A stretch of 59,861 nucleotides of DNA from Candidatus Giovannonibacteria bacterium (lineage in GTDB: Bacteria > Patescibacteriota > Minisyncoccia > UBA11713 > 2-01-FULL-45-33), in the NCBI GenBank assembly GCA_030699445.1, contig JAUYMO010000023.1, forward strand, positions 1-59,861, in the 5' to 3' direction. The notes beneath the pieces are model-generated. The model saw nothing but the letters and a program-made list of their open reading frames with translations. It had not been told where the DNA came from and made no database searches. The position numbers were made by a program, and so were the translations under genes. Positions 1-59,861 of the stretch are shown here, piece by piece. How positions within the stretch are numbered: position 1 is the stretch's first letter; each line of letters begins with the position of its first letter.

Positions 1-1
1 T

Positions 2-346
2 TCCATCTTCTACATAATTGGTATTTCAATAGCTATCAATGTTATTGTTGGCATTATCAATTGGTATTTTTATAATAGGAAATTAGCAATAATGCTTGGT
101 CTTTCTTTATTTCACCCTTTTGTGACAGCCTTGGTCGGGATTGGCGTGGCAATTTATCTTTTTATCAATGGCGCATTATTACTAGCAACGATTTCCGCTT
201 TTGTAGGGATATTCAGTTTTTTATTTTTGGAATTACATATAATCTTATATTCGTTTTTTGCTCAAAAATACAAAATGCATCCGAAATACGCTTTTGCTAA
301 GAGAGAATTCGGACACGTTTTTTCTTTTGAGGTCTCAAAAGAATAG
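2..346 (+). CDS. hypothetical multi-pass membrane protein, 5' end outside window
   Basis: The frame is open from position 2 to TAG at 344-346. The sequence is strongly hydrophobic (GISIAINVIVGIINWYF, LVGIGVAIYLFINGALLLATISAFVGIFSFLFL). No family recognised. Confidence 0.4.
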   Translation, partial: SIFYIIGISIAINVIVGIINWYFYNRKLAIMLGLSLFHPFVTALVGIGVAIYLFINGALLLATISAFVGIFSFLFLELHIILYSFFAQKYKMHPKYAFAKREFGHVFSFEVSKE

Positions 347-480
347 ATATTCTTATAGCATCCAAAGAATGTTAAAACGATAAACTAAAATCATAAAAAC
401 CGTCGTTATCACTGGGGCGAATCGGGGGATTTGACACACTCTCTTGTCTTTGCTAGGATTGAATAAGTCCATCATTTACG

Positions 481-1761
481 ATGGATTTTTTTACTAAAAA
501 TCATATGTTAGACATAAAAAATTTCAACGCGGCGCTGGACCAGTTGGCCGCCGAAAAAGGCATCTCCAAGGAAAAAATTCTGGAGACAATTGATATGGCC
601 CTGGCCGCCGCTTATAAAAGAGATTACGGCAAAAAGACGCAGTTAATCCGCGCGAAGTTTGATATCGCTACCGGCAAAGCCGAATTTTGGCAGGTAAAGC
701 TTGTCGTGGACGAATCCATGATTAAATCCGAAGAAGAAATCGCTGAAGAGGAAGCCGCGAAAATTGAAGGGCAGGAAATAAAAAGCGAGCGCCAGGAAAC
801 CAGAGAAGCTGCGCGGGAGGCCTTGGGCACAGATGGTGAAATTGGAATAGAAGGCGAAATCAGAAAAGTCCGCTTCAACGCCGACCGGCACATTATGCTC
901 GCCGACGCGAAAAAAACCAAAAAAGACGCCAAAATCGGCGACGAACTTACTTTTCCGCTGGAATCAAAAGAAGATTATGGAAGAATCGCGGCGCAAACCG
1001 CCAAGCAGGTTATTTTGCAACGCGTCCGCGAAGCCGAAAGGGATTCCGTTTTTGACGAGTTCAAAGAAAAAGAAGGCGAGGTTTTGAGCGGCATTGTGCA
1101 AAGAGTGGAGGGACGGCTGGTTTTTATGGATTTAGGAAGAACAATCGGCGTGCTCCCGCCGGACGAACAAGTGCGCGGCGAAAGATACAGAATCGGCGAA
1201 AGAATCAAAGTTTTGCTTTTGAAAGCCGAAAAAATGCCGCGGGGCCCGGGCGTTTATCTTTCAAGAAGCCATCCGAAATTAGTCGCGAAACTTTTTGAAA
1301 TTGAAGTTCCGGAAATCGCCTCGGGCGCGGTTGAAATAAAAAATGTCGCGCGGGAAGCCGGCAGCCGCACCAAAATCGCCGTTTCATCCAAAGAAGAAAA
1401 TATTGACCCGGTCGGCTCATGCGTCGGGCAGAGAGGTGTGCGCGTGACCACGGTTATTGCCGAATTGGGCGGCGAAAAAATAGACATCATCCCCTGGTCG
1501 GAAGATAAAGAAAAATATATTGCGTCCGCGATTTCTCCGGCAAAAACGCTGGAGGTGGAAATTGACGAAGATATAAAACACGCAAAAGTTACCGTGGCTG
1601 AAGACCAGCTTTCTTTGGCAATCGGCAAGGGCGGGCAAAATGTGCGGCTTGCCGCAAAACTCACGGGTTATAAAATAGATATCCGTTCGCGCACCGGCGA
1701 AACCGTCGCCGAAGCGACCTCCGAAGGCGAAGTTTCCGGGGAAGGGATTGCGGGGGAGTAA
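481..1761 (+). CDS. nusA: transcription termination/antitermination factor NusA
   Basis: NusA-like layout: N-terminal domain, TAKQVILQRVREAERD linker, S1 region (GIVQRVEGRLVFMDLG) and two KH regions (GSCVGQRGVRV, LAIGKGGQNVRLA). It has an acidic insertion after the N-terminal domain. Confidence 0.9.
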   Translation: MDFFTKNHMLDIKNFNAALDQLAAEKGISKEKILETIDMALAAAYKRDYGKKTQLIRAKFDIATGKAEFWQVKLVVDESMIKSEEEIAEEEAAKIEGQEIKSERQETREAAREALGTDGEIGIEGEIRKVRFNADRHIMLADAKKTKKDAKIGDELTFPLESKEDYGRIAAQTAKQVILQRVREAERDSVFDEFKEKEGEVLSGIVQRVEGRLVFMDLGRTIGVLPPDEQVRGERYRIGERIKVLLLKAEKMPRGPGVYLSRSHPKLVAKLFEIEVPEIASGAVEIKNVAREAGSRTKIAVSSKEENIDPVGSCVGQRGVRVTTVIAELGGEKIDIIPWSEDKEKYIASAISPAKTLEVEIDEDIKHAKVTVAEDQLSLAIGKGGQNVRLAAKLTGYKIDIRSRTGETVAEATSEGEVSGEGIAGE

Positions 1762-1871
1762 TTCTTAATTTTCTAATTTTTGAATTCTAAGTTTCAGCGC
1801 TATAGCGTTCAGATTTAGAATTTAAAAAAGGTTGGAAATTTTCAGCTACATCTATTATACTAATAACCATT

Positions 1872-3902
1872 ATGACCATAGAATATTTTGACCTAGGCAC
1901 GGGACTGTTCTCAAGACGTTTCGCGCTGGATTTGAGAGCGCAGGTGAAAAGAGCGCCCGAGGGTGATGAAAAAATGAAAGAAATCGCCGAGGCCATCCGC
2001 GTTGGGTCAAGCGCGTTTTTGAAAAGGCAATTTAAATCCGTATTTATAGTAGGCGCGCTCGTCGCCCTGCTTTTGTGGTTTTTTCTTGGCAAAAATATCG
2101 CAATCGGTTTTATAATCGGCGCTTTGGCATCTTCGCTCGCAGCTTACTTGGGAATGAAAACGGCTGTGATGGCAAATTCTAGAGTTGCCGAAGGCGCGAA
2201 ATCCGGTTTAAAAAAAGCTTTTTCTCTGGCGTTCAAAGGCGGCGCGGTTACCGGATTTTTAGTTGTGGGTTTGGGCCTTTTGGTTGTCGCCGGATTTTGG
2301 AATTGGATAAATGATTTGGCCGCCTTGGTCGGCGTCGGTTTCGGCGGCTCTTTGATTTCCGTTTTTTCCAGATTGGGCGGAGGAATTTACACCAAAGCGG
2401 CGGATGTCGGCGCGGACTTAGTCGGAAAAACCGAAGCCGAAATTCCGGAGGACGACCCGCGGAACCCCGCGGTGATTGCCGATTTGGTCGGCGACAACGT
2501 GGGAGACTGCGCCGGAATGGCGGCTGACCTTTTTGAGACATACGCCGTGACATTAATCGCCGCGATGCTTTTGGGCGGCGCGGTTTTTGCGGGAGCTGAC
2601 GCCGCGATTTTGCTTCCTTTATTTTTGGGCGGAGCCGCGATTTGGGCTTCTATAATAGGATTCTTTTTTGTTAAGGCGGCGGATGCTTCAAAAATAATGC
2701 TCGGGCTCTATAAAGGTTTAGTGGCAGCGGGAATTCTTTCGGCAATAGGTTTTTATTTCGCGATAAAAGAATTTGTAATCGCTCCGGGAACGGCCGAGAA
2801 CGGATTATTTAAAAACTTGGTAAAAATCCCCGGCAGTTCGTTTGATTATTTTTTGGCGTCTCTCTTGGGACTCATTGTTGTTTTAGGAATTGTTTTAATC
2901 ACGGAATATTACACGTCTAAAAAATTCCGCCCGGTAAAAGACATCGCCAAAAGCTCGCAATCGGGCCACGGCACGAATATAATAATTGGCTTGGCTTATT
3001 CTTTGGAATCAACCGCGCTTCCCGCTTTACTCATCGCTTTTTCCGCCTGGGGCGCGTATTATTTCGCGGGCCTTTACGGCGTGGCGCTTTCCGCGGTTTC
3101 TATGCTTTCCATGACCGGAATAATTGTGGCGATTGATTCGTTCGGCCCGATTACCGACAACGCCGGAGGAATTGCCGAAATGGCGGGCATGCCAAAAAGC
3201 GTCCGCGAAATTACCGATCCATTGGATGCCGTGGGTAACACAACCAAAGCCATCACCAAGGGCTACGCCATTGCTTCGGCGGGGCTCGCCGCGATGGTTT
3301 TATTTTCCGCTTACGCTTCGGAGTTAATTTCAAAAGGCGCCGGCGCGGTTTTCCAGCTTTCGGACCCTTTGGTCATAACCGGTTTATTTATCGGCGGAAT
3401 GCTTCCCTATATTTTCGGATCTCTTGCCATGCGCGCCGTGGGCAGCGCGGCCGGAGCGGTTGTTTTGGAAGTGCGGAGGCAATTTAAAGAATTGCCGGGC
3501 ATCATGGCGGGAACCCAAAAACCAGATTACGCCAAAACAGTGGACATTGTGACCGGCGCGGCTTTGAAAGAAATGATTTTGCCGGCGTTGCTTCCGATTT
3601 TAGTCACAATTTTGGTCGGATTTTTGCTCGGGCCGAAGGCCTTAGGCGGGCTTTTAATCGGCGTGATTCTTACCGGATTTTTTATGGCGATTTCAATGAC
3701 TTCGGGAGGCGCCGCCTGGGACAACGCCAAAAAATTTATTGAAGAAGGAAATTACGGAGGCAAGGGCTCGGAAGCGCACAAAGCCGCCGTCACTGGGGAC
3801 ACAGTCGGCGACCCATACAAAGATACCGCCGGTCCGGCGATAAATCCGATGATAAAAGTGGTCAACATCGTCGCCCTCCTCATAATTCCGTTTATAATTT
3901 AG
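1872..3902 (+). CDS. hppA: membrane-bound proton-translocating pyrophosphatase (H+-PPase)
   Basis: 676-aa polytopic protein with hallmark motifs [35 protein letters not shown] and [18 protein letters not shown]. Confidence 0.95.
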
Positions 3903-3905
3903 CTA

Positions 3906-3934
3906 TTGACTTTGTAATTTAACGGTGCTATACT
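3906..3934 (+). promoter_or_regulatory. sigma-70-type promoter (TTGACT-17-TATACT), copy 1 of a 33-bp perfect repeat
   Basis: ttgact at 3906-3911, a 17-nt spacer, tatact at 3929-3934. A GGAGG SD and the ATG at 3976 follow. The 33-mer 3903-3935 recurs exactly at 4681-4713. Confidence 0.6.
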
Positions 3935-3975
3935 AAAAACAGAATAAAACACAATAAACAAGAAAGGAGGAAAAG

Positions 3976-4413
3976 ATGACGTATGACAAGCTTGTCGCGA
4001 AAACGCTTAAAGAAATCAAAGAAAAAGTGATGCGGATGCCGGAAAATGCTGACGTTGACACGTTGCTCAAAATCTCCAAGCACGATGATGGGCACATTGA
4101 GTCGGTGGCAAGTTTTTTGAGCCTCTGGCTTTGGATCTGGGAACGCAAAGCAGTCTGTAAGGAGCGGGATCTTTTTTTTCTCCTCGGCATTCTCCAGTGC
4201 GACGCTTGCTGTGCGGCCTTGAGGGCTAGCCCCAGTAGCGTGGAAGCCTTTACCCGTGAAGACACAGGTGTTCAAAACCTGCTTAGCGACCGGATAAATA
4301 AGCTGACCGGCGCGCTTGCCTTGGCGGAAGATGCGCACGATGAGCTCAAGGTTAACATAATTAAAATACTACTAAGCAAGCTCGAAAAACAGCAGAAAGG
4401 AGAGATAAGATAG
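3976..4413 (+). CDS. hypothetical protein (145 aa), orphan
   Basis: ORF preceded by aaaggagg SD and a consensus promoter. No recognisable motif. Antisense ORFs across the same span were judged spurious. Confidence 0.5.
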   Translation: MTYDKLVAKTLKEIKEKVMRMPENADVDTLLKISKHDDGHIESVASFLSLWLWIWERKAVCKERDLFFLLGILQCDACCAALRASPSSVEAFTREDTGVQNLLSDRINKLTGALALAEDAHDELKVNIIKILLSKLEKQQKGEIR

Positions 4414-4469
4414 CCAAAGGGGCCCGGTAAAAACTGGGCTCTTTAAATTTTACAAATTATTATTTAGTG

Positions 4470-4559
4470 CTAACGGGATTTGGGATTGTAAAAAAGCACG
4501 ATCGCAAACATTATCGCGAAAGCGATTGCGGCGATAATGTATAAAGTTAAATCATTCAT
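4470..4559 (-). CDS. 29-aa hydrophobic peptide (MNDLTLYIIAAIAFAIMFAIVLFYNPKSR)
   Basis: Below the ORF-track cutoff. A single TM helix with a basic C-terminus. It starts 1 nt after the stop of a 28-aa hydrophilic ORF (4561-4647, minus). Speculative. Confidence 0.3.
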   Translation of the reverse strand: MNDLTLYIIAAIAFAIMFAIVLFYNPKSR

Positions 4560-4683
4560 TTTATTTATTTTTACCGCGCATCGCAACAACAAAAATTTCG
4601 GAAAGATAGCGAGAGAGACTACCCAACTGTTTTTCGTTAAAACCCATAGTTTTATAATACTAAGCTTGCAATAAAACGCACTA

Positions 4684-4712
4684 TTGACTTTGTAATTTAA
4701 CGGTGCTATACT
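4684..4712 (+). promoter_or_regulatory. sigma-70-type promoter, copy 2 of the 33-bp repeat
   Basis: Same 33-mer as 3903-3935, at 4681-4713. It is followed by ggtggaaaggag SD and the ATG at 4782. Confidence 0.6.
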
Positions 4713-4781
4713 AGAACCAGAGCAAGACTGGGTTTAAATTATTGTTGTTTTTCAAAACCGAAAGGTGGAAAGGAGAGAAAG

Positions 4782-5003
4782 ATGGAGAACATCGTAGGGA
4801 AAAAAGTTGTTTCCGCTGAGGTTCATCAGTCAGTATGCGATATAAACAAGATTATTGGCATTGGCAACGATGGAATTAATCACGTGTTGGGACTTTTTGC
4901 CAAATCTTGTGATGATGGCTACCTTGTCCTTAAGCTGGCTGATGGTGCTCCAGATATAATGTTCAGGCGCCACAGCGGGAATATCTCTATAACTGTTGGA
5001 TGA
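4782..5003 (+). CDS. hypothetical protein (73 aa), orphan
   Basis: ORF with its own promoter, SD and downstream terminator. No family recognised. Confidence 0.5.
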   Translation: MENIVGKKVVSAEVHQSVCDINKIIGIGNDGINHVLGLFAKSCDDGYLVLKLADGAPDIMFRRHSGNISITVG

Positions 5004-5023
5004 AAAACATCTCGTCTTTTTCG

Positions 5024-5055
5024 GGAGCTCACAAAATCGAGCTCCTTTCTTTTTT
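5024..5055 (+). terminator. rho-independent terminator
   Basis: Stem GGAGCTC / GAGCTCC followed by a T-run. Confidence 0.6.
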
Positions 5056-5084
5056 ATATTAATTTCTTATGTTAATCTCTATAA

Positions 5085-6167
5085 ATGGTCGGGAAACAAA
5101 AAATAACCGGACCGGCGTTTTTTATCGGAAAAGAAGGCGACGGATTAATTTCTTTCGGCTCGGGACAGCCCGACCTCCCGCCGCCCAAAGAAATTTTCAA
5201 GGGCTTGGAAAATCCCCGCCTTTTTAAATACGGGCTGATTCAAGGCGACAAAAAATTAAGAGAAGCTCTCGCTGGAGAATATCCAAAAGCTAAAGCAGGA
5301 AATTTTGTGATTACCAACGGCGCCTCGGAAGCTTTGGATTTGGCCATGCGTGTTTTGGCAAAAATGCCCGGCCAAAACAAAATCCTACTTTGCCGACCTT
5401 ATTACTATTCTTATCCGCCAATCGTAGAATTCGCCGGGCTCCAGCCAATTTACACCCAATTAAAAAACGGCCTGATTGATTTGGATGATTTCAAGAAAAA
5501 AATCAAAAAAGTAAAAGCTGTTTTAATCAACTCCCCATCCAATCCCACCGGCCGTGTGGAAACAATGGAAACTCTAAAAGCCATTGAGCGAATCACGAAA
5601 AAACTCGGCGTTTGGGTTATTTCCGACGAAGTTTACAAAGATTTAATTTACGGGCGCGAAAATTATCTGATAAAAGGCCGGCATGTGATCACCATAAATT
5701 CTTTTTCAAAAACCTACGCAATGTGCGGGTTGAGAGTCGGCTACCTTTATTCTCCGGACAGGGAATTTGTCCAAAAAATCACGGATATGAAAGTGCATAC
5801 TTCAATGAACACCAATTCCATGGGTCAGGCAATGGCGCTTTCCGCGATGCGCGCCCCGCGGAGTTATGTTAAAAATCAAGTCGCGATTTGGGAAAAAAGG
5901 CGCGACCTTATTTACGGCGGGCTTATAAAGCTCGGGTTTGATTTGTGGAAACCGGAAGGCGCTTTTTATGTGCTTCCAAAAATAAAAAATACCGAGAGCG
6001 CCTTGGGCGAGCTTTATTACAAATATAAAGTGATTGTTTACAACGGCGCCTGGTTCGGCGCGCCCGGAAGAATCCGGCTTTCCTACGCGCTGGATGAAAA
6101 GAAAATAGAAGAAGGCCTCCGGCGCATCAAAAAATTTTTAAAAGGAAAAGAGAGCTGGCTCAAATAA
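5085..6167 (+). CDS. class I/II PLP-dependent aminotransferase
   Basis: Aspartate-aminotransferase-like fold signature: NGASEAL, NSPSNPTG, SDEVY, and SFSKTYAMCGLRVGY carrying the PLP lysine. Confidence 0.85.
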   Translation: MVGKQKITGPAFFIGKEGDGLISFGSGQPDLPPPKEIFKGLENPRLFKYGLIQGDKKLREALAGEYPKAKAGNFVITNGASEALDLAMRVLAKMPGQNKILLCRPYYYSYPPIVEFAGLQPIYTQLKNGLIDLDDFKKKIKKVKAVLINSPSNPTGRVETMETLKAIERITKKLGVWVISDEVYKDLIYGRENYLIKGRHVITINSFSKTYAMCGLRVGYLYSPDREFVQKITDMKVHTSMNTNSMGQAMALSAMRAPRSYVKNQVAIWEKRRDLIYGGLIKLGFDLWKPEGAFYVLPKIKNTESALGELYYKYKVIVYNGAWFGAPGRIRLSYALDEKKIEEGLRRIKKFLKGKESWLK

Positions 6168-6256
6168 ATCCACAGCGCGACTTGCTTTTTTAAAGTGGCG
6201 GCAGTAAAGTAAAAAAAGACGGCAAATTTTAACTTCTTTCAAGAAAGGAGAAAAGC

Positions 6257-6394
6257 ATGAAGAAAAAGCTTGCAGATTTTCTCTTAGATGGGGTTATATT
6301 TTCAATTGGTTTAATAGTACTGGCGTTTATGTCCGTCTCGCGGACGATTATCAGGCTTTGCGGAGATGAAGCTAACGTGAGACTTCTGCATTAA
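6257..6394 (+). CDS. 45-aa small membrane protein, orphan
   Basis: aaaggag SD, then ATG at 6257. MKKKLADFLLDGVIFSIGLIVLAFMSVSR... has one TM helix. Below the ORF-track cutoff. Confidence 0.35.
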   Translation: MKKKLADFLLDGVIFSIGLIVLAFMSVSRTIIRLCGDEANVRLLH

Positions 6395-6428
6395 CAACGA
6401 TGGAGAAAGGAGAGGAGGGAAAAAGAAA

Positions 6429-6767
6429 ATGGGAGATGTGTTAAGATTTGATATTTCAAAAAAGAAATGGCGCCCTCGCGAAGCCTGTAGATTTTTTAGG
6501 CTAGTTGCGCACCCGCGCGCAGGAGCTCAAGAAATATATTATCGTTTCTGTGAAAAACAAAAGTTTATAAAAAAACCTGACCGCCGAGGTATTATGAGGC
6601 CGTGGAATCAAAAAGGGAAATATTTTGTCAGCACAGAAGATGAGATATTGGCTTTCAAGCGTTGCGAAAAAATCCACCCCTGCAGCCATTGCTCCAGATT
6701 CAGGCCAAAATTCCCTTTCCGCTTTAACAATATCGCGGTGCGCAAAGAGCAATCATCCCAACCTTAA
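6429..6767 (+). CDS. hypothetical basic Cys/His-containing protein (112 aa)
   Basis: Strong SD (aaaggagaggaggg), and a terminator directly after the stop. No family recognised. Confidence 0.45.
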   Translation: MGDVLRFDISKKKWRPREACRFFRLVAHPRAGAQEIYYRFCEKQKFIKKPDRRGIMRPWNQKGKYFVSTEDEILAFKRCEKIHPCSHCSRFRPKFPFRFNNIAVRKEQSSQP

Positions 6768-6792
6768 CCGCCCCATGTGGCGGTCTTTTTTT
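6767..6792 (+). terminator. rho-independent terminator
   Basis: Stem ACCGCC / GGCGGT followed by a T-run. Confidence 0.65.
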
Positions 6793-6824
6793 ACTTGTTG
6801 AAACATTAAAATAACCCTGCTAGT

Positions 6825-7484
6825 ATGAATTTTATGGATATGGAAGAAGACGATATGTATAATACCTATTTAATCCCGACGGTTATTGAAAAAGAGCAGT
6901 TCGGCGAGCGCGCCTACGATATTTATTCGCGGCTTCTTAAAGACCGCATTGTTTTTTTGGGCGGACCGATTATGGACCATGTGGCTAACACCATAATCGC
7001 CCAGTTTCTTTTTTTGGAATTGCAGGACCCTAAAAAAGACATATTTCTTTATATAAATTCTCCCGGCGGTTCGGTTTCGGCCACTTTGGCAGTTTACGAC
7101 ACGATGCAGCATATCAAGCCGGATGTTGCGACGCTTTGCGTCGGGTTCGCGGCTTCAGGTGCGGCGATACTTTTGGCGGGAGGCGCAAACGGCAAAAGAT
7201 ACGCCCTGCCCAATTCAGAAATTATGATTCACCAAGTTTTAGGGGCATCCGAAGGGCAGGCCTCGGACATCGCGATTGACGCCAAGCACATTGTGCATGT
7301 TAAAGAAAAAATAAATAAAATCTTGGCGCATCACACCAAGCAATCTCTTTCTAAAATAGAAAACGACGCCGACAGGAATTTTTATATGGATCCGGAGGAG
7401 GCCAAAAAATACGGCATCATTGACGAAATCGTGAAATCCAAAAATGTTCTCGGAAGAAATTCCAGAAACAATTCTAAAAAATAA
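6825..7484 (+). CDS. clpP: ATP-dependent Clp protease proteolytic subunit ClpP
   Basis: Motifs [40 protein letters not shown] (Ser) and MIHQ (His). A TTGAAA-17-TAGTAT promoter at 6798-6826 overlaps the first ATG, so the true start is probably 6834 or 6855. Confidence 0.9.
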
Positions 7485-7497
7485 TTTTGCGCCCATA

Positions 7498-7551
7498 GGG
7501 CCGACGTTACAGTCGGCCTCCCGACCCCCGACGCAAGGTCGGGGCGTCGGG
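7498..7551. repeat. two adjacent GC-rich hairpins (REP-like)
   Basis: GGCCGAC-GTTACA-GTCGGCC, then TCCCGACCCCCGAC-GCAAG-GTCGGGGCGTCGGGA. No T-run follows. A related TCCCGAC...GTCGGGA hairpin lies at 22570-22591. Confidence 0.6.
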
Positions 7552-7572
7552 ACTCAGTGATTAAACAATTTT

Positions 7573-7836
7573 ATGGCATTTGTTTATATATTAAAAAGTT
7601 TGCGAGATGCCAGGTTCTATATCGGCAGTACTACAAATTTGCAAGAAAGATTGAAACATCATTTTGGGGGATTCACTCCCAGTACAAAGAGTTTTGGAAA
7701 AATAGAACTTGTTTTTTCTCAAAAATATCCTAATTTGAAAGATGCCCGTTCTATAGAAAGAAAACTTAAAGCTTTGAAAAGAAAGGATTATCTTGAGAAA
7801 ATAATAAAAGACGGGAAAATCAACACGCGCCCATAG
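7573..7836 (+). CDS. GIY-YIG nuclease family protein (87 aa)
   Basis: FVYILKS...FYIGSTTNLQERLKHH matches the GIY-YIG/URI motif. The stop codon lies inside the first 10 nt of tRNA-Val. Confidence 0.8.
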   Translation: MAFVYILKSLRDARFYIGSTTNLQERLKHHFGGFTPSTKSFGKIELVFSQKYPNLKDARSIERKLKALKRKDYLEKIIKDGKINTRP

Positions 7837-7898
7837 CTCAGTGGTAGAGCGTTTGCATGACACGCAAAAGGCCTGAGGTTCGATCCCTCATGGGCGCA
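7827..7898 (+). tRNA. tRNA-Val (anticodon GAC)
   Basis: Hand-folded cloverleaf: GCGCCCA / TGGGCGC acceptor, anticodon loop ATGACAC, T-loop TTCGATC. No encoded CCA. Confidence 0.9.
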
Positions 7899-7900
7899 TA

Positions 7901-9037
7901 ATGAAACCGAAAAATAAAGAAACTAGCGGTCTGCGAACTTGGCTGGAGATTGACACCAAAAAAGTTGCGCGTAATTACCGACTTTTTCGCTCTTTGCTCC
8001 GGCAGAAAACCGCGCTGATGGCGGTTGTAAAATCCAACGCCTACGGCCACGACCTTTTTCAATTTTCCAAATTGATGGCCGGGCTCGGCGCCGATTGGCT
8101 TGGGGTGGACTCCATCGTGGAAGGCGAGGCGCTAAGAAAAACTGGGATTAAAATTCCGATTCTCGCGCTCGGTTACACTTTGCCGGAAAAATTCGCCGAA
8201 GCGGCGAAACAGAAAATCAGCCTGACAATTTCCACTTTCGCCGGCGTTAAAGAATTAAAAAAACATCGGGTGAAATTTCATTTGAAAATAGATACCGGCA
8301 TGCATCGCCAAGGTTTTTCGCCCAAAGAAATGCCGCGGGCGCTGAAAATTTTGAAACAAAATAAAATCGCGCCGGAAAATTTTGAAGGCATTTATACCCA
8401 TTTCGCCGCCGCCAAAAATCCCGCTTTCCCGGCCGATACCCAAAAACAGCTGGCACTCTTTAACGGCGCGGTTGAGCTGGCAAAGCGCGCGGGCTTCGCA
8501 CCGCTCGCGCACTCCGCCGCCACTTCCGGCGCAATTTTATTTCCCGAAGCCCATCTTGATATGGCGCGGATCGGCATCGGCCTTTACGGCCTCTGGCCTT
8601 CGCGCGAAACAGCGGCGGGTTTCGCAGAGAAATTAAATTTACAGCCGGTGTTGTCCTGGAAAACTATTATCAGCGAAATAAAAAATCTGCCGATGGGAAG
8701 CAAAATCGGCTACGATTTTACAGAAACATTGGCGCAACAGAGCCGAATCGCGGTTTGCCCGATCGGCTATTGGCACGGCTACCCCCGCGCGCTTTCCGCT
8801 GTCGGCCACGCGCTGGTGCGCGGGCAAAGAGCAAAAATATTGGGGCGCGTTTCAATGGACATGATTATTATTGACGTATCTAAAATAAAAAATGCCGCCG
8901 TGGGTGACACAGCGACACTGCTTGGCAAATCGGGCAAAGACGAAATAACGGCGGACGAACTGGCGGATTTATCCGGCACAACAAATTACGAAGCCGTTAC
9001 CAGATTAAATCCCCTGATTCGCAGGATTTACAGCTAA
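7901..9037 (+). CDS. alr: alanine racemase
   Basis: AVVKSNAYGHD (PLP lysine) and a C-terminal GRVSMDMIIIDV motif. It starts 3 nt after the tRNA-Val end. Confidence 0.9.
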   Translation: MKPKNKETSGLRTWLEIDTKKVARNYRLFRSLLRQKTALMAVVKSNAYGHDLFQFSKLMAGLGADWLGVDSIVEGEALRKTGIKIPILALGYTLPEKFAEAAKQKISLTISTFAGVKELKKHRVKFHLKIDTGMHRQGFSPKEMPRALKILKQNKIAPENFEGIYTHFAAAKNPAFPADTQKQLALFNGAVELAKRAGFAPLAHSAATSGAILFPEAHLDMARIGIGLYGLWPSRETAAGFAEKLNLQPVLSWKTIISEIKNLPMGSKIGYDFTETLAQQSRIAVCPIGYWHGYPRALSAVGHALVRGQRAKILGRVSMDMIIIDVSKIKNAAVGDTATLLGKSGKDEITADELADLSGTTNYEAVTRLNPLIRRIYS

Positions 9038-9915
9038 AACAAACGTGGGCGAGATTTTTCACGGCGTAAAAAGCGCCTCAATTTTATTTTTGCCCTTTCT
9101 TCCAACTGCCTGACCCGCTCGCGCGTTATGCCAAAACATTTTCCAATTTCTTCTAAAGTATAATCGCGGGCATATCCGATTCCGGAGCGCATTTTTAAAA
9201 TAATCGCGTCGCGCAAAGGCTTCAGCCCATCCAACCCGCGATTCATCAATTCCCGCACCTGATTTTCTTCCGCTAAAAATCCCGGCGAAGGCACCGTTTC
9301 GTCCGCAATAAAATCGCCGACTTCAGAGGCTTCATCGTCTCCAACTTGGGTATTTAAGCTGATCGGGTCTCTCACAGTGGCCAACGTATCAACAACCGTT
9401 TCCACCGGCAGTTGGAGTTTTTCAGCAAGCTCTTCCATTGTCGGCTTGCGCCCATATTGTTGGGCCAATGCGCCGAAAGCGCGATAAATTCTCTTAATTT
9501 TTTCAGTTTGGCCCACAGGAACTCTAATGGCGCACCCTTGGCCAATCAAAGCCCGCGCAATCCATGCTCTTATCCACGGACCGGCGTAGGTACTAAGCTT
9601 AATATCCAGCTTGTAATTGAATTTATCAACGGCTCTCATCAGCCCAAAATTGCCTTCAGATATTAAATCGGAAAAATCCATTGAAGGCTTTCTCGGATAA
9701 TGTTTAGCGATGTTAACCACCAAGCGCAGATTGGCTTTTATTATACTGCCGCGGATTTTAGCGGCTAGAGCAGAATTATCTTTCGCTTTTTTCAGCTCTG
9801 CAAACGCGGCTGCCTCTTCTTCTCTGCTTAAAAGAGGCGTCTGCCCGATTTCACGCAAATAAATATCAAGTGGGTCAATTTTTCGCTTTTTCATTTTTAC
9901 AGCGCCTCCTTTCAT
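9034..9915 (-). CDS. RNA polymerase sigma-70 family factor
   Basis: Region 2 (LISEGNFGLMRAVDKFNY) and region 4 HTH (YTLEEIGKCFGITRERVRQLEERA). Its 3' end overlaps alr by 4 nt, convergent. Confidence 0.85.
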   Translation of the reverse strand: MKGGAVKMKKRKIDPLDIYLREIGQTPLLSREEEAAAFAELKKAKDNSALAAKIRGSIIKANLRLVVNIAKHYPRKPSMDFSDLISEGNFGLMRAVDKFNYKLDIKLSTYAGPWIRAWIARALIGQGCAIRVPVGQTEKIKRIYRAFGALAQQYGRKPTMEELAEKLQLPVETVVDTLATVRDPISLNTQVGDDEASEVGDFIADETVPSPGFLAEENQVRELMNRGLDGLKPLRDAIILKMRSGIGYARDYTLEEIGKCFGITRERVRQLEERAKIKLRRFLRREKSRPRLF

Positions 9916-10012
9916 ATAAAGATCGCTAAAAATAGTCTAGCCTTTTTGCCAAAATTGGTCAATTCTGCTAACATATTTTTACGCTTGGATTTTTAACAAT
10001 TTTAAATTACCT

Positions 10013-10084
10013 GCCTGGGTAGCTCAGTGGTAGAGCGCTTGCCTGAAGAGCAAGGCGTCGGCAGTTCGATTCTGCCCCCAGGCA
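10013..10084 (+). tRNA. tRNA-Phe (anticodon GAA)
   Basis: Acceptor GCCTGGG / CCCAGGC, anticodon loop CTGAAGA, T-loop TTCGATT. No encoded CCA. Confidence 0.9.
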
Positions 10085-10135
10085 AAAAAAGTCGGCTGGC
10101 TTGACCACCATAATTTAAAGAGATAAGCTTAAAAT

Positions 10136-10396
10136 ATGCCCAAAGAAATAACTATTGATGATTTGGCGCGAATGGTGCAAGGAGGATTCAAGGAGGTTAA
10201 CGGTAAATTTAATGATGCGAATAAGCACCTCGTTCATATAGATGGAAGGCTGGATCATCTAGATGCCCGCATGGGTAGAATGGAAACAGATTTAGCAGAG
10301 ATAAAGGGTGAAATAGTTTATAAGTATGAATTTGAAGATTTATCAAGCCGGGTTAAATACCTTGAAACCAAGCTTGGCGTTGAAAGCGGAAAATAA
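10136..10396 (+). CDS. hypothetical coiled-coil protein (86 aa)
   Basis: Heptad-like sequence (LDHLDARMGRMETDLAEIKGE). No family recognised. Confidence 0.5.
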   Translation: MPKEITIDDLARMVQGGFKEVNGKFNDANKHLVHIDGRLDHLDARMGRMETDLAEIKGEIVYKYEFEDLSSRVKYLETKLGVESGK

Positions 10397-10611
10397 AAGC
10401 ATCGGCTCGCCTGCCCGCCTCCGGAGGGAACCATATTTTAGGAAAAGAAAATTTTTTAATCATGAAATTAAGAAACGAGAAACACCAGAGATGGTAATTT
10501 TTTGTCGCGCTTGACTTTCAACGCCAGACATGCTATTTTTACAACAGTACAAAAATTGAGTCACGGTGGCTCAATAATATGTTTTCAAACCAAAGAAAAG
10601 GGGGTGGTTAG

Positions 10612-10848
10612 ATGTATTACAAACTTGGAGACCAACGTGAGAAGGTACGTGAAGCATTTCCGCGAAAAATGCCTGAGTCGAGAAGTGGCAAAATAAATGT
10701 TGCCGCTGAGATTGTCTCGGAGTTCGCGCGACCCTGTGGTTCCTCGGATATCCATGTTTTCTATGTTGCGGCAGGGGTCATCATCTGCGAATCTAAAAAC
10801 GCAGATGATTTCATCAGGAAGTTCGACAAATTTACTCAATCACTTTGA
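10612..10848 (+). CDS. hypothetical protein (78 aa), orphan
   Basis: A TTGACT-17-TATTTT promoter starts at 10512, with an aaggggg SD and a terminator downstream. Confidence 0.45.
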   Translation: MYYKLGDQREKVREAFPRKMPESRSGKINVAAEIVSEFARPCGSSDIHVFYVAAGVIICESKNADDFIRKFDKFTQSL

Positions 10849-10868
10849 TTTTCTGCAACTCGAACCCA

Positions 10869-10908
10869 AGCCCTTTGCGAAGTATATTTTCGCTTAGGGC
10901 TCTTTTTT
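10869..10908 (+). terminator. rho-independent terminator
   Basis: AGCCCT..GCGAA-loop-TTCGC..AGGGCT followed by TTTTTT. Confidence 0.6.
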
Positions 10909-11072
10909 ATAAAATCATTGTTATATTTCTAAAAATCAATTATTCTTTAGATATTTACTCCGTAAGTTCTGAATTTATGCCACTAAATCCGCATGCCGGT
11001 AGGATCGCCGCTGAAGGCCGCGAAATGGGTTAGAACTATTTTTAAAATAGTGCACAAAAAAATAAAATATAC

Positions 11073-11144
11073 GCGCGCTTAGCTCAGTGGTAGAGCGACC
11101 CGTTTACACCGGGTAGGTCCGGGGTTCGATCCCTCGAGCGCGCA
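11073..11144 (+). tRNA. tRNA-Val (anticodon TAC)
   Basis: Acceptor GCGCGCT / AGCGCGC, anticodon loop TTTACAC, T-loop TTCGATC. No encoded CCA. Confidence 0.9.
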
Positions 11145-11185
11145 TAAAACTTGCTTTTTACGCCGGTTCGCGCTAGGATTAAAAT

Positions 11186-11428
11186 ATGAGAAGCAAAAAA
11201 GACCGCGAACTGGAGCTCAACCAAAACACGATAACTCTCGCGAATTTTATGGAATCTTACAACAAGAGCGTTCCTTTGGATTTTCCGAAAGTGTCGGCGA
11301 AAATATTGAAAGAATTTCAGGTATTGCATCCGGCGCTTTTTAAGCGCGGCGACGAATGGTCAATAGACAAGCACAGAAAAAAGCTGATGGATTGGCTCCC
11401 CTCCTACGCCGATTCCAAAATTTCTTAA
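11186..11428 (+). CDS. hypothetical protein (80 aa)
   Basis: ORF only. No motif recognised. Confidence 0.4.
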   Translation: MRSKKDRELELNQNTITLANFMESYNKSVPLDFPKVSAKILKEFQVLHPALFKRGDEWSIDKHRKKLMDWLPSYADSKIS

Positions 11429-11437
11429 ATTTAATTT

Positions 11438-13009
11438 TTACAAAATCTTCGGCAGTAAATTGACGCCGGTCATTTCTGCGGGCTGGCGGAGCGCCATTAA
11501 AGATAAAACCGTGGGCGCGATGTCGGTAAGCACGCCTTTGACCTCCATATAGCGCGAAAAAATTTCGCCGTCGGGACGCGGTGTTTGGTTTTTTAAATCC
11601 GCATCCACGACAAAAAACGGCACAGGGTTTGCCGTGTGCTTGGTGCGCTTCTCGCCCGAAGCCGAATAAACTTTTTCTTCGGCATTGCCGTGATCGGAGG
11701 TAATAATCGTAGCACCCCCCGCTTCTAAAATTTTTGAAATAATTTTTCCGACTGAAAAATCCAGCGCTTCAACGGCTTTCACCGTGGCGTCAAAATTCCC
11801 GGTGTGCCCCACCATGTCGCCGTTGGAAAAATTCACCAGAATAAAATCATATTTGCTCCAGTTTTCCAAAACCGTATCCGTGATTTTGGCAGCCGACATC
11901 TCTGGAGTCTGGTCAAAGCGGGCGGCTTTTGGAGAAGGAATCAAAATGCGCTCCTCGCCCGGATAAGGCGTTTCTTTTCCGCCGTTGAAAAAATATGTGA
12001 CGTGCGCGTATTTTTCTGTCTCGGCGATGTGCAGCTGTTTCAATCCCGCTTCGGAAATTATCCGCGCCAAGGGCCAAGAAACATCCATCGGCGGGAAAGC
12101 CACCTCCGCGGGAAAGCGCTTGTCGTACTCCGTCATTGTCACAAAAAAAAGATTATTTATTTTTTCCCGAGAAAATCCGGAAAAATTATTTAAAACAAAA
12201 GCGGAGGTCAGCTCACGCTCCGAGTCCTCCCTGTAATTGTAAAAAATCACCGCGTCCCCCGCTTCAATCCGGCCTTCTTTGTGGCCCAAAGACGCCGGCG
12301 GAATCAGCTCGTCCGTGATATTTTTTCCGTAAGACGCCTCAACATAATCAGGGGCGTTTTTAAAAATTTCGCCTTCGCCTAAAGTCAGGCATTTGTAAAA
12401 TTTTTCAATCCTGTCCCAATTTTCGTCCCTGTCTAAAGCAAAATATCTGCCGGTTACGGTCGCGATTTTTGCAAACGGATATCTGGCCGCGAGCCGTTCC
12501 TCCAGTTGTTTTAAAAATAAACCGGCTTCTTTTGTCGGGGCGTCTTTGCCGTCTGTAAAAAGATGGAGAAAAACCCGTTCCAATTTTTGCTGCGAGCAAA
12601 AATCCAAAAGCGCGTAAAGGTGGTCAATATAAGCGTGCACCGAACCAGAAGAAAGAAGGCCCATGATATGGAATTTGCCTCCGCCTTTTTTCGCGAAATC
12701 GGAAGCGTCCAAAAAAGCCCGGTTTTGAAAAAATGAGCCGTTGTGAATTGAGGTAATGATTCTCGGCAGATGATGATAAAGCGGTTTGCCCGCGCCGATG
12801 GTAAGATGCCCCACTTCGGAGTTGCCCTCTTCGCCCCACGGCAAACCAACGGCGACTCCGGATGCTTGGAGAGTCGTGAACGGAAAAAATTTTTCCAAAT
12901 CGCGGAAAGCCGGCATCTGGGCGTGCTTCCAGGTAGATTCCGGATTTCCAATATTTACCCCGAACCCGTCCAGCACCGCCAAAACAACTGGCTTATATTT
13001 CTTGGCCAT
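11438..13009 (-). CDS. gpmI: 2,3-bisphosphoglycerate-independent phosphoglycerate mutase
   Basis: VLDGFG, NSEVGHLTIGAG, FTDGKDAP and SDHGNAE motifs, in a 523-aa protein. Confidence 0.9.
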   Translation of the reverse strand: MAKKYKPVVLAVLDGFGVNIGNPESTWKHAQMPAFRDLEKFFPFTTLQASGVAVGLPWGEEGNSEVGHLTIGAGKPLYHHLPRIITSIHNGSFFQNRAFLDASDFAKKGGGKFHIMGLLSSGSVHAYIDHLYALLDFCSQQKLERVFLHLFTDGKDAPTKEAGLFLKQLEERLAARYPFAKIATVTGRYFALDRDENWDRIEKFYKCLTLGEGEIFKNAPDYVEASYGKNITDELIPPASLGHKEGRIEAGDAVIFYNYREDSERELTSAFVLNNFSGFSREKINNLFFVTMTEYDKRFPAEVAFPPMDVSWPLARIISEAGLKQLHIAETEKYAHVTYFFNGGKETPYPGEERILIPSPKAARFDQTPEMSAAKITDTVLENWSKYDFILVNFSNGDMVGHTGNFDATVKAVEALDFSVGKIISKILEAGGATIITSDHGNAEEKVYSASGEKRTKHTANPVPFFVVDADLKNQTPRPDGEIFSRYMEVKGVLTDIAPTVLSLMALRQPAEMTGVNLLPKIL

Positions 13010-13040
13010 AATATCCTCATTGTACCACTAAACCCAAAAT

Positions 13041-13062
13041 GTCAGAAGTTCAAGTTTTGACA
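13041..13062 (+). repeat. hairpin GTCAGAAGTTCAAGTTTTGACA, copy A (31 nt upstream of the RAYT-like gene)
   Basis: 7-bp stem GTCAGAA / TTTTGAC. Identical to 13261-13282. It contains TTGACA. Confidence 0.7.
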
Positions 13063-13092
13063 AAATATGGCGTTATAAGCTATTTTTAAAAC

Positions 13093-13764
13093 ATGCCTAG
13101 AGTTAAATTTGGTGAGGGCGAATATTATCATATTTTTAATAGAGGCGTAGACAAGCGCCAAATTTTTTCAAACGACGCTGATAGATGGCGTTTTCTTACG
13201 CTGTTATGTGTTTTGCAGGGAGAAAATTCTTTTCCGCAAATCGGCCGCATAGTGCCTTTTGTCAGAAGTTCAAGTTTTGACAATGAGATGTTCGACGGGA
13301 CTATAAAGACAAAATATGTGGAATTGGTAAGTTTTTGCCTAATGCCAAACCATTTTCATTTGAAAATACGTGAACTTAAAGAAGGTGGCGTCTCTAAATT
13401 TATGCAGCGTTTGCTGGGCGCTTATACCAAATACTTTAATATGCGCCATGGCCGCACAGGGCATTTATTCGGCAGCAGATTCCACGCGGTTCATATAGAC
13501 AGCAATAAATATTTAAATTATCTTTCTGCTTACATTCACTTAAATCCCCGCGAATTAAAAGAGTGGCGCGGCAAAGAAATAAAATATCCATGGTCCAGTT
13601 TTCAGGATTTTACTTTTAAGAATCGTTGGAACGCTTTTTTAAATACCTCAATTATTCTAGATCAGTTTGCCACAAGATCAGAATACAAAAAATTCGTAGA
13701 AGATACCCCCATTAAGGAGTTGCGCGAAAATTTACCGGAAGAATATCAGAAGTTCGAGTTTTGA
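13093..13764 (+). CDS. IS200/RAYT-like HUH Y1 transposase family protein (paralog 1)
   Basis: YHIFNRG, an HUH motif (PNHFHL), and YLSAYIHLNP (catalytic Tyr region), as in COG1943/RayT-type proteins. Confidence 0.75.
   Translation: MPRVKFGEGEYYHIFNRGVDKRQIFSNDADRWRFLTLLCVLQGENSFPQIGRIVPFVRSSSFDNEMFDGTIKTKYVELVSFCLMPNHFHLKIRELKEGGVSKFMQRLLGAYTKYFNMRHGRTGHLFGSRFHAVHIDSNKYLNYLSAYIHLNPRELKEWRGKEIKYPWSSFQDFTFKNRWNAFLNTSIILDQFATRSEYKKFVEDTPIKELRENLPEEYQKFEF
13261..13282 (+). repeat. same hairpin, copy B (inside the ORF, near codon 57)
   Basis: Exact 22-mer repeat of 13041-13062. It is translated as FVRSSSFD. Confidence 0.7.
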
Positions 13765-13766
13765 CA
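13746..13766 (+). repeat. same hairpin, copy C (overlaps the stop codon)
   Basis: TCAGAAGTTCGAGTTTTGACA, with 1 mismatch. It covers the TGA at 13762-13764. Confidence 0.65.
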
Positions 13767-13930
13767 GATTTGTGGAAACCGCCATTTGTGCTTGCACATT
13801 ACCCCGCTAACTTGACACGTATTTTTAATTATGCTACATTAATAGCGGGTTCAGAATGAGTCAAAAACCGAATCGGGAGAAAAATTTAAAAGCATTTCTT
13901 CCGTGTTCTTTTAAAAGAAAGGTGGGAGCA

Positions 13931-14185
13931 ATGATTCAATATGGACAAGCGCACACCAGTAAGGATAGGAGGACAAAAAAGACCTATGCCTCACATTCTG
14001 ATTGGTTAGTGAGGGTTCTGGATGAAAGAGAGTTTTCACACCATACTAGCGGGTACAAAATAGCCACAGTAGAAGGAAAAGTGGCTGTCATTTACCTAGA
14101 CGGCCAAGTGGTGCGTCTCTTCCTAGACGAATTTCGTAATAAGAAAGAGTTCCGCGCCCACATCCGCCTAATATTAAGTGCATGA
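13931..14185 (+). CDS. hypothetical protein (84 aa from the ATG at 13931; the ORF is open from 13856)
   Basis: A ggtggga SD sits 5 nt before 13931. A TTGACA-17-TACATT promoter starts at 13812. No family recognised. Confidence 0.4.
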   Translation: MIQYGQAHTSKDRRTKKTYASHSDWLVRVLDEREFSHHTSGYKIATVEGKVAVIYLDGQVVRLFLDEFRNKKEFRAHIRLILSA

Positions 14186-14196
14186 TTTAAAGTCGT

Positions 14197-14247
14197 GCCC
14201 TGCCGAATCAATCGAGCTTAGCTCGGTCAATCGCGCGGGGCTTTTTT
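14197..14247 (+). terminator. long imperfect hairpin followed by a T-run
   Basis: GCCCTGCCGAATCAATCGAGC-TTA-GCTCGGTCAATCGCGCGGGGC followed by TTTTTT. Confidence 0.55.
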
Positions 14248-14281
14248 ATTTATGTAAATATGCCCAATTCTCTTTACGCGG

Positions 14282-14310
14282 TTGACTTCTGAAACCGGGT
14301 TTGCTAGAAT
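14282..14310 (+). promoter_or_regulatory. sigma-70-type promoter for rny
   Basis: TTGACT, a 17-nt spacer, then TAGAAT. Confidence 0.55.
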
Positions 14311-14362
14311 TGGATTATAATTTTATTAACAATGCTTTTTAAGACAGAACAAAAACAGATAT

Positions 14363-15889
14363 ATGGATATACTTACGCTTGTAAAAGCGGCTATTGCGCT
14401 TGTCGCGGGAGCGGCAGCCGGTTACTTTCTGCGTCAAATCATCGCCCAGCAAAGGAAGGACACGCTGGAGCTTAAGGCCAAGCAAATATTACTAGACGCG
14501 AAAGAATCCGCCCAAAAAACACTGGACGAAGCCAAGTCGCGCGCCGAAAAAATCTTGGAAGAGGCCAAGCGCGAACAAAAAGAACAGGAAAAAGAACTCC
14601 GAAAAATTGAGGAAAGATTGGCGCACAAAGACGAGGTTTTGGAAAAAAAATCCGCGGAGCTGGATAAAGAAACGCAAAACCTCCAGGAAAAAGTTGAAAA
14701 AGTGAAAGTAATGAAAGAACAGCTGGAAGCGATTGAAACCCAGAAGCGCGAGGAGCTGGCAAAAGTTGCCGGGCTTACAGAAGAAGAGGCCAAAACGAAA
14801 ATCATAGAAGAAGTTGAGAAAAAACACTCCAACGATATTTTGGCGCGCATCCAAAAAATAGAGCAGTTCGGTTTGGAAACTTTGGAAAGGAAAGCTCGGG
14901 ATATTCTGGCTTCGGTAATCCAGCGCGTCGCCTCATCCACCGCTTCCGAAGTCACGGTCACTTCTCTTACCATCCCTTCGGACGATATTAAAGGAAAAAT
15001 AATCGGAAAAGAAGGCAGAAACATCCGGGCATTTGAAAGAGCGGCGGGGGTTGAGTTGATTGTTGACGATACTCCCGGCGTAATTATTATTTCAAGTTTT
15101 GACCCGGTCAGGCGCCAGATCGCCAGAGTCGCTTTGGAAAATTTGATTTTGGACGGGCGGATACAGCCCGCGCGGATTGAGGAGATGGTTGAAAAAGCCA
15201 AAGTTGAAATTGAAAAAATCATCAAAGACGCCGGCGAAAAAGCGGCTTATGAAGTCGGGATTTTGGATGTTGACCCGAGGCTTTTGATGCTTGTCGGCAG
15301 GTTAAGGTTCAGGACTTCCTACGGCCAAAATGTTTTACAGCATTCGGTTGAAATGGCGCATATTTCCGGAATGTTGGCTTCGGAATTGAAAGCCGACGTC
15401 GGCATCGCCAAAAAAGGCGCGCTTTTGCACGACATCGGAAAAGCCGTTGACCACGAAATTCAGGGAACGCACGTTGAAATCGGCAGGAGAATTTTGCAGA
15501 AATTCAACGTGGACATCCGCGTAATCCAAGCAATGCAGTCGCACCATGAAGAATACCCTTACGACACTTTGGAATCAATTATTGTGCAGACGGCGGACGC
15601 GATTTCGGCATCCCGCCCGGGCGCACGCCGTGATAGCGTGGAAAATTATCTAAAACGATTGGAAGATTTGGAAAGAATCGCAAATACTTTTCCGGGCGTG
15701 GAAAAAACTTACGCAATCCAAGCGGGCAGAGAAATAAGAGTTTTCATAACGCCGGATAAAATTACGGATTTGGAAGCCAAAAAAATGGCGAGAGACATCG
15801 CCGACCGCATTGAGTCCGAATTAAAATATCCCGGAGAAATAAAAGTGAACGTAATCCGCGAACTCCGCGCGATTGAATACGCCAGGTAA
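14363..15889 (+). CDS. rny: ribonuclease Y
   Basis: N-terminal TM helix, long coiled coil, KH domain (IIGKEGRNIRAFE) and HD domain (LLHDIGKAVDHE). Confidence 0.92.
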   Translation: MDILTLVKAAIALVAGAAAGYFLRQIIAQQRKDTLELKAKQILLDAKESAQKTLDEAKSRAEKILEEAKREQKEQEKELRKIEERLAHKDEVLEKKSAELDKETQNLQEKVEKVKVMKEQLEAIETQKREELAKVAGLTEEEAKTKIIEEVEKKHSNDILARIQKIEQFGLETLERKARDILASVIQRVASSTASEVTVTSLTIPSDDIKGKIIGKEGRNIRAFERAAGVELIVDDTPGVIIISSFDPVRRQIARVALENLILDGRIQPARIEEMVEKAKVEIEKIIKDAGEKAAYEVGILDVDPRLLMLVGRLRFRTSYGQNVLQHSVEMAHISGMLASELKADVGIAKKGALLHDIGKAVDHEIQGTHVEIGRRILQKFNVDIRVIQAMQSHHEEYPYDTLESIIVQTADAISASRPGARRDSVENYLKRLEDLERIANTFPGVEKTYAIQAGREIRVFITPDKITDLEAKKMARDIADRIESELKYPGEIKVNVIRELRAIEYAR

Positions 15890-15901
15890 ACGTTTCACAG
15901 C

Positions 15902-16741
15902 ATGAAACTCTTAATCTTCGGGGACGTGTTCGGGAAACTGGGAAGGGCGGGAGTAAAAATTATGCTACCGAAATGGCGGGAGAAATTTTCGCCGGATGTT
16001 GTTATCGCGAACATTGAAAATATCGCGCACGGAAAAGGAATCGGCATAAAACAAATCAACGAGCTAAAAGAAGCTGGCGTAAATATTTTTACCGGAGGCA
16101 ATCATTCGCTTGAAGGAAAAGATTTTGAAAAAGTTTTAAACGATGAAACTGTTCCGGTTTTGCGCCCCGCGAATATTCCTGCCTCACCGGCAGGCGGGCC
16201 CAACGCGCCGGGCAGGGGAGCTTTGGTTTACGAAGTGAAAACAACCGGCAAGAAACTTCTTGTAATAAATCTAATCGGCCAAGTTTTCATGAGGTCTGAA
16301 TATGAAAATCCGTTTCTGGCGGCGGATAAAATTTTAGAAGAATACGGCAATGAAACTCCTTACAAAATTCTGGATTGGCACGCGGACGCCACTTCCGAAA
16401 AAACCGTGATGGGCTGGTATCTGGACGGAAAAGTTTCGGCGGTTTTCGGCACGCATTCGCATGTGCCAACGGCCGACGCAAAAATTTTGCCCAAAGGCAC
16501 GGCGTATATTTCGGACATCGGCATGGTGGGACCGTTAAATTCAGTAATCGGCGTGGAAATTGAGCCGTCTATTAAAAGATTCAAAGATAAAATAAAAACC
16601 AAAATGGACCCGATTGAAAATGGCCCGATTGAGGTAAACGCGATTTTTGTTGAGTTGGAAGATGATACTGCTCGCAGTGAGCTTTGTCGAACTGTGGATA
16701 TCAGGCATTTGCGCGAAATCATTCCGGCGGGTAAGATATGA
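15902..16741 (+). CDS. ymdB: YmdB-family metallophosphoesterase (TIGR00282-like)
   Basis: LIFGDVFG, NIENIAHGKGI, DWHADATSEK and GTHSHVPTAD motifs, plus the conserved rny-ymdB pairing. It carries a palindromic element at 16178-16200. Confidence 0.85.
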   Translation: MKLLIFGDVFGKLGRAGVKIMLPKWREKFSPDVVIANIENIAHGKGIGIKQINELKEAGVNIFTGGNHSLEGKDFEKVLNDETVPVLRPANIPASPAGGPNAPGRGALVYEVKTTGKKLLVINLIGQVFMRSEYENPFLAADKILEEYGNETPYKILDWHADATSEKTVMGWYLDGKVSAVFGTHSHVPTADAKILPKGTAYISDIGMVGPLNSVIGVEIEPSIKRFKDKIKTKMDPIENGPIEVNAIFVELEDDTARSELCRTVDIRHLREIIPAGKI

Positions 16742-17031
16742 CAATGAATAAAGCACAATTAGCGGAAAAATTGCATGACATGCATGCAAAACAAGGCATG
16801 GACACCACTAAGAAACACTCCGACGAAGTGGTGGATTTTGTTTTTGACAGCATTACCGAGGCGTTAAAGAAAGGCGAAGAGGTTTCCATCGCCGGATTCG
16901 GCGTCTTTGCCACCAAGCAAAGAAAAGCCCGCACCGCAAGAAACCCCAGAACGGGAGCAACGGTGCAGGTGCCGGCCACAACCGTCCCCCGCTTCCGCGC
17001 CGGAAAAGGTTTGAAAGAGGCCGTAAAATAA
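16738..17031 (+). CDS. hup: HU family DNA-binding protein
   Basis: MNKAQLAEKL..., GFGVFATKQRKARTARNPRTG, VPRFRAGK. ATGA overlap with the ymdB stop. Confidence 0.9.
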   Translation: MTMNKAQLAEKLHDMHAKQGMDTTKKHSDEVVDFVFDSITEALKKGEEVSIAGFGVFATKQRKARTARNPRTGATVQVPATTVPRFRAGKGLKEAVK

Positions 17032-17053
17032 AAAGAAATCTTTTTAATTAAAA

Positions 17054-17078
17054 AGCTCCGCGATTGCGGAGCTTTTTA
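17054..17078. terminator. bidirectional hairpin terminator
   Basis: AGCTCCGC-GATT-GCGGAGCT, flanked by an A-run and a T-run. Confidence 0.7.
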
Positions 17079-17084
17079 ATTTTT

Positions 17085-17155
17085 TGCGGGATACCGGAAT
17101 CGAACCGGTGCCAAGAGTTTGGAAAACTCCTATTCTGCCATTAAACTAATCCCGC
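17085..17155 (-). tRNA. tRNA-Gly (anticodon TCC)
   Basis: The reverse complement folds: acceptor GCGGGAT / ATCCCGC, anticodon loop TTTCCAA, T-loop TTCGATT. No encoded CCA. Confidence 0.88.
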
Positions 17156-17203
17156 CTACGCCGGGCTTCGGCGGGCAAGCCCGCCAACTTTTTTGATTCT
17201 ATA

Positions 17204-17986
17204 TTATTTTCCCAAAAAGTAAATAAGGATATCTATAACAATCAGAACAATTATAATTACTTCCAAAAAGTTCGCGCGCTGGCTTTGAAGCGCGGTGAGC
17301 GCGAATTCCGAATTGCTCCGAGCGAATCCGATTTTATATTCAATATTGCGAAAGCGCGGGCGCAAATCAAAAATATCCGCGAGCTGCGAAAAAAGTGTCT
17401 CCAGCCGCTCATTCCCCCAGGTAACGTCTGGCTTGTCCAAAAGCGAAAGCTTGGTTATGACAAATTGGATAATGTTGTTGTTCTGCGCGACAAGCTGAAG
17501 TATTTCTTTTGTGTTTTTTGAAAATCTCCCCTTTTCCAAACCAACATTCATTGACTCAAGATTTGCCAAAATGCCATCCGTGATGTCTTCAATATATTCC
17601 AACGCGACGGACTGCGCCAAAATTCTTGCGGCGATTTCAACCTCGCCGATTCCCACCACCGGCAAATCAGCGGACTCTTCCATCACATTGAATTTGTGTT
17701 CGGTTTCGCGCAAAACATAATTGTCGTCGTATCCCGGCTTGGCGGGGCTCGTTAAAAATTTATTCAAAGATTTTTTAATGGAGAACTGCGTGTCCTTGGC
17801 GATATTGGCGAAAACAACCGCGCCGAAAGAAAAAATAAACAAAAATTCGCGCGGGCCCAAAAGATACGTCAAAAATTCGCGCCGGCGCCCGATTAAATTT
17901 TTGTCCAATTTATCCGCGGCTTTCGCCAAATTTATTTCTTTCGCCAGATAAATCGCCTCCAGATTGTATTCTTTATAATCCTGCAT
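17204..17986 (-). CDS. RMD1/DUF155 family protein
   Basis: Length, the FGAVVFANI core and a C-terminal TM helix resemble DUF155 proteins. Judged by eye only. Confidence 0.55.
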   Translation of the reverse strand: MQDYKEYNLEAIYLAKEINLAKAADKLDKNLIGRRREFLTYLLGPREFLFIFSFGAVVFANIAKDTQFSIKKSLNKFLTSPAKPGYDDNYVLRETEHKFNVMEESADLPVVGIGEVEIAARILAQSVALEYIEDITDGILANLESMNVGLEKGRFSKNTKEILQLVAQNNNIIQFVITKLSLLDKPDVTWGNERLETLFSQLADIFDLRPRFRNIEYKIGFARSNSEFALTALQSQRANFLEVIIIVLIVIDILIYFLGK

Positions 17987-18013
17987 AGCCCTATTATACC
18001 ACCTAAAAATAAA

Positions 18014-18039
18014 CCCCCCGCATGCGGGGGTTTTTTGTT
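18014..18039. terminator. GC hairpin flanked by A-run and T-run
   Basis: CCCCCGCATGCGGGGG with flanking runs, between tRNA-Pro and the DUF155 gene. Confidence 0.55.
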
Positions 18040-18171
18040 CGGCTTTTTCCTTTTTTTCTTTTTTCTCTTTTTTTCTTTTTTCTTGCTTTTAAGTTTGCAA
18101 TTCGTATAGTTATTCATAAAAGCCTCCCTCCTGTTAAAGAGATAGCATGACAATATATAAAAAACAACTTG

Positions 18172-18242
18172 TCGGGCTGCTGGGAATCGAACCCAGTCTC
18201 TCTGCTCCCAAAGCAGATGTACTGCCACCATACTCCAGCCCG
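18172..18242 (-). tRNA. tRNA-Pro (anticodon TGG)
   Basis: Acceptor CGGGCTG / CAGCCCG, anticodon loop TTTGGGA, T-loop TTCGATT. No encoded CCA. Confidence 0.88.
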
Positions 18243-18266
18243 CCTTCGGCGGGTAAACCCACTTCT

Positions 18267-18328
18267 ACAAATTCACGTTCTCAAGCATCCTAATCCTAGC
18301 TTTTTTGCGCGGAAAATCAAGGTAAATT
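18267..18328 (-). repeat. 62-bp remnant copy of the yraN 3' end
   Basis: 56/62 identical to 19602-19663. On the minus strand it still reads LDFPRKKARIRMLENVNL-stop but is preceded by a stop codon. Confidence 0.8.
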
Positions 18329-19073
18329 ATTTATCGAGCGAATTCCACATAAGTTCAAAGGCCGCTCGTTGCATTTGATTAATCTCTTTGCTTTCAATAA
18401 TTACGCCCATAAAATTTTCGCGATAAGATATAATTGCGATTTTATTCGCATAGATTTCCATATCTGCATTAAATTGAAATGGCGAATCTTTCACAATACG
18501 AATTTCTCGCAAATCTTGAACGGCTGTATTTTTCCAAGATCGAGCGGCTGGAGAATTGGAGGCAATGATGCGAATGCGAATTTTTCTTCTAACTCTTTCT
18601 TGTATGTAATAATCGGCATATTCTTGAGGCACCAGTTTTGAAAAATCAGAAAGTCCCGTATAACTAAAAATGATGTCGCCTTCTTTACAACTTTCAAGCG
18701 TATCCTCATAAAGATTTTTCATGCCCCCTACGCCCTCATAAAATGTAATGCGAGGCTTTAATGGAATAATATTTTGAATCGCGAGAAGCTCCGGCATCAA
18801 CTTATCAATAACATTTTCTTTTTCCTTTATACCGTTCTTCAGTGAGCGTGGGTCTTCCACAAAATAAACTTTTCGCTTTTTCTTGACGGTAGAAGTAACG
18901 ATGCCGCGGTTAATAAAATCCGGAAGGATATTATATACCGTCGTCCGTTTAATGCCGGCCTTTTTGGCAAGTTGCACAACAGACGCCTCGCCGAGCTCTA
19001 AAAGAGCTAAGTAAATCCGGGCCTCTTTCGGCTTTAGTCCAACATATTCAAGAGATTTTTCTATATTTGCCAT
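18327..19073 (-). CDS. TrmB-family transcriptional regulator
   Basis: N-terminal winged-helix motif LKPKEARIYLALLELGEASVVQLAKKAGIKRTTVYNIL. Confidence 0.7.
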   Translation of the reverse strand: MANIEKSLEYVGLKPKEARIYLALLELGEASVVQLAKKAGIKRTTVYNILPDFINRGIVTSTVKKKRKVYFVEDPRSLKNGIKEKENVIDKLMPELLAIQNIIPLKPRITFYEGVGGMKNLYEDTLESCKEGDIIFSYTGLSDFSKLVPQEYADYYIQERVRRKIRIRIIASNSPAARSWKNTAVQDLREIRIVKDSPFQFNADMEIYANKIAIISYRENFMGVIIESKEINQMQRAAFELMWNSLDK

Positions 19074-19177
19074 ACTATGTCTACTATTTTAGACATACTT
19101 TTATTATATCAAAAACCTTTAATATAAAGCAAATTTTAGATATATAGCTTAAAATGGCACTTTATTGTCTACATATA

Positions 19178-19206
19178 TTGACATCATTTCAATATTAGGA
19201 TATAAT
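19178..19206 (+). promoter_or_regulatory. consensus sigma-70 promoter (TTGACA-17-TATAAT)
   Basis: Exact consensus hexamers with a 17-nt spacer. It drives the 19282 ORF. The palindrome TATGTCTA-N6-TAGACATA at 19076-19097 is a likely TrmB-type operator. Confidence 0.65.
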
Positions 19207-19281
19207 GTGAGTAGAAAGTAAAGATAGCTCATTAAGATTAACGTAGGCCTAAAAAGCCGAATAACAACAAGGAGGAGAATA

Positions 19282-19494
19282 ATGCCTAGATATTTTGTTT
19301 CTGGGATATATGGCTGGGATTCTGTTTCCATGAGAGACTCATCTTTCGTAGAGGACGTCGAAATCGAGAAATCGATAAGCCGTAGAGAAGATCTGAAAAA
19401 AGTTGAAGAGTTTCTTAGAGATCTGTTTGAATCAAGGGATGGCAAGTCCGCTGGGTTTATCGAAATTCGTTCATTTAGTCTTTATATAACCTGA
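19282..19494 (+). CDS. hypothetical protein (70 aa), orphan
   Basis: aaggaggag SD, a consensus promoter and a downstream hairpin. No family recognised. Confidence 0.45.
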   Translation: MPRYFVSGIYGWDSVSMRDSSFVEDVEIEKSISRREDLKKVEEFLRDLFESRDGKSAGFIEIRSFSLYIT

Positions 19495-19599
19495 CATCAA
19501 AAGAAAGTGCCAGCCACACTTTCATTAATAAGGCAGGACGAGACCGCAGCGCAAAAACAAAAGCCCCGCGATGGAAACATCAACGGGCTTTTTTCTTTT

Positions 19600-19974
19600 T
19601 CACAAATTCACATTTTCCAGCATCCTAATCCTAGCTTTTTTACGCGTAAAATCAAGGAAAATTGCTACCACATCAATTTCAAAATCTTTGTCGTCCGCGA
19701 TTTTTCGTTCCGCGAGATAAGTTCTTATCGCTCGGGATAACCGCTGTTTTTTCCACGCCCGCACCGCATCCTCCGGCCGAAAGTTCGGATTGGAAATCGC
19801 TTTCACCTCCACAAAATGTAAAATCCCCTCTTTTTCTGCAATAATATCCAACTCGCCCCATTTTTTGCGGTAATTTCTTTCAACAATCTTAAATCCCCTC
19901 TTTTCCAAAAATCTGCACGCCAAGCCCTCCCCGATATTCCCGACTTTTTGCTTTTGCGTAATTTTCTTTGCCAT
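19600..19974 (-). CDS. yraN: YraN family endonuclease (UPF0102)
   Basis: GEGLACRFLEKRGFKIVERNYR..GELDIIA...HFVEVK is typical of UPF0102. Confidence 0.8.
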   Translation of the reverse strand: MAKKITQKQKVGNIGEGLACRFLEKRGFKIVERNYRKKWGELDIIAEKEGILHFVEVKAISNPNFRPEDAVRAWKKQRLSRAIRTYLAERKIADDKDFEIDVVAIFLDFTRKKARIRMLENVNL

Positions 19975-20027
19975 TTTGACAATTTTATAACAATTAGGTA
20001 GCGTATGCCATAGAAAGGACAGACAAA

Positions 20028-20303
20028 ATGCTTAATAAACTTGAAAAAATGACGCGAAAATTGTTTTGTCTTTGCTTCGCCAGCACTTTTGTATCCTTTG
20101 CTTTGGGTTTTATTTTAATAGACCAAATAGCATCCCTATATTTTGCCGAGTTGAACCCGTTACCGCGTTTTTTGCTTAATTTTTCCCTAACATCCGCCTT
20201 AAGCGTTGGTATTATGGAAGTAATTTTTGGGCGCATCATAGACCCAATAGCCACGGAAATAGTGGAGATGGAAGAACTGTTGGAAAAAGAAAGCAAAACT
20301 TAA
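20028..20303 (+). CDS. hypothetical membrane protein (91 aa)
   Basis: Two hydrophobic helices and an acidic tail. A terminator lies at 20306-20331. Confidence 0.4.
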   Translation: MLNKLEKMTRKLFCLCFASTFVSFALGFILIDQIASLYFAELNPLPRFLLNFSLTSALSVGIMEVIFGRIIDPIATEIVEMEELLEKESKT

Positions 20304-20305
20304 AA

Positions 20306-20331
20306 ACCAGCACCCCCGCTGGTCTTTTTTT
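20306..20331. terminator. hairpin terminator
   Basis: ACCAGC-loop-GCTGGT followed by a T-run, between two convergent genes. Confidence 0.6.
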
Positions 20332-20470
20332 ATAAAATATCCAAAATCTTTTCACGGAGACCATCAAATCCGCGACAGGACATTATGACGATGACATCGC
20401 CAGATCTCGCCTCCCGTTTCACATGAAACAGAAACCGTATGTTTCCCGTGAAACACTTCGTCTTACCTAA
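20330..20470 (-). pseudogene. mpl: C-terminal segment of the mpl-like ligase, in the +1 frame
   Basis: It translates to ...ARSGDVIVIMSCRGFDGLREKILDIL, matching the Mpl C-terminus (GD.ILVMSNGGFGGI..KLLD.L in E. coli Mpl as I recall it). The frame differs from 20463-21623. Confidence 0.6.
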
Positions 20471-21623
20471 GCGAGCCGGTTTTATACGGCTTATAAAGAT
20501 AAACAATGTCGGCATGCCGAAACGCCTTGATGTATTGTTTCTCAAAGATACGGTGCTTGGACGAGGCAGAACCCGGCTCAAACATAAGAAATAGTCGTCG
20601 CCGCGCTTTCACGCCTTTTGCGTGAAACTTTGTTTTAAGCATAATTAATGTTTCACGGACGGCAGTAGGATGGTGAGCATAGTCGTCAATCACGGTTATC
20701 CCATTTTTCTCACCAATAATCTCGGACCGCCTTTTCACTCCTTTAAAGCTGGCTATGGCTTTTTTGATTGTTTCATGTGAAACGCCAACGAATCTTGCTA
20801 CGGCAATAGCCGCTTGAGTATTTTTGGCCATATAGTCGCCGTGTTTAAGCCCAAACAGTTTCATGCCTGCCCGCCGAAGCTTTAGCGTAGGCGGGTGAAA
20901 CTTATTCACCAATTCCATCACATTTTTGTCATAGCGGTTGGCAACTAAAAGGCCGTTATTCGGTATCAGATTTATGAAACGCGCGAAAGCGTATTTATAG
21001 GCCTCGAGATCCTTATATATATCCACGTGGTCGAGCTCAATGTTGTTTACCACCCCTATAAATGGGCGATAATGCCAAAACTTAGGACTTTTATCAAAAA
21101 AAGCCGTGTCATATTCATCGCCCTCTAAAACAATGTATTCGCCCTTGCCGAGTTTAAAAGTGCCATTAAAGTTTCCCGTGAACCCGCCGACAAACACGGT
21201 TGGGTCCAAACCGGCGCATTCCAAAATCCAGGCGATTAGTGCGGTGGTAGTCGTTTTGCCATGCGTGCCGGAAATTACAATGGCTTTCTTTCCAAAAATA
21301 AACTCATCTAAAAGTATATCGGACATTGACCGATATCCGCCAACTGGCGGATGTCCGTTAGAAAGCACGTGCTCCAATTCCGGATTGCCCCGGCCAATAG
21401 TATTACCAACAATTACCACATCCGGCTTCCAATGTTTCATGTGAAACGCCGAATATGGCGTGAAAACCTTGATTTTCAATTTTTCCAGCATACTTTTCAT
21501 CGGCTCATACATTTCCTGGTCCGAGCCGGCAACTTCGTAGCCCTTCCTTTTTAAAAGCCCCGCCAAGCTTGCCATTGCCACTCCGGCAATGCCGATTAAA
21601 TAGTAACGTTTCCCCTTTATCAT
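20463..21623 (-). CDS. mpl: Mur ligase family, UDP-N-acetylmuramate:tripeptide ligase (Mpl)-like, ends prematurely
   Basis: GIAGVAMASLAGLL, GNTIGRGNPE, GTHGKTTTTA, EGDEYDTAFFDKSPKFWHY and NNIELDHVDIY. The stop follows ...CUU AGG UAA and the reading continues in the +1 frame. Confidence 0.8.
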   Translation of the reverse strand: MIKGKRYYLIGIAGVAMASLAGLLKRKGYEVAGSDQEMYEPMKSMLEKLKIKVFTPYSAFHMKHWKPDVVIVGNTIGRGNPELEHVLSNGHPPVGGYRSMSDILLDEFIFGKKAIVISGTHGKTTTTALIAWILECAGLDPTVFVGGFTGNFNGTFKLGKGEYIVLEGDEYDTAFFDKSPKFWHYRPFIGVVNNIELDHVDIYKDLEAYKYAFARFINLIPNNGLLVANRYDKNVMELVNKFHPPTLKLRRAGMKLFGLKHGDYMAKNTQAAIAVARFVGVSHETIKKAIASFKGVKRRSEIIGEKNGITVIDDYAHHPTAVRETLIMLKTKFHAKGVKARRRLFLMFEPGSASSKHRIFEKQYIKAFRHADIVYLYKPYKTGSLR

Positions 21624-21663
21624 TAATTAATAATAGGGGAAAATTTTAGAAAATTAAAAATCC

Positions 21664-22215
21664 CTAAAAGCTGGGACGCAGGATAAGCTCGCTGGGAATA
21701 TCCGGGTTAAAAGTAAATCCTCCTTGAGAAGTAATATTAAAATCGCCTCCAATTTTTAAGCTCAAAACCTCAATTCCTTTCCCATTATTTACAAGCATTT
21801 TGCTGTTATTTCCAAATTTAAGGACAAAATGTTGCTCTAAAATCGGGCTTAAAACCAGTTCGGCTACTGTGCCCTTGCCGTTAAAACCAGGGCTTGGCAA
21901 ACCGCAAGCGATATGAACAGTCCCAAGCTGGCTATCTATTTTTTTTGCAACAAACATGTCCTTTCTGCAAAAAGATTTCTCAATAATGATCTCTTTAACT
22001 TGGACCACGTTGGGGTCGTATTTAACTGTGGCTTCCAGGGCGTTGATAGGAACGCCAACCGTCGCTGCCATAAGCGCGACTTTTAAATCGTGATTGTCTC
22101 CAAAAAAGGCCTCGGTTTGGCTAAAACTGAAGTTTGCATAGGGTAAACTATCCAATTCAAAAGCCCGAACTGGTGTAGTTATTAAAAAATAAATTAAAAA
22201 CACAATCGCGAACAT
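21664..22215 (-). CDS. secreted cohesin-domain-like protein
   Basis: Signal peptide. The pattern INALEATVKYDPNVVQV...GLPSPGFNGKGTVAELV...LVNNGKGIEVL resembles cohesin-like domains common in CPR proteins, judged from memory. Confidence 0.5.
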   Translation of the reverse strand: MFAIVFLIYFLITTPVRAFELDSLPYANFSFSQTEAFFGDNHDLKVALMAATVGVPINALEATVKYDPNVVQVKEIIIEKSFCRKDMFVAKKIDSQLGTVHIACGLPSPGFNGKGTVAELVLSPILEQHFVLKFGNNSKMLVNNGKGIEVLSLKIGGDFNITSQGGFTFNPDIPSELILRPSF

Positions 22216-22302
22216 CCTGCGAATCTAGCACATCAAAGAAAATAAGTCAAGTGCAAAAATTGTGCCAAAGCTGTATAAAAGCTGTGCCTAAAAAATCCGT
22301 TT

Positions 22303-22373
22303 TGGACCCAGGGAGAATCGAACTCCCGCCTGCGCAATGCGAATGCGCCGTTATACCACTTAACTATGGGCCC
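22303..22373 (-). tRNA. tRNA-Ala (anticodon CGC)
   Basis: Acceptor GGGCCCA / TGGGTCC with the G3:U70 pair, anticodon loop TTCGCAT, T-loop TTCGATT. Confidence 0.88.
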
Positions 22374-22386
22374 TTACAAAGTCCTG

Positions 22387-22566
22387 TCGGGGTGTCCCGC
22401 TAAGCGGGATCTTCGCGCACCCTTGCCCCGTTAGAAAATTTACTTTCGGAGAGCCGAGAATCGAACTCGGGCCTTACGCACCCGAAACGTATGTACTACC
22501 ACTATACTACTCTCCGATGATTTTCTAACGGGGCGAACGCGCGTACTGCCGGTATACTACACCCCG
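22387..22566 (-). pseudogene. tRNA-Pro-like gene split in its anticodon loop by an insert that contains tRNA-Pro(CGG)
   Basis: 5' half is CGGGGTG-TA-GTAT-ACCGGCA-GTAC-G-CGCGT-TCG. 3' half is GGGT-GCGCG-AAGA-TCCCGC-TTA-GCGGGA-CACCCCG-A. Acceptor and anticodon stems pair, but the T-loop is only 3 nt. Confidence 0.5.
22446..22516 (-). tRNA. tRNA-Pro (anticodon CGG)
   Basis: Acceptor CGGAGAG / CTCTCCG, anticodon loop TTCGGGT, T-loop TTCGATT. It is flanked by the 14-bp inverted repeat CCCCGTTAGAAAAT / ATTTTCTAACGGGG. Confidence 0.88.
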
Positions 22567-22600
22567 ATTATCCCGACGCTGCGGTCGGGATTCGCTTCAC

Positions 22601-24082
22601 TCATTTAACATAATGCTTCTTTTTTATTTTTAAAACTTCTTCTTCTTCCAACCCTAATTGTTTTTTGCGGCCGGCTTCGGCGAGTTTTTTAAGCTCCGCG
22701 TCGGAAAGTTTGTTTAATTCTAAAACGCGCGTTTCCAGATATTCAGGCGTGTTTTTTTGCGGGTCTTCCAGCACCTCGTCAAAAATGGCGTTAAGCAAAA
22801 AACCTATGCGCATGCCCTGAGGAAGCCCCGCGAGCTCTTTTATTTTGTCGCCGTTTAACTTCATCATCTTAAGAGAAACCGGGTCTCTTTGCAATTTTTC
22901 CACCAAAAAACGGAAATGGCGCAATTTGTAGGGCTCGGCTTTGGGCACGCCCGAACCGATGCGGTCGCAGATGCGCACGCGGATTAAATCTTCCATATCC
23001 TCCGGCCCAACGCGCGAAATTAGGCGCCTGACTGATGATTCCGAAACTTCGTCAACGTTATAATAAAATAAGTGATAGCGCACGAGCTTTGTAACTTTTT
23101 CCGCGAAATCATTTCCGTATTTCAAGCGCGACAAAACTATCGCGGACATTCTGGCGCCGATTACTTCGTGGTTATAAAAAGTGGAATTGGGCCCGTCGCC
23201 CATTTTGGCGCGCGGTTTGCCGATGTCGTGAAATAGCGCGGACATTCTGACAACCAACGGCCATTTTTCTTTTGCCGCGTGGTCTAAAGCGCGCGAATTA
23301 TGCTCCCAGACGGTATAAATATGGTGCTTATTTTGGCCGATGCCGTAGCCCTCTTCAATTTCCGGTAAAAAAAGTTTTAAAATTCCTGCTTCGCGGAGCG
23401 CCTCAAGCCCCTCCGATGGCTTAGCCGACATGATGATTTTAGAAAATTCATCGCGGATGCGCTCCTTTGCTATCATTTTGAGCAAATTCGCCTTATTTTT
23501 CAACGCTTTTTCAGTTTTTGCTTCAATCGCAAATCCCAGCTCCGCGGAAAATCTTACGGCGCGCATTATGCGGAGGGCGTCTTCGGCGAATCTCTCTTCG
23601 GGATCGCCAACCGCGCGGATTATTTTTTTATCAAAATCTTTTTTACATTTGAAAGTATAATTTATTTGGAATTCGGACTTCCTAAGGAAGTCCGACTTCC
23701 TTAAATTCAATGCCATCGCATTTACCGTAAAATCCCTCCGCGCCAAGTCATCTTCCAATTTATCCGCGAATTTTATCTCGTCCGGGTGGCGCTTGTCTGA
23801 ATATTTTCCTTCTAAGCGGTACGGCGTGATTTCTATGGCGCGAAGTTTTGGATCTTCGGAGCCCGTAACAACGCTTACCGTCCCAAATTTATTTTCATAA
23901 AAACTTTTCGGGAAGAGCTCCTGTATTTTTTCCGGGCGGGCATTGGTTGTGATATCCCAATCCTGCGGAATTCTGCCAATTAAAAGATCGCGAACGCATC
24001 CACCGACAAGATACGCTTCAAATCCGGCGCCCTCTAAAATAGCGACAGCCGCTCTTATTTCTTTTGGAATAGTGAAATTCAT
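22601..24082 (-). CDS. cca: CCA-adding tRNA nucleotidyltransferase with HD domain
   Basis: GGCVRDLLIGR, DWDITT, RDFTVNAMA, ED.LRIMRAVRF and an HD domain (LFHDIGKP). It carries a palindromic element at 23674-23704. Confidence 0.9.
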   Translation of the reverse strand: MNFTIPKEIRAAVAILEGAGFEAYLVGGCVRDLLIGRIPQDWDITTNARPEKIQELFPKSFYENKFGTVSVVTGSEDPKLRAIEITPYRLEGKYSDKRHPDEIKFADKLEDDLARRDFTVNAMALNLRKSDFLRKSEFQINYTFKCKKDFDKKIIRAVGDPEERFAEDALRIMRAVRFSAELGFAIEAKTEKALKNKANLLKMIAKERIRDEFSKIIMSAKPSEGLEALREAGILKLFLPEIEEGYGIGQNKHHIYTVWEHNSRALDHAAKEKWPLVVRMSALFHDIGKPRAKMGDGPNSTFYNHEVIGARMSAIVLSRLKYGNDFAEKVTKLVRYHLFYYNVDEVSESSVRRLISRVGPEDMEDLIRVRICDRIGSGVPKAEPYKLRHFRFLVEKLQRDPVSLKMMKLNGDKIKELAGLPQGMRIGFLLNAIFDEVLEDPQKNTPEYLETRVLELNKLSDAELKKLAEAGRKKQLGLEEEEVLKIKKKHYVK

Positions 24083-24091
24083 AATTTTTTA

Positions 24092-24163
24092 CGCCCTCGC
24101 CAGGATTTGAACCTGGAATACATGGTCCGAGGCCATGCGTGATATCCGTTTCACCACGAGGGC
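24092..24163 (-). tRNA. tRNA-Arg (anticodon TCG), with C at position 33
   Basis: Acceptor GCCCTCG / CGAGGGC, D-loop with A20, anticodon stem CATGG / CCATG, loop CCTCGGA, T-loop TTCAAAT. Confidence 0.75.
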
Positions 24164-24195
24164 ATTTAAGCCCAATTTAGCATGTTTTTGGGCAC

Positions 24196-24224
24196 TTGAC
24201 AAGCGCCTTAGAAAGGAGTATAAT
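24196..24224 (+). promoter_or_regulatory. consensus sigma-70 promoter (TTGACA-17-TATAAT)
   Basis: Exact consensus hexamers with a 17-nt spacer. Confidence 0.65.
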
Positions 24225-24298
24225 GGGGACAGGAACGGTAGAAAAAATAAAATAGTGTCAGTAAAAATAATAGCCCAAATTTGGGCGGAGGAGAATTT

Positions 24299-24439
24299 AT
24301 GGATGGACTATTGGTGGTAGGATTTCTTGGCCTCGGTTCTGTACTAATTGGCATGGCAACGAACGGTCTCATCGGCGCCGGAGTTTTCTTCATAGGGCTT
24401 GCCGTATGTTTGACCATCGAACTAAACTCACCGAAGTAA
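24299..24439 (+). CDS. 46-aa small membrane protein, orphan
   Basis: ggaggag SD. MDGLLVVGFLGLGSVLIGMATNGLIGAGVFFIGLAVCLTIELNSPK. Below the ORF-track cutoff. Confidence 0.35.
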   Translation: MDGLLVVGFLGLGSVLIGMATNGLIGAGVFFIGLAVCLTIELNSPK

Positions 24440-24490
24440 ACTAGAGCATTTCTCACTCCCACACCTCAAAGGCCTAAAAACGGGCCGAGA

Positions 24491-24520
24491 CCCACCGTCC
24501 GCACGGTGGGTTTTCGTTTT
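24491..24520 (+). terminator. rho-independent terminator
   Basis: CCCACCGT-CCGC-ACGGTGGG followed by a T-rich run. Confidence 0.65.
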
Positions 24521-24543
24521 TTTACGCAACGCCGAAATGACTT

Positions 24544-24560
24544 GACGAGATGCGACCTCG
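24544..24560 (+). repeat. hairpin GACGAGATGCGACCTCG, copy A' (32 nt upstream of RAYT-like paralog 2)
   Basis: Identical 17-mer at 24748-24764. An inverted, 1-mismatch copy lies at 25271-25289. Confidence 0.7.
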
Positions 24561-24591
24561 ACATGGCTAGGAAACAGCGTATTATGGACAT

Positions 24592-25263
24592 ATGAGATTT
24601 GCTAAAGGCGAGTTTTATCACATTTACAATCGCGGGGTTGAAGGAAGAAATATTTTTATGGAAAGAGCGGATTATTTGCGATTCCTTCGCGGCTTAAAAG
24701 AATTTAACATTAATGGCAATACGAGGTTAGATCGCACAGCCGCTGCTGACGAGATGCGACCTCGTTCTCGTCAGAAACACACAGCATTAACATCAATTCT
24801 TGCCTATGTTTTGATGAAAAATCATATACATTTGTTGTTATATTGTATAAACGAAGAAAAGATGTCGCTTTTTCTGCAAAAAATTTTTGTTGGGCACACA
24901 ATGTACTTTAATACAAAATATCAAAGAACAGGCGTTCTCTTTCAGGGTAGATCAAAGTCTAAACATATTGACGACGATCACTATTTAAAACATCTAATTG
25001 ATTATATCCATTTAAATCCCTTAGATTATTCAATGCCCCAATGGCGAGAACACGGCATTAAAAATAGTTTGAGCACCAAAAACGAAATATTAAATTATCC
25101 ATGGTCAAGCGCAAAAAGCATAATAAATAACAAACCTAATCCGATTTTAAATGGAGAATTGGTCCGAGAGCTATTTCCTCATCCAAAAGAACTTTTAACG
25201 TCAGCGCTAGAATGGTCTTCAGAAAAATTTGAAGACGCAGCCGGCCTTTTAATTGAGCCTTAA
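24592..25263 (+). CDS. IS200/RAYT-like HUH Y1 transposase family protein (paralog 2)
   Basis: YHIYNRG, an HUH motif (KNHIHL) and HLIDYIHLNP. Same 223-aa length as paralog 1 but strongly diverged. Confidence 0.75.
   Translation: MRFAKGEFYHIYNRGVEGRNIFMERADYLRFLRGLKEFNINGNTRLDRTAAADEMRPRSRQKHTALTSILAYVLMKNHIHLLLYCINEEKMSLFLQKIFVGHTMYFNTKYQRTGVLFQGRSKSKHIDDDHYLKHLIDYIHLNPLDYSMPQWREHGIKNSLSTKNEILNYPWSSAKSIINNKPNPILNGELVRELFPHPKELLTSALEWSSEKFEDAAGLLIEP
24748..24765 (+). repeat. same hairpin, copy B' (inside the ORF, near codon 53)
   Basis: Translated as DEMRPRS. It also forms GACGAGA...TCTCGTC. Confidence 0.7.
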
Positions 25264-26136
25264 CTAACGTGACGAGGTCGCACCTCGTCGGCGGGCATGA
25301 AAAGCTTTATGGACTTCTTTTAATTGTTTGTCGGTAAAATGTGTGTAGATTTGCGTGGTGGAAATGTTGGAGTGGCCGAGCATAATCTGGACCGAACGGA
25401 GGTCGGCTCCGTTTTGCAATAAATCTGTGGCAAAAGCGTGGCGCAGGACATGCGGGGTGACTTTTTTGGCGATGCCCGCCTTAATCGCGTATTTTTTTAT
25501 CATTCGCTGGATTGAGCGCGGTGTCATCGGAAATAATTTATCGTTATCCACACTGCCGCGCTTTTCTAAATATTTTTTGATGGCCTCTTTGGCGCGGTCG
25601 GACAAAAAGACAACCCTAATCTTCCCGCCCTTTCCGCGGACGGAAAATTCGTCGCGTTTTAAATTAACATTATCAATTTTTAAATTGCAAAGCTCCGAAA
25701 TACGGAGTCCGGTTGAAAAAAAGAGTTCCAAAATCGCTTTGTCTCTTAAAATTTTCGCGGACTCGCCCTTGGGAGAGTCCAGCAATCTTTCCAAGTCGGC
25801 AATATCCAAAAGGTCTAATTCTCGCTGGGGAAGCTTGGCGAGCTCAATTTTTTCGGCATCCAGCGAATCAATATCTCTTTTCGCAAGATATTTCAAAAAC
25901 ATCCGGAGCGCGATGACATAATAATTCTGCGTATTTTTGTCCAAGTTCGCGCGGTTAAGATAAAGCCGGTATTTTCTTACTAACTCTTCGGTAATCTGGC
26001 CAGCAGAATCAATTTTTGAAAATTCAAAAAACCTTTTTAAATACCTGTCATAATTTTCTACAGTCTTCACGGCTCTCCCTTTTTCAATCTCTAGATATTC
26101 AAGAAACTCCTTCTTTAATTTTGCGACACTTTCCAT
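25264..26136 (-). CDS. tyrosine recombinase XerC/XerD family
   Basis: [31 protein letters not shown] and [14 protein letters not shown]. Confidence 0.88.
25271..25289 (-). repeat. same hairpin, copy C' (inverted, perfect 8-bp stem)
   Basis: GACGAGGT-CGC-ACCTCGTC, 8 nt after the RAYT-like stop. It encodes the last residues (RRGATSS) of the convergent xer gene. Confidence 0.7.
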
Positions 26137-26174
26137 ATTTTGATATTATCACACTTTATGCTATATTAAGTTCA

Positions 26175-26441
26175 ATGCTTAAATCCAAAGATAAAAAGAA
26201 GATAGTGGAGGCGCACCAAGTGCACGAAAAAGACACCGGCTCCGCCGAAGTGCAGGTGGCTTTGCTTTCCAAAAAAATTGACGAACTCACGGGCCATCTC
26301 AAAAAACACGCCAAAGACAACCATTCCAGAAGGGGGCTTTTGAAGATGGTTTCCAAAAGAAAAAAGTTTTTGGAATATTTATCAAAAACAAATAAACCAG
26401 GATACGAAAAACTTATTAAAAAATTAGGATTAAGAAAATAA
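26175..26441 (+). CDS. rpsO: 30S ribosomal protein S15
   Basis: [48 protein letters not shown]. The longer ORF from 26016 was rejected. Confidence 0.9.
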
Positions 26442-26947
26442 TGCCGGACATCAAACATAAAAATCAGAGGGTCGCGGTTTTCATAGACGCGCAGAATCTT
26501 TACCATTCGGCGCGAAGCTTATTCGGCGGGCGGGTGAATTTTAAAAATCTTCTGGCAGCGGCAGTGGGCGGAAGGCAATTAATCCGCGCTTTCGGATATG
26601 TGATAAGCACAAAAACCGGAGAGGAAAAGCCGTTTTTTGAAGCGCTTATAAAACTTGGCATTGAAACGCGCGAAAAGGAGCTTCAGGAATTTTTCGGCGG
26701 GGCGAAAAAAGCGGATTGGGATGTGGGGCTCGCGGTGGACGCAATCCGCACGGCGGAAATTGTGGACACGGTTGTCATCGCCTCCGGCGACGGCGATTTT
26801 ATCCCATTGGTTGAATATTTAAAAAATCAGGGCAGGCGCGTTGAAGTCATCGCTTTTGGCAGGTCTTCTTCCGGAAAACTCAAAGAAGCGGTGGACGAAT
26901 TCATTGACTTGGGCGAAGAACCGGGGAAATACATCATTAAAAAATAA
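26441..26947 (+). CDS. NYN/LabA-like domain protein
   Basis: VAVFIDAQNLYHSAR and VVIASGDGDFIPLVEYLK. Its ATG overlaps the rpsO stop (TAATG). Confidence 0.8.
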   Translation: MPDIKHKNQRVAVFIDAQNLYHSARSLFGGRVNFKNLLAAAVGGRQLIRAFGYVISTKTGEEKPFFEALIKLGIETREKELQEFFGGAKKADWDVGLAVDAIRTAEIVDTVVIASGDGDFIPLVEYLKNQGRRVEVIAFGRSSSGKLKEAVDEFIDLGEEPGKYIIKK

Positions 26948-27069
26948 CTCACCCCAAAACTCACATACATCGTTTTGTTACGATCGGAAGAAAATGATGT
27001 ATGTATAAAATTAAAAAAAACATGAAATAAAAAAAACCGCCGGGATTTCCGGATGGCTTAACGCTCTTG

Positions 27070-27249
27070 TCAGTTAATTGCCAAAAAGACAAACCAGAAA
27101 CCCCAAATTTCCAAAATCCACGCGAAACCGCCCATAAAATCCGCATTGTCGTTACCAAGCCTTCGTTTAATTGTATCGGCAAAGTAAAAATCTATGACAG
27201 GTAGGGCCAAGAAAACAAGTGCGAATAATATCGCAATCACATTATACAT
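27070..27249 (-). CDS. 59-aa small membrane protein
   Basis: aggggg SD. MYNVIAILFALVFLALPVIDFYF...FAWILEIWGFWFVFLAIN. Below the ORF-track cutoff. Confidence 0.3.
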   Translation of the reverse strand: MYNVIAILFALVFLALPVIDFYFADTIKRRLGNDNADFMGGFAWILEIWGFWFVFLAIN

Positions 27250-27339
27250 CCCAACACCCCCTTTTTGCTTTTAAGCTTATTATACTCTCAAAATCTTGTC
27301 AATAGTGACAATTTTGGGCGGGTAAGATAGGATTTTAAT

Positions 27340-27627
27340 ATGGTCACTCAAACCATAACAATAATTCCTAAAAAAATAACTGGAGGGCGAGAAGATATGG
27401 TTCTTTTGCCGCGCAGTGAGTTTGAAAAAATTCAAGAACGGCTGCAGAAGATGCCTTCATTAAAAGGTTACGAAACCGCAAACTACAAAAAAAAACAGTT
27501 TCGAGTTCCCGTTTATCAACTAAACGATAGGGCCGCGGCGCGTTTGGATAAAAATGTAAAAAGGGCATTGCAAGAATATAAAGCTGGGAAATTAACTCCT
27601 ATCCGGTCACTTGCTGATATAAAATAA
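27340..27627 (+). CDS. putative antitoxin (95 aa)
   Basis: It lies directly upstream of a RelE/YafQ-like ORF with a 5-nt gap. No motif recognised; the call rests on position only. Confidence 0.4.
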   Translation: MVTQTITIIPKKITGGREDMVLLPRSEFEKIQERLQKMPSLKGYETANYKKKQFRVPVYQLNDRAAARLDKNVKRALQEYKAGKLTPIRSLADIK

Positions 27628-27632
27628 TCAGC

Positions 27633-27893
27633 ATGAAAATTTATCTATCTTCTAATTTTGTAAGAAAATTTAAAAAACTCCCCGAAAACATAAAAGAAAA
27701 AGCCCGCAATCGCGAGGCAATTTTTAAATTAAACCCATTCGACCCTAGATTAGAAACGCACAAGCTTCACGGCAAACAAAGTAGCGAATGGGCCTATTCA
27801 ATTGATTACGGCTATCGCATAGCATTCGTTCTTCTAAAACATGGCGATGTGCTATACACCGATGTCGGCACGCACAACGAAGTTTATACATAA
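27633..27893 (+). CDS. RelE/ParE/YafQ-family type II toxin
   Basis: 86 aa. KKLPENIKEKA...NPFDPRLETHKLHGK...YRIAF...VGTHNEVY matches the family pattern. Confidence 0.65.
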   Translation: MKIYLSSNFVRKFKKLPENIKEKARNREAIFKLNPFDPRLETHKLHGKQSSEWAYSIDYGYRIAFVLLKHGDVLYTDVGTHNEVYT

Positions 27894-28038
27894 TAAAGCG
27901 TGGTTTTGCGGTGGCAGCTTTTGACATTTTTGCATCAATAATATAGTATCTAGAGTATTATTAATTAACATTGTTGGCCTTTGGATAGGTAGTCCGTGCG
28001 AAAACGCGGCCTAAAATCTGGAGGCCAGCCCAAGAAAT

Positions 28039-30207
28039 ATGCAATCAAAAAAATTTACGACGGAAGTCGGCGGAAGAACTCTTACCGCCGAATTTACTGA
28101 TTTAGCCCACCAAGCCAACGGGTCTTGTTTGCTCACTTACGGAGACACGGTTGTTTTAGCGACCGCCGTGCAAAATAAATCCATGCGCGAAGGAATAGAT
28201 TTTTTCCCGCTCACGGTTGACTACGAAGAGAAATTTTACGCCGCGGGGATGATTTTGGGCTCGCGTTTTATGCGCCGGGAGGGAAGAGCGTCGGACGAGG
28301 CAATTTTGGTTTCGCGCCTGATTGACCGCTCAATCCGCCCGTTATTTAACCAAAAAACCAGAAACGAAACGCAGGTAATTGTGCTCACCCTTTCTATTGA
28401 TGAAGATAACGACCCTGATTTGCTCGCGATTTTGGCGACATCTTTGGCGCTCGGCACTTCTAATATTCCTTGGGCTGGACCGATTGGCGCGGTGAGAATT
28501 GGCAAGGTGGATGGGAAGCTTGTTATAAACCCTGCTTATAAAGACCGCGAGGGCACGCCTTTGGACACGGTAATTTGTGGGATGAACGGCAAGGTCAATA
28601 TGATTGAAGCGGCCGCTCTTGAAATTTCTGAAAATGAAATGGCAGACGCACTCGCGCTCGCCGCCGCTGAAAACGACAAGCTTTGCGAATTTCAAAATAA
28701 AATCATAAAAGAAGTCGGCGTTCCGAAAGCGGAAATTAAAATCGCCGAAGCGCCGCCGGACATGCAAGCGGAATTCCGGAAAAAAATCGCGCCGAAACTT
28801 GAAGAAACAATTTACATCAAAGAAAAACTCAACCGCTACGAAGCGATGAACGCGCTAAAAGACCAGTGGCTGGAAGAATGCGAAGAAAATTTCGCCGACA
28901 CTCCGCATAATATCGCCGATTCTCTTTTTGAAGACGAAATTAACGACATTGTGCACAAAAATATTATAGAAAAAGAAAAGCGGCCTGACGGCAGAGGAAT
29001 AAAAGATTTGCGAGCGCTTTTCGCTAAAGCCGGAATTCTTCCGCGGACGCACGGCTCGGGAGTTTTTTACCGCGGAGAAACGCATATTCTTTCGGTGGCA
29101 ACGCTTGGCGCGCCATCGGACGTGCAGCTGATTGAAGGAATGGAAGTGCGCGCCAAAAAAAGATTCATGCACCACTATAATTTCCCTCCGTTTTCGGTGG
29201 GCGAAATAAAACCCATGCGCGGCCCCGGACGGAGAGATATCGGCCACGGAGCTTTGGGAGAAAAGGCCTTGCTCGCTGTGATTCCTCCCGTTGAAATTTT
29301 TCCATACACAATCCGCGTGGTTTCGGAAACGCTTTCGTCAAACGGCTCATCTTCAATGGGCTCGGTAACGGCCGGCTCGTTAGCGCTGATGGACGCGGGC
29401 GTGCCAATTAAAGCGCCTGTTTCCGGAATCGCCATGGGATTAATGTTAAAAGACGAAAACAATTACAAAGTTTTGACTGATATCCAAGGGCCGGAAGACC
29501 ATCACGGAGACATGGATTTTAAAGTCGCCGGCACAAAAGACGGAATCACCGCGGTGCAAATGGACGTGAAATTGGACGGGATACCGCTAAAAATATTGGG
29601 AGAGGCGTTTTTACAGGCAAAAGAAGCTCGCATTCAAATTTTGGAAGTCGTAACAAAAGAACTTCCCAAACACCGCGACGAACTTTCTCCTTACGCGCCG
29701 AGAATTTTAACCTTGCATATAAATCCGGATAAAATCCGCGACGTCATCGGTCCGGGAGGCAAGATGATTCAGTCAATCGTCGCCGAAACCGGCGCGGAAA
29801 TTGATATTGAGCAGGATGGAACCATTTTTATTACTTCGCCTAGCCAGGAAAGTTTGAAAGCGGCGGAAAATAAAATTATGTCGCTAACAAAAGAATTTGA
29901 AATCGGCGAAACATTCACCGGAACGGTCACAAGAATTTTTCCTTTCGGAGCAATGGTTGAAATCGCGCCGAAGCAGGAAGGGCTCGTGCACATTTCGGAG
30001 TTGGCGCCCTTCCGCGTAAACCAGGTCACGGATGTAGTTTCCCCCGGAGACGAAGTGCCGGTGAAAGTCATCGGAATTGACGACCAGGGGAGAGTCAACC
30101 TTTCAATAAAAGCGATAAAAGAATTGCCATTAAAATCGCATGACCAGCGCCGCGCCGGAGAAGACGAAGCCAGAAAACAAGCTCAAAGGAGACCGCCTAG
30201 GAGATAG
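28039..30207 (+). CDS. pnp: polyribonucleotide nucleotidyltransferase (PNPase)
   Basis: Two RNase PH domains (RPDGR, GHGALGEKAL, SNGSSSMGSV, EDHHGDMDFKVAGT), a KH domain (GPGGKMIQ) and an S1 domain. Confidence 0.95.
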   Translation: MQSKKFTTEVGGRTLTAEFTDLAHQANGSCLLTYGDTVVLATAVQNKSMREGIDFFPLTVDYEEKFYAAGMILGSRFMRREGRASDEAILVSRLIDRSIRPLFNQKTRNETQVIVLTLSIDEDNDPDLLAILATSLALGTSNIPWAGPIGAVRIGKVDGKLVINPAYKDREGTPLDTVICGMNGKVNMIEAAALEISENEMADALALAAAENDKLCEFQNKIIKEVGVPKAEIKIAEAPPDMQAEFRKKIAPKLEETIYIKEKLNRYEAMNALKDQWLEECEENFADTPHNIADSLFEDEINDIVHKNIIEKEKRPDGRGIKDLRALFAKAGILPRTHGSGVFYRGETHILSVATLGAPSDVQLIEGMEVRAKKRFMHHYNFPPFSVGEIKPMRGPGRRDIGHGALGEKALLAVIPPVEIFPYTIRVVSETLSSNGSSSMGSVTAGSLALMDAGVPIKAPVSGIAMGLMLKDENNYKVLTDIQGPEDHHGDMDFKVAGTKDGITAVQMDVKLDGIPLKILGEAFLQAKEARIQILEVVTKELPKHRDELSPYAPRILTLHINPDKIRDVIGPGGKMIQSIVAETGAEIDIEQDGTIFITSPSQESLKAAENKIMSLTKEFEIGETFTGTVTRIFPFGAMVEIAPKQEGLVHISELAPFRVNQVTDVVSPGDEVPVKVIGIDDQGRVNLSIKAIKELPLKSHDQRRAGEDEARKQAQRRPPRR

Positions 30208-30224
30208 CCATGTTAAAATAAATT

Positions 30225-31082
30225 ATGGCCGACGAGCCAAAAAAAATTCCAAATATAAGGACGCTAAAAACCGACGCCGAGATTTTTATGAAAGAGAAAC
30301 AAATCTCGCAGCTGGATATCGCGCGCGGGGCATACAGAGCCGGCAGAGATGTCCCGCGAACCGTCCCGGCGCAAAGTTTTAACTATAAAATAATAATTTT
30401 CGCGGGGCTTGCCGTGCTTATCGTGGGACTGGCGATTTTTTTCGCTTTCAGATTATTTTTTCCGGCCACTCCCGCCCCGCAAAGCGGGGCTGAAAAACCG
30501 ACCGCTAATTTTTTGCCGGTGGACGGAACCAAAGAAATAATATTTTCCGAAGCCAATCCGGGCGCGCTCTTAAGTGCGCTTTTGGAGGAGCGCGTAAAAA
30601 ATCTCCGCTTTGACACAGCGGTTTATTTGCCGATAAAAATCCTTAAAAACACCGGAGAAGAAAAATTTTTGGCGGCTCCGGATTTGGCGCGTTCGCTCGC
30701 CTGGCAGGCGCCGGCGGAATTTTTGGGCAATCTTCAGCCAGATTTCAATCTGCTCGCCGTTTACGGGCAAAATTCACGGGATATCGCGGTAATTTTAAAA
30801 ATAAAAAATTTCCCGAGCGCTTTAGCGTCGCTCTTTAATTGGGAAAAAACAATATGGCAAGATTTTAAACCATTTTTACAGACAGAGGATATAAAAAATA
30901 TTTCCCAATTCGCTTTCGCGGATGATTTAATAAAAAATAACGACGCGAGGGTCTTAAAAAATTCCCAAGGTAAAATAATTCTGGGATATTCAATTTTCAA
31001 CCACCAATATGTAATCATCTCCACCTCCCGCGAGGCGCTCTCAACAATCCTAGACCGCCTCATCGCTTTACCGCCAAGATAG
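30225..31082 (+). CDS. hypothetical membrane-anchored protein (285 aa)
   Basis: One TM helix (IIIFAGLAVLIVGLAIFFAF). No family recognised. Confidence 0.5.
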   Translation: MADEPKKIPNIRTLKTDAEIFMKEKQISQLDIARGAYRAGRDVPRTVPAQSFNYKIIIFAGLAVLIVGLAIFFAFRLFFPATPAPQSGAEKPTANFLPVDGTKEIIFSEANPGALLSALLEERVKNLRFDTAVYLPIKILKNTGEEKFLAAPDLARSLAWQAPAEFLGNLQPDFNLLAVYGQNSRDIAVILKIKNFPSALASLFNWEKTIWQDFKPFLQTEDIKNISQFAFADDLIKNNDARVLKNSQGKIILGYSIFNHQYVIISTSREALSTILDRLIALPPR

Positions 31083-31090
31083 TAGAGGTA

Positions 31091-31119
31091 TTGACACGCA
31101 ACCAAAAGGGTGCTATACT
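31091..31119 (+). promoter_or_regulatory. sigma-70-type promoter (TTGACA-17-TATACT)
   Basis: It shares ggtgctatact with the 3903 and 4681 promoters. Confidence 0.6.
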
Positions 31120-31172
31120 CTAAATTAGAACTAGAAAAATAGGCTCAGCAAATAAACTAAAGGAGGAGAGCT

Positions 31173-31571
31173 ATGGGACTAGACTTGACTCTGCTTCCCC
31201 TTGAGGGACCGAGAGAAATGGGCAACACATACGTACTCTGCCACGATCGCTTGAGCTTTGATCGCGCTTACGCCATCTTCGGGCAATTGACCGATTTATC
31301 CTATATTCGAGAGGGTGGACGGAGCGATATTCCGGAGAAGCCAACAATCAAGGCGCATCCGATTCCGCCGCAGATGTGGGTAAGGACCTACGAGGACGAG
31401 GGCATCGAGAAAACAAGAGAGGACAAGTATGGCGACGAGCTGGTGTTTGTCTACGCCCAGCAACTCAAGAAGCTGAAGATGCCAGACGATGCCTCGCCTA
31501 AGAACAAAGCCATCAAGGCTTTCGTGAACGCTCTCCCCGACGACACGCCCATAATCCTTTATTGGTCTTGA
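31173..31571 (+). CDS. hypothetical protein (132 aa), orphan
   Basis: aaaggaggag SD and a terminator hairpin at about 31592-31635. It looks more GC-rich than its neighbours by eye. Confidence 0.5.
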   Translation: MGLDLTLLPLEGPREMGNTYVLCHDRLSFDRAYAIFGQLTDLSYIREGGRSDIPEKPTIKAHPIPPQMWVRTYEDEGIEKTREDKYGDELVFVYAQQLKKLKMPDDASPKNKAIKAFVNALPDDTPIILYWS

Positions 31572-31682
31572 GATGCGCTGTTAGTTCAATTGTGAGCCGG
31601 AATGATCAAGTGATCGTTTCGGCTCATTTCTTTTTGTAACAATTTGCCTCCGAGATAAAATTTTGATAAAGTATAAAGAAAT

Positions 31683-31895
31683 ATGATTATTTTTACTGAC
31701 CACGCGCTTAGGCGGATGCGTGAAAGGAAAATTTCTAAAGCGCAAGTTAGCATGGTATTAGAGCATCCGGAATCTGCGGAATCAGAAGAAGGTAATATTA
31801 AAATACTTCGTAAAAAATTTGAAAACAGGGCTTTGGAGATAGTTATTGAAACTGGCAAAAACAAAATTATCGTGGTAACATTATATTGGTTATGA
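31683..31895 (+). CDS. DUF4258-like toxin candidate
   Basis: IIFTDHALRRMRERKIS...VVTLY pattern. It overlaps the next ORF. Confidence 0.55.
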   Translation: MIIFTDHALRRMRERKISKAQVSMVLEHPESAESEEGNIKILRKKFENRALEIVIETGKNKIIVVTLYWL

Positions 31896-32101
31896 AAATA
31901 CAATACGACAAACAAGCCGATGCCTTATACATCTATATCGGCGAAGGTAAAATAAAAAAGACCGTCAAAGCCGGTAAAAATACTCTGATTGATTTTGGAG
32001 AAAAAGACCGGGTTCTTGGAGTTGAATTTTATAAAATCTCCCGCTCCGCGCCGCAAGAAAAATTGCAAAGCATATCCGTGGAATTACCGGTTCACGCTTA
32101 A
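31892..32101 (+). CDS. DUF2283-like antitoxin candidate
   Basis: MKIQYDKQADALYIYI...LGVEF pattern. ATGA-type overlap with the preceding ORF. Confidence 0.55.
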   Translation: MKIQYDKQADALYIYIGEGKIKKTVKAGKNTLIDFGEKDRVLGVEFYKISRSAPQEKLQSISVELPVHA

Positions 32102-32103
32102 TT

Positions 32104-32463
32104 ATGGCACTGGATTTAGATTATTTTAGAAAACAATTGGAGGAAGAAAAAACGCGGTTGGAGGGGGAGTTATCAACAATCGCGCATAGGAATCCGGACG
32201 CGCCGGAGGATTGGACCGTGAGCCAGCCAGATATGAATGTTATGCCTGCCGCCAAAGAAGAGGTCGCGGACGTTGAAGAAGAATTGGAAAACGCGGCAAG
32301 CGTGGAATATAATTTGGAATCCCGCTTGCGGGATATTAATGAAGTGCTTGAGAAAATGCGCCAGGGAAAATACGGCGTCTGCGCCGTCGGTGGCGAGTTA
32401 ATTGACGAAGCAAGATTGCGCGCCAACCCAGCGGCGATTACTTGCGTAAAACACGCCAAATAA
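32104..32463 (+). CDS. DksA/TraR-family protein with a degenerate zinc finger
   Basis: Coiled-coil N-terminus. The C-terminal YGVCAVGGELIDEARLRANPAAITCVKH keeps only 2 of the 4 Cys positions. Confidence 0.55.
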   Translation: MALDLDYFRKQLEEEKTRLEGELSTIAHRNPDAPEDWTVSQPDMNVMPAAKEEVADVEEELENAASVEYNLESRLRDINEVLEKMRQGKYGVCAVGGELIDEARLRANPAAITCVKHAK

Positions 32464-32464
32464 T

Positions 32465-33049
32465 ATGTTTCAAATAGACCAAAAATTTCCGCATTTTTCT
32501 TTGGAGACATATAATCCGAAAAAGGATGAAGTGGGTAAAATTACCTTGAAAGACTTCGAAGAGGCCTGGTTAGTATTATTTTTTTATCCTGCGGATTTTA
32601 CATTTGTCTGCCCCACGGAACTTTTGGATTTAAACAAGCGGCATGAAGATTTCGCGAAAGAAAAAGCGGAGCTCGTCGGCGTCTCAACCGACACAGTTTT
32701 CACGCACAAGGCCTGGATTGAAACGGAAGAACTTTTGAAGGGCTTAAAATATCCGTTGGCGGCTGACCATAACGGAAAATTTTCAAGAGAACTTGGAATT
32801 TATGACGAAAATAACGGCATGGCCCAGCGCGCGGTTTTTATAATTGACCCGGACGGTATTTTGCGCGCCGTTGAGATTGTGGCGGACGCAATCGGCAGAA
32901 ATGCGTCCGAAATTTTGAGGAAATTAAAAGCTCTAAACTTCGTCCGCAAAAATCCCGGCCACGTCTGCCCTGCCTCTTGGGATGAAGGCGCGCAGACCCT
33001 ACAACCATCAATTAAAAAAGCAGGTAAGGTTTACAAAGAATGGCAGTAA
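32465..33049 (+). CDS. peroxiredoxin (2-Cys Prx/AhpC family)
   Basis: FFYPADFTFVCPTEL, and a resolving Cys in VCPASW. Confidence 0.9.
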   Translation: MFQIDQKFPHFSLETYNPKKDEVGKITLKDFEEAWLVLFFYPADFTFVCPTELLDLNKRHEDFAKEKAELVGVSTDTVFTHKAWIETEELLKGLKYPLAADHNGKFSRELGIYDENNGMAQRAVFIIDPDGILRAVEIVADAIGRNASEILRKLKALNFVRKNPGHVCPASWDEGAQTLQPSIKKAGKVYKEWQ

Positions 33050-34569
33050 AACTCCATTCGGCGGAAGTTGTTGGTTTGGAGGGAAAAATTATTGACGTGG
33101 AAATTGATCTCTCGCGCGGACTTTTTAGTTTCGCGATTGTGGGGCTCGCGGATAAGGCAATCGCCGAATCCAAAGAAAGAGTCTCCGCGGCGATAAAAAG
33201 CCTCGGGGCCAAGCCGCCTAACCAAAAAAACCAGCGAGTCACGATTTCTCTGGCTCCGGCGGATTTAAAAAAGGAAGGGCCGGCTTTTGATTTGCCCATA
33301 GCGCTTTCCTACCTTTTGGCCTCCAAACAAGCAAATTTTGAAACAAAAAATAAAATTTTTCTGGGCGAGCTCGCTTTAGATGGCGCCCTTCGCCCAATAA
33401 AGGGCTCTTTGGCCCTTGCCGAAACCGCCAAAAAGAAAGGATTTTCCGAAATATTTTTGCCCGCGGGAAACGGCGCCGAAGCGTCTTTAATTGAGGGCAT
33501 AAAAGTTTTTGAAGCCGCTTCTCTGGAGGAAATTTTAAACCATCTGGAAAATAAAGTTTTAATAAAAGAATTCCCGCCGACAAAATTTATAAAATCAGAA
33601 TTTTCTTTCACGACGGATTTTTCCGACATCCGCGGGCAGGAATCCGCAAAAAGGGGGTTAGAAATCGCGGCGGCGGGCTCGCATAACGCTCTTATGATAG
33701 GCCCGCCGGGCACGGGAAAAACCATGCTGGCGCGGGCGTTTTCCACAATTTTACCTCCGCTTTCCCGCGACGAAGCGCTGGAGGTCACAAAAATACATTC
33801 CATATCGGGCGCTTTGAAAGAAAATGAAACTTTAATCAGAGAGCGCCCTTTTAGAAATCCGCATCATACGTCTTCTTACATTTCGTTAGTCGGCGGAGGC
33901 AGTTATCCAAAGCCCGGAGAAATAACTTTGGCCCACAGGGGAGTTTTATTTTTAGACGAGTTCGCGGAATTTGAAAGGCGGGTGATTGAAGTTTTGCGCC
34001 AGCCACTGGAAGATAAAGTGGTAACAGTTGCCCGCGCTAAAGCCACCCTGACTTTCCCGGCGCAAATTATGCTGATTTTGGCGATGAACCCATGCCCTTG
34101 CGGAAATTTGGGTTCCAATAAAACCTGCATCTGCCCAACCTCGGCCATCAATCGTTATCAAAGAAAAATTTCCGGGCCGATTGTTGACCGGATTGATTTG
34201 TGGCTGGGTGTTTACGGCATTGAACATAAAAAATTGGAAGACGACCCGCCGGGAACCAGAAGAGAAAAGTCGGATGAAATACGCAAGCGCGTTGAGTATG
34301 CGCGGGAAACCCAGAAAAAAAGATTTGCCGGAAGCAAAATTATGACCAACTCTGAAATGTCCGTTCGAGATATTAAAAAATATTGCGTTTTGGACGACGA
34401 ATCAAAATCAATTTTACAGCAAGCCGCCGCTCGGCTGGATTTATCTCCGCGTTCTTACCACCGCGTCATCAAACTCGCCCGCACCATCGCCGATCTGGAA
34501 AACACAAAAGAAATAAAAAAAGAACATTTGCTGGAAGCTTTACAATACCGCCCGAAACAATTGGTATAA
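33040..34569 (+). CDS. comM: YifB/ComM Mg-chelatase-like AAA+ ATPase
   Basis: Lon-like N-terminal domain, Walker A (GPPGTGKT), LFLDEF, a CPCG..C.C motif and C-terminal SPRSYHRVIKLARTIADLE. Confidence 0.9.
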   Translation: MAVKLHSAEVVGLEGKIIDVEIDLSRGLFSFAIVGLADKAIAESKERVSAAIKSLGAKPPNQKNQRVTISLAPADLKKEGPAFDLPIALSYLLASKQANFETKNKIFLGELALDGALRPIKGSLALAETAKKKGFSEIFLPAGNGAEASLIEGIKVFEAASLEEILNHLENKVLIKEFPPTKFIKSEFSFTTDFSDIRGQESAKRGLEIAAAGSHNALMIGPPGTGKTMLARAFSTILPPLSRDEALEVTKIHSISGALKENETLIRERPFRNPHHTSSYISLVGGGSYPKPGEITLAHRGVLFLDEFAEFERRVIEVLRQPLEDKVVTVARAKATLTFPAQIMLILAMNPCPCGNLGSNKTCICPTSAINRYQRKISGPIVDRIDLWLGVYGIEHKKLEDDPPGTRREKSDEIRKRVEYARETQKKRFAGSKIMTNSEMSVRDIKKYCVLDDESKSILQQAAARLDLSPRSYHRVIKLARTIADLENTKEIKKEHLLEALQYRPKQLV

Positions 34570-34580
34570 AACAAAAGAAA

Positions 34581-34670
34581 TTATCTTGTTTTTTTTGTCG
34601 CAATCACCACCAAAGCTAAGGCAATGATTACCAGCGCGGCAAGTATGTAAGATTGAACCATAATGTCCAT
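34581..34670 (-). CDS. 29-aa hydrophobic peptide (MDIMVQSYILAALVIIALALVVIATKKTR)
   Basis: Same design as the 4470-4559 peptide. Inside comM-flank insert 1. Speculative. Confidence 0.3.
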   Translation of the reverse strand: MDIMVQSYILAALVIIALALVVIATKKTR

Positions 34671-34686
34671 ATTATTAATAATGAAA

Positions 34687-34866
34687 CTAATTTTTAATGA
34701 GGGCTATGCTAAAATACCAAGAAATTAAGGATAGAACCAACCCCATAGAAAGCGAGAATAAATTAGCTGTGCCAGCCACTAAAGGGCCTATGACAATTGA
34801 AGCAAATAAAACTTGCGCAATGTCCCGAGAAATATTCGATATGACATGAATCTTCCCGAATTCCAT
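34687..34866 (-). CDS. 59-aa small membrane protein
   Basis: MEFGKIHVISNISRDIAQVLFASIVIGPLVAGTANLFSLSMGLVLSLISWYFSIALIKN. Below the ORF-track cutoff. Confidence 0.3.
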   Translation of the reverse strand: MEFGKIHVISNISRDIAQVLFASIVIGPLVAGTANLFSLSMGLVLSLISWYFSIALIKN

Positions 34867-34919
34867 GAACTTATGGTAGCATAGGCTTATAAAATGTCCA
34901 CAATATTAGAAAAGATTTT

Positions 34920-34982
34920 GAAAACATAAAAAAAGAGCACCTCCTTGAGGCGCTCCAGTATAGGCCGAAACAGTTGATATAA
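34920..34982 (+). repeat. remnant copy 2 of the comM 3' end
   Basis: It reads KNIKKEHLLEALQYRPKQLI-stop, against EIKKEHLLEALQYRPKQLV-stop in comM. Many differences are synonymous. A stop codon lies just upstream. Confidence 0.8.
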
Positions 34983-35215
34983 ATGTATAGCTATGCTATG
35001 AATTTATCCACACACGATAACGGCTACAAATTGTTATAATAATTAAGTGCCTAATAAATGCGGGCACAGAAGGGGATAAAGGTTTTTGAATCACATTTAG
35101 GTTTTGGAGGCCTATAATGTTTGACGAATCCTAAATCTTGTAACTTCTTGGGCGTGGAATCCCTTAAAGCATCCCCTTCTGAGCTCGAACTTCCGAGACA
35201 TTTTTTATTTATTTT

Positions 35216-35611
35216 CTATTCACTCGGCGTATTATTTTCAAGGTTCTTTTCAGAAAGTTTTATATAAATAATTTTCCCGTGCTGATTATCAGTTAATTTT
35301 TCAGGAGTATATTTCCCCGCAAATTTTACTGGATCAATTCCGTAAGCCCGAATAAATGAGTGTGGAGCAACAGAAGCTGTTTTGCTACCGCTGTGCGTTA
35401 TCTTAAAGGCGCCCTCCTTCCTGTCTTTTCCAAAAGAAAAACCAACGGCCTTTTTTTCCTTATCGTAAAATATAGTAACAAATGAGTATTGAGACAAAGA
35501 CTCCTTCCTATAAAATCCGGCATTAAAAGAAAATCCACCAGCCTTATTAAGGCTAATAGTATAAGAAAATCTAGCTCCTATTTCTGTAAATTTGTTGAAT
35601 TGAAACTCCAT
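35216..35611 (-). CDS. hypothetical protein (131 aa)
   Basis: ORF inside comM-flank insert 2, bracketed by the inverted TTATCCACACAC 12-mers. No family recognised. Confidence 0.5.
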   Translation of the reverse strand: MEFQFNKFTEIGARFSYTISLNKAGGFSFNAGFYRKESLSQYSFVTIFYDKEKKAVGFSFGKDRKEGAFKITHSGSKTASVAPHSFIRAYGIDPVKFAGKYTPEKLTDNQHGKIIYIKLSEKNLENNTPSE

Positions 35612-35714
35612 GTTCTAATTGTATCATGCGCAATAAAAAAAACAATAGCAAGTGTGTGGATAAGTTTTTTTAAAACTAAAAGTCCTTGTTTATAAGGTGT
35701 TTTTAGAGCGAAAC

Positions 35715-35771
35715 ATAAAAAAAGAGCACCTGCTAGAGGCGCTCCAGTATAGGCCGAAGTCGCTAATTTAG
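35715..35771 (+). repeat. remnant copy 3 of the comM 3' end
   Basis: It reads IKKEHLLEALQYRPKSLI-stop. Confidence 0.8.
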
Positions 35772-36136
35772 ATAAACCCTTTAGGCGCGGCTTCTTGCTC
35801 TTCTTGGCACAGCGGGTTTTTTTCGCCAGCCAAATCACAGAATTTTTGCTTGGTCCTAGCCAGCTTTTCATCCGCGGCTTCGTTTTCGTCTATTATTTTA
35901 GAAAGCCGCTGCTTAATCTGGGTATTTTCAGCCAGCGTTGCTTGCCTCGCTTTAATCGCAAGCTCTATTAACTCCTCCTTATGGCTGATACCGAGGTCAA
36001 CTCTTTCCGAAAAAGCTTGTTTATATTCTTTTAACGCATTATTAAGTCGGGCTTGATGAACTAGCTTTGGAATAAAGCCTGTCAGCATACCAGCAACAAA
36101 AATAACGAACGCCCAAATAAGATATCTTTTAACCAT
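35768..36136 (-). CDS. hypothetical TM plus coiled-coil protein (122 aa)
   Basis: N-terminal TM helix, then a helical region. No family recognised. Confidence 0.5.
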   Translation of the reverse strand: MVKRYLIWAFVIFVAGMLTGFIPKLVHQARLNNALKEYKQAFSERVDLGISHKEELIELAIKARQATLAENTQIKQRLSKIIDENEAADEKLARTKQKFCDLAGEKNPLCQEEQEAAPKGFI

Positions 36137-36260
36137 CCGCGTCTCCTTTCGTGTTTTTTTCTTTTACTACTATACACCTTTCAACAAAAAAATAAAGCGC
36201 GCAGGGATGGATGTCTCCTTACGCGCTTAAAATTCGGAGGGGAAAAAGAATTGGAAGGGT

Positions 36261-36845
36261 TCAGCTCACAGTCGCGGCTGACCGTTTAAGCCCTGGCGTT
36301 TCCTTGTGGTCGCTTGCTGCTCTTTCGGCTTTCTCGGGAGCAACGATGGCATTGTTTTCACTACCCATCTTCGGCAGAGTGTAAAACAGATGCTCTACCA
36401 AAAACCCGAGTAGTGCCACGCTGATGCCAAAGACGATAGCCGCCATGACCGCATACTTATCGCTCATCTGGTCCTCGATATGGCTCACGAATACGCCGAA
36501 TAAATCTTTTGACCTGCCATCAATGAAAAGATACTCCGAGGGCGCGACAGCGCACAAATACACGAGTCCAGAGCAGAGTGCGGTCCAAAGAAAACGGCTG
36601 GCAATAGAACTCTTTTCCTGGTAGCGCACGCCGTTGTAGAGCACGGCGCCGAGACCTGCGAGAAATACCACTATTCCCATATTTAAGATGAGATAGCCGA
36701 GTTCGCGCGGGCCATACCAAGGAAGTAGAAGCGCGAACACAAAAGCGTCCTTATCAAGACTCGGTTCCACCGAGTTCCCGATTACGAGAACGAGCCAAGA
36801 GCTCAAAACGAACAAGACCCAGCGGGTCCACTTGTAGCTAAACAT
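36261..36845 (-). CDS. hypothetical polytopic membrane protein (194 aa)
   Basis: About 5 hydrophobic helices. No family recognised. Confidence 0.5.
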   Translation of the reverse strand: MFSYKWTRWVLFVLSSWLVLVIGNSVEPSLDKDAFVFALLLPWYGPRELGYLILNMGIVVFLAGLGAVLYNGVRYQEKSSIASRFLWTALCSGLVYLCAVAPSEYLFIDGRSKDLFGVFVSHIEDQMSDKYAVMAAIVFGISVALLGFLVEHLFYTLPKMGSENNAIVAPEKAERAASDHKETPGLKRSAATVS

Positions 36846-36937
36846 CTTTCACCTCCATAATTGTATTGTCACCAGCGAGTTATTCGCCAGCTTACTCTGC
36901 CTACCATTATACACCCGGGGGCTAAAAAAGTCAATAG

Positions 36938-37948
36938 CTAATAGATTTGCGCGGCGCCGCGGATTTCAAAGTGCACATGGCAGCCGGATGAATTGCCGGT
37001 AGAGCCTATACTCCCGATTTGCTGGCCTTGCTCCACATGGTCTCCAACTTTAACAATCACATAAGAAAGGTGGGCGTAAACGGTCTGCGTGCCATTGGAG
37101 TGAGCAATTACCACATATTTTCCGTATCCTCCGTTCCAGCCCTGGTTTCTGGCGACAATCACCGTGCCGCCTGCCGACGCGTAAACCGGAGTTAAACAAC
37201 TAGCCGCCAAATCCACACCGCTATTATTATATCCATGATACCCATGCGGGTTTGAAGCCGTCGCGCGCGAGTTTCGTCCTCCTACAATCGGGCGCATAAA
37301 ATACCCCGGCAACGACGGACTGCCGGATCCCCGCACGGGCGCGTATTGCGGCACCTCAATCTCAATGTCCGGAATAATGATGGTTATCCCTTCTTCCAAA
37401 GGCCCATTCGCGGGCAGATTGAATTCGGAATTAGCATTAATAATTTCCTGCGCGTCGCTTTTGAATTTTTTAGCAAGTGATTGCGCGGTGTCTTCTTTTT
37501 TCACAGTGTACGGAAAACCGCTTATCGGGAAAATTATCAGCGTATCGCCGGCTTTTACCAGATCGCCGTTTTTTAAGTTATTAGCCCAGTAAATATCTGA
37601 AACGCTTCTATTGAACATTTTGGCAATTTTTGAAAGGTTGTCTTCCGGCTGAACAGTATATGTAGTAATTTGGTCAAGCTTATAGGTTTCAAAATCTGCC
37701 AAACTCCCCATAGGGCCGATTACCGGAAAAAGAGAGGAATCTTCCACGATATTCATAACCGCGCCGCCGGTAGCCGCTTTGGGGTCAGCGGCGCTTGGGG
37801 CTTTCAGAAGCGGAAGGTTTTGAGAGTTATAAGAGGAGGCGTTGCTCTGGCCGCTGCCGAATAAATTACCTAAAAACGAGAAAAAGCCGGCGCGCGCGGC
37901 CGGGGCAAATGCCAAAAATAGCGCCAAAAAGACGCCCGAGGCGGGCAA
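36938..37948 (-). CDS. LysM-domain M23 family metallopeptidase
   Basis: Signal peptide, two LysM-like repeats (YTVQPEDNLSKIAKMF, YTVKKEDTAQSLAKKF) and an M23 core (HSNGTQTVYAHL, GSTGNSSGCHVHFEI). Apparent TTG start. Confidence 0.85.
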   Translation of the reverse strand: MPASGVFLALFLAFAPAARAGFFSFLGNLFGSGQSNASSYNSQNLPLLKAPSAADPKAATGGAVMNIVEDSSLFPVIGPMGSLADFETYKLDQITTYTVQPEDNLSKIAKMFNRSVSDIYWANNLKNGDLVKAGDTLIIFPISGFPYTVKKEDTAQSLAKKFKSDAQEIINANSEFNLPANGPLEEGITIIIPDIEIEVPQYAPVRGSGSPSLPGYFMRPIVGGRNSRATASNPHGYHGYNNSGVDLAASCLTPVYASAGGTVIVARNQGWNGGYGKYVVIAHSNGTQTVYAHLSYVIVKVGDHVEQGQQIGSIGSTGNSSGCHVHFEIRGAAQIY

Positions 37949-38192
37949 AAATAAGCCTTTAAGATGTGCCTTATTTAAAATTGTCTAAAAGTTTAAAAGC
38001 TAATTAATAGGCCTCGCCTAGCAAACCTGTCCGCCTTTGGCGGAAAAACCCTTATTTCAAGCCAAATTTGGGCTTCAATGCTCCCTATCCGACCATTAGG
38101 TTAATACTAGCATTTTGGGCGCCCCCAATCAATCCGGGTCAAAAAGATGTCCACAGCCCCGCTAAGCGGGGTAAAATTGCTATCATACGCTC

Positions 38193-39989
38193 ATGCTAGA
38201 TTTAGCGTTGTTAAATTCCAAACAAAAAGAGGCGGTGGAGGCCACAGAAGGGCCGGTTTTGGTTGTGGCGGGCGCCGGAGCGGGAAAAACCAAGGTCATC
38301 ACCGAGCGGATTAAATATTTAATTGAAAAAGATGTTCCACCCGAATCAATTTTGGCAGTTACTTTCACAAATAAAGCCGCGGGGGAGATGAAAAGCCGCG
38401 TGGCGCGTTCCGGCCCATTCATCGGCACTTTTCACGCTTTGGGGCTTTTAATTATCCGCGAAAACCTGAAAGGGCTAGGCATTGCCAAAAATTTTACTAT
38501 TTTAGACGAAGATGACGCCCTAAAACTCATAAAAGAATGCCTTTTGGAGTTAAAAATTGACCCGAAGCAATTTGACCCGTCCAGAATCAGAAATAATATT
38601 TCCCGCTTGAAAAATCAGATGATGACGGCGGATGAGTTTATTGAGGAAAGCGCATTTGGAAAAATACTGGGGAGAGTCTGGCGGCTTTATGAAGAAAAAA
38701 CCAAAGCGCAGAATTTGCTGGATTTTGACGATTTGCTTTTAAAGCCGGTTTTGCTTTTTAAAAAAGATGCCGAGGCGCTGAAAAAATATCAGGAGCGCTG
38801 GCGCTACATCCATATAGACGAATACCAGGATACAAACGAAGCGCAATATGTTTTGTCAAAAATGCTTGCGGAAAGTAGCCGCAATATTTTGGCGGTGGGC
38901 GACATTGACCAGGCAATCTACAGCTGGCGGGGAGCGGATTTTAAAAATGTTTTGAATTTCCAAAAAGATTATCCGGACGCCAAAGTTGTTTTTCTGGAAG
39001 AAAATTACCGCTCCACCGATATTATTTTGGAAGCGGCAAACGCCGTTATAACGCATAATAAATTCCGCATACCAAAAAATCTATGGACAAAAAGAACCGG
39101 CGAAAACCAAATCCGGATTTTTTTCGCGGAAGACGAAAAAAAGGAAGCGGAAATGGTCGCCAGCGAAATAAAATTCCTGAAAACAAAAATAAAATTGAGC
39201 GAAATGGCGGTTCTTTACCGCACCAACGCCCAATCGCGCGCCATGGAAGAAGTTTTTTTGGCGAAAAATATTCCTTATAAAATTACCGGCGGAGTGCGTT
39301 TTTACGAAAGGCGCGAAATAAAAGATTTAATAGCGTATCTAAGGCTTATTAGAAATCCGGAGAACGGATTGAGCTACAATAGAATCGCGAATGTCCCGCC
39401 GCGCAAAAAAAAGAAAATAGATTTTGACGCGCTTATAGAAAATTTACGTAACGATACTGACAATATAAACGCGCAAGAACTCCTAAAAAAAATTATTAGT
39501 AAAATAGAATATAGAGACTATATTGATGACGGAACGGAGAAGGGAAAAGAAAGATGGCAAAATGTGGAAGAGCTTCTGGGTCTCGCCCAAAAAATAGAAA
39601 ATTTGGATGAATTTTTGGAGCATATTTCTCTTTTTGCCATAGATGATAATTACGATAAAATTGAGGACCGCGTGAGTTTAATGACCATGCATTCAGCCAA
39701 AGGGCTTGAATTTGAAGCTGTTTTTGTGGTTGGCTTGGAAGAGGGGCTTTCCCCGCACACGCTTTCATTTGAACCGGAGGATTTGGAAGAAGAGCGCCGG
39801 CTTTATTACGTGGCCATAACCCGCGCCAAAACTCATCTCTATCTGACCGCGGCCGGGCGCCGGACTCTTTTCGGCGAGCGCGCGGCGAATATGCCTTCCA
39901 GATTTTTAAAAGAAATCCCCGAGCATTTGCTGGTTTATTTAAATAAACGGGAGGGCGAAGAAATAGAAGAAAATATTTATGTTGAATAA
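38193..39989 (+). CDS. uvrD: UvrD/PcrA/Rep-family DNA helicase (short, 598 aa)
   Basis: AGAGAGKTKV, DEYQDTN, VGDIDQAIYSWRGA, LEENYRS, TMHSAKGLEF and YVAITRAK. Confidence 0.9.
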   Translation: MLDLALLNSKQKEAVEATEGPVLVVAGAGAGKTKVITERIKYLIEKDVPPESILAVTFTNKAAGEMKSRVARSGPFIGTFHALGLLIIRENLKGLGIAKNFTILDEDDALKLIKECLLELKIDPKQFDPSRIRNNISRLKNQMMTADEFIEESAFGKILGRVWRLYEEKTKAQNLLDFDDLLLKPVLLFKKDAEALKKYQERWRYIHIDEYQDTNEAQYVLSKMLAESSRNILAVGDIDQAIYSWRGADFKNVLNFQKDYPDAKVVFLEENYRSTDIILEAANAVITHNKFRIPKNLWTKRTGENQIRIFFAEDEKKEAEMVASEIKFLKTKIKLSEMAVLYRTNAQSRAMEEVFLAKNIPYKITGGVRFYERREIKDLIAYLRLIRNPENGLSYNRIANVPPRKKKKIDFDALIENLRNDTDNINAQELLKKIISKIEYRDYIDDGTEKGKERWQNVEELLGLAQKIENLDEFLEHISLFAIDDNYDKIEDRVSLMTMHSAKGLEFEAVFVVGLEEGLSPHTLSFEPEDLEEERRLYYVAITRAKTHLYLTAAGRRTLFGERAANMPSRFLKEIPEHLLVYLNKREGEEIEENIYVE

Positions 39990-40770
39990 GCAAAAAAAGT
40001 TTTTGGGCCAGCATTTTCTAAAAAATAAAAAAATCTTGGAGGAGATGGCGCGCGCGGCGGAAATTTCTAAGAAAGATATTGTTTTGGAAGTCGGCCCGGG
40101 CTTGGGCTCGCTTACGGAAATTTTGGCGGAGCGCGCCGGAAAAGTAATCGCGATAGAAAAAGACAGGGATTTAATTCCTGTTTTGCGCGAGAAATTCAAA
40201 AATTATAAAAATGTTGAAATTATTGAAGGAGATATTTTAAAAATTAAATACCTCCCCTTGCCCCTCCTTGTAAAGGAGGGGATAAAACATTATAAAATTG
40301 TCGCCAATCTTCCATACTATATAACCTCGCGTTTTCTGCGCCTATTCTTGTCCCAAACCAGGTTTAGGTCAAAGCTGATGGTGCTTATGGTTCAAAAAGA
40401 AGTCGCCGAAAGAATTTTGGCGCGCGACGGAAAGGAATCTTTGCTTTCTCTTTCCGTAAAAGCTTACGCTAAAGCGGAAATTATACGGCGCGTTTCAAAA
40501 AATTTTTTCTCGCCTCCGCCAAAAGTTGATTCGGCAATAATTAAGCTAACCCCTTACCCCCAAACCCCCTTTCCCCTTCGTAAGGGGAAAGGGGGCGATG
40601 TTGAAAAAATTCTTGCCGTTGCTAAAATCGCCTTCCAGCAAAAACGCAAAATGCTCCGGCATTCTCTTTCGAGGTTCAACCTTAATAATTTAGAAGAATA
40701 TGGAAATAAGCGCCCGGAAGAACTTAGCTTTAAAGACTGGGTTCATATTCACACCCTAATTGTGCCGTAA
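39979..40770 (+). CDS. rsmA: 16S rRNA (adenine1518/1519-N6)-dimethyltransferase RsmA/KsgA
   Basis: LGQHFL, EVGPGLGSLT, ANLPYYITS and FSPPPKVDSA. Two GC hairpin elements lie inside the ORF (40251-40283 and 40550-40596). Confidence 0.9.
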   Translation: MLNKQKKFLGQHFLKNKKILEEMARAAEISKKDIVLEVGPGLGSLTEILAERAGKVIAIEKDRDLIPVLREKFKNYKNVEIIEGDILKIKYLPLPLLVKEGIKHYKIVANLPYYITSRFLRLFLSQTRFRSKLMVLMVQKEVAERILARDGKESLLSLSVKAYAKAEIIRRVSKNFFSPPPKVDSAIIKLTPYPQTPFPLRKGKGGDVEKILAVAKIAFQQKRKMLRHSLSRFNLNNLEEYGNKRPEELSFKDWVHIHTLIVP

Positions 40771-40785
40771 AAGTGATACAATTAA

Positions 40786-41808
40786 GTGGAAGAAATGGGC
40801 TATTTACCTTCAAAAAATTTCATAGCCCTTGTTTCCGCTGCCCTTGTTATTTTATTCACGGGTTGGTTTGTTTCGATGGTGTGGAATAGCGCCCCTGAAA
40901 CACTAAAAAGCCCTTCACAAGCCGCCGCCACTTCCTTTTTGGCGGCTTACCAGAACGCCAACCGCGACACAGACAACGACGGGCTGAAGGACTGGGAGGA
41001 AATTCTCTGGAAAACCGACCCAAACAAAGCCGACACGGACGGCGACGGCGCGCTTGACGGCCCAGAAGTTAAAGATGGCCGCGACCCGATGGTGGCGGGG
41101 CATAAATTGGCGAATAGCGCGTGGAATGATGTTTTAGAATCAAAAATTGAAGAAAACGCAAAAAGCAAGGAAGGAAAAACTATAACCAAGCTCGTGGCTG
41201 AAGAGTTTGCAAGTAATTATTTTCTTTCCAAGGGAGTGGAAGGAGATCTTTTGCAAAGCAGCGCTAAAAGCGACATAGCGAATTCCCTATCCGGAACAAT
41301 TGAAAAAGAAATAGCCGCGTATAAAGACGCTTTTTCTCTCAGTAATTTAAAAATCTCCCAAAATAGCGGCGGGGAATTTGCTAAAACATATTTAAATAAA
41401 ATTGGCGCGCTTCTAGAAAAAGAACCGGCGGGCACTCAAACCGCTGAACCTATAATTTTAAGGATGATTTTGGAAGAAAATAATTTTGAAAAAACGAAAC
41501 TTTTTGATCCTTATATTGAAGCTTATAAAAAATTGGTGGCGGATTTAAAAAATGTTTCGGCGCCAACCGCTTATAAAGAACTGCACCTTGAACTTATAAA
41601 CGCGCTCAACAACACGCGCCAGTCCGTAGAATTTATGAGGGGCGTAGAAAAAGATCCCGCAGGAACAATGATAGGTATTAGACTTTATATCACACAAGGA
41701 GAGAGAATAAAAAACTTTCTTATATCCATGAAAGACAGAATAGATAGTGAAAACATAACTTTTTTACAAAATGAGGGTGGGTATTTTTTCAATAAATACA
41801 CAAGATAA
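40786..41808 (+). CDS. membrane-anchored protein with thrombospondin-type-3-like Ca-binding repeats
   Basis: N-terminal TM helix, then DTDNDGLKDWEE...DTDGDGALDG (DxDxDG repeats) and a helical remainder. GTG start, or the ATG at 40795. Confidence 0.55.
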   Translation: MEEMGYLPSKNFIALVSAALVILFTGWFVSMVWNSAPETLKSPSQAAATSFLAAYQNANRDTDNDGLKDWEEILWKTDPNKADTDGDGALDGPEVKDGRDPMVAGHKLANSAWNDVLESKIEENAKSKEGKTITKLVAEEFASNYFLSKGVEGDLLQSSAKSDIANSLSGTIEKEIAAYKDAFSLSNLKISQNSGGEFAKTYLNKIGALLEKEPAGTQTAEPIILRMILEENNFEKTKLFDPYIEAYKKLVADLKNVSAPTAYKELHLELINALNNTRQSVEFMRGVEKDPAGTMIGIRLYITQGERIKNFLISMKDRIDSENITFLQNEGGYFFNKYTR

Positions 41809-41815
41809 AATTTTT

Positions 41816-43204
41816 ATGATATTGAAAAATAAAAAAATAATAATAGCGATTTTAATAACTCTAACGTTGTTTCCGCCAACATTTTTGGCGCCGAAAGCCA
41901 AGGCCTTAATAGTGCACGACCCCATACACACTGCCGTGAACCTTTCTTATTGGACTTTGGACTGGACAAAAGAGTTTGCTTTAGACAAAATCGGTTGGTA
42001 TATAGCCAAGCTTATGGTGCACGAAATTTCTCAATCCATTGTCCAATGGATCAGAACAGGTGGGCAGGGAGGCTCTCCACTTTTTGTCCGAGATTGGGAA
42101 GGATTTTTGTTAAACATTGCGGATAAAGCTGGCGGAAAAGTGCTTGAGCAATTAAAACTTACCGCGCTTTGCGAGCCCTTCGCGCTAAAGCTTCGGCTGG
42201 CTTTTGGCGTAGGCCGCAGTCCGATTCAGGAAAGGTTGCGATGCACAATTTCAGGCGTAGTTGGAAATTTGAATAATTTTTATAATGATTTTTCGCAAGG
42301 AGGCTGGCAAAGATGGATTGAAATAACCCAAACGCCGGCCAATAACCCTTATATGGCTTATTTCATCGCGCTTGATGCTAGACAAATGGCAGAAGCTTCA
42401 GCGGTAAACTCCGGCCGCAATGAAGCAATAGCGGCAGGAGGATTTTTGAGCCTTAAAAAATGCACCGTAACTCCGACTACTTTTTCGGTCACGGACGACG
42501 ACACCGGAGAAGAAAGCGAAGTTTCTTTTGATAAAGAAGATTGCCAAAACACAACGCCCGGAGCAATCGTAAACGACCAGCTTAAAAAAGTTTTCGGTTC
42601 GGAAATAGACCAGTTGAATATAGCCGATGAATTAAACGAGGTTTTGCTCGCCGCTGTGCAGCAATTAATACACACAATGCTTTTCTCCGCGGGCGGAGTT
42701 TATGAATCGGACGTCGCATCTTCCTACAAGGCGGCGGAAACAGACATTCAAAATCTTTCTGGCACGATAGAAAAAGTTTTGAAAATAGAAACAGAAATTT
42801 CCAGAGCCGAAATTATTTTAAATAAAACCGAGCGGGCGCTTTTTGCGACGCAGGATGAAATTATAGTTCTAACAAAACTCAAGGCGTGCCAAATCAATAA
42901 AAACGACAGCATATCCACCACCAATTCCAAAATAGCGTCTGCAAGTTCAACGGCGGAAATGCTTGAGACGAAAGTTAAAGAGCAAAAAGACCTGGTCGCG
43001 CTGATTAAAAACGACCGCGACAGAATCAGAAACGCTAAAAATGTATTGGAAATTGACCAGGCCTATCAAGACGCGACTTTTGATATAAGCAAAATCAGCG
43101 TACTGGAAGTAGCTCAAGCCGATTTTGACACGGCTTTGGAAAAGAAAACTCAAGCCGAAGACGATTTAGCCGTTTGCTTAAATCCTCCGGTAGTAAATCC
43201 ATGA
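41816..43204 (+). CDS. secreted protein with a C-terminal coiled coil (T4SS-like locus)
   Basis: Signal peptide MILKNKKIIIAILITLTLFPPTFLAPKAKA, with heptad-rich sequence in the last third of the protein. The ORF track extends to 41771, but 41816 fits a signal peptide. Confidence 0.55.
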   Translation: MILKNKKIIIAILITLTLFPPTFLAPKAKALIVHDPIHTAVNLSYWTLDWTKEFALDKIGWYIAKLMVHEISQSIVQWIRTGGQGGSPLFVRDWEGFLLNIADKAGGKVLEQLKLTALCEPFALKLRLAFGVGRSPIQERLRCTISGVVGNLNNFYNDFSQGGWQRWIEITQTPANNPYMAYFIALDARQMAEASAVNSGRNEAIAAGGFLSLKKCTVTPTTFSVTDDDTGEESEVSFDKEDCQNTTPGAIVNDQLKKVFGSEIDQLNIADELNEVLLAAVQQLIHTMLFSAGGVYESDVASSYKAAETDIQNLSGTIEKVLKIETEISRAEIILNKTERALFATQDEIIVLTKLKACQINKNDSISTTNSKIASASSTAEMLETKVKEQKDLVALIKNDRDRIRNAKNVLEIDQAYQDATFDISKISVLEVAQADFDTALEKKTQAEDDLAVCLNPPVVNP

Positions 43205-45996
43205 TTTTAAATAATAAAAAATTCATAACCATAATTTTCTCAATAGTGCTTTTGGGCGTGATGTTTAATTTCATCGCGGCGCCGTTGGCATTCGCAGTGA
43301 GCCACACAAACCCTCCCGCCCAGACCCAGCCACAAGTCGGAAGCCAAAAAAGCACGACGGCGCTAGATTATGCCTTTGCTTGGTCTTTAGAATCTTTCGC
43401 CGCCTTAGGAGCCGCAATCGGTCAAATCGTATCGCTATTTACATGGATTGGCGGTAAATTTTTTGATATTGCTGTTGATTATAATATTAACTTCGTGCAA
43501 GGAAAACTCGGCGCCATAATTATAGGCTGGGGGATTGTTAGAGACATAACCAACATTTTCTTCGTTTTGATTATTTTAGGCATCGCAATATCTACTATTC
43601 TCCGAATACAAGGCTACCAAGCCAAAGCATTGCTTCCAAAGCTTATCATCATCGCTCTGCTGATAAATTTCAGCTTAACTATCGGCCTGGTAATTATTGA
43701 TTTTAGCAATATTTTAGCTTTACAATTTTACGATAAGCTTAGGCCAAACAAGATTTCTATATCGGAGACTATTAACCAAATAACTAGACCGCAAAATTTT
43801 TATAATATAAATGCGCCGCCGAAAGACCAGCAGTTAACATTTGAGTTGCAGAAACCAGAAGAAGCGACTCCTTATATACTTCAAAACGGAAGCGCGCCTA
43901 ACAATACCCAAAATCAAGCTCCAGCCGCATTGCAAAATGGGTTGTGGAGTGGAACTATAAGCAGGCTTTTCGCGGGAAGTCCGGAGGCGTCAGCCGTTGT
44001 AGCCACTGCTGCTTGGGGAAATACTATTATGCTTTCTATTTTAGTATTTGTATTTTTCGTTGGCGGAGTTTTACTGCTCGTTCGCGCTGCAATTTTGGGA
44101 TTCCTTTTGGTGCTAGCGCCATTGGCTTTCCTGTTTTACATACTTCCCGACACTGAAACTCATTGGAAAAAATGGTGGAGCACTTTTATCCAGCACGTTT
44201 TCTTTTTTCCGTCTTTTCTGTTTCTTTTATATGTAGCAGTAAAATTTGTGGGCGATGCCACTAAAGGCATAGCGGCCTCGGAATTTTTGAGCAACCCCAG
44301 TCTAGTGTTTACTTATCTTTTGGCAATAATCATGCTGTTGACCGCGCTTATCTTGGGCCGAAGCATGGGTGTCTACGGAGCCGCCACGGCGATGAATTGG
44401 GCTACAAGCGGGAGAAAATGGCTCACGGGATTTGTTGGAGGAGTGGCAGCGAGGAATACTTTGGCGCCGATTGGCGAGCGTCTAAAACCCTTAGCGAACA
44501 GAGTCACGCGGGCATCGCCCTGGCTGGGAACTTACGCGCGCGGAGCCCAAGAATGGCTGGCTAAGCGCGGAGGCGCGCGCGACATGGCCGAAGACCAGGC
44601 AAAAGCCGCTTTGGCGCAGGCCAAAGGTACTTGGGGAGCGTCATTTGGAAAAGGAACTTTGCCAATGAGAGTGGGTATGCTGAAAGGTATGGATGAAAAA
44701 ACCCGCGGAGAATTTTTGGCGACGCTTCCAGGCCCTCTTCGCAAAACCGCGGACAATATTATCGCCTCGCCGCAGTTTACTTCCGCGGAACAAAAAGGTC
44801 TTGCCAAATCAAGAATGCAATATGAAATTAACCAAGCGCAACTTCAAGGAAACTTGAGCAACTTTATGGCAGGCAAAAGCGATGAGGATGCGCAAAAATA
44901 CTTTGGCGCTATGAGCGAGAATCAAAAAACCGCTTGGCTTGAAGAGGGGTATGGCAATCCGGCGACTCTTAATAAATTCGCCAAACTGACAACTGCCCAG
45001 CCGGGGCCCGAAGGAGGGCTGTCGCTGGAAGACCAGGAAAAATTCCGTCAGTCGCTTAGATCTGCTTCCGGACCGGCCGTATCCGCTTATGTTGAAAAAC
45101 TAACCGGAGACGCCAGAAAAGACGCGAGAACACAAACATTGAAAGCTCTTTCACCGGAACAACTGGCTTATCTTTATACCGAAGGAGATGACGCAAAAAG
45201 AACCGAACTTGACGGGCTTACAAAAACTCTAGCTCCCGATGTGCAGCAGAAATACAACGATGCCGCGGCTAAAATGCTTAATCAAAAACCTTCAGCCGAT
45301 TTGATAGCCGCTCTTCCCTCGCTTTCCGACGATATGACCGCGTCATTTATCCGCTCTCGCGGGGTTGACAACACAATTGATTTGATAAACGACACCGCTA
45401 CGCTGGAGCCGGTAAAAAGAAAATTATTTGGGGGTATAAAAAAAGCTGGGCTTAGCGGTCAGTATGCCAAAAAGCTAGACCCCATAACCAAAGTGAAATA
45501 TCTGGATTATGATGAATCTAAGTATGAAAATCCCAATGATTTTGAAAAGGATACGATTACATTTACTGAAGCCGTAGCCGTAGAAGTCAAAAACTCAACC
45601 GCTAGAGAGCTTGCTCAAAGAACATCCGCGAAAATTATAAGAGATAAAAACTTCAAAAATTCTCTGCTGAAAGGCGCTAGTATCGCACAGTTGGCCGCTT
45701 TGACAGACACTCCGGCTAAATCCGCGGCTCTAAAAGAGATATTAATTGAGGCGGCAGAAGATAAGAATTTATCCGCTGACAATATCGCCAAACAATTTAA
45801 AGCTAAAAATTTAAGCATACAATTGGGGGAACAGCTTGCCAATTTAAGAAGAAGACAAAAAGAAATGATGAATCAGCCGGAACGTCTGCTTTACTCGCAA
45901 ATTTTCGGAGATTTAGAGCCGGAACGCCCGAAACAACCACCGCAACCTCCTCCACGAAACGATTTTGAAGAATATAAACCACCACCTAAACCATAA
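43201..45996 (+). CDS. TrbL/VirB6-like polytopic membrane protein with a long C-terminal extension
   Basis: ATGA overlap with the upstream stop. Signal/TM helix, then at least 6 TM helices (GWGIVRDITNIFFVLIILGIAISTIL...), a roughly 500-aa soluble tail and a Pro-rich end. Family call by resemblance only. Confidence 0.6.
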   Translation: MILNNKKFITIIFSIVLLGVMFNFIAAPLAFAVSHTNPPAQTQPQVGSQKSTTALDYAFAWSLESFAALGAAIGQIVSLFTWIGGKFFDIAVDYNINFVQGKLGAIIIGWGIVRDITNIFFVLIILGIAISTILRIQGYQAKALLPKLIIIALLINFSLTIGLVIIDFSNILALQFYDKLRPNKISISETINQITRPQNFYNINAPPKDQQLTFELQKPEEATPYILQNGSAPNNTQNQAPAALQNGLWSGTISRLFAGSPEASAVVATAAWGNTIMLSILVFVFFVGGVLLLVRAAILGFLLVLAPLAFLFYILPDTETHWKKWWSTFIQHVFFFPSFLFLLYVAVKFVGDATKGIAASEFLSNPSLVFTYLLAIIMLLTALILGRSMGVYGAATAMNWATSGRKWLTGFVGGVAARNTLAPIGERLKPLANRVTRASPWLGTYARGAQEWLAKRGGARDMAEDQAKAALAQAKGTWGASFGKGTLPMRVGMLKGMDEKTRGEFLATLPGPLRKTADNIIASPQFTSAEQKGLAKSRMQYEINQAQLQGNLSNFMAGKSDEDAQKYFGAMSENQKTAWLEEGYGNPATLNKFAKLTTAQPGPEGGLSLEDQEKFRQSLRSASGPAVSAYVEKLTGDARKDARTQTLKALSPEQLAYLYTEGDDAKRTELDGLTKTLAPDVQQKYNDAAAKMLNQKPSADLIAALPSLSDDMTASFIRSRGVDNTIDLINDTATLEPVKRKLFGGIKKAGLSGQYAKKLDPITKVKYLDYDESKYENPNDFEKDTITFTEAVAVEVKNSTARELAQRTSAKIIRDKNFKNSLLKGASIAQLAALTDTPAKSAALKEILIEAAEDKNLSADNIAKQFKAKNLSIQLGEQLANLRRRQKEMMNQPERLLYSQIFGDLEPERPKQPPQPPPRNDFEEYKPPPKP

Positions 45997-46001
45997 ATAT
46001 T

Positions 46002-46709
46002 ATGGATGAAACAAATAAAAACATAGAAATAATGGAGCGATATAAAGACCTGCCGGAAGATATCCAGCAAGCTCTCTTTTCATCCGCGACTTCGGATGCG
46101 ATTTTAGCAATCGGCAAAAAAAATGGGCTGGCAATTGATAAAATCGGGGAGTTGGTTGATGAAACCGGTTTGGTAATGCTTGGAATCACTTCGCCTTCGG
46201 ATTATGTAAAAAATCTGGTGAGCCGATTAAGTGTAACGCAAGAAAAGGCGCGCGCCATCGCGGAAGAAATCAACCAAAAAGTTTTCCAGCCGGTAAGAGA
46301 GTCGCTGAAGAAGATTCATGGGTTGGCGGCAGAAAAGCCCACACCACCCCCCCCAGCCCCCCCCTTCGTAAGGGGGGGAGCTGAAGAAAAACCCCTTCCC
46401 CCTTACGAAGGGGGAAGGGAAGGGCTAGGGGTTAAAAAACCTCTCCCCAAACGCGAAGATATTGTCCCGCCGCCCAAAGCGCTTCCCAAACCGGAAATCC
46501 CGGAACCACTTCTAATCCCGCCGATTTTCGTTAAAAAATTTCCCGAGCCGATAGTTTCTAAACCCGATATTGTTCCTCCCGCGAAAGAACCGTTGCCGCA
46601 AGATTCTCTCGCGGCCAAAAGCGCGCTGGATAAAGAATTAAACGCTCCGCCATCACCGCGGCCACAGCAGTATAAAGAAAAAGACCCTTATCGTGAGATA
46701 ATAGAATAA
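46002..46709 (+). CDS. Pro-rich protein (T4SS-like locus)
   Basis: Globular N-terminal 105 aa, then a P-rich tail that includes two C-run/G-run hairpin elements (46357-46378 and 46393-46419). Confidence 0.5.
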   Translation: MDETNKNIEIMERYKDLPEDIQQALFSSATSDAILAIGKKNGLAIDKIGELVDETGLVMLGITSPSDYVKNLVSRLSVTQEKARAIAEEINQKVFQPVRESLKKIHGLAAEKPTPPPPAPPFVRGGAEEKPLPPYEGGREGLGVKKPLPKREDIVPPPKALPKPEIPEPLLIPPIFVKKFPEPIVSKPDIVPPAKEPLPQDSLAAKSALDKELNAPPSPRPQQYKEKDPYREIIE

Positions 46710-46710
46710 T

Positions 46711-47133
46711 ATGCAGCACCAAGTCCCACAATTTATAGATATAGAAGATAAAATTTTCGGGCCTTTAACGGCCAAGCAGTTTTTCTATATCTTGGGCGGC
46801 GCCGCTATTCTTTTTATAATGTACGTTTATCTTCAGCTTTGGCTGGTAATTATTCTTGGCGCTCCGGTCGCGGCGTTCGCCGGTTCTCTGGCGTTTTTGA
46901 AAATCAACGGCCAGCCATTTATTAAAATTCTTGGGAGCGCCATAGATTACGCTTCTTCGGCAAGATTATATTTGTGGAAGAAGAGCCCGCCGCGCGGGAA
47001 AACACTCGGTGTTTTTGGGGATTCAACACCGAGTGTTGAGGAGCGCGAGCGGGCTACAACCCCCAAACTCACCCAAAGCAAATTACAAGATTTATCCTGG
47101 TCCTTAGACATCCAAAAAAATATTAAACGATAA
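46711..47133 (+). CDS. PrgI-family (VirB3-analogue) membrane protein
   Basis: QVPQFIDIEDKIFGPLTAKQFFYILGG plus two TM helices, directly upstream of VirB4-like genes. It carries the 37-nt element at 47001-47037. Confidence 0.65.
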   Translation: MQHQVPQFIDIEDKIFGPLTAKQFFYILGGAAILFIMYVYLQLWLVIILGAPVAAFAGSLAFLKINGQPFIKILGSAIDYASSARLYLWKKSPPRGKTLGVFGDSTPSVEERERATTPKLTQSKLQDLSWSLDIQKNIKR

Positions 47134-47135
47134 AT

Positions 47136-47783
47136 ATGGCTAACGCTTTACCATCGCAAGACATTTTAAAGATAGAAGAAATCCGTGACGGCGTCATGGT
47201 TTTAAAAGACGGCTCTTTGCGCGCCGTGATGATGGCTTCTTCTTTGAATTTTTCCTTAAAAAGCGCGGATGAGCAGACCGCCGTCATTATGCAGTACCAA
47301 AATTTCCTGAACTCTTTGGATTTCACGGTGCAATTTTTTCTGGAGTCGCGAAAATTAAATATTGAGCCATATCTTGACACTTTAAAAGAAGCCGAGGCAA
47401 AACAAACCAACGAACTTTTGAAAATTCAGATAACGGAATATATAGAATTTATCCGCACCTTCGTCCGCGCGGCGAATATCGTGAGCAAAAATTTTTATAT
47501 TGTCGTGCCTTTCACTCCCGCGCTTTTTACGACGCCGAAGGAAGGGGTAAAAAGTTTGTTGGGAATTTTCGGAAAAAAATCCGCGGAAAATAAAAATCTG
47601 CCGCAGGATAAATTTGACGAATACAAAAATCAGCTCTGGCAAAGAGTGGACAGTGTAATTCAAGGCCTGGTGCGGACAGGCGTCAGGGCGGTTCCATTAA
47701 ACACCGAGGAATTAATTGAGCTTTTTTACAGCCTTTACAACCCGGGCGAATTAGAAAAAGGAAAGCCCCCGGCATTAACATAA
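47136..47783 (+). CDS. VirB4 N-terminal-domain-like protein (215 aa)
   Basis: ILKIEEIRDGVMVLKDGSLRAVMMASSLNFSLKSADEQ... resembles the N-terminal region of VirB4/TrsE-type proteins. No NTP-binding motif. Confidence 0.45.
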   Translation: MANALPSQDILKIEEIRDGVMVLKDGSLRAVMMASSLNFSLKSADEQTAVIMQYQNFLNSLDFTVQFFLESRKLNIEPYLDTLKEAEAKQTNELLKIQITEYIEFIRTFVRAANIVSKNFYIVVPFTPALFTTPKEGVKSLLGIFGKKSAENKNLPQDKFDEYKNQLWQRVDSVIQGLVRTGVRAVPLNTEELIELFYSLYNPGELEKGKPPALT

Positions 47784-47787
47784 ATTT

Positions 47788-49599
47788 ATGGCTTTTTTAG
47801 ATATCTTCAAGAAAAAAGAAAAAGAAACGGAAATCACGCCGGTTTTTCCGGAGGAAATTTACCGCGCCGGCGTTTTGGAATTAAAAGACGTCATCGCGCC
47901 CGCCGCTTTGGAGGTCACTGCCAACCACATGAGATTGGGCGAGAAGCTGATGCGGACAATTTTTATTTTTTCGCTTCCCAGATTCCTTTCATCCAACTGG
48001 TTTTCTCCAATAATAAATTTGGATAAGGTTTTTGACGTTTCCATATTCGTGCATCCGGTGAACACCGCCGCGGTTTTAAAAAAGCTCCAGCGGAAAGTCG
48101 CCGAAGTGCAGTCGCAGGTTTCCATCCGGCAGGAGAAAGGGCTTGTGCGCGATCCTGTTTTGGACACAGCTTTCCAGGATTTGGAGGCCTTGCGCGACAA
48201 GCTCCAGCAGGCGCAGGAAAGATTATTTAATTTTGGCCTTTACATCGCGGTTTACGGAAACACCATAGAAGAGTTGGACAAGGCGGAGACGGAAATAAAA
48301 TCCATGCTGGAATCGCGCCTGGTTTACGCCAAGCCCGCGCTTTTCCAGCAAAAAGAGGCGCTGGATTCCGTTTTTCCGCAGGCCTTGGACACTCTCGGCG
48401 TTAATACTTACCTGAATTCCTCTCCGGCATCCAGTATCTTTCCGTTTGTTTCTTTTGATCTCACTTCCAATAGGGGGATTCTTTACGGCATCAATTCGCA
48501 TAATAATTCGCTGATTTTATTTGACCGCTTCAGTTTGGAAAATTATAACTCGGTAATTTTCGCCAAAGCCGGCGCCGGAAAATCTTACACAACAAAGCTG
48601 GAAATACTGCGCTCGCTGATGTTTGAAACGGATGTCATCGTCATAGACCCGGAAAAAGAATACGAATATCTCGCCGAGGCGGTGGGCGGAAGATATTTTA
48701 ATATATCTTTGACCTCGCACCACCATATCAATCCTTTTGACCTGCCGATGCCGCGGGAGGATGAATCGCCAGCGGATGTTTTGCGCTCGCACATCATAAA
48801 TTTGGTCGGTCTTTTCAGAATTATGCTTGGAGGGCTCACGCCGGAAGAAGATTCCGTCATTGACCGCGCCATCACCGAAACTTACGCTTCGCGCGACATC
48901 ACGCCGGATTCTGATTTTTCAAAAGCCACTCCGCCGATACTTTCCGATTTGGAATTGGTTATCGCCAACATGGAAGGAGGCGAATCCTTGGCGCAGCGCC
49001 TGCGAAAATTTACCAAAGGCACCTGGGCGGGATTTATAAACCAGCCGACCAATGTTGATATCAACCAAAAATGCGTGGTTTTTTCCGTCCGCGACATGGA
49101 GGATGAATTGCGGCCGGTCGCGATGTATCTGATAATCCACTATATCTGGAGCGCCATACGCGCGAACATTAAAAAAAGATTACTGGTGGTGGACGAGGCA
49201 TGGTGGATTATGAAAAATGAAGACGGGGCGTCGTTTCTTTTCGGCATCGCCAAGCGCGCCAGAAAATATTATCTGGGACTTGCCACAATCACCCAGGACG
49301 TCGGCGACTTTTTAAATTCGCCCTACGGAAAACCTTTAATTACGAACTCTTCCATTCAAATTTTATTGCGCCAGTCTCCGGCATCAATTGACCTTTTAAA
49401 ACAAACTTTCAATTTAACAGACGAAGAAAAATTTTTGCTTCTTGAATCCGATGTCGGCGAGGGGTTATTTTTCGCGGGACTAAAACATGTCGCCATCAAA
49501 ATACTTGCTTCCTACACCGAAGACCAATTAATCACATCCGACCCCGCCCAGCTTTTGGCGATTAAAAAGGCGAAAGAGGATTTTAAGCAACAAACATAA
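47788..49599 (+). CDS. VirB4/TrsE-like type IV secretion ATPase
   Basis: Walker A in AKAGAGKSYTTK, Walker B in LLVVDEAWWIM, and a downstream ATITQDVGDF motif. 603 aa. Confidence 0.8.
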   Translation: MAFLDIFKKKEKETEITPVFPEEIYRAGVLELKDVIAPAALEVTANHMRLGEKLMRTIFIFSLPRFLSSNWFSPIINLDKVFDVSIFVHPVNTAAVLKKLQRKVAEVQSQVSIRQEKGLVRDPVLDTAFQDLEALRDKLQQAQERLFNFGLYIAVYGNTIEELDKAETEIKSMLESRLVYAKPALFQQKEALDSVFPQALDTLGVNTYLNSSPASSIFPFVSFDLTSNRGILYGINSHNNSLILFDRFSLENYNSVIFAKAGAGKSYTTKLEILRSLMFETDVIVIDPEKEYEYLAEAVGGRYFNISLTSHHHINPFDLPMPREDESPADVLRSHIINLVGLFRIMLGGLTPEEDSVIDRAITETYASRDITPDSDFSKATPPILSDLELVIANMEGGESLAQRLRKFTKGTWAGFINQPTNVDINQKCVVFSVRDMEDELRPVAMYLIIHYIWSAIRANIKKRLLVVDEAWWIMKNEDGASFLFGIAKRARKYYLGLATITQDVGDFLNSPYGKPLITNSSIQILLRQSPASIDLLKQTFNLTDEEKFLLLESDVGEGLFFAGLKHVAIKILASYTEDQLITSDPAQLLAIKKAKEDFKQQT

Positions 49600-49602
49600 T
49601 TT

Positions 49603-50037
49603 ATGGACGAAACAGCGACAAATTACGCGAATCTCCAGCAGGCCCGCAACGCGGACCAAGCCGCGGCGCCGGCCGCATCCGCTAAAGCAGCAGTCGCCAA
49701 AATGAGCGCGATTACAGCTACTTTATTTATTCTGGTAGCTTTGGGAATTGACGGTCTCCAGGTTCTTTTAATATCCATACCATACGCGGGTGTTGTGTTA
49801 AACTTGATAGTAAGCATATTTGCCTGGATGATTTTCTTCGTCTGGCTAAAAAGTTTGGGCATTTCCGGAAGTATTAAAAAAGATAAAGACCTTCAGAGAT
49901 TAATATTTCTTGCTTCAGCATTTGGGTTTGAACTTCTGCCGATTTTAGATTCACTTCCCGGGTGGACAGCTTTTGCTTTAGGGACGGTAATTATTGAATA
50001 CAGCGGCGAGATTTTAGAAAAAAAGAATGATAAATAA
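49603..50037 (+). CDS. small polytopic membrane protein (T4SS-like locus)
   Basis: Three to four TM helices after an Ala-rich N-terminus. Confidence 0.5.
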   Translation: MDETATNYANLQQARNADQAAAPAASAKAAVAKMSAITATLFILVALGIDGLQVLLISIPYAGVVLNLIVSIFAWMIFFVWLKSLGISGSIKKDKDLQRLIFLASAFGFELLPILDSLPGWTAFALGTVIIEYSGEILEKKNDK

Positions 50038-51013
50038 AATTTATAAAAATTTAATAATCATTTTGTTTCTAGTTTTAGCATCGCGCTCACATGCCCTATT
50101 ACTTTCTTCGCCAACCGATCTTACTCTAACCTTAAGTCCGGAATCGCCGCGAGCCGGCAGTAAATTTACGGCTGAAGTAAAAACGTTTGTCTTTGAGCCG
50201 GTCCGGGCAAATTTTAGATGGTTTTTAAACGGCAAAGAAATTGTTTCCGGACGCGGTATAGTAAAAGAAGCATTCACGGCAGGCACTTTGGGCGCCAATA
50301 TGACAATACGAGTAGTGGCAACTTCCGCCGAAGGAGATGTTTTTGAAACCCAAACCGTCGTCTCAATCGGCGATATAGATTTTATTCTCATCCCGCTCAC
50401 TTATACGCCTAGTTTTTACAAAGGAGCCGCTTTGCCTACGCCGGGGAGTTTATTAGAAATTTTTGCTGTCCCTCATATTTTCAAAGCCCAAAATCGGCTC
50501 AACTCTAATAACTTAATTTATGAGTGGAGCATAGACAACCAGCCACTGCCGGATAAATCCGGGGAAGGAAAAAATGCGCTTGCGGTGCAACTGGCCGATG
50601 TCAGCGGATCAGAATACGATGTTATGCTTAAAGTAAGCTCTTTGGACAGAAGCGCCATTTTGCAAAAACATATCTCAATTAAAACTTATGAGCCGGAAAT
50701 TTTATTTTACGAAACAAATTCGCTTACCGGATTGAAGCCCGCGGCGCTGAATTCTTTTTCGGGCAGGGCGGGAGATTCGTTTTCAATATTGGCGGAGCCC
50801 TTTTATTTTGATTTGGCGTCTTTGGCGCGCGCAAAATTTAACTGGAGTGCCGGCGGAGTGGCAGCCGAACCAAACGCAAAAAATCCGCTGCTTCTGGAAC
50901 TTGCCGCTCCGGCAAATACCGACTCGCAAACTGCTTTTAATTTAAAAATTGAAGACCGCAAAACGCTTTTCCAGCAAGCCGAAGCATTAATAAATATTTA
51001 CGCCACAAAATGA
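50027..51013 (+). CDS. secreted protein (T4SS-like locus)
   Basis: Signal peptide (LIIILFLVLASRSHA), with beta-rich-looking sequence. It overlaps the upstream ORF by 11 nt. Confidence 0.5.
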   Translation: MINKIYKNLIIILFLVLASRSHALLLSSPTDLTLTLSPESPRAGSKFTAEVKTFVFEPVRANFRWFLNGKEIVSGRGIVKEAFTAGTLGANMTIRVVATSAEGDVFETQTVVSIGDIDFILIPLTYTPSFYKGAALPTPGSLLEIFAVPHIFKAQNRLNSNNLIYEWSIDNQPLPDKSGEGKNALAVQLADVSGSEYDVMLKVSSLDRSAILQKHISIKTYEPEILFYETNSLTGLKPAALNSFSGRAGDSFSILAEPFYFDLASLARAKFNWSAGGVAAEPNAKNPLLLELAAPANTDSQTAFNLKIEDRKTLFQQAEALINIYATK

Positions 51014-51909
51014 AAAAGAAAATTTTAATGCCGATATTTTTATTCTCCCTTGCCGGCACGGCTTTGGCGTATAATTTGCTCCAGCCGCTTCCGGGCGTGG
51101 GACAGACTGTTGATACTTTCCCGAATTACATTGCTGGAATTATTCCTTTTATTTTGGGCTTGGCGGCGGTGCTCGCGGTGGTGGAAATTGTTATCGGAGG
51201 AATAGAATACGCCGTCACGGAAGCGATTGACTCCAAAGCTGACGCCAAAGACCGCATCACCCAAGCGATTTTGGGGCTTTTGCTCGCGCTCGCATCCTGG
51301 CTGATTCTTTGGACAATAAATCCAGCCTTGGTAAATTTGCATTTAACAATCCCTGAATTAATTTTGCCGACGCAAGACCAAACACAACAACAAACAGGAC
51401 CGCCGTGGACAGACCAAGAAAAACAAGTACAGCTTTCAACGAGGCCCGGAGGAACGGTAACGTGTTTTACATATAATCCCGCAATTAATAGGCGCGGAGT
51501 AAGAACATTTGGTGACAGCAGTAAAACAATAGATCAGCTTAATGCGCAATGCCAACAGCAATGCGTTCAAGCAGCGCAAACCACAGGAACTCAAGCAGAA
51601 TGCGTTGCAAGCACAAATCCAATAAATACTTCTCCAATCGTATTGCCATCGCAAGCGCATTGCACCGTTACCGGCCAATGTTCAGTAATCGGCACCGGAA
51701 ATTCTTGTACAAACGCTTCGGAATGTACGGTTACAACGGCACCGCCAGGCCAAAAAACTTATTGTATCTTAGATGCTGGGAATCAACCCCCGAACTGTAC
51801 TCTTCATCAAGAAATAGAACAATCGAGTTGTTCACAAGCATCTTGTCAGGTTGCAACACCATTAGGAAATGCTTGTCCGAATGCAACAGCTATTTGTGTC
51901 ATAAAATAA
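51010..51909 (+). CDS. T4SS-pilin-like protein with a Cys-rich C-terminal domain
   Basis: Signal peptide, two TM helices and LALASWLILWTINPALV, as in the CPR pilin-like family. About 165 C-terminal residues follow with 14 Cys and many Thr/Gln. ATGA overlap upstream. Confidence 0.6.
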   Translation: MKKKILMPIFLFSLAGTALAYNLLQPLPGVGQTVDTFPNYIAGIIPFILGLAAVLAVVEIVIGGIEYAVTEAIDSKADAKDRITQAILGLLLALASWLILWTINPALVNLHLTIPELILPTQDQTQQQTGPPWTDQEKQVQLSTRPGGTVTCFTYNPAINRRGVRTFGDSSKTIDQLNAQCQQQCVQAAQTTGTQAECVASTNPINTSPIVLPSQAHCTVTGQCSVIGTGNSCTNASECTVTTAPPGQKTYCILDAGNQPPNCTLHQEIEQSSCSQASCQVATPLGNACPNATAICVIK

Positions 51910-52159
51910 ATAGACAAATCATGGAAAATTTATTAACTATAAAGAAATCTAATAAAAAAATATGAAAGAATTTTTACAGCCAAACGAATCGCCGGCTAAA
52001 GACTTTGCTATCGTTATAGATTTTATTAAGAATTTAATGAAAAAAACGAACCCCGCCTAAGCGGGGTTCTCGGAGGCCGAAGCCAATGTGTACTGCCATT
52101 ATATCACCCGCAAAAACCTTGTCAATAGACTTATCCACAATATAAAATACAATAAATTT

Positions 52160-52873
52160 ATGAAAGAATCTTTTCAACCAAGTGAATCGCCGGAGAAAGA
52201 GAAGGGGTCTCTTTGGCAAACGTTTAGAGATATGAAAAACGCGGTGGCGTTCGCGGCGCTTTTGGCGTTCGCCGCTCCGGGGATTACCTCCGCCCAAGAA
52301 AAAGAAACTCGCCCGGAAGGAACAAAAATCAGCGATACGGAAAGGGGAATTGAAAAAATAAAAGAAGATGTTTTAAAAATCGCCGAGAGCTTGAAAATAA
52401 AAGGGCGAGAGGGAAAATTCGGGCAAACGGCAACTCGCAGGTGGGTTTCAGAAAATAAGGAGGTTATTGTCGCTGGTTACGAAAATGATGGCAAGGCGCG
52501 CTGGATAATTTTAGAGAATGAAAACGCGCAGATGAGATTTTTTGATATGTCGGCGGATGGCTCTGTGAATAGAGTTATTATTAACGATGAAAAATCGCCC
52601 GCCGGAAGAAAGGCAACCGATAATGATATAAAAACTTTTGTTTCTATGGATAAATTAGCCAAAGACGCACGCGTATCAGCTGATTTAATGCCGGAAAAAG
52701 CGCATGTGTACGAGCTCGGAAAAGAAAACAATGAGATTATACTGCGCGGAGTTGATTTTGAAAAAGGTGAGTCCGAAAAAGTAATCGGGCCGGAAGCAAA
52801 AAAGCTCGCGGAAAGAGTCCAAAACTTATTTAACGCGAAAGTCGCCCAACACAGCGCGGAGCTTGCGAAATAA
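52160..52873 (+). CDS. secreted hypothetical protein
   Basis: ATG at 52160 after a TTGTCA-16-TATAAA promoter. Signal-like AVAFAALLAFAAPGITSAQE. The ORF track starts at the GTG at 52088. Confidence 0.5.
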   Translation: MKESFQPSESPEKEKGSLWQTFRDMKNAVAFAALLAFAAPGITSAQEKETRPEGTKISDTERGIEKIKEDVLKIAESLKIKGREGKFGQTATRRWVSENKEVIVAGYENDGKARWIILENENAQMRFFDMSADGSVNRVIINDEKSPAGRKATDNDIKTFVSMDKLAKDARVSADLMPEKAHVYELGKENNEIILRGVDFEKGESEKVIGPEAKKLAERVQNLFNAKVAQHSAELAK

Positions 52874-52874
52874 A

Positions 52875-54101
52875 ATGGAAAATTTATTAACAAAAAGAAA
52901 TATAATAATCGCGGGGGTGGGAATAGTTATTCTCATCGGAATTTTGTTTTATTTTGGGTCAAAAAGCGGGACGCAGGGAACGGGAGGGGGGGGATTTTTA
53001 GGAACTATTTTTCCGTCTTCGGCGCCCTCCCCAACACTCGGTGTTGGCGGGCCTCAAACACCGAGTGTTTTGCCAGGCGGCGAACTGCCTCTAACCCCTC
53101 AAGCCGCCCAAAGTTTGCCTGTGGGCACATTAATTCGCTTGAGTGATGATAATATTTCTTCTCTTGTTGGAGTTGGCACAACGTCAGTCCGCTACCATAA
53201 AAATATTCCTGAAAATCTTGGGCATCTTTTTGAAAGGCGCGCGGACGGCGCGAGCGAAGAAAAAAGGATTTCCAATTTCACCATTCCGCAGGTTTTGCGC
53301 GTGGTCTGGGCGCCGGACGCCAAGCGCGCCGTGATTTTTTATAATTTAGATAATCAAATAAGAAAACTTTTGATTGATTACTCAACCACAACCCCAAAAA
53401 CGAATTTTCTTCCGGACGCCGTTTCGGATGTGGCTTTTTCTCCCGATTCCAAATCGCTGGCGTTTATAAATGATAGTGGTGACACCCAAAATATTTTTAC
53501 GGCAACGTCTGATTTTAAAAACCAAAGAAAAATTTTGGATAACGACATTCCTGGCCTGGAAATTTCCTGGCCGGCCGCGAACACAATCGCTTTAAAAACA
53601 AAATCATCCTACGCCGTGCGCGGATTTTTATACGCGGTTAATATAGGAAGCGGGGCATTTTCAAAAATCGCCGAAGGGCTGGGCTTGGACGCCATTTGGA
53701 ATAAAGACGGCTCGGGAGTGCTTTATTCCAGAAGCGACGCGGACGGCAATATATTGAACATTAAATTTTTGGACATAAAAACCGGCGCGGAAAAAGAATT
53801 TTCAGTAAAAACCATCGCTGAAAAATGCGCGTTTTTAAATACCTTAAAAAATATCGCTTACTGCGGAGTCCCCCGATTAAGCGCAGGCCGGATTACCGAA
53901 AAGCAGCCCGACGCATGGTGGCAGGGAAAAGTAAGTTTCCAAGATAATTTTGTTTCGCTGGACACCGCGACCGGCCAAAATTCTGTTTTTGTCCCGACTC
54001 CCACAGACATTACCCAGCCAAAACTGCTTTTAGACGATTCTTCCCTCCTTTTCCGCGACAAAACCTCCGGCAATCTTTGGAGCTTAAAATTGAAGCCTTA
54101 G
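52875..54101 (+). CDS. membrane-anchored TolB-like beta-propeller protein
   Basis: TM helix (IIIAGVGIVILIGILFYF), a Gly/Pro linker with the 37-nt element (53033-53069), and PD40-like repeats (VAFSPDSKSLAFINDSGD). Confidence 0.5.
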   Translation: MENLLTKRNIIIAGVGIVILIGILFYFGSKSGTQGTGGGGFLGTIFPSSAPSPTLGVGGPQTPSVLPGGELPLTPQAAQSLPVGTLIRLSDDNISSLVGVGTTSVRYHKNIPENLGHLFERRADGASEEKRISNFTIPQVLRVVWAPDAKRAVIFYNLDNQIRKLLIDYSTTTPKTNFLPDAVSDVAFSPDSKSLAFINDSGDTQNIFTATSDFKNQRKILDNDIPGLEISWPAANTIALKTKSSYAVRGFLYAVNIGSGAFSKIAEGLGLDAIWNKDGSGVLYSRSDADGNILNIKFLDIKTGAEKEFSVKTIAEKCAFLNTLKNIAYCGVPRLSAGRITEKQPDAWWQGKVSFQDNFVSLDTATGQNSVFVPTPTDITQPKLLLDDSSLLFRDKTSGNLWSLKLKP

Positions 54102-54111
54102 TTGTTAGAAT

Positions 54112-54139
54112 TTGACAAATTTATACAAAGGAGTATAGT
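54112..54139 (+). promoter_or_regulatory. sigma-70-type promoter (TTGACA-16-TATAGT)
   Basis: Hexamers at 54112-54117 and 54134-54139. Confidence 0.55.
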
Positions 54140-54174
54140 TAGGAAAGAAATCAACAAATCAATTGGAGGGGAAA

Positions 54175-54297
54175 ATGGGAAATTTTATCGCTTTGCATTT
54201 CAATGTCATAGTCGGCTTCGCGACATTAACTGTACTAGGCACTGTAGTGGGCCTTATTTTATACATTATTTACCCCCTTTTCCTCGGCGCTCCATGA
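54175..54297 (+). CDS. 40-aa small membrane protein, orphan
   Basis: ggagggg SD. MGNFIALHFNVIVGFATLTVLGTVVGLILYIIYPLFLGAP. Below the ORF-track cutoff. Confidence 0.35.
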   Translation: MGNFIALHFNVIVGFATLTVLGTVVGLILYIIYPLFLGAP

Positions 54298-54318
54298 TTA
54301 ATCGGGCGCCGTTTTTTT
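54285..54318. terminator. hairpin terminator between convergent genes
   Basis: CGGCGC...GCGCCG followed by TTTTTTT. Confidence 0.6.
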
Positions 54319-54790
54319 ACGCCAAATCAAGCGGTTTGATGACAACTCGCCGTTCCAAACCCTGGCCGGTTGATTCGGTCGCGATGTCCGGATATTCCTG
54401 CAGAACATAATGCACGATTCTGCGTTCGTAGGCGTTCATCGGACGCATCTCCATCGGTTTTTTAAAATAGCGGACGCGCTGGGCGTGCATGCGCGCCGCG
54501 TCTTTTATTTCCTCAATCTTTTTTTTATTGTAATCGTTGATGTCTATTAAAAACTGGAATTTTATTTCCGGAAATTTCTGCTCGTAAATTCTTTTTATAA
54601 CATGTGAAAGCGCGCTTAGATGCTTGCCGTTGTCGCCTATCAAAAGCGGAGCGTCCTGGGCTTTGATAATAAACCAGCTGTCCTCGCCGCCTTCTTGAAA
54701 TTCCAAGGAAAAAGAAAATCCCATCCGGCGAAGCAGAGTTTTAATGGAGCTTTCAACAAATTCTATTTGCGGTTTTTTATCCTCCTGCAT
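54317..54790 (-). CDS. jag: Jag/KhpB-type KH plus R3H RNA-binding protein
   Basis: R3H motif region YERRIVHYVLQEYPDIATES.G, and the conserved position next to yidC. Confidence 0.8.
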   Translation of the reverse strand: MQEDKKPQIEFVESSIKTLLRRMGFSFSLEFQEGGEDSWFIIKAQDAPLLIGDNGKHLSALSHVIKRIYEQKFPEIKFQFLIDINDYNKKKIEEIKDAARMHAQRVRYFKKPMEMRPMNAYERRIVHYVLQEYPDIATESTGQGLERRVVIKPLDLA

Positions 54791-55544
54791 GTGAAAGCGC
54801 CTCCTTCGCTTTTTTGCGAACGCGCGCTTCGTGCACTATAGCAAAAACATTCATGGCTGTCCAATATAGAGAAACCGCGGCCGGCAGTTTAAAGCCCAAA
54901 ATAAAAATAATAAATGGGAAAATGTAAAGCATCTGCCATTGCATCGCCTGCGCCATACCCGCCTGCCGGTCGGGCAGGTCACCTTTGGCGGGAGATGCGG
55001 ATTTGGGCGGCCCGCCTGCCGGCGAGGCAGGCATAGCCAGTTTTGCCTGCCAAAATTGTGAAAGCGCCGCTAAAGCGGCTAATCCAACATTCGCGCTGGT
55101 TAAAGAAATAAAACCTAAAAACATTGTATTTATATTTTCCGGTATTTTTAAAAAAGAATAAACATCGCCGGCCGGAAAAGGAAGCCCATACAAAAAAACC
55201 TGGTACATGGCAAAAAGTATCGGGAGCTGGATTAGCAGCATGCCAAATCCGGAAAGCGGATTTATGCCGTGTTTTTTGTAAAGCTCCATCAAAGCTTTGG
55301 CCTGGTCTTCTTTGTTTTTTTTGTCCGCGTAGATTTTTTTGACTTCCGGCTCAATAATTTTCATCGCGTTTTGAGTTTTGAGCATTTTATGCGTCATCGG
55401 AAACATCAGCGCCCTTATTATCACGGTGAGCAAAATAACCGCCAAACCCAAATCGTGCCCCGGAAGCACCGCGGTTAAAAAGATAAGCGCGTTTAAAATC
55501 GGCTTGTAAAAAAATATGTTAAAAAATATTTTGAGCCAGGACAT
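54777..55544 (-). CDS. yidC: membrane protein insertase YidC (short form)
   Basis: LAVILLTVIIRALMFPMTHK, ELYKKHGINPLSG and AVSLYWTAMNVF. It contains two palindromic elements (54958-54978 and 55011-55031). Confidence 0.88.
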   Translation of the reverse strand: MSWLKIFFNIFFYKPILNALIFLTAVLPGHDLGLAVILLTVIIRALMFPMTHKMLKTQNAMKIIEPEVKKIYADKKNKEDQAKALMELYKKHGINPLSGFGMLLIQLPILFAMYQVFLYGLPFPAGDVYSFLKIPENINTMFLGFISLTSANVGLAALAALSQFWQAKLAMPASPAGGPPKSASPAKGDLPDRQAGMAQAMQWQMLYIFPFIIFILGFKLPAAVSLYWTAMNVFAIVHEARVRKKAKEALSHAGG

Positions 55545-55857
55545 ATTTTATATCTTCTCTAATCTCCGTAAAAGATGGGGATTTTCTTTCCGATAATTTA
55601 ATAAAAAAAACAACATCCCGGCCAGCGGGAATTGTCTTTAAAAAACTTTTCGCGGCTTCGGCCATGCGCCTTCTGGCAAGATTTCTTAAAGCCGCGCCGC
55701 GATTTTTAGGCCCGGAAACTATAAAGGCAAAGCGGTTTATAAATTTCCCATTGCGAAAAACTTTTACCGAAACGATTTTTCCGCGGAAACTCCGCGTTTT
55801 TGACCTAAAAATTTTTGCCAAATCCGCACGGCCCAACCTTAACGCTTTTTTCAGCAT
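55519..55857 (-). CDS. rnpA: ribonuclease P protein component
   Basis: Basic 112-aa protein (FAFIVSGPKNRGAALRNLARRRMAE) in the canonical rpmH-rnpA-yidC order. Confidence 0.8.
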   Translation of the reverse strand: MLKKALRLGRADLAKIFRSKTRSFRGKIVSVKVFRNGKFINRFAFIVSGPKNRGAALRNLARRRMAEAAKSFLKTIPAGRDVVFFIKLSERKSPSFTEIREDIKYVLAQNIF

Positions 55858-55863
55858 AGCACA

Positions 55864-55998
55864 TTAAACCGCCAGGCGGTATCTGCCTTTTTGGCGCCTT
55901 CTGGCCAGCACGTTTTTGCCTGTTTTTGAGCGCATTCTCTTTAAAAATCCGTGCTTCTTGGCTCTTTTTCTTTTTTTGGGCTGATAAGTGACTGACAT
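55864..55998 (-). CDS. rpmH: 50S ribosomal protein L34
   Basis: [44 protein letters not shown], 44 aa. Not in the ORF track because it is under 60 aa. Confidence 0.9.
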
Positions 55999-56108
55999 AA
56001 TTTTTTAATTTTACAACAATTCCTGTTTTTTGCAATATTCACAACTCATCCACAATCTATTAACATCTTTTATGATGCAAAGTAAAACAATAGTTTTATA
56101 GTAAAACG
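55999..56108. other. oriC part 1 (rpmH-dnaA intergenic region)
   Basis: AT-rich, with the DnaA-box-like TCATCCACA at 56046-56054 (1 mismatch to TTATCCACA). Confidence 0.6.
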
Positions 56109-57473
56109 ATGACCAACGAAGAATTATGGAGCCGGGCGCTGACTGAAATAGAGCTTGCCGTGTCGCGGGCAAATTTCGTAACCTGGTTTAAAGACACCAG
56201 AATCCTTAATTTCGCGGAGGGCACAGTCACAGTCGGAGTACCCAACGGCTTTTCCAAAGAATGGCTGGAGAACAAATTTCACAAGTTTATTTTGAAATCC
56301 TTAAGGACACAGGCTCCGGAAATCCGCGCCATCAATTATTCCATAGCCACCCCGTCAACAACGGCAGCGGCTAAAATTAAATTTAAAAAAGAGCCCCCGC
56401 CGCTCCAGGAAGAACAGCTTGAATTTAAAGATTTTTATGTGGACCCGAGAACCAACCTTAATCCTAAATACACGCTTGATACTTTTATCGTCGGCTCATT
56501 CAACGAACTGGCCCACGCGGCGGCACAGGCTGTAATTAAAAATTTGGGCAGGGTTTATAACCCGTTATTTATCTACGGCGGAGTTGGCTTGGGTAAGACC
56601 CATCTCCTGCAGGCCATCGGCAACGCCGTGTGTAAAGAAAATCCCGGAAAAAAAGTGAACTATATAACTTCGGAAAAATTCAGCAACGAGCTTGTCAGCT
56701 CCCTGCAAAATAATTATGTCCATAATTTCAAGGAAAAATACAGGGAGTTTGATTTGTTGATTGTGGACGACGTCCAATTTTTCGCGGGGAAAACAAAAAC
56801 CCAGGAAGAATTTTTCTATACTTTTAACGCTTTGTATGAAGCCGGCAAGCAGGTTGTGTTTTCCTCCGACCGCTCGCCAAAATCCATTTCCGATATCGGC
56901 GAACGGCTGCAGTCGCGGATGGAGGCCGGGGTGATTATAGATATTTCGGAGCCGGAATACGAATCGCGCCTAGCCATATTAAAAGCCAAAATATTGGAGA
57001 AAAAAATTGATTTGCCTGAAACCACTATTGAACTTATGGCTTTGCTTATTCATAAAAATATACGCGAGCTGGAAGGGGCGTTAAACACTATAAACATCCA
57101 GTCCAAATACCAAAATCGCGTGCTCACTCAAGACGAGGTAAAGATTATTTTAAGCAAGAATATTAAGCCAAAAAACGCCGTAACGCCCACGCAGATAATA
57201 AAAACAGTGGCAGAATTCTACGATATTCAGGAAAAAGCCATATACGAACACACTAGAAAGACCGAGGTGGTAAAGCCAAGGCAGGTGGCCATGTATCTGA
57301 TCCGTGAGGATTTAAAAGGCTCTTATCCGTTTATCGGCCAGAAATTCGGCGGAATGGACCACACCACGGCAATCCACGCCTATGAAAAAATCTTGCGGGA
57401 ATTAAAAAGTGACGCTAAACTTGAAGATGAATTAAAATCAATTAGAAATAAATACCAAAATTTACAGAAATAA
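56109..57473 (+). CDS. dnaA: chromosomal replication initiator DnaA
   Basis: NPLFIYGGVGLGKTHLL, LLIVDDVQF, SDRSP, and C-terminal DNA-binding HTTAIHAYEKI. Confidence 0.95.
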   Translation: MTNEELWSRALTEIELAVSRANFVTWFKDTRILNFAEGTVTVGVPNGFSKEWLENKFHKFILKSLRTQAPEIRAINYSIATPSTTAAAKIKFKKEPPPLQEEQLEFKDFYVDPRTNLNPKYTLDTFIVGSFNELAHAAAQAVIKNLGRVYNPLFIYGGVGLGKTHLLQAIGNAVCKENPGKKVNYITSEKFSNELVSSLQNNYVHNFKEKYREFDLLIVDDVQFFAGKTKTQEEFFYTFNALYEAGKQVVFSSDRSPKSISDIGERLQSRMEAGVIIDISEPEYESRLAILKAKILEKKIDLPETTIELMALLIHKNIRELEGALNTINIQSKYQNRVLTQDEVKIILSKNIKPKNAVTPTQIIKTVAEFYDIQEKAIYEHTRKTEVVKPRQVAMYLIREDLKGSYPFIGQKFGGMDHTTAIHAYEKILRELKSDAKLEDELKSIRNKYQNLQK

Positions 57474-57610
57474 AATGTGCATTAAAAAATTAAAAATATT
57501 TACGCGGTTTATATCCACAGGTTATTTAAAAACTTAATTATAAAAATCCTTAAAATAAAACAGTTTTTAGAAAATTCACATATCCACAATATTTAATTAT
57601 AATAAATTTT
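57474..57610. other. oriC part 2 (dnaA-dnaN intergenic region)
   Basis: Very AT-rich 137 bp with two ATATCCACA boxes (57511-57519 and 57580-57588). Confidence 0.65.
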
Positions 57611-58714
57611 ATGAAGATCCAATGTTTAAATAAGAACTTAAAAGACGCGGTGGTAATCGCGGAAAGAAACACGTCAAAAAACCAAACATTACCTATTTTA
57701 AATTCCATACTTTTAGAAGCGAACAAAGAAGGGATAAAAATCAGGGCGACCAATTTAGAAACGGCGGTGGAAGTTTCTGTGTCTGGAAAAATCCAAGAAA
57801 CAGGCATCCTCGCTGTTCCGGCTAAAACCATCAGCGCCTTTTTGGCGAATATTGGAGATGAGCAGATAATTCTCCAAACCCAAAAAAACAACCTATTTAT
57901 AAAAACCAGCGAGATAGAAACAACTATCCGCGGCTATTCTTCGGAGGATTTTCCTATTTTTCCCAAACCAGAATCCCAGGAGGAGTTCGCGCTAACATCC
58001 CCGGAATTAAAGCAGGGGCTGTCTTCCGTGGCTATCGCTTCCAGTTTATCGGATATAAAGCCGGAATTGGCAAGTATATTTTTCAGTGTTTTTAAAAACA
58101 CTATAAAAATAGCCGCCACGGACTCCTTTAGGCTCGCGGAAAAAAATATTGTTTTAAAAAAACTGCGCGCTGAAAAAATGCTCTCCTTTCTTGTTCCCCA
58201 GAGGGCCGTCGGCGAAATTTTAAGGCTTCTGGAAAATGATGAAGATATTGAAATTGGGGTGAACAAGAACCAAATTATATTTTCCGGGCCAAATTATAAA
58301 TTTATATCCCGGCTCACGGACGGCAAGTTTCCGGATTACGAACAAATCATACCGAAAAAATTTAACGCCACCGCCGTGGTTAAAAAATCGGATATTTTAT
58401 CGCACATAAAATTGGCGGGGGTGTTCGTCGGAAAATTAAACGAACTTTCACTCGCTTTCAATCCGGCGAAAAAAGCGATTTTATTGAACACTTCCCATTC
58501 GGACGTTGGCGAACATTCCTCAATCGTGCCCGCTTCAGCACAGGGCGAAAACATCGCGGCGAAATTTAACTGGAAATATTTATTGGACGGAATTTCCCAA
58601 ATAAATAATGAATACGTGGAATTTAATATCAATAGCGATCAGTCCCCCCTGCTCATAAAAGGCAAAGGCGATGCGTCTTATCTCTATCTGGTTATGCCGA
58701 TGAGGGGAGTGTAG
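57611..58714 (+). CDS. dnaN: DNA polymerase III beta sliding clamp
   Basis: 367 aa. ATDSFRLAE, RLTDGKFPDYEQIIP, and a C-terminal LVMPMR. Confidence 0.92.
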   Translation: MKIQCLNKNLKDAVVIAERNTSKNQTLPILNSILLEANKEGIKIRATNLETAVEVSVSGKIQETGILAVPAKTISAFLANIGDEQIILQTQKNNLFIKTSEIETTIRGYSSEDFPIFPKPESQEEFALTSPELKQGLSSVAIASSLSDIKPELASIFFSVFKNTIKIAATDSFRLAEKNIVLKKLRAEKMLSFLVPQRAVGEILRLLENDEDIEIGVNKNQIIFSGPNYKFISRLTDGKFPDYEQIIPKKFNATAVVKKSDILSHIKLAGVFVGKLNELSLAFNPAKKAILLNTSHSDVGEHSSIVPASAQGENIAAKFNWKYLLDGISQINNEYVEFNINSDQSPLLIKGKGDASYLYLVMPMRGV

Positions 58715-58726
58715 TATAGAAGTAAT

Positions 58727-59861
58727 ATGTCTCAAAGCGAAGCTAAAGAAAAAATAAAGAACTTAATTGATAAGTACGAAAAAGTAAAAAACGCAGGGCG
58801 CTTAAGGTCTTACACAGAAGAAGAAACAAAAAAAGATTTTATTCTCCCGCTTTTTGAGGCATTGGGTTGGAGCGTTTTTGATAAGGAAGAAGTGTCGGCT
58901 GAAGAAAGCATTAAATCGTCCGGCAGAGTTGATTATGGTTTTTATTTGAACGGCCGTCCTAAGTTTTATTTGGAGGCTAAGCCGTTAAAAGCAGATTTAA
59001 ACAAAGAGGTTTTCGCAGATCAAGCTATTAAATACTCATGGAACCGAGGCGTAACTTGGGCTATATTAACTGATTTCGAAAATATAAAAGTATTTTGCGC
59101 GCAAGAGATAGATAAATATTTAGCCGCTAAATTCTTTTTTGAAATTCCCTACTCCCAATACTTGGAAAGATTCGATCAGCTTTGGTGGCTTTCCAAAGAA
59201 GCGTTCACGGAAGATATTTTGGATAAAGAAGCGGAGAAAGTTGGTAAAAAACTGCACAAGGTTCCGGTTAGCGAATTGCTTTATAAAGATTTAGGCAAGG
59301 CCCGCGATATATTAACCGAGACGCTAAGAATATGTAATTCAAACGTATCAAAAGATTTATTGGATGAAGGAGTCCAAAAACTTTTGAACAGGCTGATTTT
59401 TTTGAGAGTGGCAGAGGATAGAGGCATAGAGCCAAACATTTTAACAATATTGATGAGGGAAGCGGAGGCGCAAAAATCGAGCGGACAGATTTATAAGGCT
59501 ATGGTTTCAAAGTTCAGAGAGCTGGACAAAATATATGATTCAAATTTGTTTTCTAAACATCCATTTGAAGATTGGGAAGAATACGGCGGCGACACGGAAA
59601 AAGCAATTAAGATTTTGTACGGAAAAAAAGGATATTATGAGTATGATTTTAAAGCAATGCCGGCGGATGTTCTCGGAAGCGTTTACGAACACTATTTGGG
59701 CTATCGGCTGGCTCAATCAAAAAAGGGCGTTACTTTGGCTAAAGATGCCGGGAAACGGAAAGAACAGGGCATTTATTACACCCCCTCATATATAGTTGAT
59801 TACATCGTCAAAAATAGCCTTAAACCTGTTTTGGATAAATGCGGGAGCGTGGCCGATTTAC
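58727..59861 (+). CDS. type IIG/type I-like restriction-modification enzyme (N6-adenine methyltransferase), 3' end outside window
   Basis: Open frame to the window edge. HsdR-N-like N-terminus (EEETKKDFILPLFEALGW...VDYGF) and an EQGIYYTPSYIVDYIV motif typical of Eco57I/PglX-type gamma-class methyltransferases. Confidence 0.65.
   Translation, partial: MSQSEAKEKIKNLIDKYEKVKNAGRLRSYTEEETKKDFILPLFEALGWSVFDKEEVSAEESIKSSGRVDYGFYLNGRPKFYLEAKPLKADLNKEVFADQAIKYSWNRGVTWAILTDFENIKVFCAQEIDKYLAAKFFFEIPYSQYLERFDQLWWLSKEAFTEDILDKEAEKVGKKLHKVPVSELLYKDLGKARDILTETLRICNSNVSKDLLDEGVQKLLNRLIFLRVAEDRGIEPNILTILMREAEAQKSSGQIYKAMVSKFRELDKIYDSNLFSKHPFEDWEEYGGDTEKAIKILYGKKGYYEYDFKAMPADVLGSVYEHYLGYRLAQSKKGVTLAKDAGKRKEQGIYYTPSYIVDYIVKNSLKPVLDKCGSVADL

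Follow-up and report, generated by a model that had tools for sequence, protein, structure and literature searches.

Two genes, each with copies of its own palindrome

The presence of one short palindrome before, within and at the end of a single gene raises the question of whether gene and palindrome form a functional unit and, if so, of what kind. Two genes with this arrangement lie in the window, the whole stretch of DNA analysed here (59,861 nucleotides of contig JAUYMO010000023.1 from a Candidatus Giovannonibacteria bacterium). They encode diverged paralogs, and each has a palindrome different from that of the other. The features, with their positions in the window, are the following.

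13040-13063, + strand: gene-1 palindrome, upstream copy, TGTCAGAAGTTCAAGTTTTGACAA; its 3' arm is the -35 box TTGACA
13057-13086, + strand: predicted gene-1 promoter (TTGACA, 18 nt, TATTTT; 6 nt from the end of the -10 box to the ATG)
13093-13764, + strand: gene 1, a 223-aa HUH/Y1 endonuclease (NHFH at residues 86-89; Tyr147 within YIHLNP)
13260-13283, + strand: gene-1 palindrome, internal copy (site A), the same in all 24 nt as the upstream one; codons 57-63 read VRSSSFD
13744-13767, + strand: gene-1 palindrome, third copy, 88% identical over 24 nt, lying across the stop codon (13762-13764)
24543-24563, + strand: gene-2 palindrome, upstream copy; its 3' arm overlaps the -35 box TCGACA
24558-24585, + strand: predicted gene-2 promoter (TCGACA, 16 nt, TATTAT; 6 nt from the end of the -10 box to the ATG)
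24592-25263, + strand: gene 2, a 223-aa paralog with 35% identity to gene 1 and the motifs NHIH and YIHLNP
24746-24774, + strand: gene-2 palindrome, internal copy (the repeat itself is 24747-24764), encoding ADEMRPRSRQ
25270-25290, no strand assigned: gene-2 palindrome, downstream copy, inverted relative to the other two and starting 8 nt past the stop codon

A preliminary description of this DNA had placed the gene-1 hairpin upstream of the gene, inside its reading frame and over its stop codon, and all three copies were found. The sequence GTCAGAAGTTCAAGTTTTGACA occurs at 13041-13062 and at 13261-13282 with 0 mismatches and at 13745-13766 with 2 (1 if counted over the 21 nt originally described); the exact block common to the upstream and internal copies is 24 nt long (13040-13063 and 13260-13283). 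The third copy spans the TGA at 13762-13764 and is read in a different frame (QKFEF, then the stop) from the internal copy. In the AF2 model, the internal copy corresponds to the end of a predicted helix (residues 50-58) and to the loop next to it, ahead of the HUH strand. No further gene-1 copies with up to 3 mismatches were found within the 59.9-kb window, where the chance expectation is 0.

The same three-site layout with a separate hairpin had been described for the paralog, and these copies were likewise located, upstream, near codon 53 and after the stop. The sequence TGACGAGATGCGACCTCG is present at 24543-24560 and 24747-24764 with 0 mismatches, against a chance expectation of 0.02. The third copy (25270-25290) finds its best match on the opposite strand, with 2 mismatches, and is therefore an inverted copy; it is a perfect hairpin, GACGAGGT-CGC-ACCTCGTC, that doubles as the last ~8 codons of a convergent ORF (25264-26136, minus strand). 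The window holds no further gene-2 copies with up to 3 mismatches, the gene-2 palindrome is absent from every relative locus retrieved, and an exact-sequence look-up of gene 2 returned no matching record.

The copies of both genes were also folded as single-stranded DNA. The gene-2 copies give -3.6, -9.1 and -8.7 kcal/mol, the second value being that of a larger hairpin, CTGACGAG...CTCGTCAG, in which the internal repeat is nested (z -3.3). The gene-1 copies, in contrast, are weak (-3.3, -4.0 and -0.3 kcal/mol; z -1.1, -1.5 and +0.4), so that what stands firm in gene 1 is the repeat. That this element is palindromic is seen chiefly in relatives, where it is a near-perfect palindrome of 21-25 nt.

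The encoded proteins

The assignment of gene 1 to the HUH/Y1 endonucleases is based on profile, alignment, AF2 model and fold match. With the PF01797 (Y1_Tnp) profile, gene 1 scores 43.4 bits, above the cut-off of 23, and gene 2 scores 20.5 bits, just under it; the homology of gene 2 to gene 1 is clear (E 8e-34). Residues N86, H87, H89, Y147, H149 and N151 are invariant across 114 aligned sequences. A sequence search of the PDB gave weak ISDra2 matches alone, and the protein could be placed only by its fold. Using the AF2 model of the gene-1 protein (pLDDT 93), Foldseek ranked first 4ER8, the E. coli TnpA-REP protein in complex with a REP hairpin (E 1e-5), and after it the TnpA proteins of ISDra2 and IS608; the matches 4ER8, 2XO6, 2A6M and 2VJV each have a probability of 1.00. 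The two genes score 38.0 and 37.5 bits with the NCBIfam REP_Tyr_transpos equivalog model (RAYT), below its cut-off of 80.

More than 3,600 members of the family were detected. Family genes are currently annotated as 'transposase' or 'hypothetical'.

A family-wide layout

The three-site layout of the two window genes is a family-wide pattern. At least two copies of one palindrome accompany 70 of 86 family genes, compared to 5 of 230 control segments. Of the 86 genes, 73 have the palindrome upstream and 58 have it at the stop; inside the ORF, 44 have it at site A and 12 at a further position, site B. All internal matches except 2 beside the C-terminus map to residues 53-71 or 160-164 of the reference; site A thus precedes the HUH motif (87-89), and site B lies just after the catalytic Y147 of YxHxNP.

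The palindromes have a centre of 1-5 nt and are otherwise near-perfect, with stems that are 93% Watson-Crick both within and outside the ORF. Copies occur in both orientations, with loops that are exactly reverse-complemented, and also as doublets. The GT[AG]G sequence of the canonical REP foot is found within 6 nt of either foot in 5 of 212 copies. Mismatches of the G-T and A-C types, which bear on recognition as hairpin or as duplex, number 48 and 33, respectively, with no decisive strand bias.

One might suppose that the internal copies are simple 8-codon insertions, but this was ruled out, as the regions concerned are of equal length with and without a detectable copy. The equal lengths argue that the in-gene copies are old embedded features rather than recent insertions. 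Three short homologs (P0063, P0107 and P0118) were considered as hairpin-to-hairpin deletion variants and rejected, because none has a boundary at a palindrome: P0063 and P0118 are N-terminally short, starting at about residue 36-38, and P0107 is without the C-terminal ~30 residues.

The upstream copy and the promoter

The TTGACA of the upstream gene-1 copy had been suggested to double as a -35 box, and the geometry fits this suggestion (TTGACA, 18 nt, TATTTT, 6 nt, ATG). Over the 86 family genes, TAtaaT is fixed at -12 to -7 with a G at -14, and no Shine-Dalgarno sequence was found in their upstream regions. With 6 nt between the -10 box and the ATG, a leaderless mRNA is implied, and the upstream copy should lie outside the transcript. 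Since that copy occupies the promoter, binding there would probably also limit the gene's own transcription; we infer such autoregulation from the position of the palindrome.

Co-variation of gene and palindrome

Internal copies share 94% identity with the external copies of their own gene, versus 40% with those of a random other gene, and the own external copy outscores the best match from 85 other genes in 47.5 of 53 comparisons. Hairpin identity is correlated with protein identity (r = 0.48). In orthologs that are 87-91% identical, the loop occurs as AAC, AAG or GAG, and these variants are reshuffled over the three sites from one ortholog to another. The internal hairpin therefore co-varies across homologs, and the preliminary proposal that protein and palindrome are a co-varying functional unit gains support from dozens of diverged homologs with the three-site layout.

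That proposal was to fail if homologs lacked matching copies or if the internal copy corresponded to a conserved peptide regardless of palindromy. Homologs do carry matching copies. In the closest clade, however, the internal site coincides with a semi-conserved peptide, V(K/E)HxxF(D/N), that is encoded by the palindrome (GTC AAA CAT ... ATG TTT GAC); in other clades the internal peptide changes together with the flanking copies.

Dispersed copies and genomic context

A total of 35 extra palindrome copies were found in 1.15 Mb of flanks (~1 per 33 kb), about half of them inside long ORFs. The copies in ligA and gatB are inside loop insertions relative to solved homologs. In related Giovannonibacteria contigs, the gene-1 palindrome occurs in frame in secA, in frame in a ~190-aa ORF of no recognised identity, and 4 nt upstream of a tRNA gene. 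It was found at about 6 or more distinct loci among these contigs and nowhere in the 60-kb window outside the gene units. Two further kinds of match to the gene-1 pattern in metagenomes, an 854-aa ORF on contigs with GC ~0.55 and a perfect palindrome on contigs from human gut and elsewhere, were set aside as belonging to unrelated organisms.

The gene unit is not recently mobile. Identical proteins are encoded on 15-24 or more contigs, each in one context only, and an ortholog with 89% identity is syntenic (gpmI / Y1 / rny / ymdB); at distant loci, gpmI or rny was found beside the Y1 gene in 0 of 80 cases. The preliminary description had left the choice between minimal IS200-like ends and a REP/RAYT pair. 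The constant context of identical proteins argues for the latter, as do the dispersed palindromes, and the idea of IS200 ends was not sustained.

A probable REP/RAYT-like unit

Based on these data, we consider it probable that the two genes are members of an extensive clade of class-2 HUH/Y1 single-strand DNA endonucleases in Patescibacteria, related to RAYT / TnpA-REP, and that each forms a REP/RAYT-like unit with its own cognate 21-25 bp palindrome, which would act as a low-copy REP element. As observed across the family, palindrome copies flank the gene in the manner of a REPtron, the second one at or just after the stop codon. The upstream copy is built into the gene's own promoter, supplying the -35 box and spacer ahead of the -10 box that lies 6 nt from the ATG of a presumably leaderless mRNA, and one or two more copies are carried in frame, at site A (from helix A to the strand before HUH) and site B (past YxHxNP). 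A few more are scattered over the genome, in many cases in frame where housekeeping genes encode loops or linkers.

By analogy with E. coli TnpA-REP in vitro, the protein may bind its palindrome as a single-stranded hairpin and cut and rejoin DNA beside it. Cutting and rejoining, together with short-patch conversion between nearby copies, could give rise to palindrome copies in either orientation and to doublets. The same activity plus conversion would keep the copies alike within one gene while they diverge between genes, a form of enzyme-driven homogenisation.

Alternative explanations

Operators inside genes can be auxiliary sites, as with lac O2 in lacZ and gal OI in galE. The palindromes might similarly be duplex sites for a dimer of the protein, with the promoter copy primary, the intragenic and terminal copies auxiliary and reinforcing autorepression via DNA looping, and the dispersed copies incidental. 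The upstream copy does cover the -35 box and spacer, copies within one gene unit are ~200-220 bp and ~480-520 bp apart, and a ~60-residue helical C-terminal region of the protein is without assigned function; moreover, near-perfect palindromes with a tiny centre and no strand asymmetry would equally suit a dimer on double-stranded DNA. On the other hand, the 4ER8, IS608 and ISDra2 complexes show that the HUH/Y1 fold binds single-stranded DNA folded into hairpins, and Pfam and profile searches of both proteins detected neither a C-terminal helix-turn-helix (DnaA_C-like) nor any other DNA-binding domain. The copy spacing is not phased (195-246 bp), the cognate copies in secA, ligA and gatB and beside the tRNA gene are not at a Y1 promoter, and the spread of copies, the inverted copies and the doublets are left unexplained. 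Operators are thus an unlikely account of the whole arrangement, and yet an operator role could coexist with the REP/RAYT-like explanation as a secondary one. The hairpins could also act in the mRNA, possibly bound by the protein, by stabilising its 5' end, marking an internal processing site, and terminating or stabilising its 3' end. The downstream copy is often just past the stop, sometimes with T-runs next to it, and REPs of other bacteria are reported to be active in 3' UTRs. This explanation is nonetheless very improbable: with the -10 box where it is, the upstream copy would not be transcribed, the copies are found in either orientation, there is no overall sense-strand excess of G-U-compatible mismatches (the 48 versus 33 given above), a scan for terminators gave nothing terminator-like where the stop-side copies of the two window genes lie, and an Rfam scan of the window returned tRNAs only.

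If the unit were instead a minimal IS200-type insertion sequence, the upstream and stop hairpins would be the left and right ends of a ~730-bp autonomous transposon of the single-strand type and the internal copy an accessory or abortive end. Such an element would be compact, bounded by like hairpins and equipped with a Y1-family enzyme, as found here, and the lack of the gpmI/rny context among distant homologs would be in keeping with movement. But there is little chance that this is correct, given the single context of identical proteins and the synteny of the 89% ortholog, the coexistence in one genome of paralogs that are ~35% identical and have different palindromes, and the Y...NP (class 2) motif in place of the Y...Q of IS200 transposases. 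The ends of insertion sequences are also distinct left and right imperfect hairpins, whereas here the same palindrome is at both ends in either orientation, and solitary palindromes are dispersed without the gene. Finally, the likeness of the internal and terminal copies could reflect a repeated protein motif, or coincidence, with the palindromy incidental. The semi-conserved peptide at the internal site of the closest clade fits this idea, as do genes with the same peptide at sites A and B (e.g., KLGSSTPKS twice in L039). However, the upstream and post-stop copies are non-coding, and the internal and stop copies of gene 1 are in different frames, which effectively refutes it; furthermore, 93% Watson-Crick pairing is kept while the sequence changes completely between clades, and the chance expectation is ~0.

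Implications

Given the REP/RAYT-like explanation, systems of this type would extend to the Patescibacteria (Candidate Phyla Radiation). It is unusual that the palindrome of an enzyme is part of its own promoter and, at conserved positions, of its own ORF. These very small genomes have little intergenic space, and the palindromes also lie in frame in the essential genes secA, ligA and gatB; such palindrome-encoded inserts of ~8 codons in housekeeping proteins are not recognised as such in annotation. For the function of domesticated Y1 endonucleases and for the spread and uniformity of REPs, the clade offers compact test cases (~730 bp, 3-4 sites, many co-varying pairs).

A further idea, which we regard as doubtful, is that the in-gene copies, rather than passengers that are tolerated, are a selected device, with the palindrome hard-wired into the promoter and at two positions bracketing the catalytic core so as to tie together gene, substrate and expression control. 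If this were true, changes in the palindrome would be copied among the sites, through conversion or an exchange of hairpins catalysed by the enzyme, and simultaneously alter the encoded protein segments, and the coding constraint on the internal copy would channel the evolution of the whole palindrome family. Gene and sites would then be a self-referential unit of co-evolution with built-in autoregulation.

Comparison with known systems

The closest known system is the REPtron, in which a TnpA-REP / RAYT gene is flanked by REPs (Quentin et al. 2018, PMC6006769; Bertels et al. 2017, PMC5581495); the E. coli TnpA-REP protein (4ER8) is an example. Both have the HUH/Y1 fold, with 4ER8 as best structural match, and the class-2 Y...NP motif, and both have genes flanked by their own palindrome family (here upstream in 73/86 and stop-side in 58/86). 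In both, each paralog has its own palindrome, with which the protein co-evolves; gene copy number is low, inheritance is vertical and the context stable over short evolutionary distances (that of distant homologs is not conserved), and further palindromes stand alone at other genomic sites, in either orientation and also as doublets. The Patescibacteria family differs in its 38 bits versus the 80-bit RAYT cut-off, its near-perfect palindromes without a GT[AG]G foot, the upstream copy that forms the gene's own promoter, the conserved in-frame copies, and a longer protein (~220 aa) with a helical tail containing YPWSS. A REPtron usually has >100 dispersed copies, compared to ~1 per 33 kb here, many of them intragenic, as counted in flank contigs of incomplete genomes. 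Corneloup et al. (2021, PMC8266576) describe how REPs in single-stranded form, perfect-palindrome REPs among them, are processed in vitro.

The preliminary description had regarded a cognate hairpin inside the coding region as new. That view has to be given up: tnpA-REP genes of subclass 2.4 have REPs inserted in frame (Quentin et al. 2018, PMC6006769), and intragenic REPs and the Rickettsia palindromic elements are likewise on record (Di Nocera et al. 2013, PMC3733652). As in subclass 2.4 (PMC6006769), cognate palindromes lie in the enzyme's own ORF without disrupting it, in addition to flanking copies. The Patescibacteria copies, however, are at fixed positions before HUH (site A) or after the Y motif (site B) with no length difference, which departs from the description of that subclass. 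The motifs also differ (NHFH, LFG/LFQ and YIHLNP versus NH[IFV]H, WQ and YIxNNP), as do the hosts, which for subclass 2.4 are mainly Cyanobacteria and Bacteroidetes. The intragenic REPs and Rickettsia elements (PMC3733652) are similar in that short palindromes are inserted without frameshift into unrelated genes, frequently those of DNA metabolism or housekeeping, and encode extra loop peptides. They differ in that each Patescibacteria repeat family is tied to an adjacent Y1 gene carrying copies at conserved sites, and in that the elements are just ~21-25 nt long (~8 codons) and the host is a member of the Patescibacteria.

By inspection, the proteins resemble subclass 2.1 / TIRYT of PMC6006769 and PMC3733652 (NH[YF]H, FQ, Y[IV]HLNP, a proximal-tail 'SS' and ~220-240 aa), and some TIRYT flanking repeats overlap gene ends. 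They differ from that subclass in that its C-terminal helix-turn-helix (DnaA_C-like) was not detected here by Pfam, and its GGGG[AT][CG]A[CG] terminal inverted repeats were not noticed among the Patescibacteria flanking repeats. In addition, subclass 2.1 is reported without associated REP-like sequences, which the Patescibacteria genes clearly have. The IS200/IS605 elements IS608 and ISDra2 likewise have a Y1 HUH enzyme of related fold and subterminal hairpins on both sides of the gene. However, both window genes have YIHLNP (Y...NP) rather than Y...Q, the signature of subclass 1.1 in PMC6006769. The Patescibacteria units show no sign of movement; they have identical palindromes on both sides in either orientation, and solitary palindromes are dispersed elsewhere.

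Among the papers that could be searched, none was found that links REP/RAYT-type systems to Patescibacteria. In-gene REPs as such are already known from subclass 2.4 (PMC6006769); judged against these papers, the layout described here is an undescribed variant of a REP/RAYT-type system.

Palindrome copies of the two window genes

The two transposase-like (HUH/Y1) genes of the window each carry a palindrome of their own in three places, and the layout claimed in the preliminary description holds for both, with different palindromes in the two genes and the third gene-2 copy inverted.

Genes and palindrome copies in the window
13041-13062, + strand: upstream copy of the gene-1 22-mer GTCAGAAGTTCAAGTTTTGACA, 0 mismatches
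13093-13764, + strand: gene 1, 223 aa
13261-13282, + strand: internal copy of the gene-1 22-mer, 0 mismatches, encodes VRSSSFD
13745-13766, + strand: stop copy of the gene-1 22-mer, 2 mismatches, encodes QKFEF*
24543 (start), + strand: upstream copy of the gene-2 palindrome TGACGAGATGCGACCTCG, 0 mismatches
24592-25263, + strand: gene 2, 223 aa
24747 (start), + strand: internal copy of the gene-2 palindrome, 0 mismatches
25270-25290: downstream copy of the gene-2 palindrome, best match on the opposite strand

The block identical between the upstream and internal gene-1 copies is 24 nt long, and the two proteins share 35% identity. When folded as ssDNA, the gene-2 copies (-3.6, -9.1 and -8.7 kcal/mol) do better than those of gene 1, whose "hairpin" is weak (-3.3, -4.0 and -0.3 kcal/mol), with shuffles no worse.

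Between gene 1 and rny lies a 109-aa ORF (13856-14185, + strand) with its own promoter-like site, TTGACA-17-TACATT, at 13812-13840; this ORF is missing at the orthologous locus L082, where about 130 nt separate the Y1 gene from rny. Upstream of gene 2 are a 52-aa hydrophobic small ORF (24281-24439, + strand) and, immediately 5' of the palindrome and promoter, a strong terminator-like hairpin plus T-run (24487-24514). A convergent 290-aa ORF (25264-26136, - strand), XerC/XerD-type tyrosine recombinase-like by eye in its C-terminal part, terminates 1 nt past the gene-2 stop and overlaps the downstream palindrome. Its final ~8 codons (...RRRGATSSR*) are that palindrome, which thus lengthens the neighbouring protein.

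The protein family and its layout

Pfam Y1_Tnp matches the gene-1 protein over the cut-off and the gene-2 protein slightly under it, and both score about 38 bits against the NCBI RAYT equivalog model, below its cut-off of 80. A database search gave 3,660 relatives at E <= 1e-5, and the named ones belong to Giovannonibacteria, Niyogibacteria, Nomurabacteria and other Patescibacteria. The HUH histidines H87 and H89, Tyr147, and H149 and N151 of YIHLNP are invariant in 114 aligned sequences. The confident AlphaFold model (pLDDT 93, pTM 0.90) has as its best PDB match 4ER8, a complex of the REP-associated tyrosine transposase of E. coli with a REP hairpin, followed by the ISDra2 and IS608 transposases.

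Eighty homologue loci were fetched from species-representative genomes, and 86 genes were analysed, gene 1 and gene 2 included. Most repeat a gene-specific, near-perfect palindrome of 17-29 nt within the unit; at least two copies are present in 70/86 units versus 5/230 length-matched control segments from these loci. Copies lie upstream (73 genes), at or just past the stop codon (58), at site A before the HUH motif (44) and at site B after the catalytic-Tyr motif (12), and some genes have all four positions occupied. Site A falls between helix A and the strand preceding HUH, and site B between YIHLNP and YPWSS; internal copies map to gene-1 residues 53-71 and 160-164, apart from two that adjoin the C-terminus. 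The surrounding regions have equal length with or without a detected internal copy, arguing that internal copies have long been part of the gene and are not recent insertions of 8 codons. In loci L048 (+154 of the gene), L049 (+178) and L079 (+158, +176), an inverted doublet occupies site A within the Y1 reading frame, a perfect palindrome of 44-46 nt that is REPIN-like but coding.

The proposed co-variation of hairpins at conserved positions is borne out across the family. Palindromes are wholly different between clades (for example GTCAAACATCGGATGTTTGAC, ACTTGGGAGCTCAACTCCCAAGT and TGTTCGGAGTCGGACTCCGAACA), and internal copies track their own external copies, with a mean identity over 21 nt of 94%, versus 40% when the external copies of another gene picked at random are used. 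Own external copies outscore the best of 85 other genes in 47.5/53 internal-copy cases, and the more alike two proteins are, the more alike their hairpins (r = 0.48). Watson-Crick pairs make up 93% of stem positions, the same inside and outside the ORF. Both orientations are found, with asymmetric loops exactly reverse-complemented, and inverted doublets are present beside genes as well as within ORFs. The loop variants AAC, AAG and GAG are spread differently over the three sites among orthologs 87-91% identical, which suggests exchange between sites.

The upstream copy and the promoter

When the 86 upstream regions are aligned on the ATG, TAtaaT is fixed at -12..-7 with G at -14, and they contain no Shine-Dalgarno signal, implying leaderless transcripts. 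The upstream palindrome mostly covers about -38..-14, the -35 box plus spacer, as in loci L060 (TTGGAA-17-TATAAT) and L002 (TTGAAC-17-TATAAT). In the window, the 3' arm of the palindrome is the -35 box: the TTGACA of gene 1, already suspected of this role, fits as TTGACA-18-TATTTT, gene 2 has TCGACA-16-TATTAT, and both predicted promoters end 6 nt 5' of the ATG.

Dispersed copies

The 1.15 Mb of flanking DNA holds 35 further cognate copies, about half within long ORFs. Where cognate palindromes of the local Y1 gene lie in frame in essential genes, they lengthen the protein by about 8-18 residues, in loops or linkers, and these palindrome-encoded inserts carry no repeat annotation. In LigA (locus L039, ORF starting 1274) the palindrome encodes ELGSSTPKR, inside a 9-13 residue insertion relative to solved LigA structures and just ahead of the adenylation motif. 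GatB (L047, ORF starting 14470) has three copies, one a doublet in an 8-15 residue insertion. At the secA 3' end (L103, L118, L129 and L141, on contigs from the metagenome scan below) the gene-1 palindrome is in frame as NVRSSTFDK, in the C-terminal linker ahead of the zinc finger.

Scanning metagenomes for the gene-1 palindrome gave 6 orthologous Y1 loci where all three copies are present. Besides secA, sites on related contigs lie in frame in a ~190-aa ORF, in another ORF on the opposite strand, in intergenic DNA and 4 nt ahead of a tRNA gene; at least two dispersed copies are on other contigs apparently from the assembly with the 89% ortholog. Palindrome dispersal is REP-like behaviour at low copy number, a possibility raised in the preliminary description, with none extra in the window (no further 22-mer match at <=3 mismatches in 59.9 kb, and none in 100 shuffles).

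The densest local cluster seen is at L036, where 5 cognate copies lie no more than 3 kb to either side of the Y1 gene, one of them in frame in a 358-aa ORF (start 1275) that is reverse transcriptase-like by eye (group II intron or retron type). The perfect palindrome GGGTGTCAAAAGTTCGACTTTTGACACCC, which has its core in common with the gene-1 palindrome, recurs with identical flanks in L123, L128, L139, L146, L150, L153-L155 and L158-L160 (at least 10 different records, two labelled human-gut metagenome), a conserved and apparently unrelated context without a nearby Y1 gene. The gene-1 stop-copy variant ATCAGAAGTTCGAGTTTTGACA lies in a higher-GC organism (GC ~0.55; L108, L110, L112, L114, L143 and L161), within a conserved ORF of ~854 aa; this may be coincidence or unrelated conserved coding sequence.

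Nature of the unit

The three-copy finding is real and biologically meaningful, and is best explained as a REPtron-like unit belonging to a Y1 endonuclease clade specific to Patescibacteria. The cognate palindrome is built into the promoter, reading frame and 3' end of the Y1 gene and is sparse elsewhere in the genome. Homology and anatomy suggest that the Y1 protein would bind and cut the palindrome hairpin in ssDNA, might assist homogenisation of the copies, and may autoregulate its own gene. A reading of the palindromes as duplex operators is a live and partly compatible rival. The leaderless promoter geometry puts the upstream copy outside the mRNA in an operator-like position; autoregulation through that copy can reasonably be inferred. 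The same geometry disfavours an RNA element, whose upstream copy would be outside the predicted mRNA.

A repeated peptide is likewise disfavoured. The internal copy does encode a semi-conserved V(K/E)HxxF(D/N) in the clade closest to gene 1, but GTC AAA CAT ... ATG TTT GAC translates to this peptide, so peptide and palindrome are identical, and palindromes differ between clades. The gene-1 internal and stop copies are read in different frames, making the repeat a nucleic-acid feature. Between the two identities first proposed, a REP/RAYT pair and minimal IS200 ends, dispersed palindromes and stable gene context favour the REPtron-like unit, and IS200 is disfavoured. The Y1 gene shows no sign of recent mobility: its 89% ortholog has the identical gpmI/Y1/rny/ymdB context, and two other family proteins, on 15 and on at least 24 contigs, have a single context each. 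Neither gpmI nor rny adjoins the Y1 gene at any of 80 distant loci; the genes do relocate or turn over across long times. These contexts match the "domesticated, single-copy" pattern that PMC5581495 gives for RAYTs, and not that of IS200.

Comparison with known REP systems

The REPtron, a tnpA-REP gene flanked by its own REPs, is an established system. Di Nocera et al. 2013 (PMC3733652) reported that REPs also lie within genes, many of them in those for replication and repair, and that flanking repeats can run over the ends of tyrosine-transposase genes. Intragenic REPs, and the REPs that Quentin et al. 2018 (PMC6006769) report in frame within the tnpA-REP genes of subclass 2.4, give an in-gene cognate palindrome precedent, and the earlier view of it as an undescribed feature has to be dropped. 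By motif inspection (NH[YF]H, FQ, Y[IV]HLNP, SS tail) the proteins are like subclass 2.1 of Quentin et al., which was reported to be without REPs. In the literature searched, no paper connects RAYT, REPIN or TnpA-REP to Patescibacteria or Parcubacteria. The present units differ from known REP systems in host phylum, in an upstream copy embedded in the promoter of a predicted leaderless transcript, and in low-copy, largely intragenic dispersal. The GT[AG]G foot of canonical REPs is all but absent (5/212 copies), and unlike known in-gene REPs, the internal copies have fixed positions outside the HUH-Y interval and leave length unchanged.

Follow-up and report, generated by a model that had tools for sequence, protein, structure and literature searches.

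Why does the same short GC-rich palindrome lie in frame within two unrelated essential genes of one genome? The question arose in a stretch of 59,861 nt, here called the window, which represents ~60 kb of the source genome (Candidatus Giovannonibacteria bacterium, assembly GCA_030699445.1, contig JAUYMO010000023.1). An initial annotation had reported one palindromic sequence in an ORF named ymdB and two in an ORF named yidC; all three were found where it had placed them, and Pfam matches bear out both gene names (Table 1).

Table 1. Copies of the 21-nt element in the window, the genes that contain them and a nearby transposase gene
Feature	Position	Strand	Description
RAYT-like Y1 (HUH) transposase gene	13093..13764	+	2.4 kb upstream of copy A; passes the curated Pfam cut-off for Y1_Tnp (E 4.5e-11)
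ymdB	15902..16741	+	YmdB-family metallophosphoesterase, 279 aa; Pfam PF13277 (YmdB), E 4.9e-86; PDB 4B2O, E 9e-62
Copy A, CCTGCC-TCA-CCGGCAGGCGGG (21 nt)	16178..16198	+	in ymdB; read PASPAGG, YmdB residues 93-99
23-mer with copy A, CCTGCCTCACCGGCAGGCGGGCC	16178..16200	+	read IPASPAGGPN
yidC	54777..55544	-	membrane protein insertase, 255 aa; Pfam PF02096 (60KD_IMP), E 1.6e-40
Copy C, CCTGCC-CGA-CCGGCAGGCGGG	54958..54978	-	second yidC copy, CCCGCCTGCCGGTCGGGCAGG, in a frame other than that of copy B; read (D)LPDRQAG, residues 190-196
Copy B, CCTGCC-TCG-CCGGCAGGCGGG	55011..55031	-	first yidC copy; read PASPAGG, residues 172-178
23-mer with copy B, CCTGCCTCGCCGGCAGGCGGGCC	55009..55031	-	read MPASPAGGPP

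Chance or composition was ruled out as the source of the three window copies, since the motif counts lie far above the expectation from shuffles. The pattern CCCGCCTGCCGG-NNN-GGCAGG has three matches in the window (one in ymdB and two in yidC) vs 0.06 expected; in shuffles of the window the expectation is likewise 0.06 for the consensus CCCGCCTGCCGGNNNGGCAGG (three matches) and 0.08 for CCTGCC-N5-GGCAGG (three matches), and it is 0.00 for the 23-mer with up to three mismatches (two matches). The annotation had named a motif frequency no higher than that expected from composition as a result that would refute its idea; the frequency observed is ~50 times higher.

In one orientation the element reads CCTGCC-NNN-CC-GGCAGG-CGGG (family pattern CCTGCC-NNN-CCGGCAGGCGGG). 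Read on the other strand, the tag 5'-CCCG comes first, and CCTGCC and GGCAGG then pair in a stem of 6 bp that encloses a loop of 5 nt. Loops CGT, TCG and CGA are the dominant variants, and all master variants start with CCTG and end with CGGG. Copy B is the exact master with the TCG loop, copy A is this TCG variant with a single G-to-A change, and copy C is the CGA-loop master. We also considered a palindrome extending over the full length, as variants like CCTGCCTGTCCGACAGGCAGG are perfect palindromes with 10-bp arms, yet positions 13-15 are fixed and positions 7-9 vary, which favours a 6-bp stem with a tail. The 6-bp hairpin, as the annotation had proposed, is the predicted minimum-energy fold, but it is modestly stable: folding energies of the DNA hairpin (-5.8 to -6.7 kcal/mol, z -1.3 to -2.1) are not exceptional for such GC-rich composition. 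An automated count of covariation was discarded as contaminated by self-overlapping reverse-strand matches. An Rfam scan of the window detected eight tRNAs only and no RNA family at any of the three sites; with regard to replication-strand bias, the GC skew of the window was too weak for placing an origin.

The 21-mer comprises exactly seven codons, and none of its six frames contains a stop, so that its insertion never breaks a reading frame; this would allow it to live inside genes.

Empty and filled sites in related genomes

Relative to close orthologues, each window copy is a clean insertion of 21 nt (7 aa). The initial annotation had inferred an insertion of about seven residues in ymdB from the sequence of B. 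subtilis YmdB. This sequence was confirmed (PDB 4B2O has RPANFPE------GTPGKG vs RPANIPASPAGGPNAPGRG in the window), and the insertion is directly visible in the DNA alignment as an exact 21-bp gap in two relatives (L002 and L003). YmdB proteins at 82-87% identity read ANI-------PNAPGRG at this site, with no insert peptide, and another relative (L001) has copy A with one mutation. A translated peptide across insert junctions would read, for example, ...ANIPASPAGGPNAPGR....

Copy B is missing in all aligned YidC orthologues, including one at 96% identity (P0121) that has no PASPAGG. The copy C peptide, LPDRQAG, is absent from YidC proteins at 88-94% identity; the site of copy C is empty in L234 and L004, where it reads GA|TATGG, and is occupied by diverged copies in L233 and L005. 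Nothing is duplicated at the empty sites GA|TATGG and ATT|CCG, i.e. the target-site duplication is absent. In both YmdB and YidC the orthologues without the DNA motif are also without the peptide; persistence of the peptide in such orthologues was the other outcome that would have refuted the annotation.

Filled sites can be followed across independent assemblies as well: the orthologous site of YidC reads LPDRQAG, PPDRQAG, PPDRQTG or LPDQRAS, and that of YmdB reads PASPAGG or PASLAGG. Indels of at least 12 nt between the window and relatives at 84-87% identity are GC-rich palindromes almost without exception, and among them a fourth copy was found, in opposite orientation, in rnpA of L004. 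The rnpA site differs between L004 and L005, and between these two an orthologous copy has exchanged a T-A for a C-G pair, whereby the stem is preserved. Presence or absence of seven amino acids inside protein clusters of at least 90% identity was detected for S6 (PPAGRAG) and PheT (PPAGEAG), as well as for YidC. Copy B occurs in none of the other genomes compared, and 1 nt in 23 separates it from the ymdB copy; on this evidence the element is active in this lineage or was so recently.

Carriers, reading frames and target sites

The scan of metagenomes gave at least 120 loci matching the family pattern, and 29 IMG/VR loci match it too. The three loops CGT, TCG and CGA make up 108 of the 127 metagenomic copies among the matches listed, a dominance not to be expected if sequences matched the fixed positions at random. 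Carriers are Parcubacteria and Microgenomates (candidate phyla radiation, CPR), prophage contigs of Bacillota MAGs, and metagenomic and viral contigs; those with names are Gottesmanbacteria, Yanofskybacteria/Wildermuthbacteria, Vogelbacteria, and Bacillota and Defluviitaleaceae MAGs. Among the matches listed, the GC content of the metagenomic and viral carrier contigs ranges from 32 to 73%. The density is ~7 per Mb in most relatives vs three per 60 kb in the window. One prophage contig of 18.9 kb has 13 copies within its tape-measure, tail-sheath and terminase genes; no relative of this copy-dense contig was found among GenBank phages. The exact 21-mer had no match in 50,697 GenBank phage records or in 72,556 plasmids (partial matches appeared near E = 10), and the element has so far been seen only in uncultivated material.

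An ORF-spanning test placed 101 of 175 copies in one clearly dominant long ORF; the other 74 cases were ambiguous or short. All six frames are used by these 101 copies (26, 23, 21, 17, 8 and 6), with 48 copies in sense and 53 in antisense orientation relative to the ORF. The two frames that contain Cys are depleted (14 copies vs 34 expected). Inserts of another kind, the byps of Magnusiomyces mitochondria, are kept in the mRNA and skipped by the ribosome. For the 21-mer, the seven-codon stop-free design and the depletion of Cys frames argue for translation rather than ribosome bypass; the element would be read as seven extra residues, although this is inferred from frame statistics, with no peptide data available.

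Surface loops had been expected at the outset as the places where the inserts would map, and in AlphaFold2 models both host loops are indeed coil with pLDDT <50. Copy A overlaps the only long stretch of the YmdB model with pLDDT <50 (residues 96-100); copies B and C share one low-confidence loop of YidC (residues 171-192, with pLDDT <50 at 174-191). The inserts are in loops predicted as disordered, and, as far as such models can tell, copies are retained at places where the added residues belong to disordered surface loops.

Analysis of flanking sequences (n = 174) revealed a T bias at position -2, mixed bases at -1 and, at +1, a base after the element that is rarely A; for 44% of copies, the base at -1 is the complement of that at +1. 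The target preference is weak, of the purine|pyrimidine type, and across the 174 flanks there is no conserved 4-5-nt target of the IS200/IS605 type. Duplication of a single target nucleotide was rejected, as it fits ~53% of the flanks only. The flanks contribute nothing to the element sequence. Copies may also be nested (7 of 172), and in five of these seven cases the inner copy follows nt 10 of the outer one.

Origin of the copies

We interpret the motifs as copies of a mobile DNA element of 21 nt that is GC-rich, an imperfect palindrome and non-autonomous; as a whole, this explanation has, in our estimate, a probability of about 0.7. The element enters genes as an exact +21-nt insertion, in either orientation and without target-site duplication; by inference, it would be selfish, with no host function, and new copies would be made from existing ones upon mobilisation in trans. 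The likeliest route, also an inference, would be a single-stranded DNA hairpin handled by a RAYT-like HUH/Y1 tyrosine transposase of the family abundant in CPR. We hold more tentatively, at somewhat less than even odds, that no smaller self-propagating DNA element has been seen to date, that the 21-mer moves across phyla, probably on phages, by an unrecognised duplication-free insertion which also hits the centre of its own copies, and that it is a significant, overlooked source of variation in protein length in CPR and uncultivated phages.

A RAYT-like Y1 transposase is our best guess for the mobiliser, though a doubtful one: the link has not been demonstrated and activity on the 21-mer is untested. 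The best NCBIfam match of the window gene is the REP-associated tyrosine transposase (REP_Tyr_transpos), with 38 bits; scores for this model were 38-45 bits, below the cut-off of 80, as for a distant relative. Homologues are located within 6 kb of elements in three loci (L141, L154 and L185), and a homologue in L205 contains an element. Altogether, 4 of the 120 loci with elements (among the matches listed; the window is extra) have a RAYT-like gene that is close to an element or contains one, and the control had none in 1.24 Mb of yidC-centred loci and none in ~1 Mb of viral loci. This proximity signal is weak (estimated p ~0.02) and the control is imperfect; the RAYT-like family is itself abundant in CPR, with 3638 homologues. 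A sample of 14 loci with a RAYT-like gene at the centre (138 kb, small and partly redundant) had no element copy; the 21-mer thus does not form a REPtron-type arrangement with the RAYT-like genes examined. The RAYT-like gene of the window is flanked by a different, AT-rich palindrome of 24 nt, TGTCAGAAGTTCAAGTTTTGACAA. Pfam annotation of 150 ORFs neighbouring the elements (best 25 families) revealed ordinary housekeeping genes and no recurrent transposase; among 89 ORFs of the copy-rich prophage contigs (again the best 25 families) there were phage structural genes only. Identical 21-mers in contigs of 32-73% GC are hard to reconcile with REP/RAYT systems, which are vertically inherited and species-specific. 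Compared with the RAYT-like step, mobilisation by an unknown enzyme or along a repair-templated route has at least equal probability.

Movement without any dedicated transposase would mean that host repair or replication copies an existing 21-mer into breaks or gaps (e.g. by insertion templated at nicks, blunt breaks or hairpin loops, or by ligation of a free hairpin oligonucleotide) and that phages spread it. The absence of target duplication, the weak purine|pyrimidine preference, the equal use of both orientations and the insertion into the single-stranded centre of existing copies all suit such a route, as do the lack of a transposase recurring beside the copies (best 25 Pfam families listed) and the presence of copies in viral contigs and, densely, in prophages. 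We nevertheless consider it unlikely. Repair-templated insertions are usually ragged, whereas the length of exactly +21 and the ends are invariant at every examined site; moreover, a sequence that is identical in different phyla implies constraint by a protein that recognises it specifically, and to our knowledge no repair-type mechanism spreads a fixed sequence. A site selected for host function, be it for DNA uptake, for protein binding or, as an mRNA hairpin, for tuning of translation or stability, could explain why the stem is conserved and the loop variable, why an orthologous copy has a compensatory stem change and why mRNA hairpins including flanks reach -15 to -22 kcal/mol. This explanation appears quite improbable given that copies arise as whole 21-nt insertions rather than by point mutation, occur in unrelated genes, in all frames and in both orientations, are polymorphic between near-identical strains, accumulate in decaying prophage genes, are carried by unrelated phyla and have a low density in most relatives.

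Each palindrome might instead have formed independently in place, by template switching or quasi-palindrome mutation, without moving between sites. This has some appeal in this clade, where GC-rich hairpins exceed local shuffles by a factor of 3-7 and other short GC-rich palindromic indels (a 12-nt one, for example) may form in this way. Such a process cannot explain why one 21-mer, with its loop, recurs at unrelated sites and in genomes that are not related, nor why the flanks contribute nothing; for the 21-mer family the shared sequence already refutes it, and we give it hardly any weight. No more credible is an artefact of sequencing or assembly (an adapter-like hairpin, or an assembler with k = 21) or a chance low-complexity Pro/Ala/Gly stretch. 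A length of 21 nt does equal the smallest k of common assemblers, and all copies come from metagenome-derived sequence, with no exact match in collections of cultured phages or plasmids. However, copies at orthologous sites of YidC, YmdB and rnpA were inherited and have diverged in independent assemblies made with different pipelines, their flanks are exactly contiguous, the Cys-containing frames are depleted, and chance is excluded by the shuffles.

Relation to known repeats and mobile elements

In the searchable literature we found no matching description, including for the 21-mer itself or for RAYT/REPIN in CPR; the element is apparently undescribed. In our reading the mobile 21-mer would work like Rickettsia palindromic elements (RPEs), intragenic REPs (repetitive extragenic palindromes) and the GC clusters of yeast mitochondria, while being far smaller and shared across phyla.

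Classical RPEs, of ~100-150 bp, are known only from Rickettsia. They are palindromic repeats located in frame in functional, often essential genes, where they add tolerated peptide segments, and are deemed selfish (PMC3733652). The suggestion of the initial annotation that a shared palindromic element, RPE-like but much shorter, is in frame in two unrelated essential genes is supported: like RPEs, including the short RPE-4 and RPE-6, the 21-mer forms in-frame palindromic inserts that leave ORFs intact (ymdB and yidC here; rnpA, S6 and PheT elsewhere). Unlike RPEs, it is a 21-nt unit whose exact sequence is shared across phyla (Parcubacteria, Microgenomates and Bacillota). REPs are stem-loops of 20-40 nt formed by imperfect palindromes, one end of which has the tetranucleotide GTAG or CGTC as its tag (Di Nocera et al. 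2013, PMC3733652); the units are mostly extragenic, downstream of ORFs, and occasionally intragenic, encoding extra residues (PMC3733652). The 21-nt stem-loop with its 6-bp stem, 5-nt loop and tetranucleotide tag 5'-CCCG resembles them. RAYT-like genes, distant relatives of the REP-associated ones, occur in the window and, abundantly, in the clade. However, the tag is neither GTAG nor CGTC, most copies are assigned to one long ORF that clearly dominates, the three in the window are all intragenic, no copies flank the RAYT-like genes at the 14 loci examined, and the sequence occurs in different phyla, not in one species.

GC clusters of yeast mitochondria are ~30-50 bp long. They are mobile, polymorphic among strains and sometimes in frame in a protein gene (var1), with the loop as the fastest-changing part; most are intergenic, and their AG/TAG terminal repeats are read as target duplications (PMC8811140). 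The element is likewise a short GC-rich mobile palindrome in a more AT-rich genome, strain-polymorphic, in-frame and loop-variable, but it has no terminal repeat or duplication, is mostly in ORFs (in resolvable cases) and is bacterial or phage-borne. Elements of the IS200/IS605 type share with it the precise, duplication-free insertion and a DNA hairpin in place of terminal inverted repeats. IS608 and ISDra2 depend on a fixed target of 4-5 nt, 3' of which they insert, and on two separate hairpins at their left and right ends; the 21-mer has a single hairpin and a weak purine|pyrimidine preference only. DUS/USS motifs of 9-12 nt accumulate by point mutation to about one per kb genome-wide, whereas the element arises by insertion of 21 nt and is much sparser, in the window as in relatives. 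MITEs have terminal inverted repeats and a target-site duplication and are 70-300 bp in size (PMC3733652). The element, with 21 nt and no duplication, does not fit this description.

If the mobile-element reading holds, the range of in-frame palindromic 'gene parasites', so far Rickettsia, a few REP families and yeast mitochondria, would widen to include CPR and phages. CPR genomes are small and densely coding (~89% of the window is in ORFs), and the seven-codon stop-free design would illustrate how selfish DNA persists with almost no non-coding space. Many unexplained seven-residue length differences between near-identical proteins would be accounted for, which is relevant to alignments, phylogenies and structure prediction for CPR, and the element would offer a natural marker for strain tracking. 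Identification of its mobiliser could reveal a minimal system of DNA insertion without target duplication.

The window has further palindromes. In IMG/VR scans the counts for CCCCTTCGTAAGGGG and TCCGCCAGCTGGCGGA were inseparable from chance, and the AACACTCGGTGTT pair had no match. Other palindromes of the clade may still be of local origin; the 12-nt insertion CCGCCAGCTGGC completes a palindrome from flanking bases.

Element copies and empty sites in ymdB and yidC

All three motif sequences reported in the initial annotation were present exactly at their assigned positions (see the table). The motif proved more frequent than composition predicts, so this refuting condition did not apply: three patterns had 2, 3 and 3 matches in the window versus 0.00, 0.06 and 0.08 expected from shuffles keeping dinucleotide content. 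The analysis covered 60 kb of the source genome, and the GC content of this window is ∼44%; its best protein matches were named Candidatus Giovannonibacteria and Nomurabacteria, thus the window represents a Parcubacteria (CPR) genome. PASPAGG is the reading of both the ymdB copy and yidC copy 1 (one frame); yidC copy 2 is in a different frame and reads LPDRQAG. Since the copies are read in differing frames, the repeat belongs to the DNA and not to the peptide. Loop triplets in the window are TCG (yidC copy 1 and, with one change, ymdB) and CGA (yidC copy 2).

Positions of the 21-nt element and of other repeats (window coordinates unless a relative's locus is named)
Feature	Position	Strand	Sequence and context
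21-nt element, ymdB	16178-16200	+	CCTGCCTCACCGGCAGGCGGGCC; inside 279-aa YmdB-family ORF 15902-16741
21-nt element, yidC copy 1	55009-55031	-	CCTGCCTCGCCGGCAGGCGGGCC; inside 255-aa YidC ORF 54777-55544
21-nt element, yidC copy 2	54958-54978	-	CCCGCCTGCCGGTCGGGCAGG; same yidC ORF
24-nt palindrome	13040-13063		just upstream of RAYT-like gene
24-nt palindrome	13260-13283		inside RAYT-like gene; identical, read FVRSSSFD
24-nt palindrome	13744-13767		3′ end of RAYT-like gene; 88% identical
Second hairpin family	40261-40281, 40565-40595		ksgA/rsmA ORF 39979-40770
Second hairpin family	46357-46378, 46392-46419		ORF 46002-46709
Third palindrome	47001-47037		ORF 46711-47133
Third palindrome	53033-53069		ORF 52863-54101
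12-nt PPAG insertion	L001 1427-1440		ymdB
12-nt PPAG insertion	L004 and L005, matching window ∼54564		jag
63-nt repeat, downstream copies	34922-34984, 35711-35773

The ymdB region had been described as an insertion relative to B. subtilis YmdB, and orthologues without the motif were expected to lack the peptide; both statements held. The B. subtilis protein (PDB 4B2O) has no such segment, and the ymdB DNA alignment contains a clean 21-bp gap (ATT[CCTGCCTCACCGGCAGGCGGG]CCC versus ATT/CCG). Among 35 aligned YmdB orthologues, relatives with 82-87% identity read ANI-------PNAPGRG versus ANIPASPAGGPNAPGRG in the window; the segment was present only in P0002, the closest relative, where it is mutated to PASLAGG. 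PASPAGG of copy 1 was found in no aligned YidC orthologue, one at 96% identity included; the LPDRQAG site had diverged in some relatives (PPDRQAG, PPDRQTG, LPDQRAS) and was missing from others at 88-94% identity. At the DNA level the empty yidC sites are GA/TATGG and AT(C)/CCGCC, with no bases duplicated or lost except for one adjacent substitution.

We catalogued all indels of at least 6 nt that separate the window from its four closest relatives (84-87% nucleotide identity); GC-rich palindromes make up almost every one of 12 nt or longer. A fourth copy of the 21-mer was located in rnpA of one relative (L004), in orientation opposite to the gene; another relative (L005) carries at this site a variant with stem pair T-A changed to C-G. 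The element is a fixed 21-nt unit that inserts exactly, in both orientations, at new positions, and it has been recently active.

Wider family, reading frames and host loops

The element is common to distant lineages. The pattern CCTGCC-NNN-CCGGCAGGCGGG was found at 29 loci in IMG/VR and at least 120 loci in JGI metagenomes. Its free loop triplet is non-random: among the matches listed, 108 of 127 metagenomic copies have CGT (70), TCG (31) or CGA (7). These master variants differ at loop positions 7-9, while stem arms and tail are constant. The predicted fold has a 6-bp stem, a 5-nt loop and a 4-nt tail; its stability is modest (DNA dG −5.8 to −6.7 kcal/mol, z −1.3 to −2.1), reaching −15 to −22 kcal/mol in mRNA context with flanks.

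Element-bearing contigs among the matches listed span 32-73% GC, and source protein names indicate as CPR carriers Gottesmanbacteria (Microgenomates), Yanofskybacteria/Wildermuthbacteria and Vogelbacteria. Beyond the CPR, copies occur in two MAGs, one of a ‘Firmicutes/Bacillota bacterium’ and one of Defluviitaleaceae. The Bacillota contigs are prophages and encode tail-sheath, tape-measure, portal and terminase proteins; one of 18.9 kb holds 13 copies, and those in its tape-measure protein read DPPAGRAGS, LPVRQAGE and others. Further host genes are trigger factor, PBP2, PheT and S6 (source-named) and, apparently, by N-terminal sequence, MiaA, MutL, ProS and GltX. In S6 and PheT clusters (≥90% identity) seven residues occur in some members only (QAN[PPAGRAG]VSGG and WVGD[PPAGEAG]GTE). 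Across 80 yidC-centred loci of related genomes there are only ∼7 copies per Mb; expansions are therefore specific to particular lineages.

In three contigs the element is duplicated together with its surroundings: copies have identical flanks in L132 (6727-8669, at a spacing of ∼960 nt resembling that of a gene segment repeated in tandem), L184 (41-569) and L204 (1372 and 5999, inverted orientation).

The CGT-loop master has no stop codon in any of six frames (PARPAGG, CPSGRR, LPVRQAG, PACRTGR, RLPDGQ, PPAGRAG). Among the matches listed, 101 copies had one spanning ORF that was clearly longest; they occupied every frame, with 48 sense and 53 antisense and only 14 in the two Cys-containing frames versus ∼34 expected. 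This pattern is consistent with insertion at random and later selection acting on a translated product, translation being inferred. The expectation that inserts lie in surface loops was supported by AlphaFold2 models based on the aligned orthologues. In YmdB the insert (residues 93-99) is coil and overlaps the only long stretch with pLDDT<50 (residues 96-100); the YidC inserts (172-178 and 190-196) fall in loop 171-192, of which residues 174-191 have pLDDT<50. Copies persist where the loop that receives the seven additional residues is disordered.

In the flanks of 174 copies among the matches listed, we found no target duplication. Preferences were weak: T is favoured at −2, +1 is rarely A (3-7%), and 44% of copies have complementary bases at −1 and +1 (most commonly A/T and G/C). 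Nested or abutting copies numbered 7 of 172 among the matches listed; in five the inner copy follows nucleotide 10 of the outer one, far above the expectation for random landing.

A sequencing or assembly artefact is excluded, as independent assemblies made with different pipelines show inherited, diverged copies at orthologous sites. Local template switching cannot yield a sequence that is identical, even in its loop, at sites unrelated to each other. A functional motif selected by the host does not fit either: whole-unit insertions occur in all frames, are polymorphic at strain level and accumulate in decaying prophage genes. We infer a selfish, non-autonomous element whose existing copies would serve as the source of new ones, with mobilisation in trans.

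The suggested likeness to Rickettsia palindromic elements (RPEs) holds for the way of working, as it does for intragenic REPs and yeast mitochondrial GC clusters. However, the element does not reach RPE length; it lacks the GTAG/CGTC tag, extragenic location and RAYT flanking of REPs, the terminal duplication of GC clusters and MITEs, and the fixed target of IS200/IS605. No prior description was found in full-text literature, the 21-mer sequence itself included.

Candidate mobiliser

On its other strand the element has a 5′-CCCG tag and then a stem-loop. REP elements are arranged in this way, and RAYT (Y1/HUH) transposases have been proposed to mobilise them as single-stranded hairpins (PMC3733652). 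In favour of such an enzyme, the window encodes a RAYT-like protein (Pfam Y1_Tnp, E 4.5e-11) whose gene is 2.4 kb upstream of the ymdB copy; the protein's top NCBIfam match is REP-associated tyrosine transposase, below cut-off. The family is plentiful in CPR (3638 homologues, two in one Giovannonibacteria assembly). Three metagenomic loci (L141, L154, L185) have homologues no more than 6 kb from elements, and in a fourth (L205, ∼620-1053) the RAYT-like gene itself holds a nested element pair at 833-853, just after the HUH motif (...LHAARLPDGQGQAGA...). The yidC-centred loci (1.24 Mb) and the viral loci (∼1 Mb) contained no homologues. Against the proposal, 14 loci centred on RAYT-like genes had no copy of the element, no recurrent transposase was found adjoining element copies, the flanks of 174 copies showed no fixed tetranucleotide target, and the palindrome that flanks the gene in the window is another one, 24 nt long. 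With evidence on both sides, mobilisation by a RAYT-like enzyme is possible but doubtful; the mobiliser was not identified, and an unknown enzyme or a repair-templated route is at least as likely.

The 24-nt palindrome (TGTCAGAAGTTCAAGTTTTGACAA, AT-rich) has three copies in or around the RAYT-like ORF 13093-13764, which is syntenic in the relative L002; it may be the enzyme's own REP-like partner.

Other palindromes and repeats

A second intragenic hairpin family has core CCCCTTCGTAAGGGG, with 3 exact occurrences in the window versus 0.11 expected; core copies read PFPLRKGKGG, APPFVRGG and PLPPYEGG, and ksgA also carries CCCCTCCTTGTAAAGGAGGGG. The L006 orthologue of ORF 46002 lacks the 22-residue stretch bearing both copies. 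Matches to the core in IMG/VR were not clearly above chance. A third palindrome, AACACTCGGTGTT-N11-AACACCGAGTGTT, has 13-nt arms and differing loops; both copies are in one frame (TLGV...TPSV) in variable linker regions, the second site has a shorter version in L004, and IMG/VR gave no match.

A 12-nt insertion forms the perfect palindrome (T)CCGCCAGCTGGCGG(A), read PPAG, with 7 occurrences in six related genomes; a variant, ATCCGCCAACTGGCGGAT, is at window 21335-21352. Because flanking bases are used, it could stem from template switching rather than transposition.

The 3′ part of the window's ymdB (∼16663-16690) encodes a further insertion of ∼8 residues, ARSELCRT, in a C-terminal region varying widely among orthologues (AGSELCRT, SAKASAAK, SAKATAGK and others). 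Other YmdB orthologues have inserts of 20-70 residues with element-like peptides (SPAGRAG, SPAGEYAG), which suggests hot spots where inserts accumulate.

Two 48-nt repeats (3903-3950 and 4681-4728, 90% identical; weaker third copy at 10508-10555) resemble a duplicated promoter, TTGACT-N17-TATACT. ORF 33040-34569 has at its 3′ end a 63-nt sequence (34509-34571) with two downstream repeats at 71-86% identity, and a separate 62-nt pair (18267-18328 and 19602-19663) is 90% identical; both may be remnants of local duplication.

Follow-up and report, generated by a model that had tools for sequence, protein, structure and literature searches.

In the icd gene of E. coli, phage 21 and e14 bring a substitute 3′ end of the gene that differs from the native one mostly at synonymous positions, and the native end is left behind as a pseudo-tail. 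The tycheposon cargo islands of Prochlorococcus form arrays at a conserved RNA gene and consist of cargo-only units. Integron cassettes, CALINs, and Xer-dependent pdif modules are tiny recombinase-less cassettes of one or two genes, rich in toxin–antitoxin systems, that lie in arrays and are moved by an enzyme encoded elsewhere. In Dehalococcoides, tandem genomic islands are linked to ssrA (PMC3146451). The cis-mobilizable elements (CIMEs) of streptococci, of the ICESt1/ICESt3 family, have the 3′ end of a conserved gene repeated directly at both borders and accrete in tandem (PMC5704250).

The locus described here adds a new form to the integrative elements that lack an integrase. It lies in a stretch of 59,861 nucleotides from a Candidatus Giovannonibacteria bacterium (hereafter the window), where a pair of direct repeats brackets a 1.27-kb insert between yraN and tRNA-Pro(UGG). 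As in CIMEs, there are no recombination genes inside, the newest element stands next to the target gene, and the target gene is intact. CIMEs, however, are understood as decay products of ICEs or IMEs with same-site integrases, whereas no parent element was found here in about 170 loci (designated by L numbers below), the inserts are far smaller (0.35–2 kb), there is no conjugation context, and the hosts belong to the candidate phyla radiation (CPR). The substitute coding tail and the displaced native end recall phage 21 and e14, but those are prophages of tens of kilobases with an integrase in cis, while the present element is an integrase-less module of 1.3 kb whose displaced tail has a probable second function. 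With the Dehalococcoides islands and the tycheposons the locus has in common arrays at one gene, borders of gene-end repeats, and remaining units that are cargo only; the targets there are RNA genes and integrases occur in the arrays, whereas here the targets are protein-coding tails and no integrase is linked to them. Unlike those of integrons, CALINs, and pdif modules, the repeats are the coding tail of the target rather than attC hairpins, and no 28-bp dif-like site was recognised in the yraN tail.

The yraN tail repeat and its uninterrupted counterparts

The features on the tRNA side of the insert and the yraN gene on its other side are as follows.

18171-18242, minus strand: tRNA-Pro(UGG) (ARAGORN; Rfam tRNA, 55.8 bits)
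18243-18266, minus strand: ancestral spacer with the hairpin CCCGCC-GAAG-GCGGG, running into the 5′ end of the tRNA (sequence comparison)
18267-18328, minus strand: copy A, the displaced yraN tail (direct repeat, 56/62)
18293-18298 and 18287-18292, minus strand: −10-like TAGGAT in copy A, two sites (sequence reading)
18315-18320, minus strand: −35-like TTGATT in copy A (sequence reading)
19602-19663, minus strand: copy B, the working yraN tail, adjoining the insert (direct repeat, 56/62)
19600-19974, minus strand: yraN, UPF0102 family, 124 aa, intact (Pfam UPF0102, E 1.7e-22; NCBIfam YraN models)

The initial annotation had reported a 62-bp direct repeat of the yraN tail, taken copy B for the genuine 3′ end of the gene, and described copy A as cut off by an upstream stop and lying 24 nt from tRNA-Pro; all three points hold. 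The repeats correspond to the last 20 codons of yraN, and the chance expectation of such a repeat in a 60-kb window, as estimated from the sequence, is far below 1e-10. The gene is 76–77% identical to its orthologues in L002 and L009–L011. Copy A reads IYLDFPRKKARIRMLENVNL-stop with an in-frame TAA two codons upstream, and 24 nt separate its end from the 5′ end of the tRNA. We interpret copy B as the cassette-side tail; further cassettes sit inside the equivalent yraN tail, within its last ~25 nt, in L002 (a Fic cassette) and in L014 (an AbiE-like pair plus Fic).

The reading of the interval as an insertion, for which an empty site in relatives had been proposed as the check, is borne out by uninterrupted sites. 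In L009, L010, and L011 the yraN stop lies 2 nt from tRNA-Pro(UGG), followed as in the window by DUF155 and tRNA-Gly, and the yraN–tRNA-Pro adjacency is widespread in Patescibacteria, with at least 12 more loci showing it. In run X2 of the same aquifer study, a related contig likewise has the yraN tail joined to the tRNA, and across the clade the end of yraN lies 2–60 nt before tRNA-Pro(UGG). The insertion itself is common to the window organism and another Giovannonibacteria species, in which extra cassettes are stacked at the yraN tail. The order in L002–L005 is yraN, Fic, a 193-aa ORF, a TrmB-like gene with 80% amino acid identity to that of the window, copy A, tRNA-Pro, and DUF155. The TrmB-like gene (identity 80% for amino acids, 54% for third codon positions) has diverged to the same extent as the genes on either side, DUF155 and yraN. 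Judged by these comparisons, the insertion is old rather than recent, because another species has it and the insert has diverged as far as the flanking core genes, and it predates the split from at least one other species. At present the insert is passed on vertically as a fixed chromosomal feature.

Copy A had been taken for an integration scar. It is a displaced tail, as that reading implied, but not merely a decaying scar: despite being non-coding, it is 90% identical to its counterpart in L002, compared with 54–58% at the third codon positions of neighbouring genes. In L012, only the part with the −35/−10-like elements is kept beside the tRNA (26 of 32 nt), and the yraN tail of that locus has drifted at synonymous sites. 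Similar hairpin spacers between the yraN stop and tRNA-Pro occur at the uninterrupted sites L013 and L026 and also in L002, and the yraN tail has an excess of synonymous conservation, a figure that draws on about 20 codons. The persistence of copy A suggests that the last 60 nt of yraN may double as promoter and leader of tRNA-Pro, with TTGATT-16-TAGGAT as the candidate promoter. Copy A thus probably carries the tRNA-Pro promoter, and the old yraN end probably survives because this promoter lies inside it. A sigma-70 scan did not flag TTGATT-16-TAGGAT, which matches the E. coli consensus at 8 of 12 positions and is weak by that standard, so the promoter assignment draws on comparative data. 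In L014, a 37%-identical TrmB paralogue occupies the same position and copy A is absent; therefore copy A appears dispensable if another promoter is available. The proviso that the repeat might be a conserved terminator or regulatory element common downstream of many genes applies in part, as copy A is constrained and likely contains a promoter, but the element is confined to this locus and does not recur as a motif downstream of other genes. Within 17900-20100 the tRNA was the sole Rfam match, and the repeat, leader, and terminator matched no known RNA family.

The insert and its TrmB-like regulator

Between the repeats lie a TrmB-like regulator, two divergent promoters, two putative operators, a 70-aa ORFan, and a terminator, arranged as listed here.

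18327-19073, minus strand: TrmB-like regulator, 248 aa, with a wHTH, a long helix, and a non-catalytic PLD-fold domain (Pfam TrmB; AlphaFold; Foldseek)
19076-19097, either strand: putative operator O1, TATGTCTA-N6-TAGACATA, a perfect palindrome flanked by the −10 and the ATG of the regulator gene (pattern match)
19103-19132, minus strand: promoter of the TrmB-like gene, TTGCTT-18-TATAAT (sequence reading; below the promoter-scan threshold)
19166-19183, either strand: putative operator O2, TGTCTA-N6-TTGACA, overlapping the −35 of the cargo promoter (pattern match)
19178-19206, plus strand: cargo promoter, TTGACA-17-TATAAT (12/12 match in the promoter scan)
19207-19281, plus strand: conserved cargo-gene leader of ~70 nt with the small hairpin GGCC-TAAAAA-GCC (nucleotide conservation)
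19282-19494, plus strand: 70-aa ORFan in the variable cargo position (preceded at 7 nt by the ribosome-binding site AAGGAGG)
19503-19523, minus strand: second terminator-like hairpin, between the ORFan and the bidirectional terminator (terminator scan)
19553-19598, either strand: bidirectional terminator hairpin at the cassette edge, directly after the yraN stop (inverted repeat, 21 nt + 21 nt)

A TrmB regulator on the minus strand, an orphan of 70 codons on the plus strand, a perfect TTGACA-17-TATAAT promoter, and the palindrome at 19076-19097 had all been noted initially, and comparison confirms them as parts of a regulatory region that, with O1 and O2, is conserved in five or more contexts. 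The cargo promoter is conserved in five contexts and the promoter of the TrmB-like gene in all contexts compared. Sites equivalent to O2 are present in L002, L006, L007, and L169, and the O1 core TGTCTACTATTTTAGACA is also conserved upstream of 61–64% identical homologues (L170, L172). The leader is conserved in the window, L006, and L007 though the ORFs downstream differ, with hairpin variants GGC/GCC versus GGTC/GACC. In the cargo position elsewhere stand unrelated ORFs of 193 aa (L002), 69 aa (L006), 147 and 230 aa (L007 and L008), and 124 aa (L169); the 70-aa ORF of the window had no homologue among 5.8 billion proteins. In L006 and L008 the module is bounded by the same bidirectional terminator, which in L002 and L014 stands behind the partial yraN tail. 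From this terminator to the TrmB stop codon, the edges of the module are identical and clean in L006, L008, and the window.

The proposed search for the module between other gene 3′ ends showed it at three other loci without gene-tail direct repeats, with no such repeat in L006 and with a 51-nt inverted repeat in L008 that is absent from the window. No transposase was found in the insert and no terminal inverted repeats at the window locus, and a transposon target-site duplication was rejected, as 62 nt is far longer than known target duplications. The third-position GC content of the insert is 0.35, compared with 0.47–0.53 in core genes.

The regulator has an N-terminal TrmB-type wHTH (PF01978, E 8.8e-14, residues 8–75), and by its AlphaFold model (pLDDT 88.6) it is a protein of TrmBL2 architecture. 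The best full-length structural match is TrmBL2 (5bpd; Foldseek E 1e-13, ~260 columns), and the C-terminal domain matches PLD-fold proteins, a fold in common with the nucleases Zucchini, SauUSI, and NgoAVII. As in the TrmBL2/TrmB family, the TrmB-type wHTH is followed by a long dimerisation helix and then a non-catalytic PLD-fold domain. Unlike TrmB proper (~340 aa), the present regulator is bacterial (CPR), is 248 aa long, and lacks the C-terminal sugar-binding subdomain, as the match to 3qph covers residues 4–130 only; it scores far below the cut-offs of the NCBIfam TrmB and TrmBL1 models. TrmBL2 binds in a chromatin-like manner, whereas here the putative operators are specific palindromes, and the TrmB-like protein may be a repressor that acts through O1 on the gene encoding it and through O2 on the cargo promoter. 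Homologues number 431 across Patescibacteria, and TrmB-like genes are common around the tRNA cluster (L013, L020, L021, L027, L028, L036, L038), as well as in L169. PHROGs and PADLOC searches with the regulator, the ORFan, and the cassette proteins gave generic HTH similarity only and no phage or defence assignment. Viral contigs and phage records held neither a relative of the TrmB-like protein nor a copy of the repeat core, and the plasmid search gave only distant full-length homologues, 24–28% identical, on proteobacterial megaplasmids.

Recurrence at comM and rny and the means of insertion

The initial annotation had drawn a parallel with comM, and in the window three copies of the comM tail do bracket two small inserts without a recombinase.

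34509-34571, plus strand: comM tail (repeat search)
34687-34866, minus strand: 59-aa ORF of the first comM cassette (bracketed by comM tail copies)
34922-34984, plus strand: displaced comM tail (repeat search)
35216-35611, minus strand: 131-aa ORF of the second comM cassette (bracketed by comM tail copies)
35711-35773, plus strand: displaced comM tail (repeat search)

The empty comM site is found in L090, L092, and L110, where comM converges on an M23 peptidase gene across a gap of ~15 nt. Displaced tails occur at comM twice in the window and in two other lineages (L099 and L126), and at rny (RNase Y) in three lineages (L013, L028, and L036); none was found at other genes among the 2258 ORFs scanned. 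At rny in Kaiserbacteria the order is tail, cargo with a divergent TrmB-like gene (a 25%-identical paralogue), and displaced tail. The nine inserts, ~0.35–2 kb long, all lack a recombinase gene; their cargo comprises ORFans, TrmB-like modules, Fic, and toxin–antitoxin pairs. Their repeats range from ~18 to ~93 nt. The tail copies differ mainly at synonymous sites, as in L028, where over 29 codons the pair differs at 13 or more synonymous sites and at no non-synonymous one, while IKKEHLLEALQYRPK is kept in the comM copies; the copies therefore diverged while each was functional, and the cassettes travel with a foreign functional tail. Tail pairs are only 71–80% identical; in L036 and between comM copies 1 and 2, the identical blocks measure 8–11 nt.

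The proposal of one integration mechanism at several loci survives in part, in that tail duplication recurs at comM and rny. A common core, sought by aligning the comM and yraN repeats, did not emerge: the longest common string is 7–8 nt, and roughly one shuffling trial in four yields a string of 7 nt or more. A single enzyme recognising one sequence is therefore unsupported. The insert lacks an integrase, as had been stated; the sole tyrosine recombinase of the window (25264-26136) scores as Xer and lies 6 kb away, and no integrase was seen at the yraN, comM, or rny tails in the ~170 loci, a limited sample. In relatives, large serine recombinases stand beside tRNA genes and Xer-like genes elsewhere; large serine recombinases do not generate long repeats, and no recombinase could be linked to the insertions. 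No intI was detected, and the repeats are in-frame copies of a coding tail rather than attC sites. The yraN tail contains the palindrome TTTTAC-GC-GTAAAA with a 2-nt spacer; no dif-like site (11-nt arms, 6-nt spacer) was recognised in it, and the dif of CPR bacteria may differ. Neither an excised circle nor a same-strain empty junction was seen in the assembled Logan contigs of the runs that hold the locus.

We consider it probable, at somewhat better than even confidence, that the locus records an ancient insertion of a 1.27-kb cassette with its own yraN tail, that copy A was kept as a tRNA promoter, and that the event is one instance of recurrent insertion of recombinase-less cassettes in CPR bacteria. 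The cassette, comprising a bidirectional terminator, a variable cargo gene, a conserved leader, divergent promoters, two operators, and a TrmB-like repressor, would have entered the last 20 codons of yraN in the common ancestor of the window organism and at least one other species. In a Campbell-type event, the incoming DNA would have brought a working copy of the tail, so that yraN would have stayed intact with copy B, and the native tail would have been pushed to the far side of the insert as copy A. The same process would insert small recombinase-less cassettes at the 3′ ends of yraN, comM, and rny, with new cassettes stacking next to the target gene. By analogy with CIMEs, the preferred reading is that a site-specific recombinase acts in trans; such an enzyme is favoured over homologous recombination because of the low identity of the tail pairs and the shortness of their identical blocks.

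Homologous recombination without any dedicated enzyme nevertheless has a modest chance of being the explanation. A fragment of a related genome, circular or linear, holding a gene tail and downstream DNA, would join the resident tail through RecA or homology-facilitated illegitimate recombination, and selection rather than an enzyme would explain the targeting of tails and the extent of the repeats, since only fragments that include the very 3′ end spare the gene. CPR bacteria take up DNA, and the window encodes ComM. The absence of recombinase genes from all nine cassettes, the three unrelated targets without a common core, and the varying repeat lengths agree with this explanation, as do the tiny gaps beyond the targets (2 nt for yraN–tRNA, ~15 nt for comM–M23), where a junction outside the tail would harm the neighbour, and the 32-nt perfect block inside the L028 repeat. 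The cargo ORF, moreover, is swapped between a conserved leader/promoter and terminator, each 50–70 nt long, at orthologous and non-orthologous loci, which implies exchange through short conserved anchors. The tails, however, were 20–29% diverged before they came together, as the preponderance of synonymous differences shows, and blocks of 8–11 nt are a poor substrate for RecA. The confinement of events to three genes among the many scanned and the need for a circular intermediate or an unusual illegitimate join also argue against it.

It is improbable that the insert is what remains of a conventional island, that is, an integrase-bearing element at the yraN tail of which deletion spared only the two att sites and the TrmB module. 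None of the nine independent inserts exceeds 2 kb or contains an integrase, no integrase-bearing element stands at the yraN, comM, or rny tails in the loci surveyed, and the same clean edges in L006, L008, and the window argue for a unit and not for the remnant of random deletion. The event is old enough for such decay, and direct repeats of a gene 3′ end, integrase-less cargo, and tandem stacking are the defining picture of a CIME (PMC5704250).

Local rearrangement with no horizontal element, in which a TrmB module beside yraN was duplicated or transposed together with yraN and deletions left a 62-nt promoter-bearing remnant, is very improbable. The TrmB paralogue just upstream of yraN in L013, the abundance of TrmB-like genes near the tRNA cluster, the equal divergence of insert and flanks, and the constraint on copy A would accord with it, but several steps with precise ends would be required, the third-position GC content drops clearly from the flanks to the insert, the same architecture occurs at Kaiserbacteria rny with only a distant paralogue, and the synonymous differences in the comM and rny tails point to a foreign origin.

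That the TrmB-like protein is itself the insertion enzyme, its PLD-fold domain acting as a nuclease or recombinase, is extremely improbable, for although the fold is shared with nucleases and TrmB-like modules lie in tail-bounded inserts at two genes (yraN in the window; L036), there is no invariant histidine among 29 aligned homologues and hence no HxK(x)4D (HKD) motif, the best full-length match is a non-catalytic chromatin protein, most tail-duplicating cassettes (comM twice, L099, L126, L013, and the Fic cassette) have no TrmB-like gene, and palindromic operators fit a repressor.

Implications for gene acquisition in CPR bacteria

CPR bacteria have tiny genomes with few recognisable mobile elements, and their gain of accessory genes is poorly understood. 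The present locus offers a concrete route of gene acquisition, in which small cassettes settle at the 3′ ends of a few housekeeping genes, each with a substitute for the tail that it displaces. It is possible, and put forward here tentatively, that these cassettes form an undescribed class of Patescibacteria mobile elements of 0.3–2 kb that carry no recombinase, use a working housekeeping-gene tail of 50–90 nt as attachment site, insert by tail replacement, and build integron-like arrays; the enzyme would be the host Xer, the competence/RecA machinery, or an unrecognised recombinase. If the promoter assignment is right, the locus is a clear instance of overlapping functions in a compact genome: a coding tail also serves as a tRNA promoter, and the conservation of the old "scar" would be accounted for. 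The TrmB-like module, in which a repressor is combined with a fixed promoter and leader that drive an exchangeable gene, would give experimenters a well-defined regulatory unit to work with. Should the pattern prove general, displaced gene tails would offer an easy sequence signature by which to locate the mobile gene pool of CPR metagenomes and the hotspots at which it inserts.

The yraN–tRNA-Pro interval and its ancestral order

The interval between yraN and tRNA-Pro(UGG) holds an insertion in the window. The features of the interval are as follows.

18171–18242, minus strand: tRNA-Pro(UGG), its 5' end 24 nt from copy A
18267–18328: copy A, the displaced yraN tail
18327–19073, minus strand: TrmB-like gene, 248 aa, with a domain match to the TrmB winged helix
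19076–19097: putative operator O1, perfect palindrome TATGTCTA-N6-TAGACATA, between the −10 of the regulator gene and its ATG
19166–19183: putative operator O2, TGTCTA-N6-TTGACA, over the −35 of the divergent promoter
19178–19206: perfect TTGACA-17-TATAAT promoter
19207–19281: cargo leader of ~70 nt with a small hairpin
19282–19494, plus strand (opposite to the TrmB-like gene): 70-aa ORF
19602–19663: copy B, the working yraN tail
19600–19974, minus strand: yraN (UPF0102/YraN, 124 aa), whose true 3' end is copy B

Copies A and B are direct repeats, identical at 56/62 positions and 1.27 kb apart. Copy A is preceded by the TAA of the upstream gene, with an in-frame stop two codons ahead of it, and can still be read as IYLDFPRKKARIRMLENVNL-stop. 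The initial annotation described the repeat, the insert genes, the promoter, and the palindrome correctly in every factual statement. The GC content of the insert is below that of its flanks, and GC3 is 0.35 in both insert genes vs. 0.47–0.53 in the neighbouring core genes. Just downstream of tRNA-Pro is a 60-nt pyrimidine-rich tract of CTTTTTT-like units (18043–18102), which adjoins the DUF155 terminator hairpin at 18015–18030.

The empty site that the initial annotation proposed to look for exists in relatives. In three loci, L009, L010, and L011 (Giovannonibacteria / Parcubacteria GW2011_GWC1_45_13), only 2 nt separate the yraN stop from tRNA-Pro(UGG), the next genes are DUF155 and tRNA-Gly(UCC), as in the window, and the proteins are 76% (yraN) and 77–79% (DUF155) identical to those of the window. 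In at least 12 further Patescibacteria loci the tRNA lies 17–60 nt after yraN, and the yraN tail is fused directly to it in a related contig from a run of the same aquifer study. The hairpin-bearing 24-nt spacer between copy A and the tRNA also occurs at two uninterrupted sites (L013 and L026); the order copy A, spacer, tRNA is therefore ancestral, and the insert with copy B is the addition. L009 and L010 are two contigs of one metagenome-assembled genome, each with a differing version of yraN-tRNA-Pro-DUF155-tRNA-Gly, and the bin is probably a mixture of two related strains. Large serine recombinase genes (L012 10445–11911, L010 6495–7916, L011 6491–7570, and L090 1–732) directly adjoin tRNA-Pro(UGG) in L012 and tRNA-Gly(UCC) in L010 and L011, which suggests a separate element family integrated at these tRNA genes in Giovannonibacteria.

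The yraN insert is an old, fixed chromosomal feature. Loci L002–L005, from a different species, share the order yraN - Fic - 193-aa gene - TrmB - copy A - tRNA-Pro - DUF155, with identities to the window of 80% for TrmB, 77% for yraN, and 80% for DUF155, and third-codon-position identities of 0.54 for TrmB and 0.58 for DUF155. The insert has diverged as much as its flanks and has thus been inherited vertically since before the species separated. In L002, unlike the window, a 1-kb HTH-Fic cassette sits inside the final ~25 nt of yraN, so that YraN ends in ...ENIILA instead of ...ENVNL; part of the old tail, GCTTGAGAATGTGAATTTGTGA, remains and is followed by the same terminator as in the window. 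L014 has the same Fic cassette (85% nucleotide identity) and, between yraN and Fic, an additional two-gene pair, possibly an AbiE-type toxin-antitoxin system, with the yraN end again altered. These arrangements mark the site as an insertion hotspot and indicate that new cassettes enter beside yraN and shift older ones outward. In L012, L015, L018, L023, L029, and L035 the yraN-to-tRNA distance is 0.8–4 kb, and BLAST finds no tail copy in that interval.

The displaced tail and the TrmB-like module

The conservation of copy A argues against a mere integration remnant. Copy A lacks coding function in the window and in L002 alike, yet is 90% identical between these species over 59 nt, vs. only 54–58% at the third codon positions of the flanking genes. 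Part of it is also kept in L012, where yraN and the tRNA are 4 kb apart: the 32 nt directly upstream of the tRNA, CTTGATTTTAAGCCAAAAAACGATAGGATTAG, match copy A at 26/32 positions and span exactly TTGATT-16-TAGGAT, the remainder of the tail being lost. The yraN tail of L012 has itself drifted synonymously, with identical codons at 38–50% of identical residues vs. 65–88% among other tails (small numbers). From this pattern we infer that copy A is a functional sequence rather than a decaying scar. Where the yraN-tRNA spacer is longer in CPR genomes, it contains a TATGCTAnTAT-type −10 region, which GCTAGGAT in the Giovannonibacteria yraN tail resembles. The final ~60 nt of yraN would then double as promoter and leader of tRNA-Pro. 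Only 8/12 positions of TTGATT-16-TAGGAT agree with the E. coli consensus, and the promoter scan did not flag this motif in copy A. L014 lacks copy A and apparently uses a candidate alternative, TTGGCT-17-TATAAA, within its TrmB paralogue. With two functions in the yraN tail, an insertion would survive only if both are kept, which tail duplication achieves.

All 431 homologues of the TrmB-like protein come from Patescibacteria (CPR) metagenomes, with Candidatus Giovannonibacteria as the nearest named source; the exact proteins are found on one groundwater contig. The 70-aa ORF has no homologue among 5.8 billion proteins searched. The module extends from a bidirectional terminator directly after the yraN stop (19553–19598) to the TrmB-like stop codon, and it recurs with the same edges between NusA and pyrophosphatase in L006 (TrmB 75%), upstream of DUF2283-DksA-AhpC-ComM in L007/L008 (84%), and near the CCA-adding enzyme gene in L169 (74%). 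In every context the ~210 nt upstream of the regulator gene, including its own promoter and the putative operators O1 and O2, are ~80% conserved. The ~70-nt leader is conserved in nucleotide sequence before unrelated ORFs in three contexts (window, L006, and L007), shows a compensatory change in its hairpin (GGC/GCC vs. GGTC/GACC), and matches no Rfam family. The cargo gene differs by context (70, 193, 69, 147/230, or 124 aa), and its versions are mutually dissimilar. In the protein model (pLDDT 88.6), a wHTH, a long helix, and a PLD-fold domain make up a TrmBL2 architecture; no histidine is invariant across 29 homologues, so the PLD fold is non-catalytic. We interpret the module as a repressor that would shut down its own gene and also control a swappable cargo gene, with binding predicted at the operators.

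The terminator region at the cassette edge (window 19499–19601) recurs in L006 at 4446–4489 and 10389–10446, once after an HU gene, and with different flanks on a high-coverage contig of another organism in run X3; this could be a terminator common across CPR bacteria or a small repeat element. Around the TrmB module of L007/L008 is a 51-nt inverted repeat, 88% complementary (L008 337–387 and 2110–2160), which begins at the stop codon of the left-hand gene and has a third partial copy 50 nt beyond.

Displaced tails at comM and rny

The likeness to comM seen in the initial annotation is confirmed: a tail (34509–34571) and two displaced tails (34922–34984 and 35711–35773) bracket small inserts without a recombinase, namely a 59-aa and a 131-aa ORF. 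All three copies encode IKKEHLLEALQYRPK(Q/S)L(V/I)-stop, with copy 1 matching copy 2 at 68% (45/66 nt) and copy 3 at 58% (38/66 nt). In the closest relatives (L090, L092, and L110) comM is convergent with an M23/LysM peptidase gene across a gap of ~15 nt, and the 2.37-kb interval of the window (within 34509–36937) is missing. The comM of L089 is 94% identical to that of the window, yet its last ~80 nt and downstream sequence are sharply different, which indicates that the tail was exchanged. Homologues of the 131-aa protein (51–83%) occur in unrelated accessory contexts, among them a type I restriction-modification island and a site beside HicAB. After the two cassettes come a 122-aa gene (35768–36136) and a 194-aa gene (36261–36845), both on the minus strand, and no tail copy can be recognised beyond them.

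All loci analysed (2258 ORFs) were scanned for ORFs whose last 20 residues recur at a displaced position. Matches fall only at yraN, comM, and rny (RNase Y), apart from one in L095, and within the window only at yraN and comM.

Displaced gene tails and their cargo
yraN; window and L002–L005; TrmB-like module (with Fic in L002–L005)
comM; window; 59-aa ORF and 131-aa ORF
comM; L099; antitoxin and PemK/MazF
comM; L126; HATPase-DUF4325 protein
rny; L013 8937–9507; HicB/HicA
rny; L028 ~6001–6853; HicB/HicA
rny; L036 ~9341–11417; cargo gene and TrmB-like gene, divergently transcribed, plus antitoxin/ParE

L036 repeats the architecture of the window at rny, with a TrmB paralogue 25% identical. The rny tails of L028 (~87 nt) have at least 13 synonymous and 0 non-synonymous differences; because synonymous differences accrue only while both tails are in working genes, the cassettes came with the tail of another lineage. 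In L095 (2790–2915) the last 20 residues of a long ORF recur with 17/20 matches only 64 nt downstream of it, possibly as a very short duplication of the tail or as an assembly/frameshift artefact.

Other repeats and elements occur in the window. A 48-nt direct repeat (3903–3950 and 4681–4728, 90% identical) contains a TTGACT-17-TATACT promoter; its first copy starts directly after the H+-pyrophosphatase stop codon, the two copies bracket a 145-aa ORF (3976–4413), and a 73-aa ORF follows the second. A duplicated functional element may bound a further small insertion here. A 223-aa ORF (13093–13764) carries an IS200-like Y1 transposase domain; among NCBIfam models it matches the REP-associated tyrosine transposase best, though below cut-off. 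A 37-nt palindromic element, AACACTCGGTGTT...AACACCGAGTGTT, is present in two copies 6 kb apart (47001–47037 and 53033–53069).

Mechanism of tail insertion and related systems

Cassettes insert into a gene tail, so that the gene ends in a substitute tail and the displaced one lies beyond the insert, and successive cassettes stack there with the recombinase absent in cis: none of the nine inserts (0.35–2 kb) contains a recombinase gene. Insertion would proceed by Campbell-type recombination between the cassette-borne and the chromosomal tail. Both the concentration of events in three genes and the tail pairs, which are only 71–80% identical, some with identical blocks of just 8–11 nt, agree with a site-specific recombinase supplied in trans. 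Against it, repeat lengths range from ~18 to ~93 nt, and alignment of the yraN and comM tails gave no common core, contrary to the single mechanism with a shared core that had been proposed. The only recombinases nearby are the large serine recombinases beside tRNA genes in relatives and, in the window, an Xer-like tyrosine recombinase (25264–26136). The latter passes the cut-off of the archaeal XerA model and adjoins an NYN-domain gene, in a neighbourhood conserved in L006.

The main rival is the host homologous or competence recombination machinery, for which selection would allow only tail-bearing fragments because the intergenic gaps are 2–15 nt. Host recombination is favoured by the exchange of cargo ORFs between conserved 50–70-nt anchors and disfavoured by tail divergence. 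Decay of a conventional island through integrase loss is less likely: all nine inserts are small and integrase-free, and about 170 loci contain no parent element. The tail cassette is neither an integron cassette nor a transposon, and it shows no recognisable features of an Xer module.

Phage 21 and e14, which substitute the icd tail, work in the same way as the yraN/comM/rny pattern. So do CIMEs (cis-mobilizable elements) with tandem accretion at gene 3' ends (PMC5704250), and the tandem ssrA islands of Dehalococcoides are similar (PMC3146451). The tail cassettes differ from all of these in insert size, host group, and the putative second role of the displaced tail, and they lack the known cognate integrase of integrated elements such as CIMEs. 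Tail-carrying mini-cassettes may form a wider class in CPR bacteria, which, if real, would outweigh the yraN insert as a lead.
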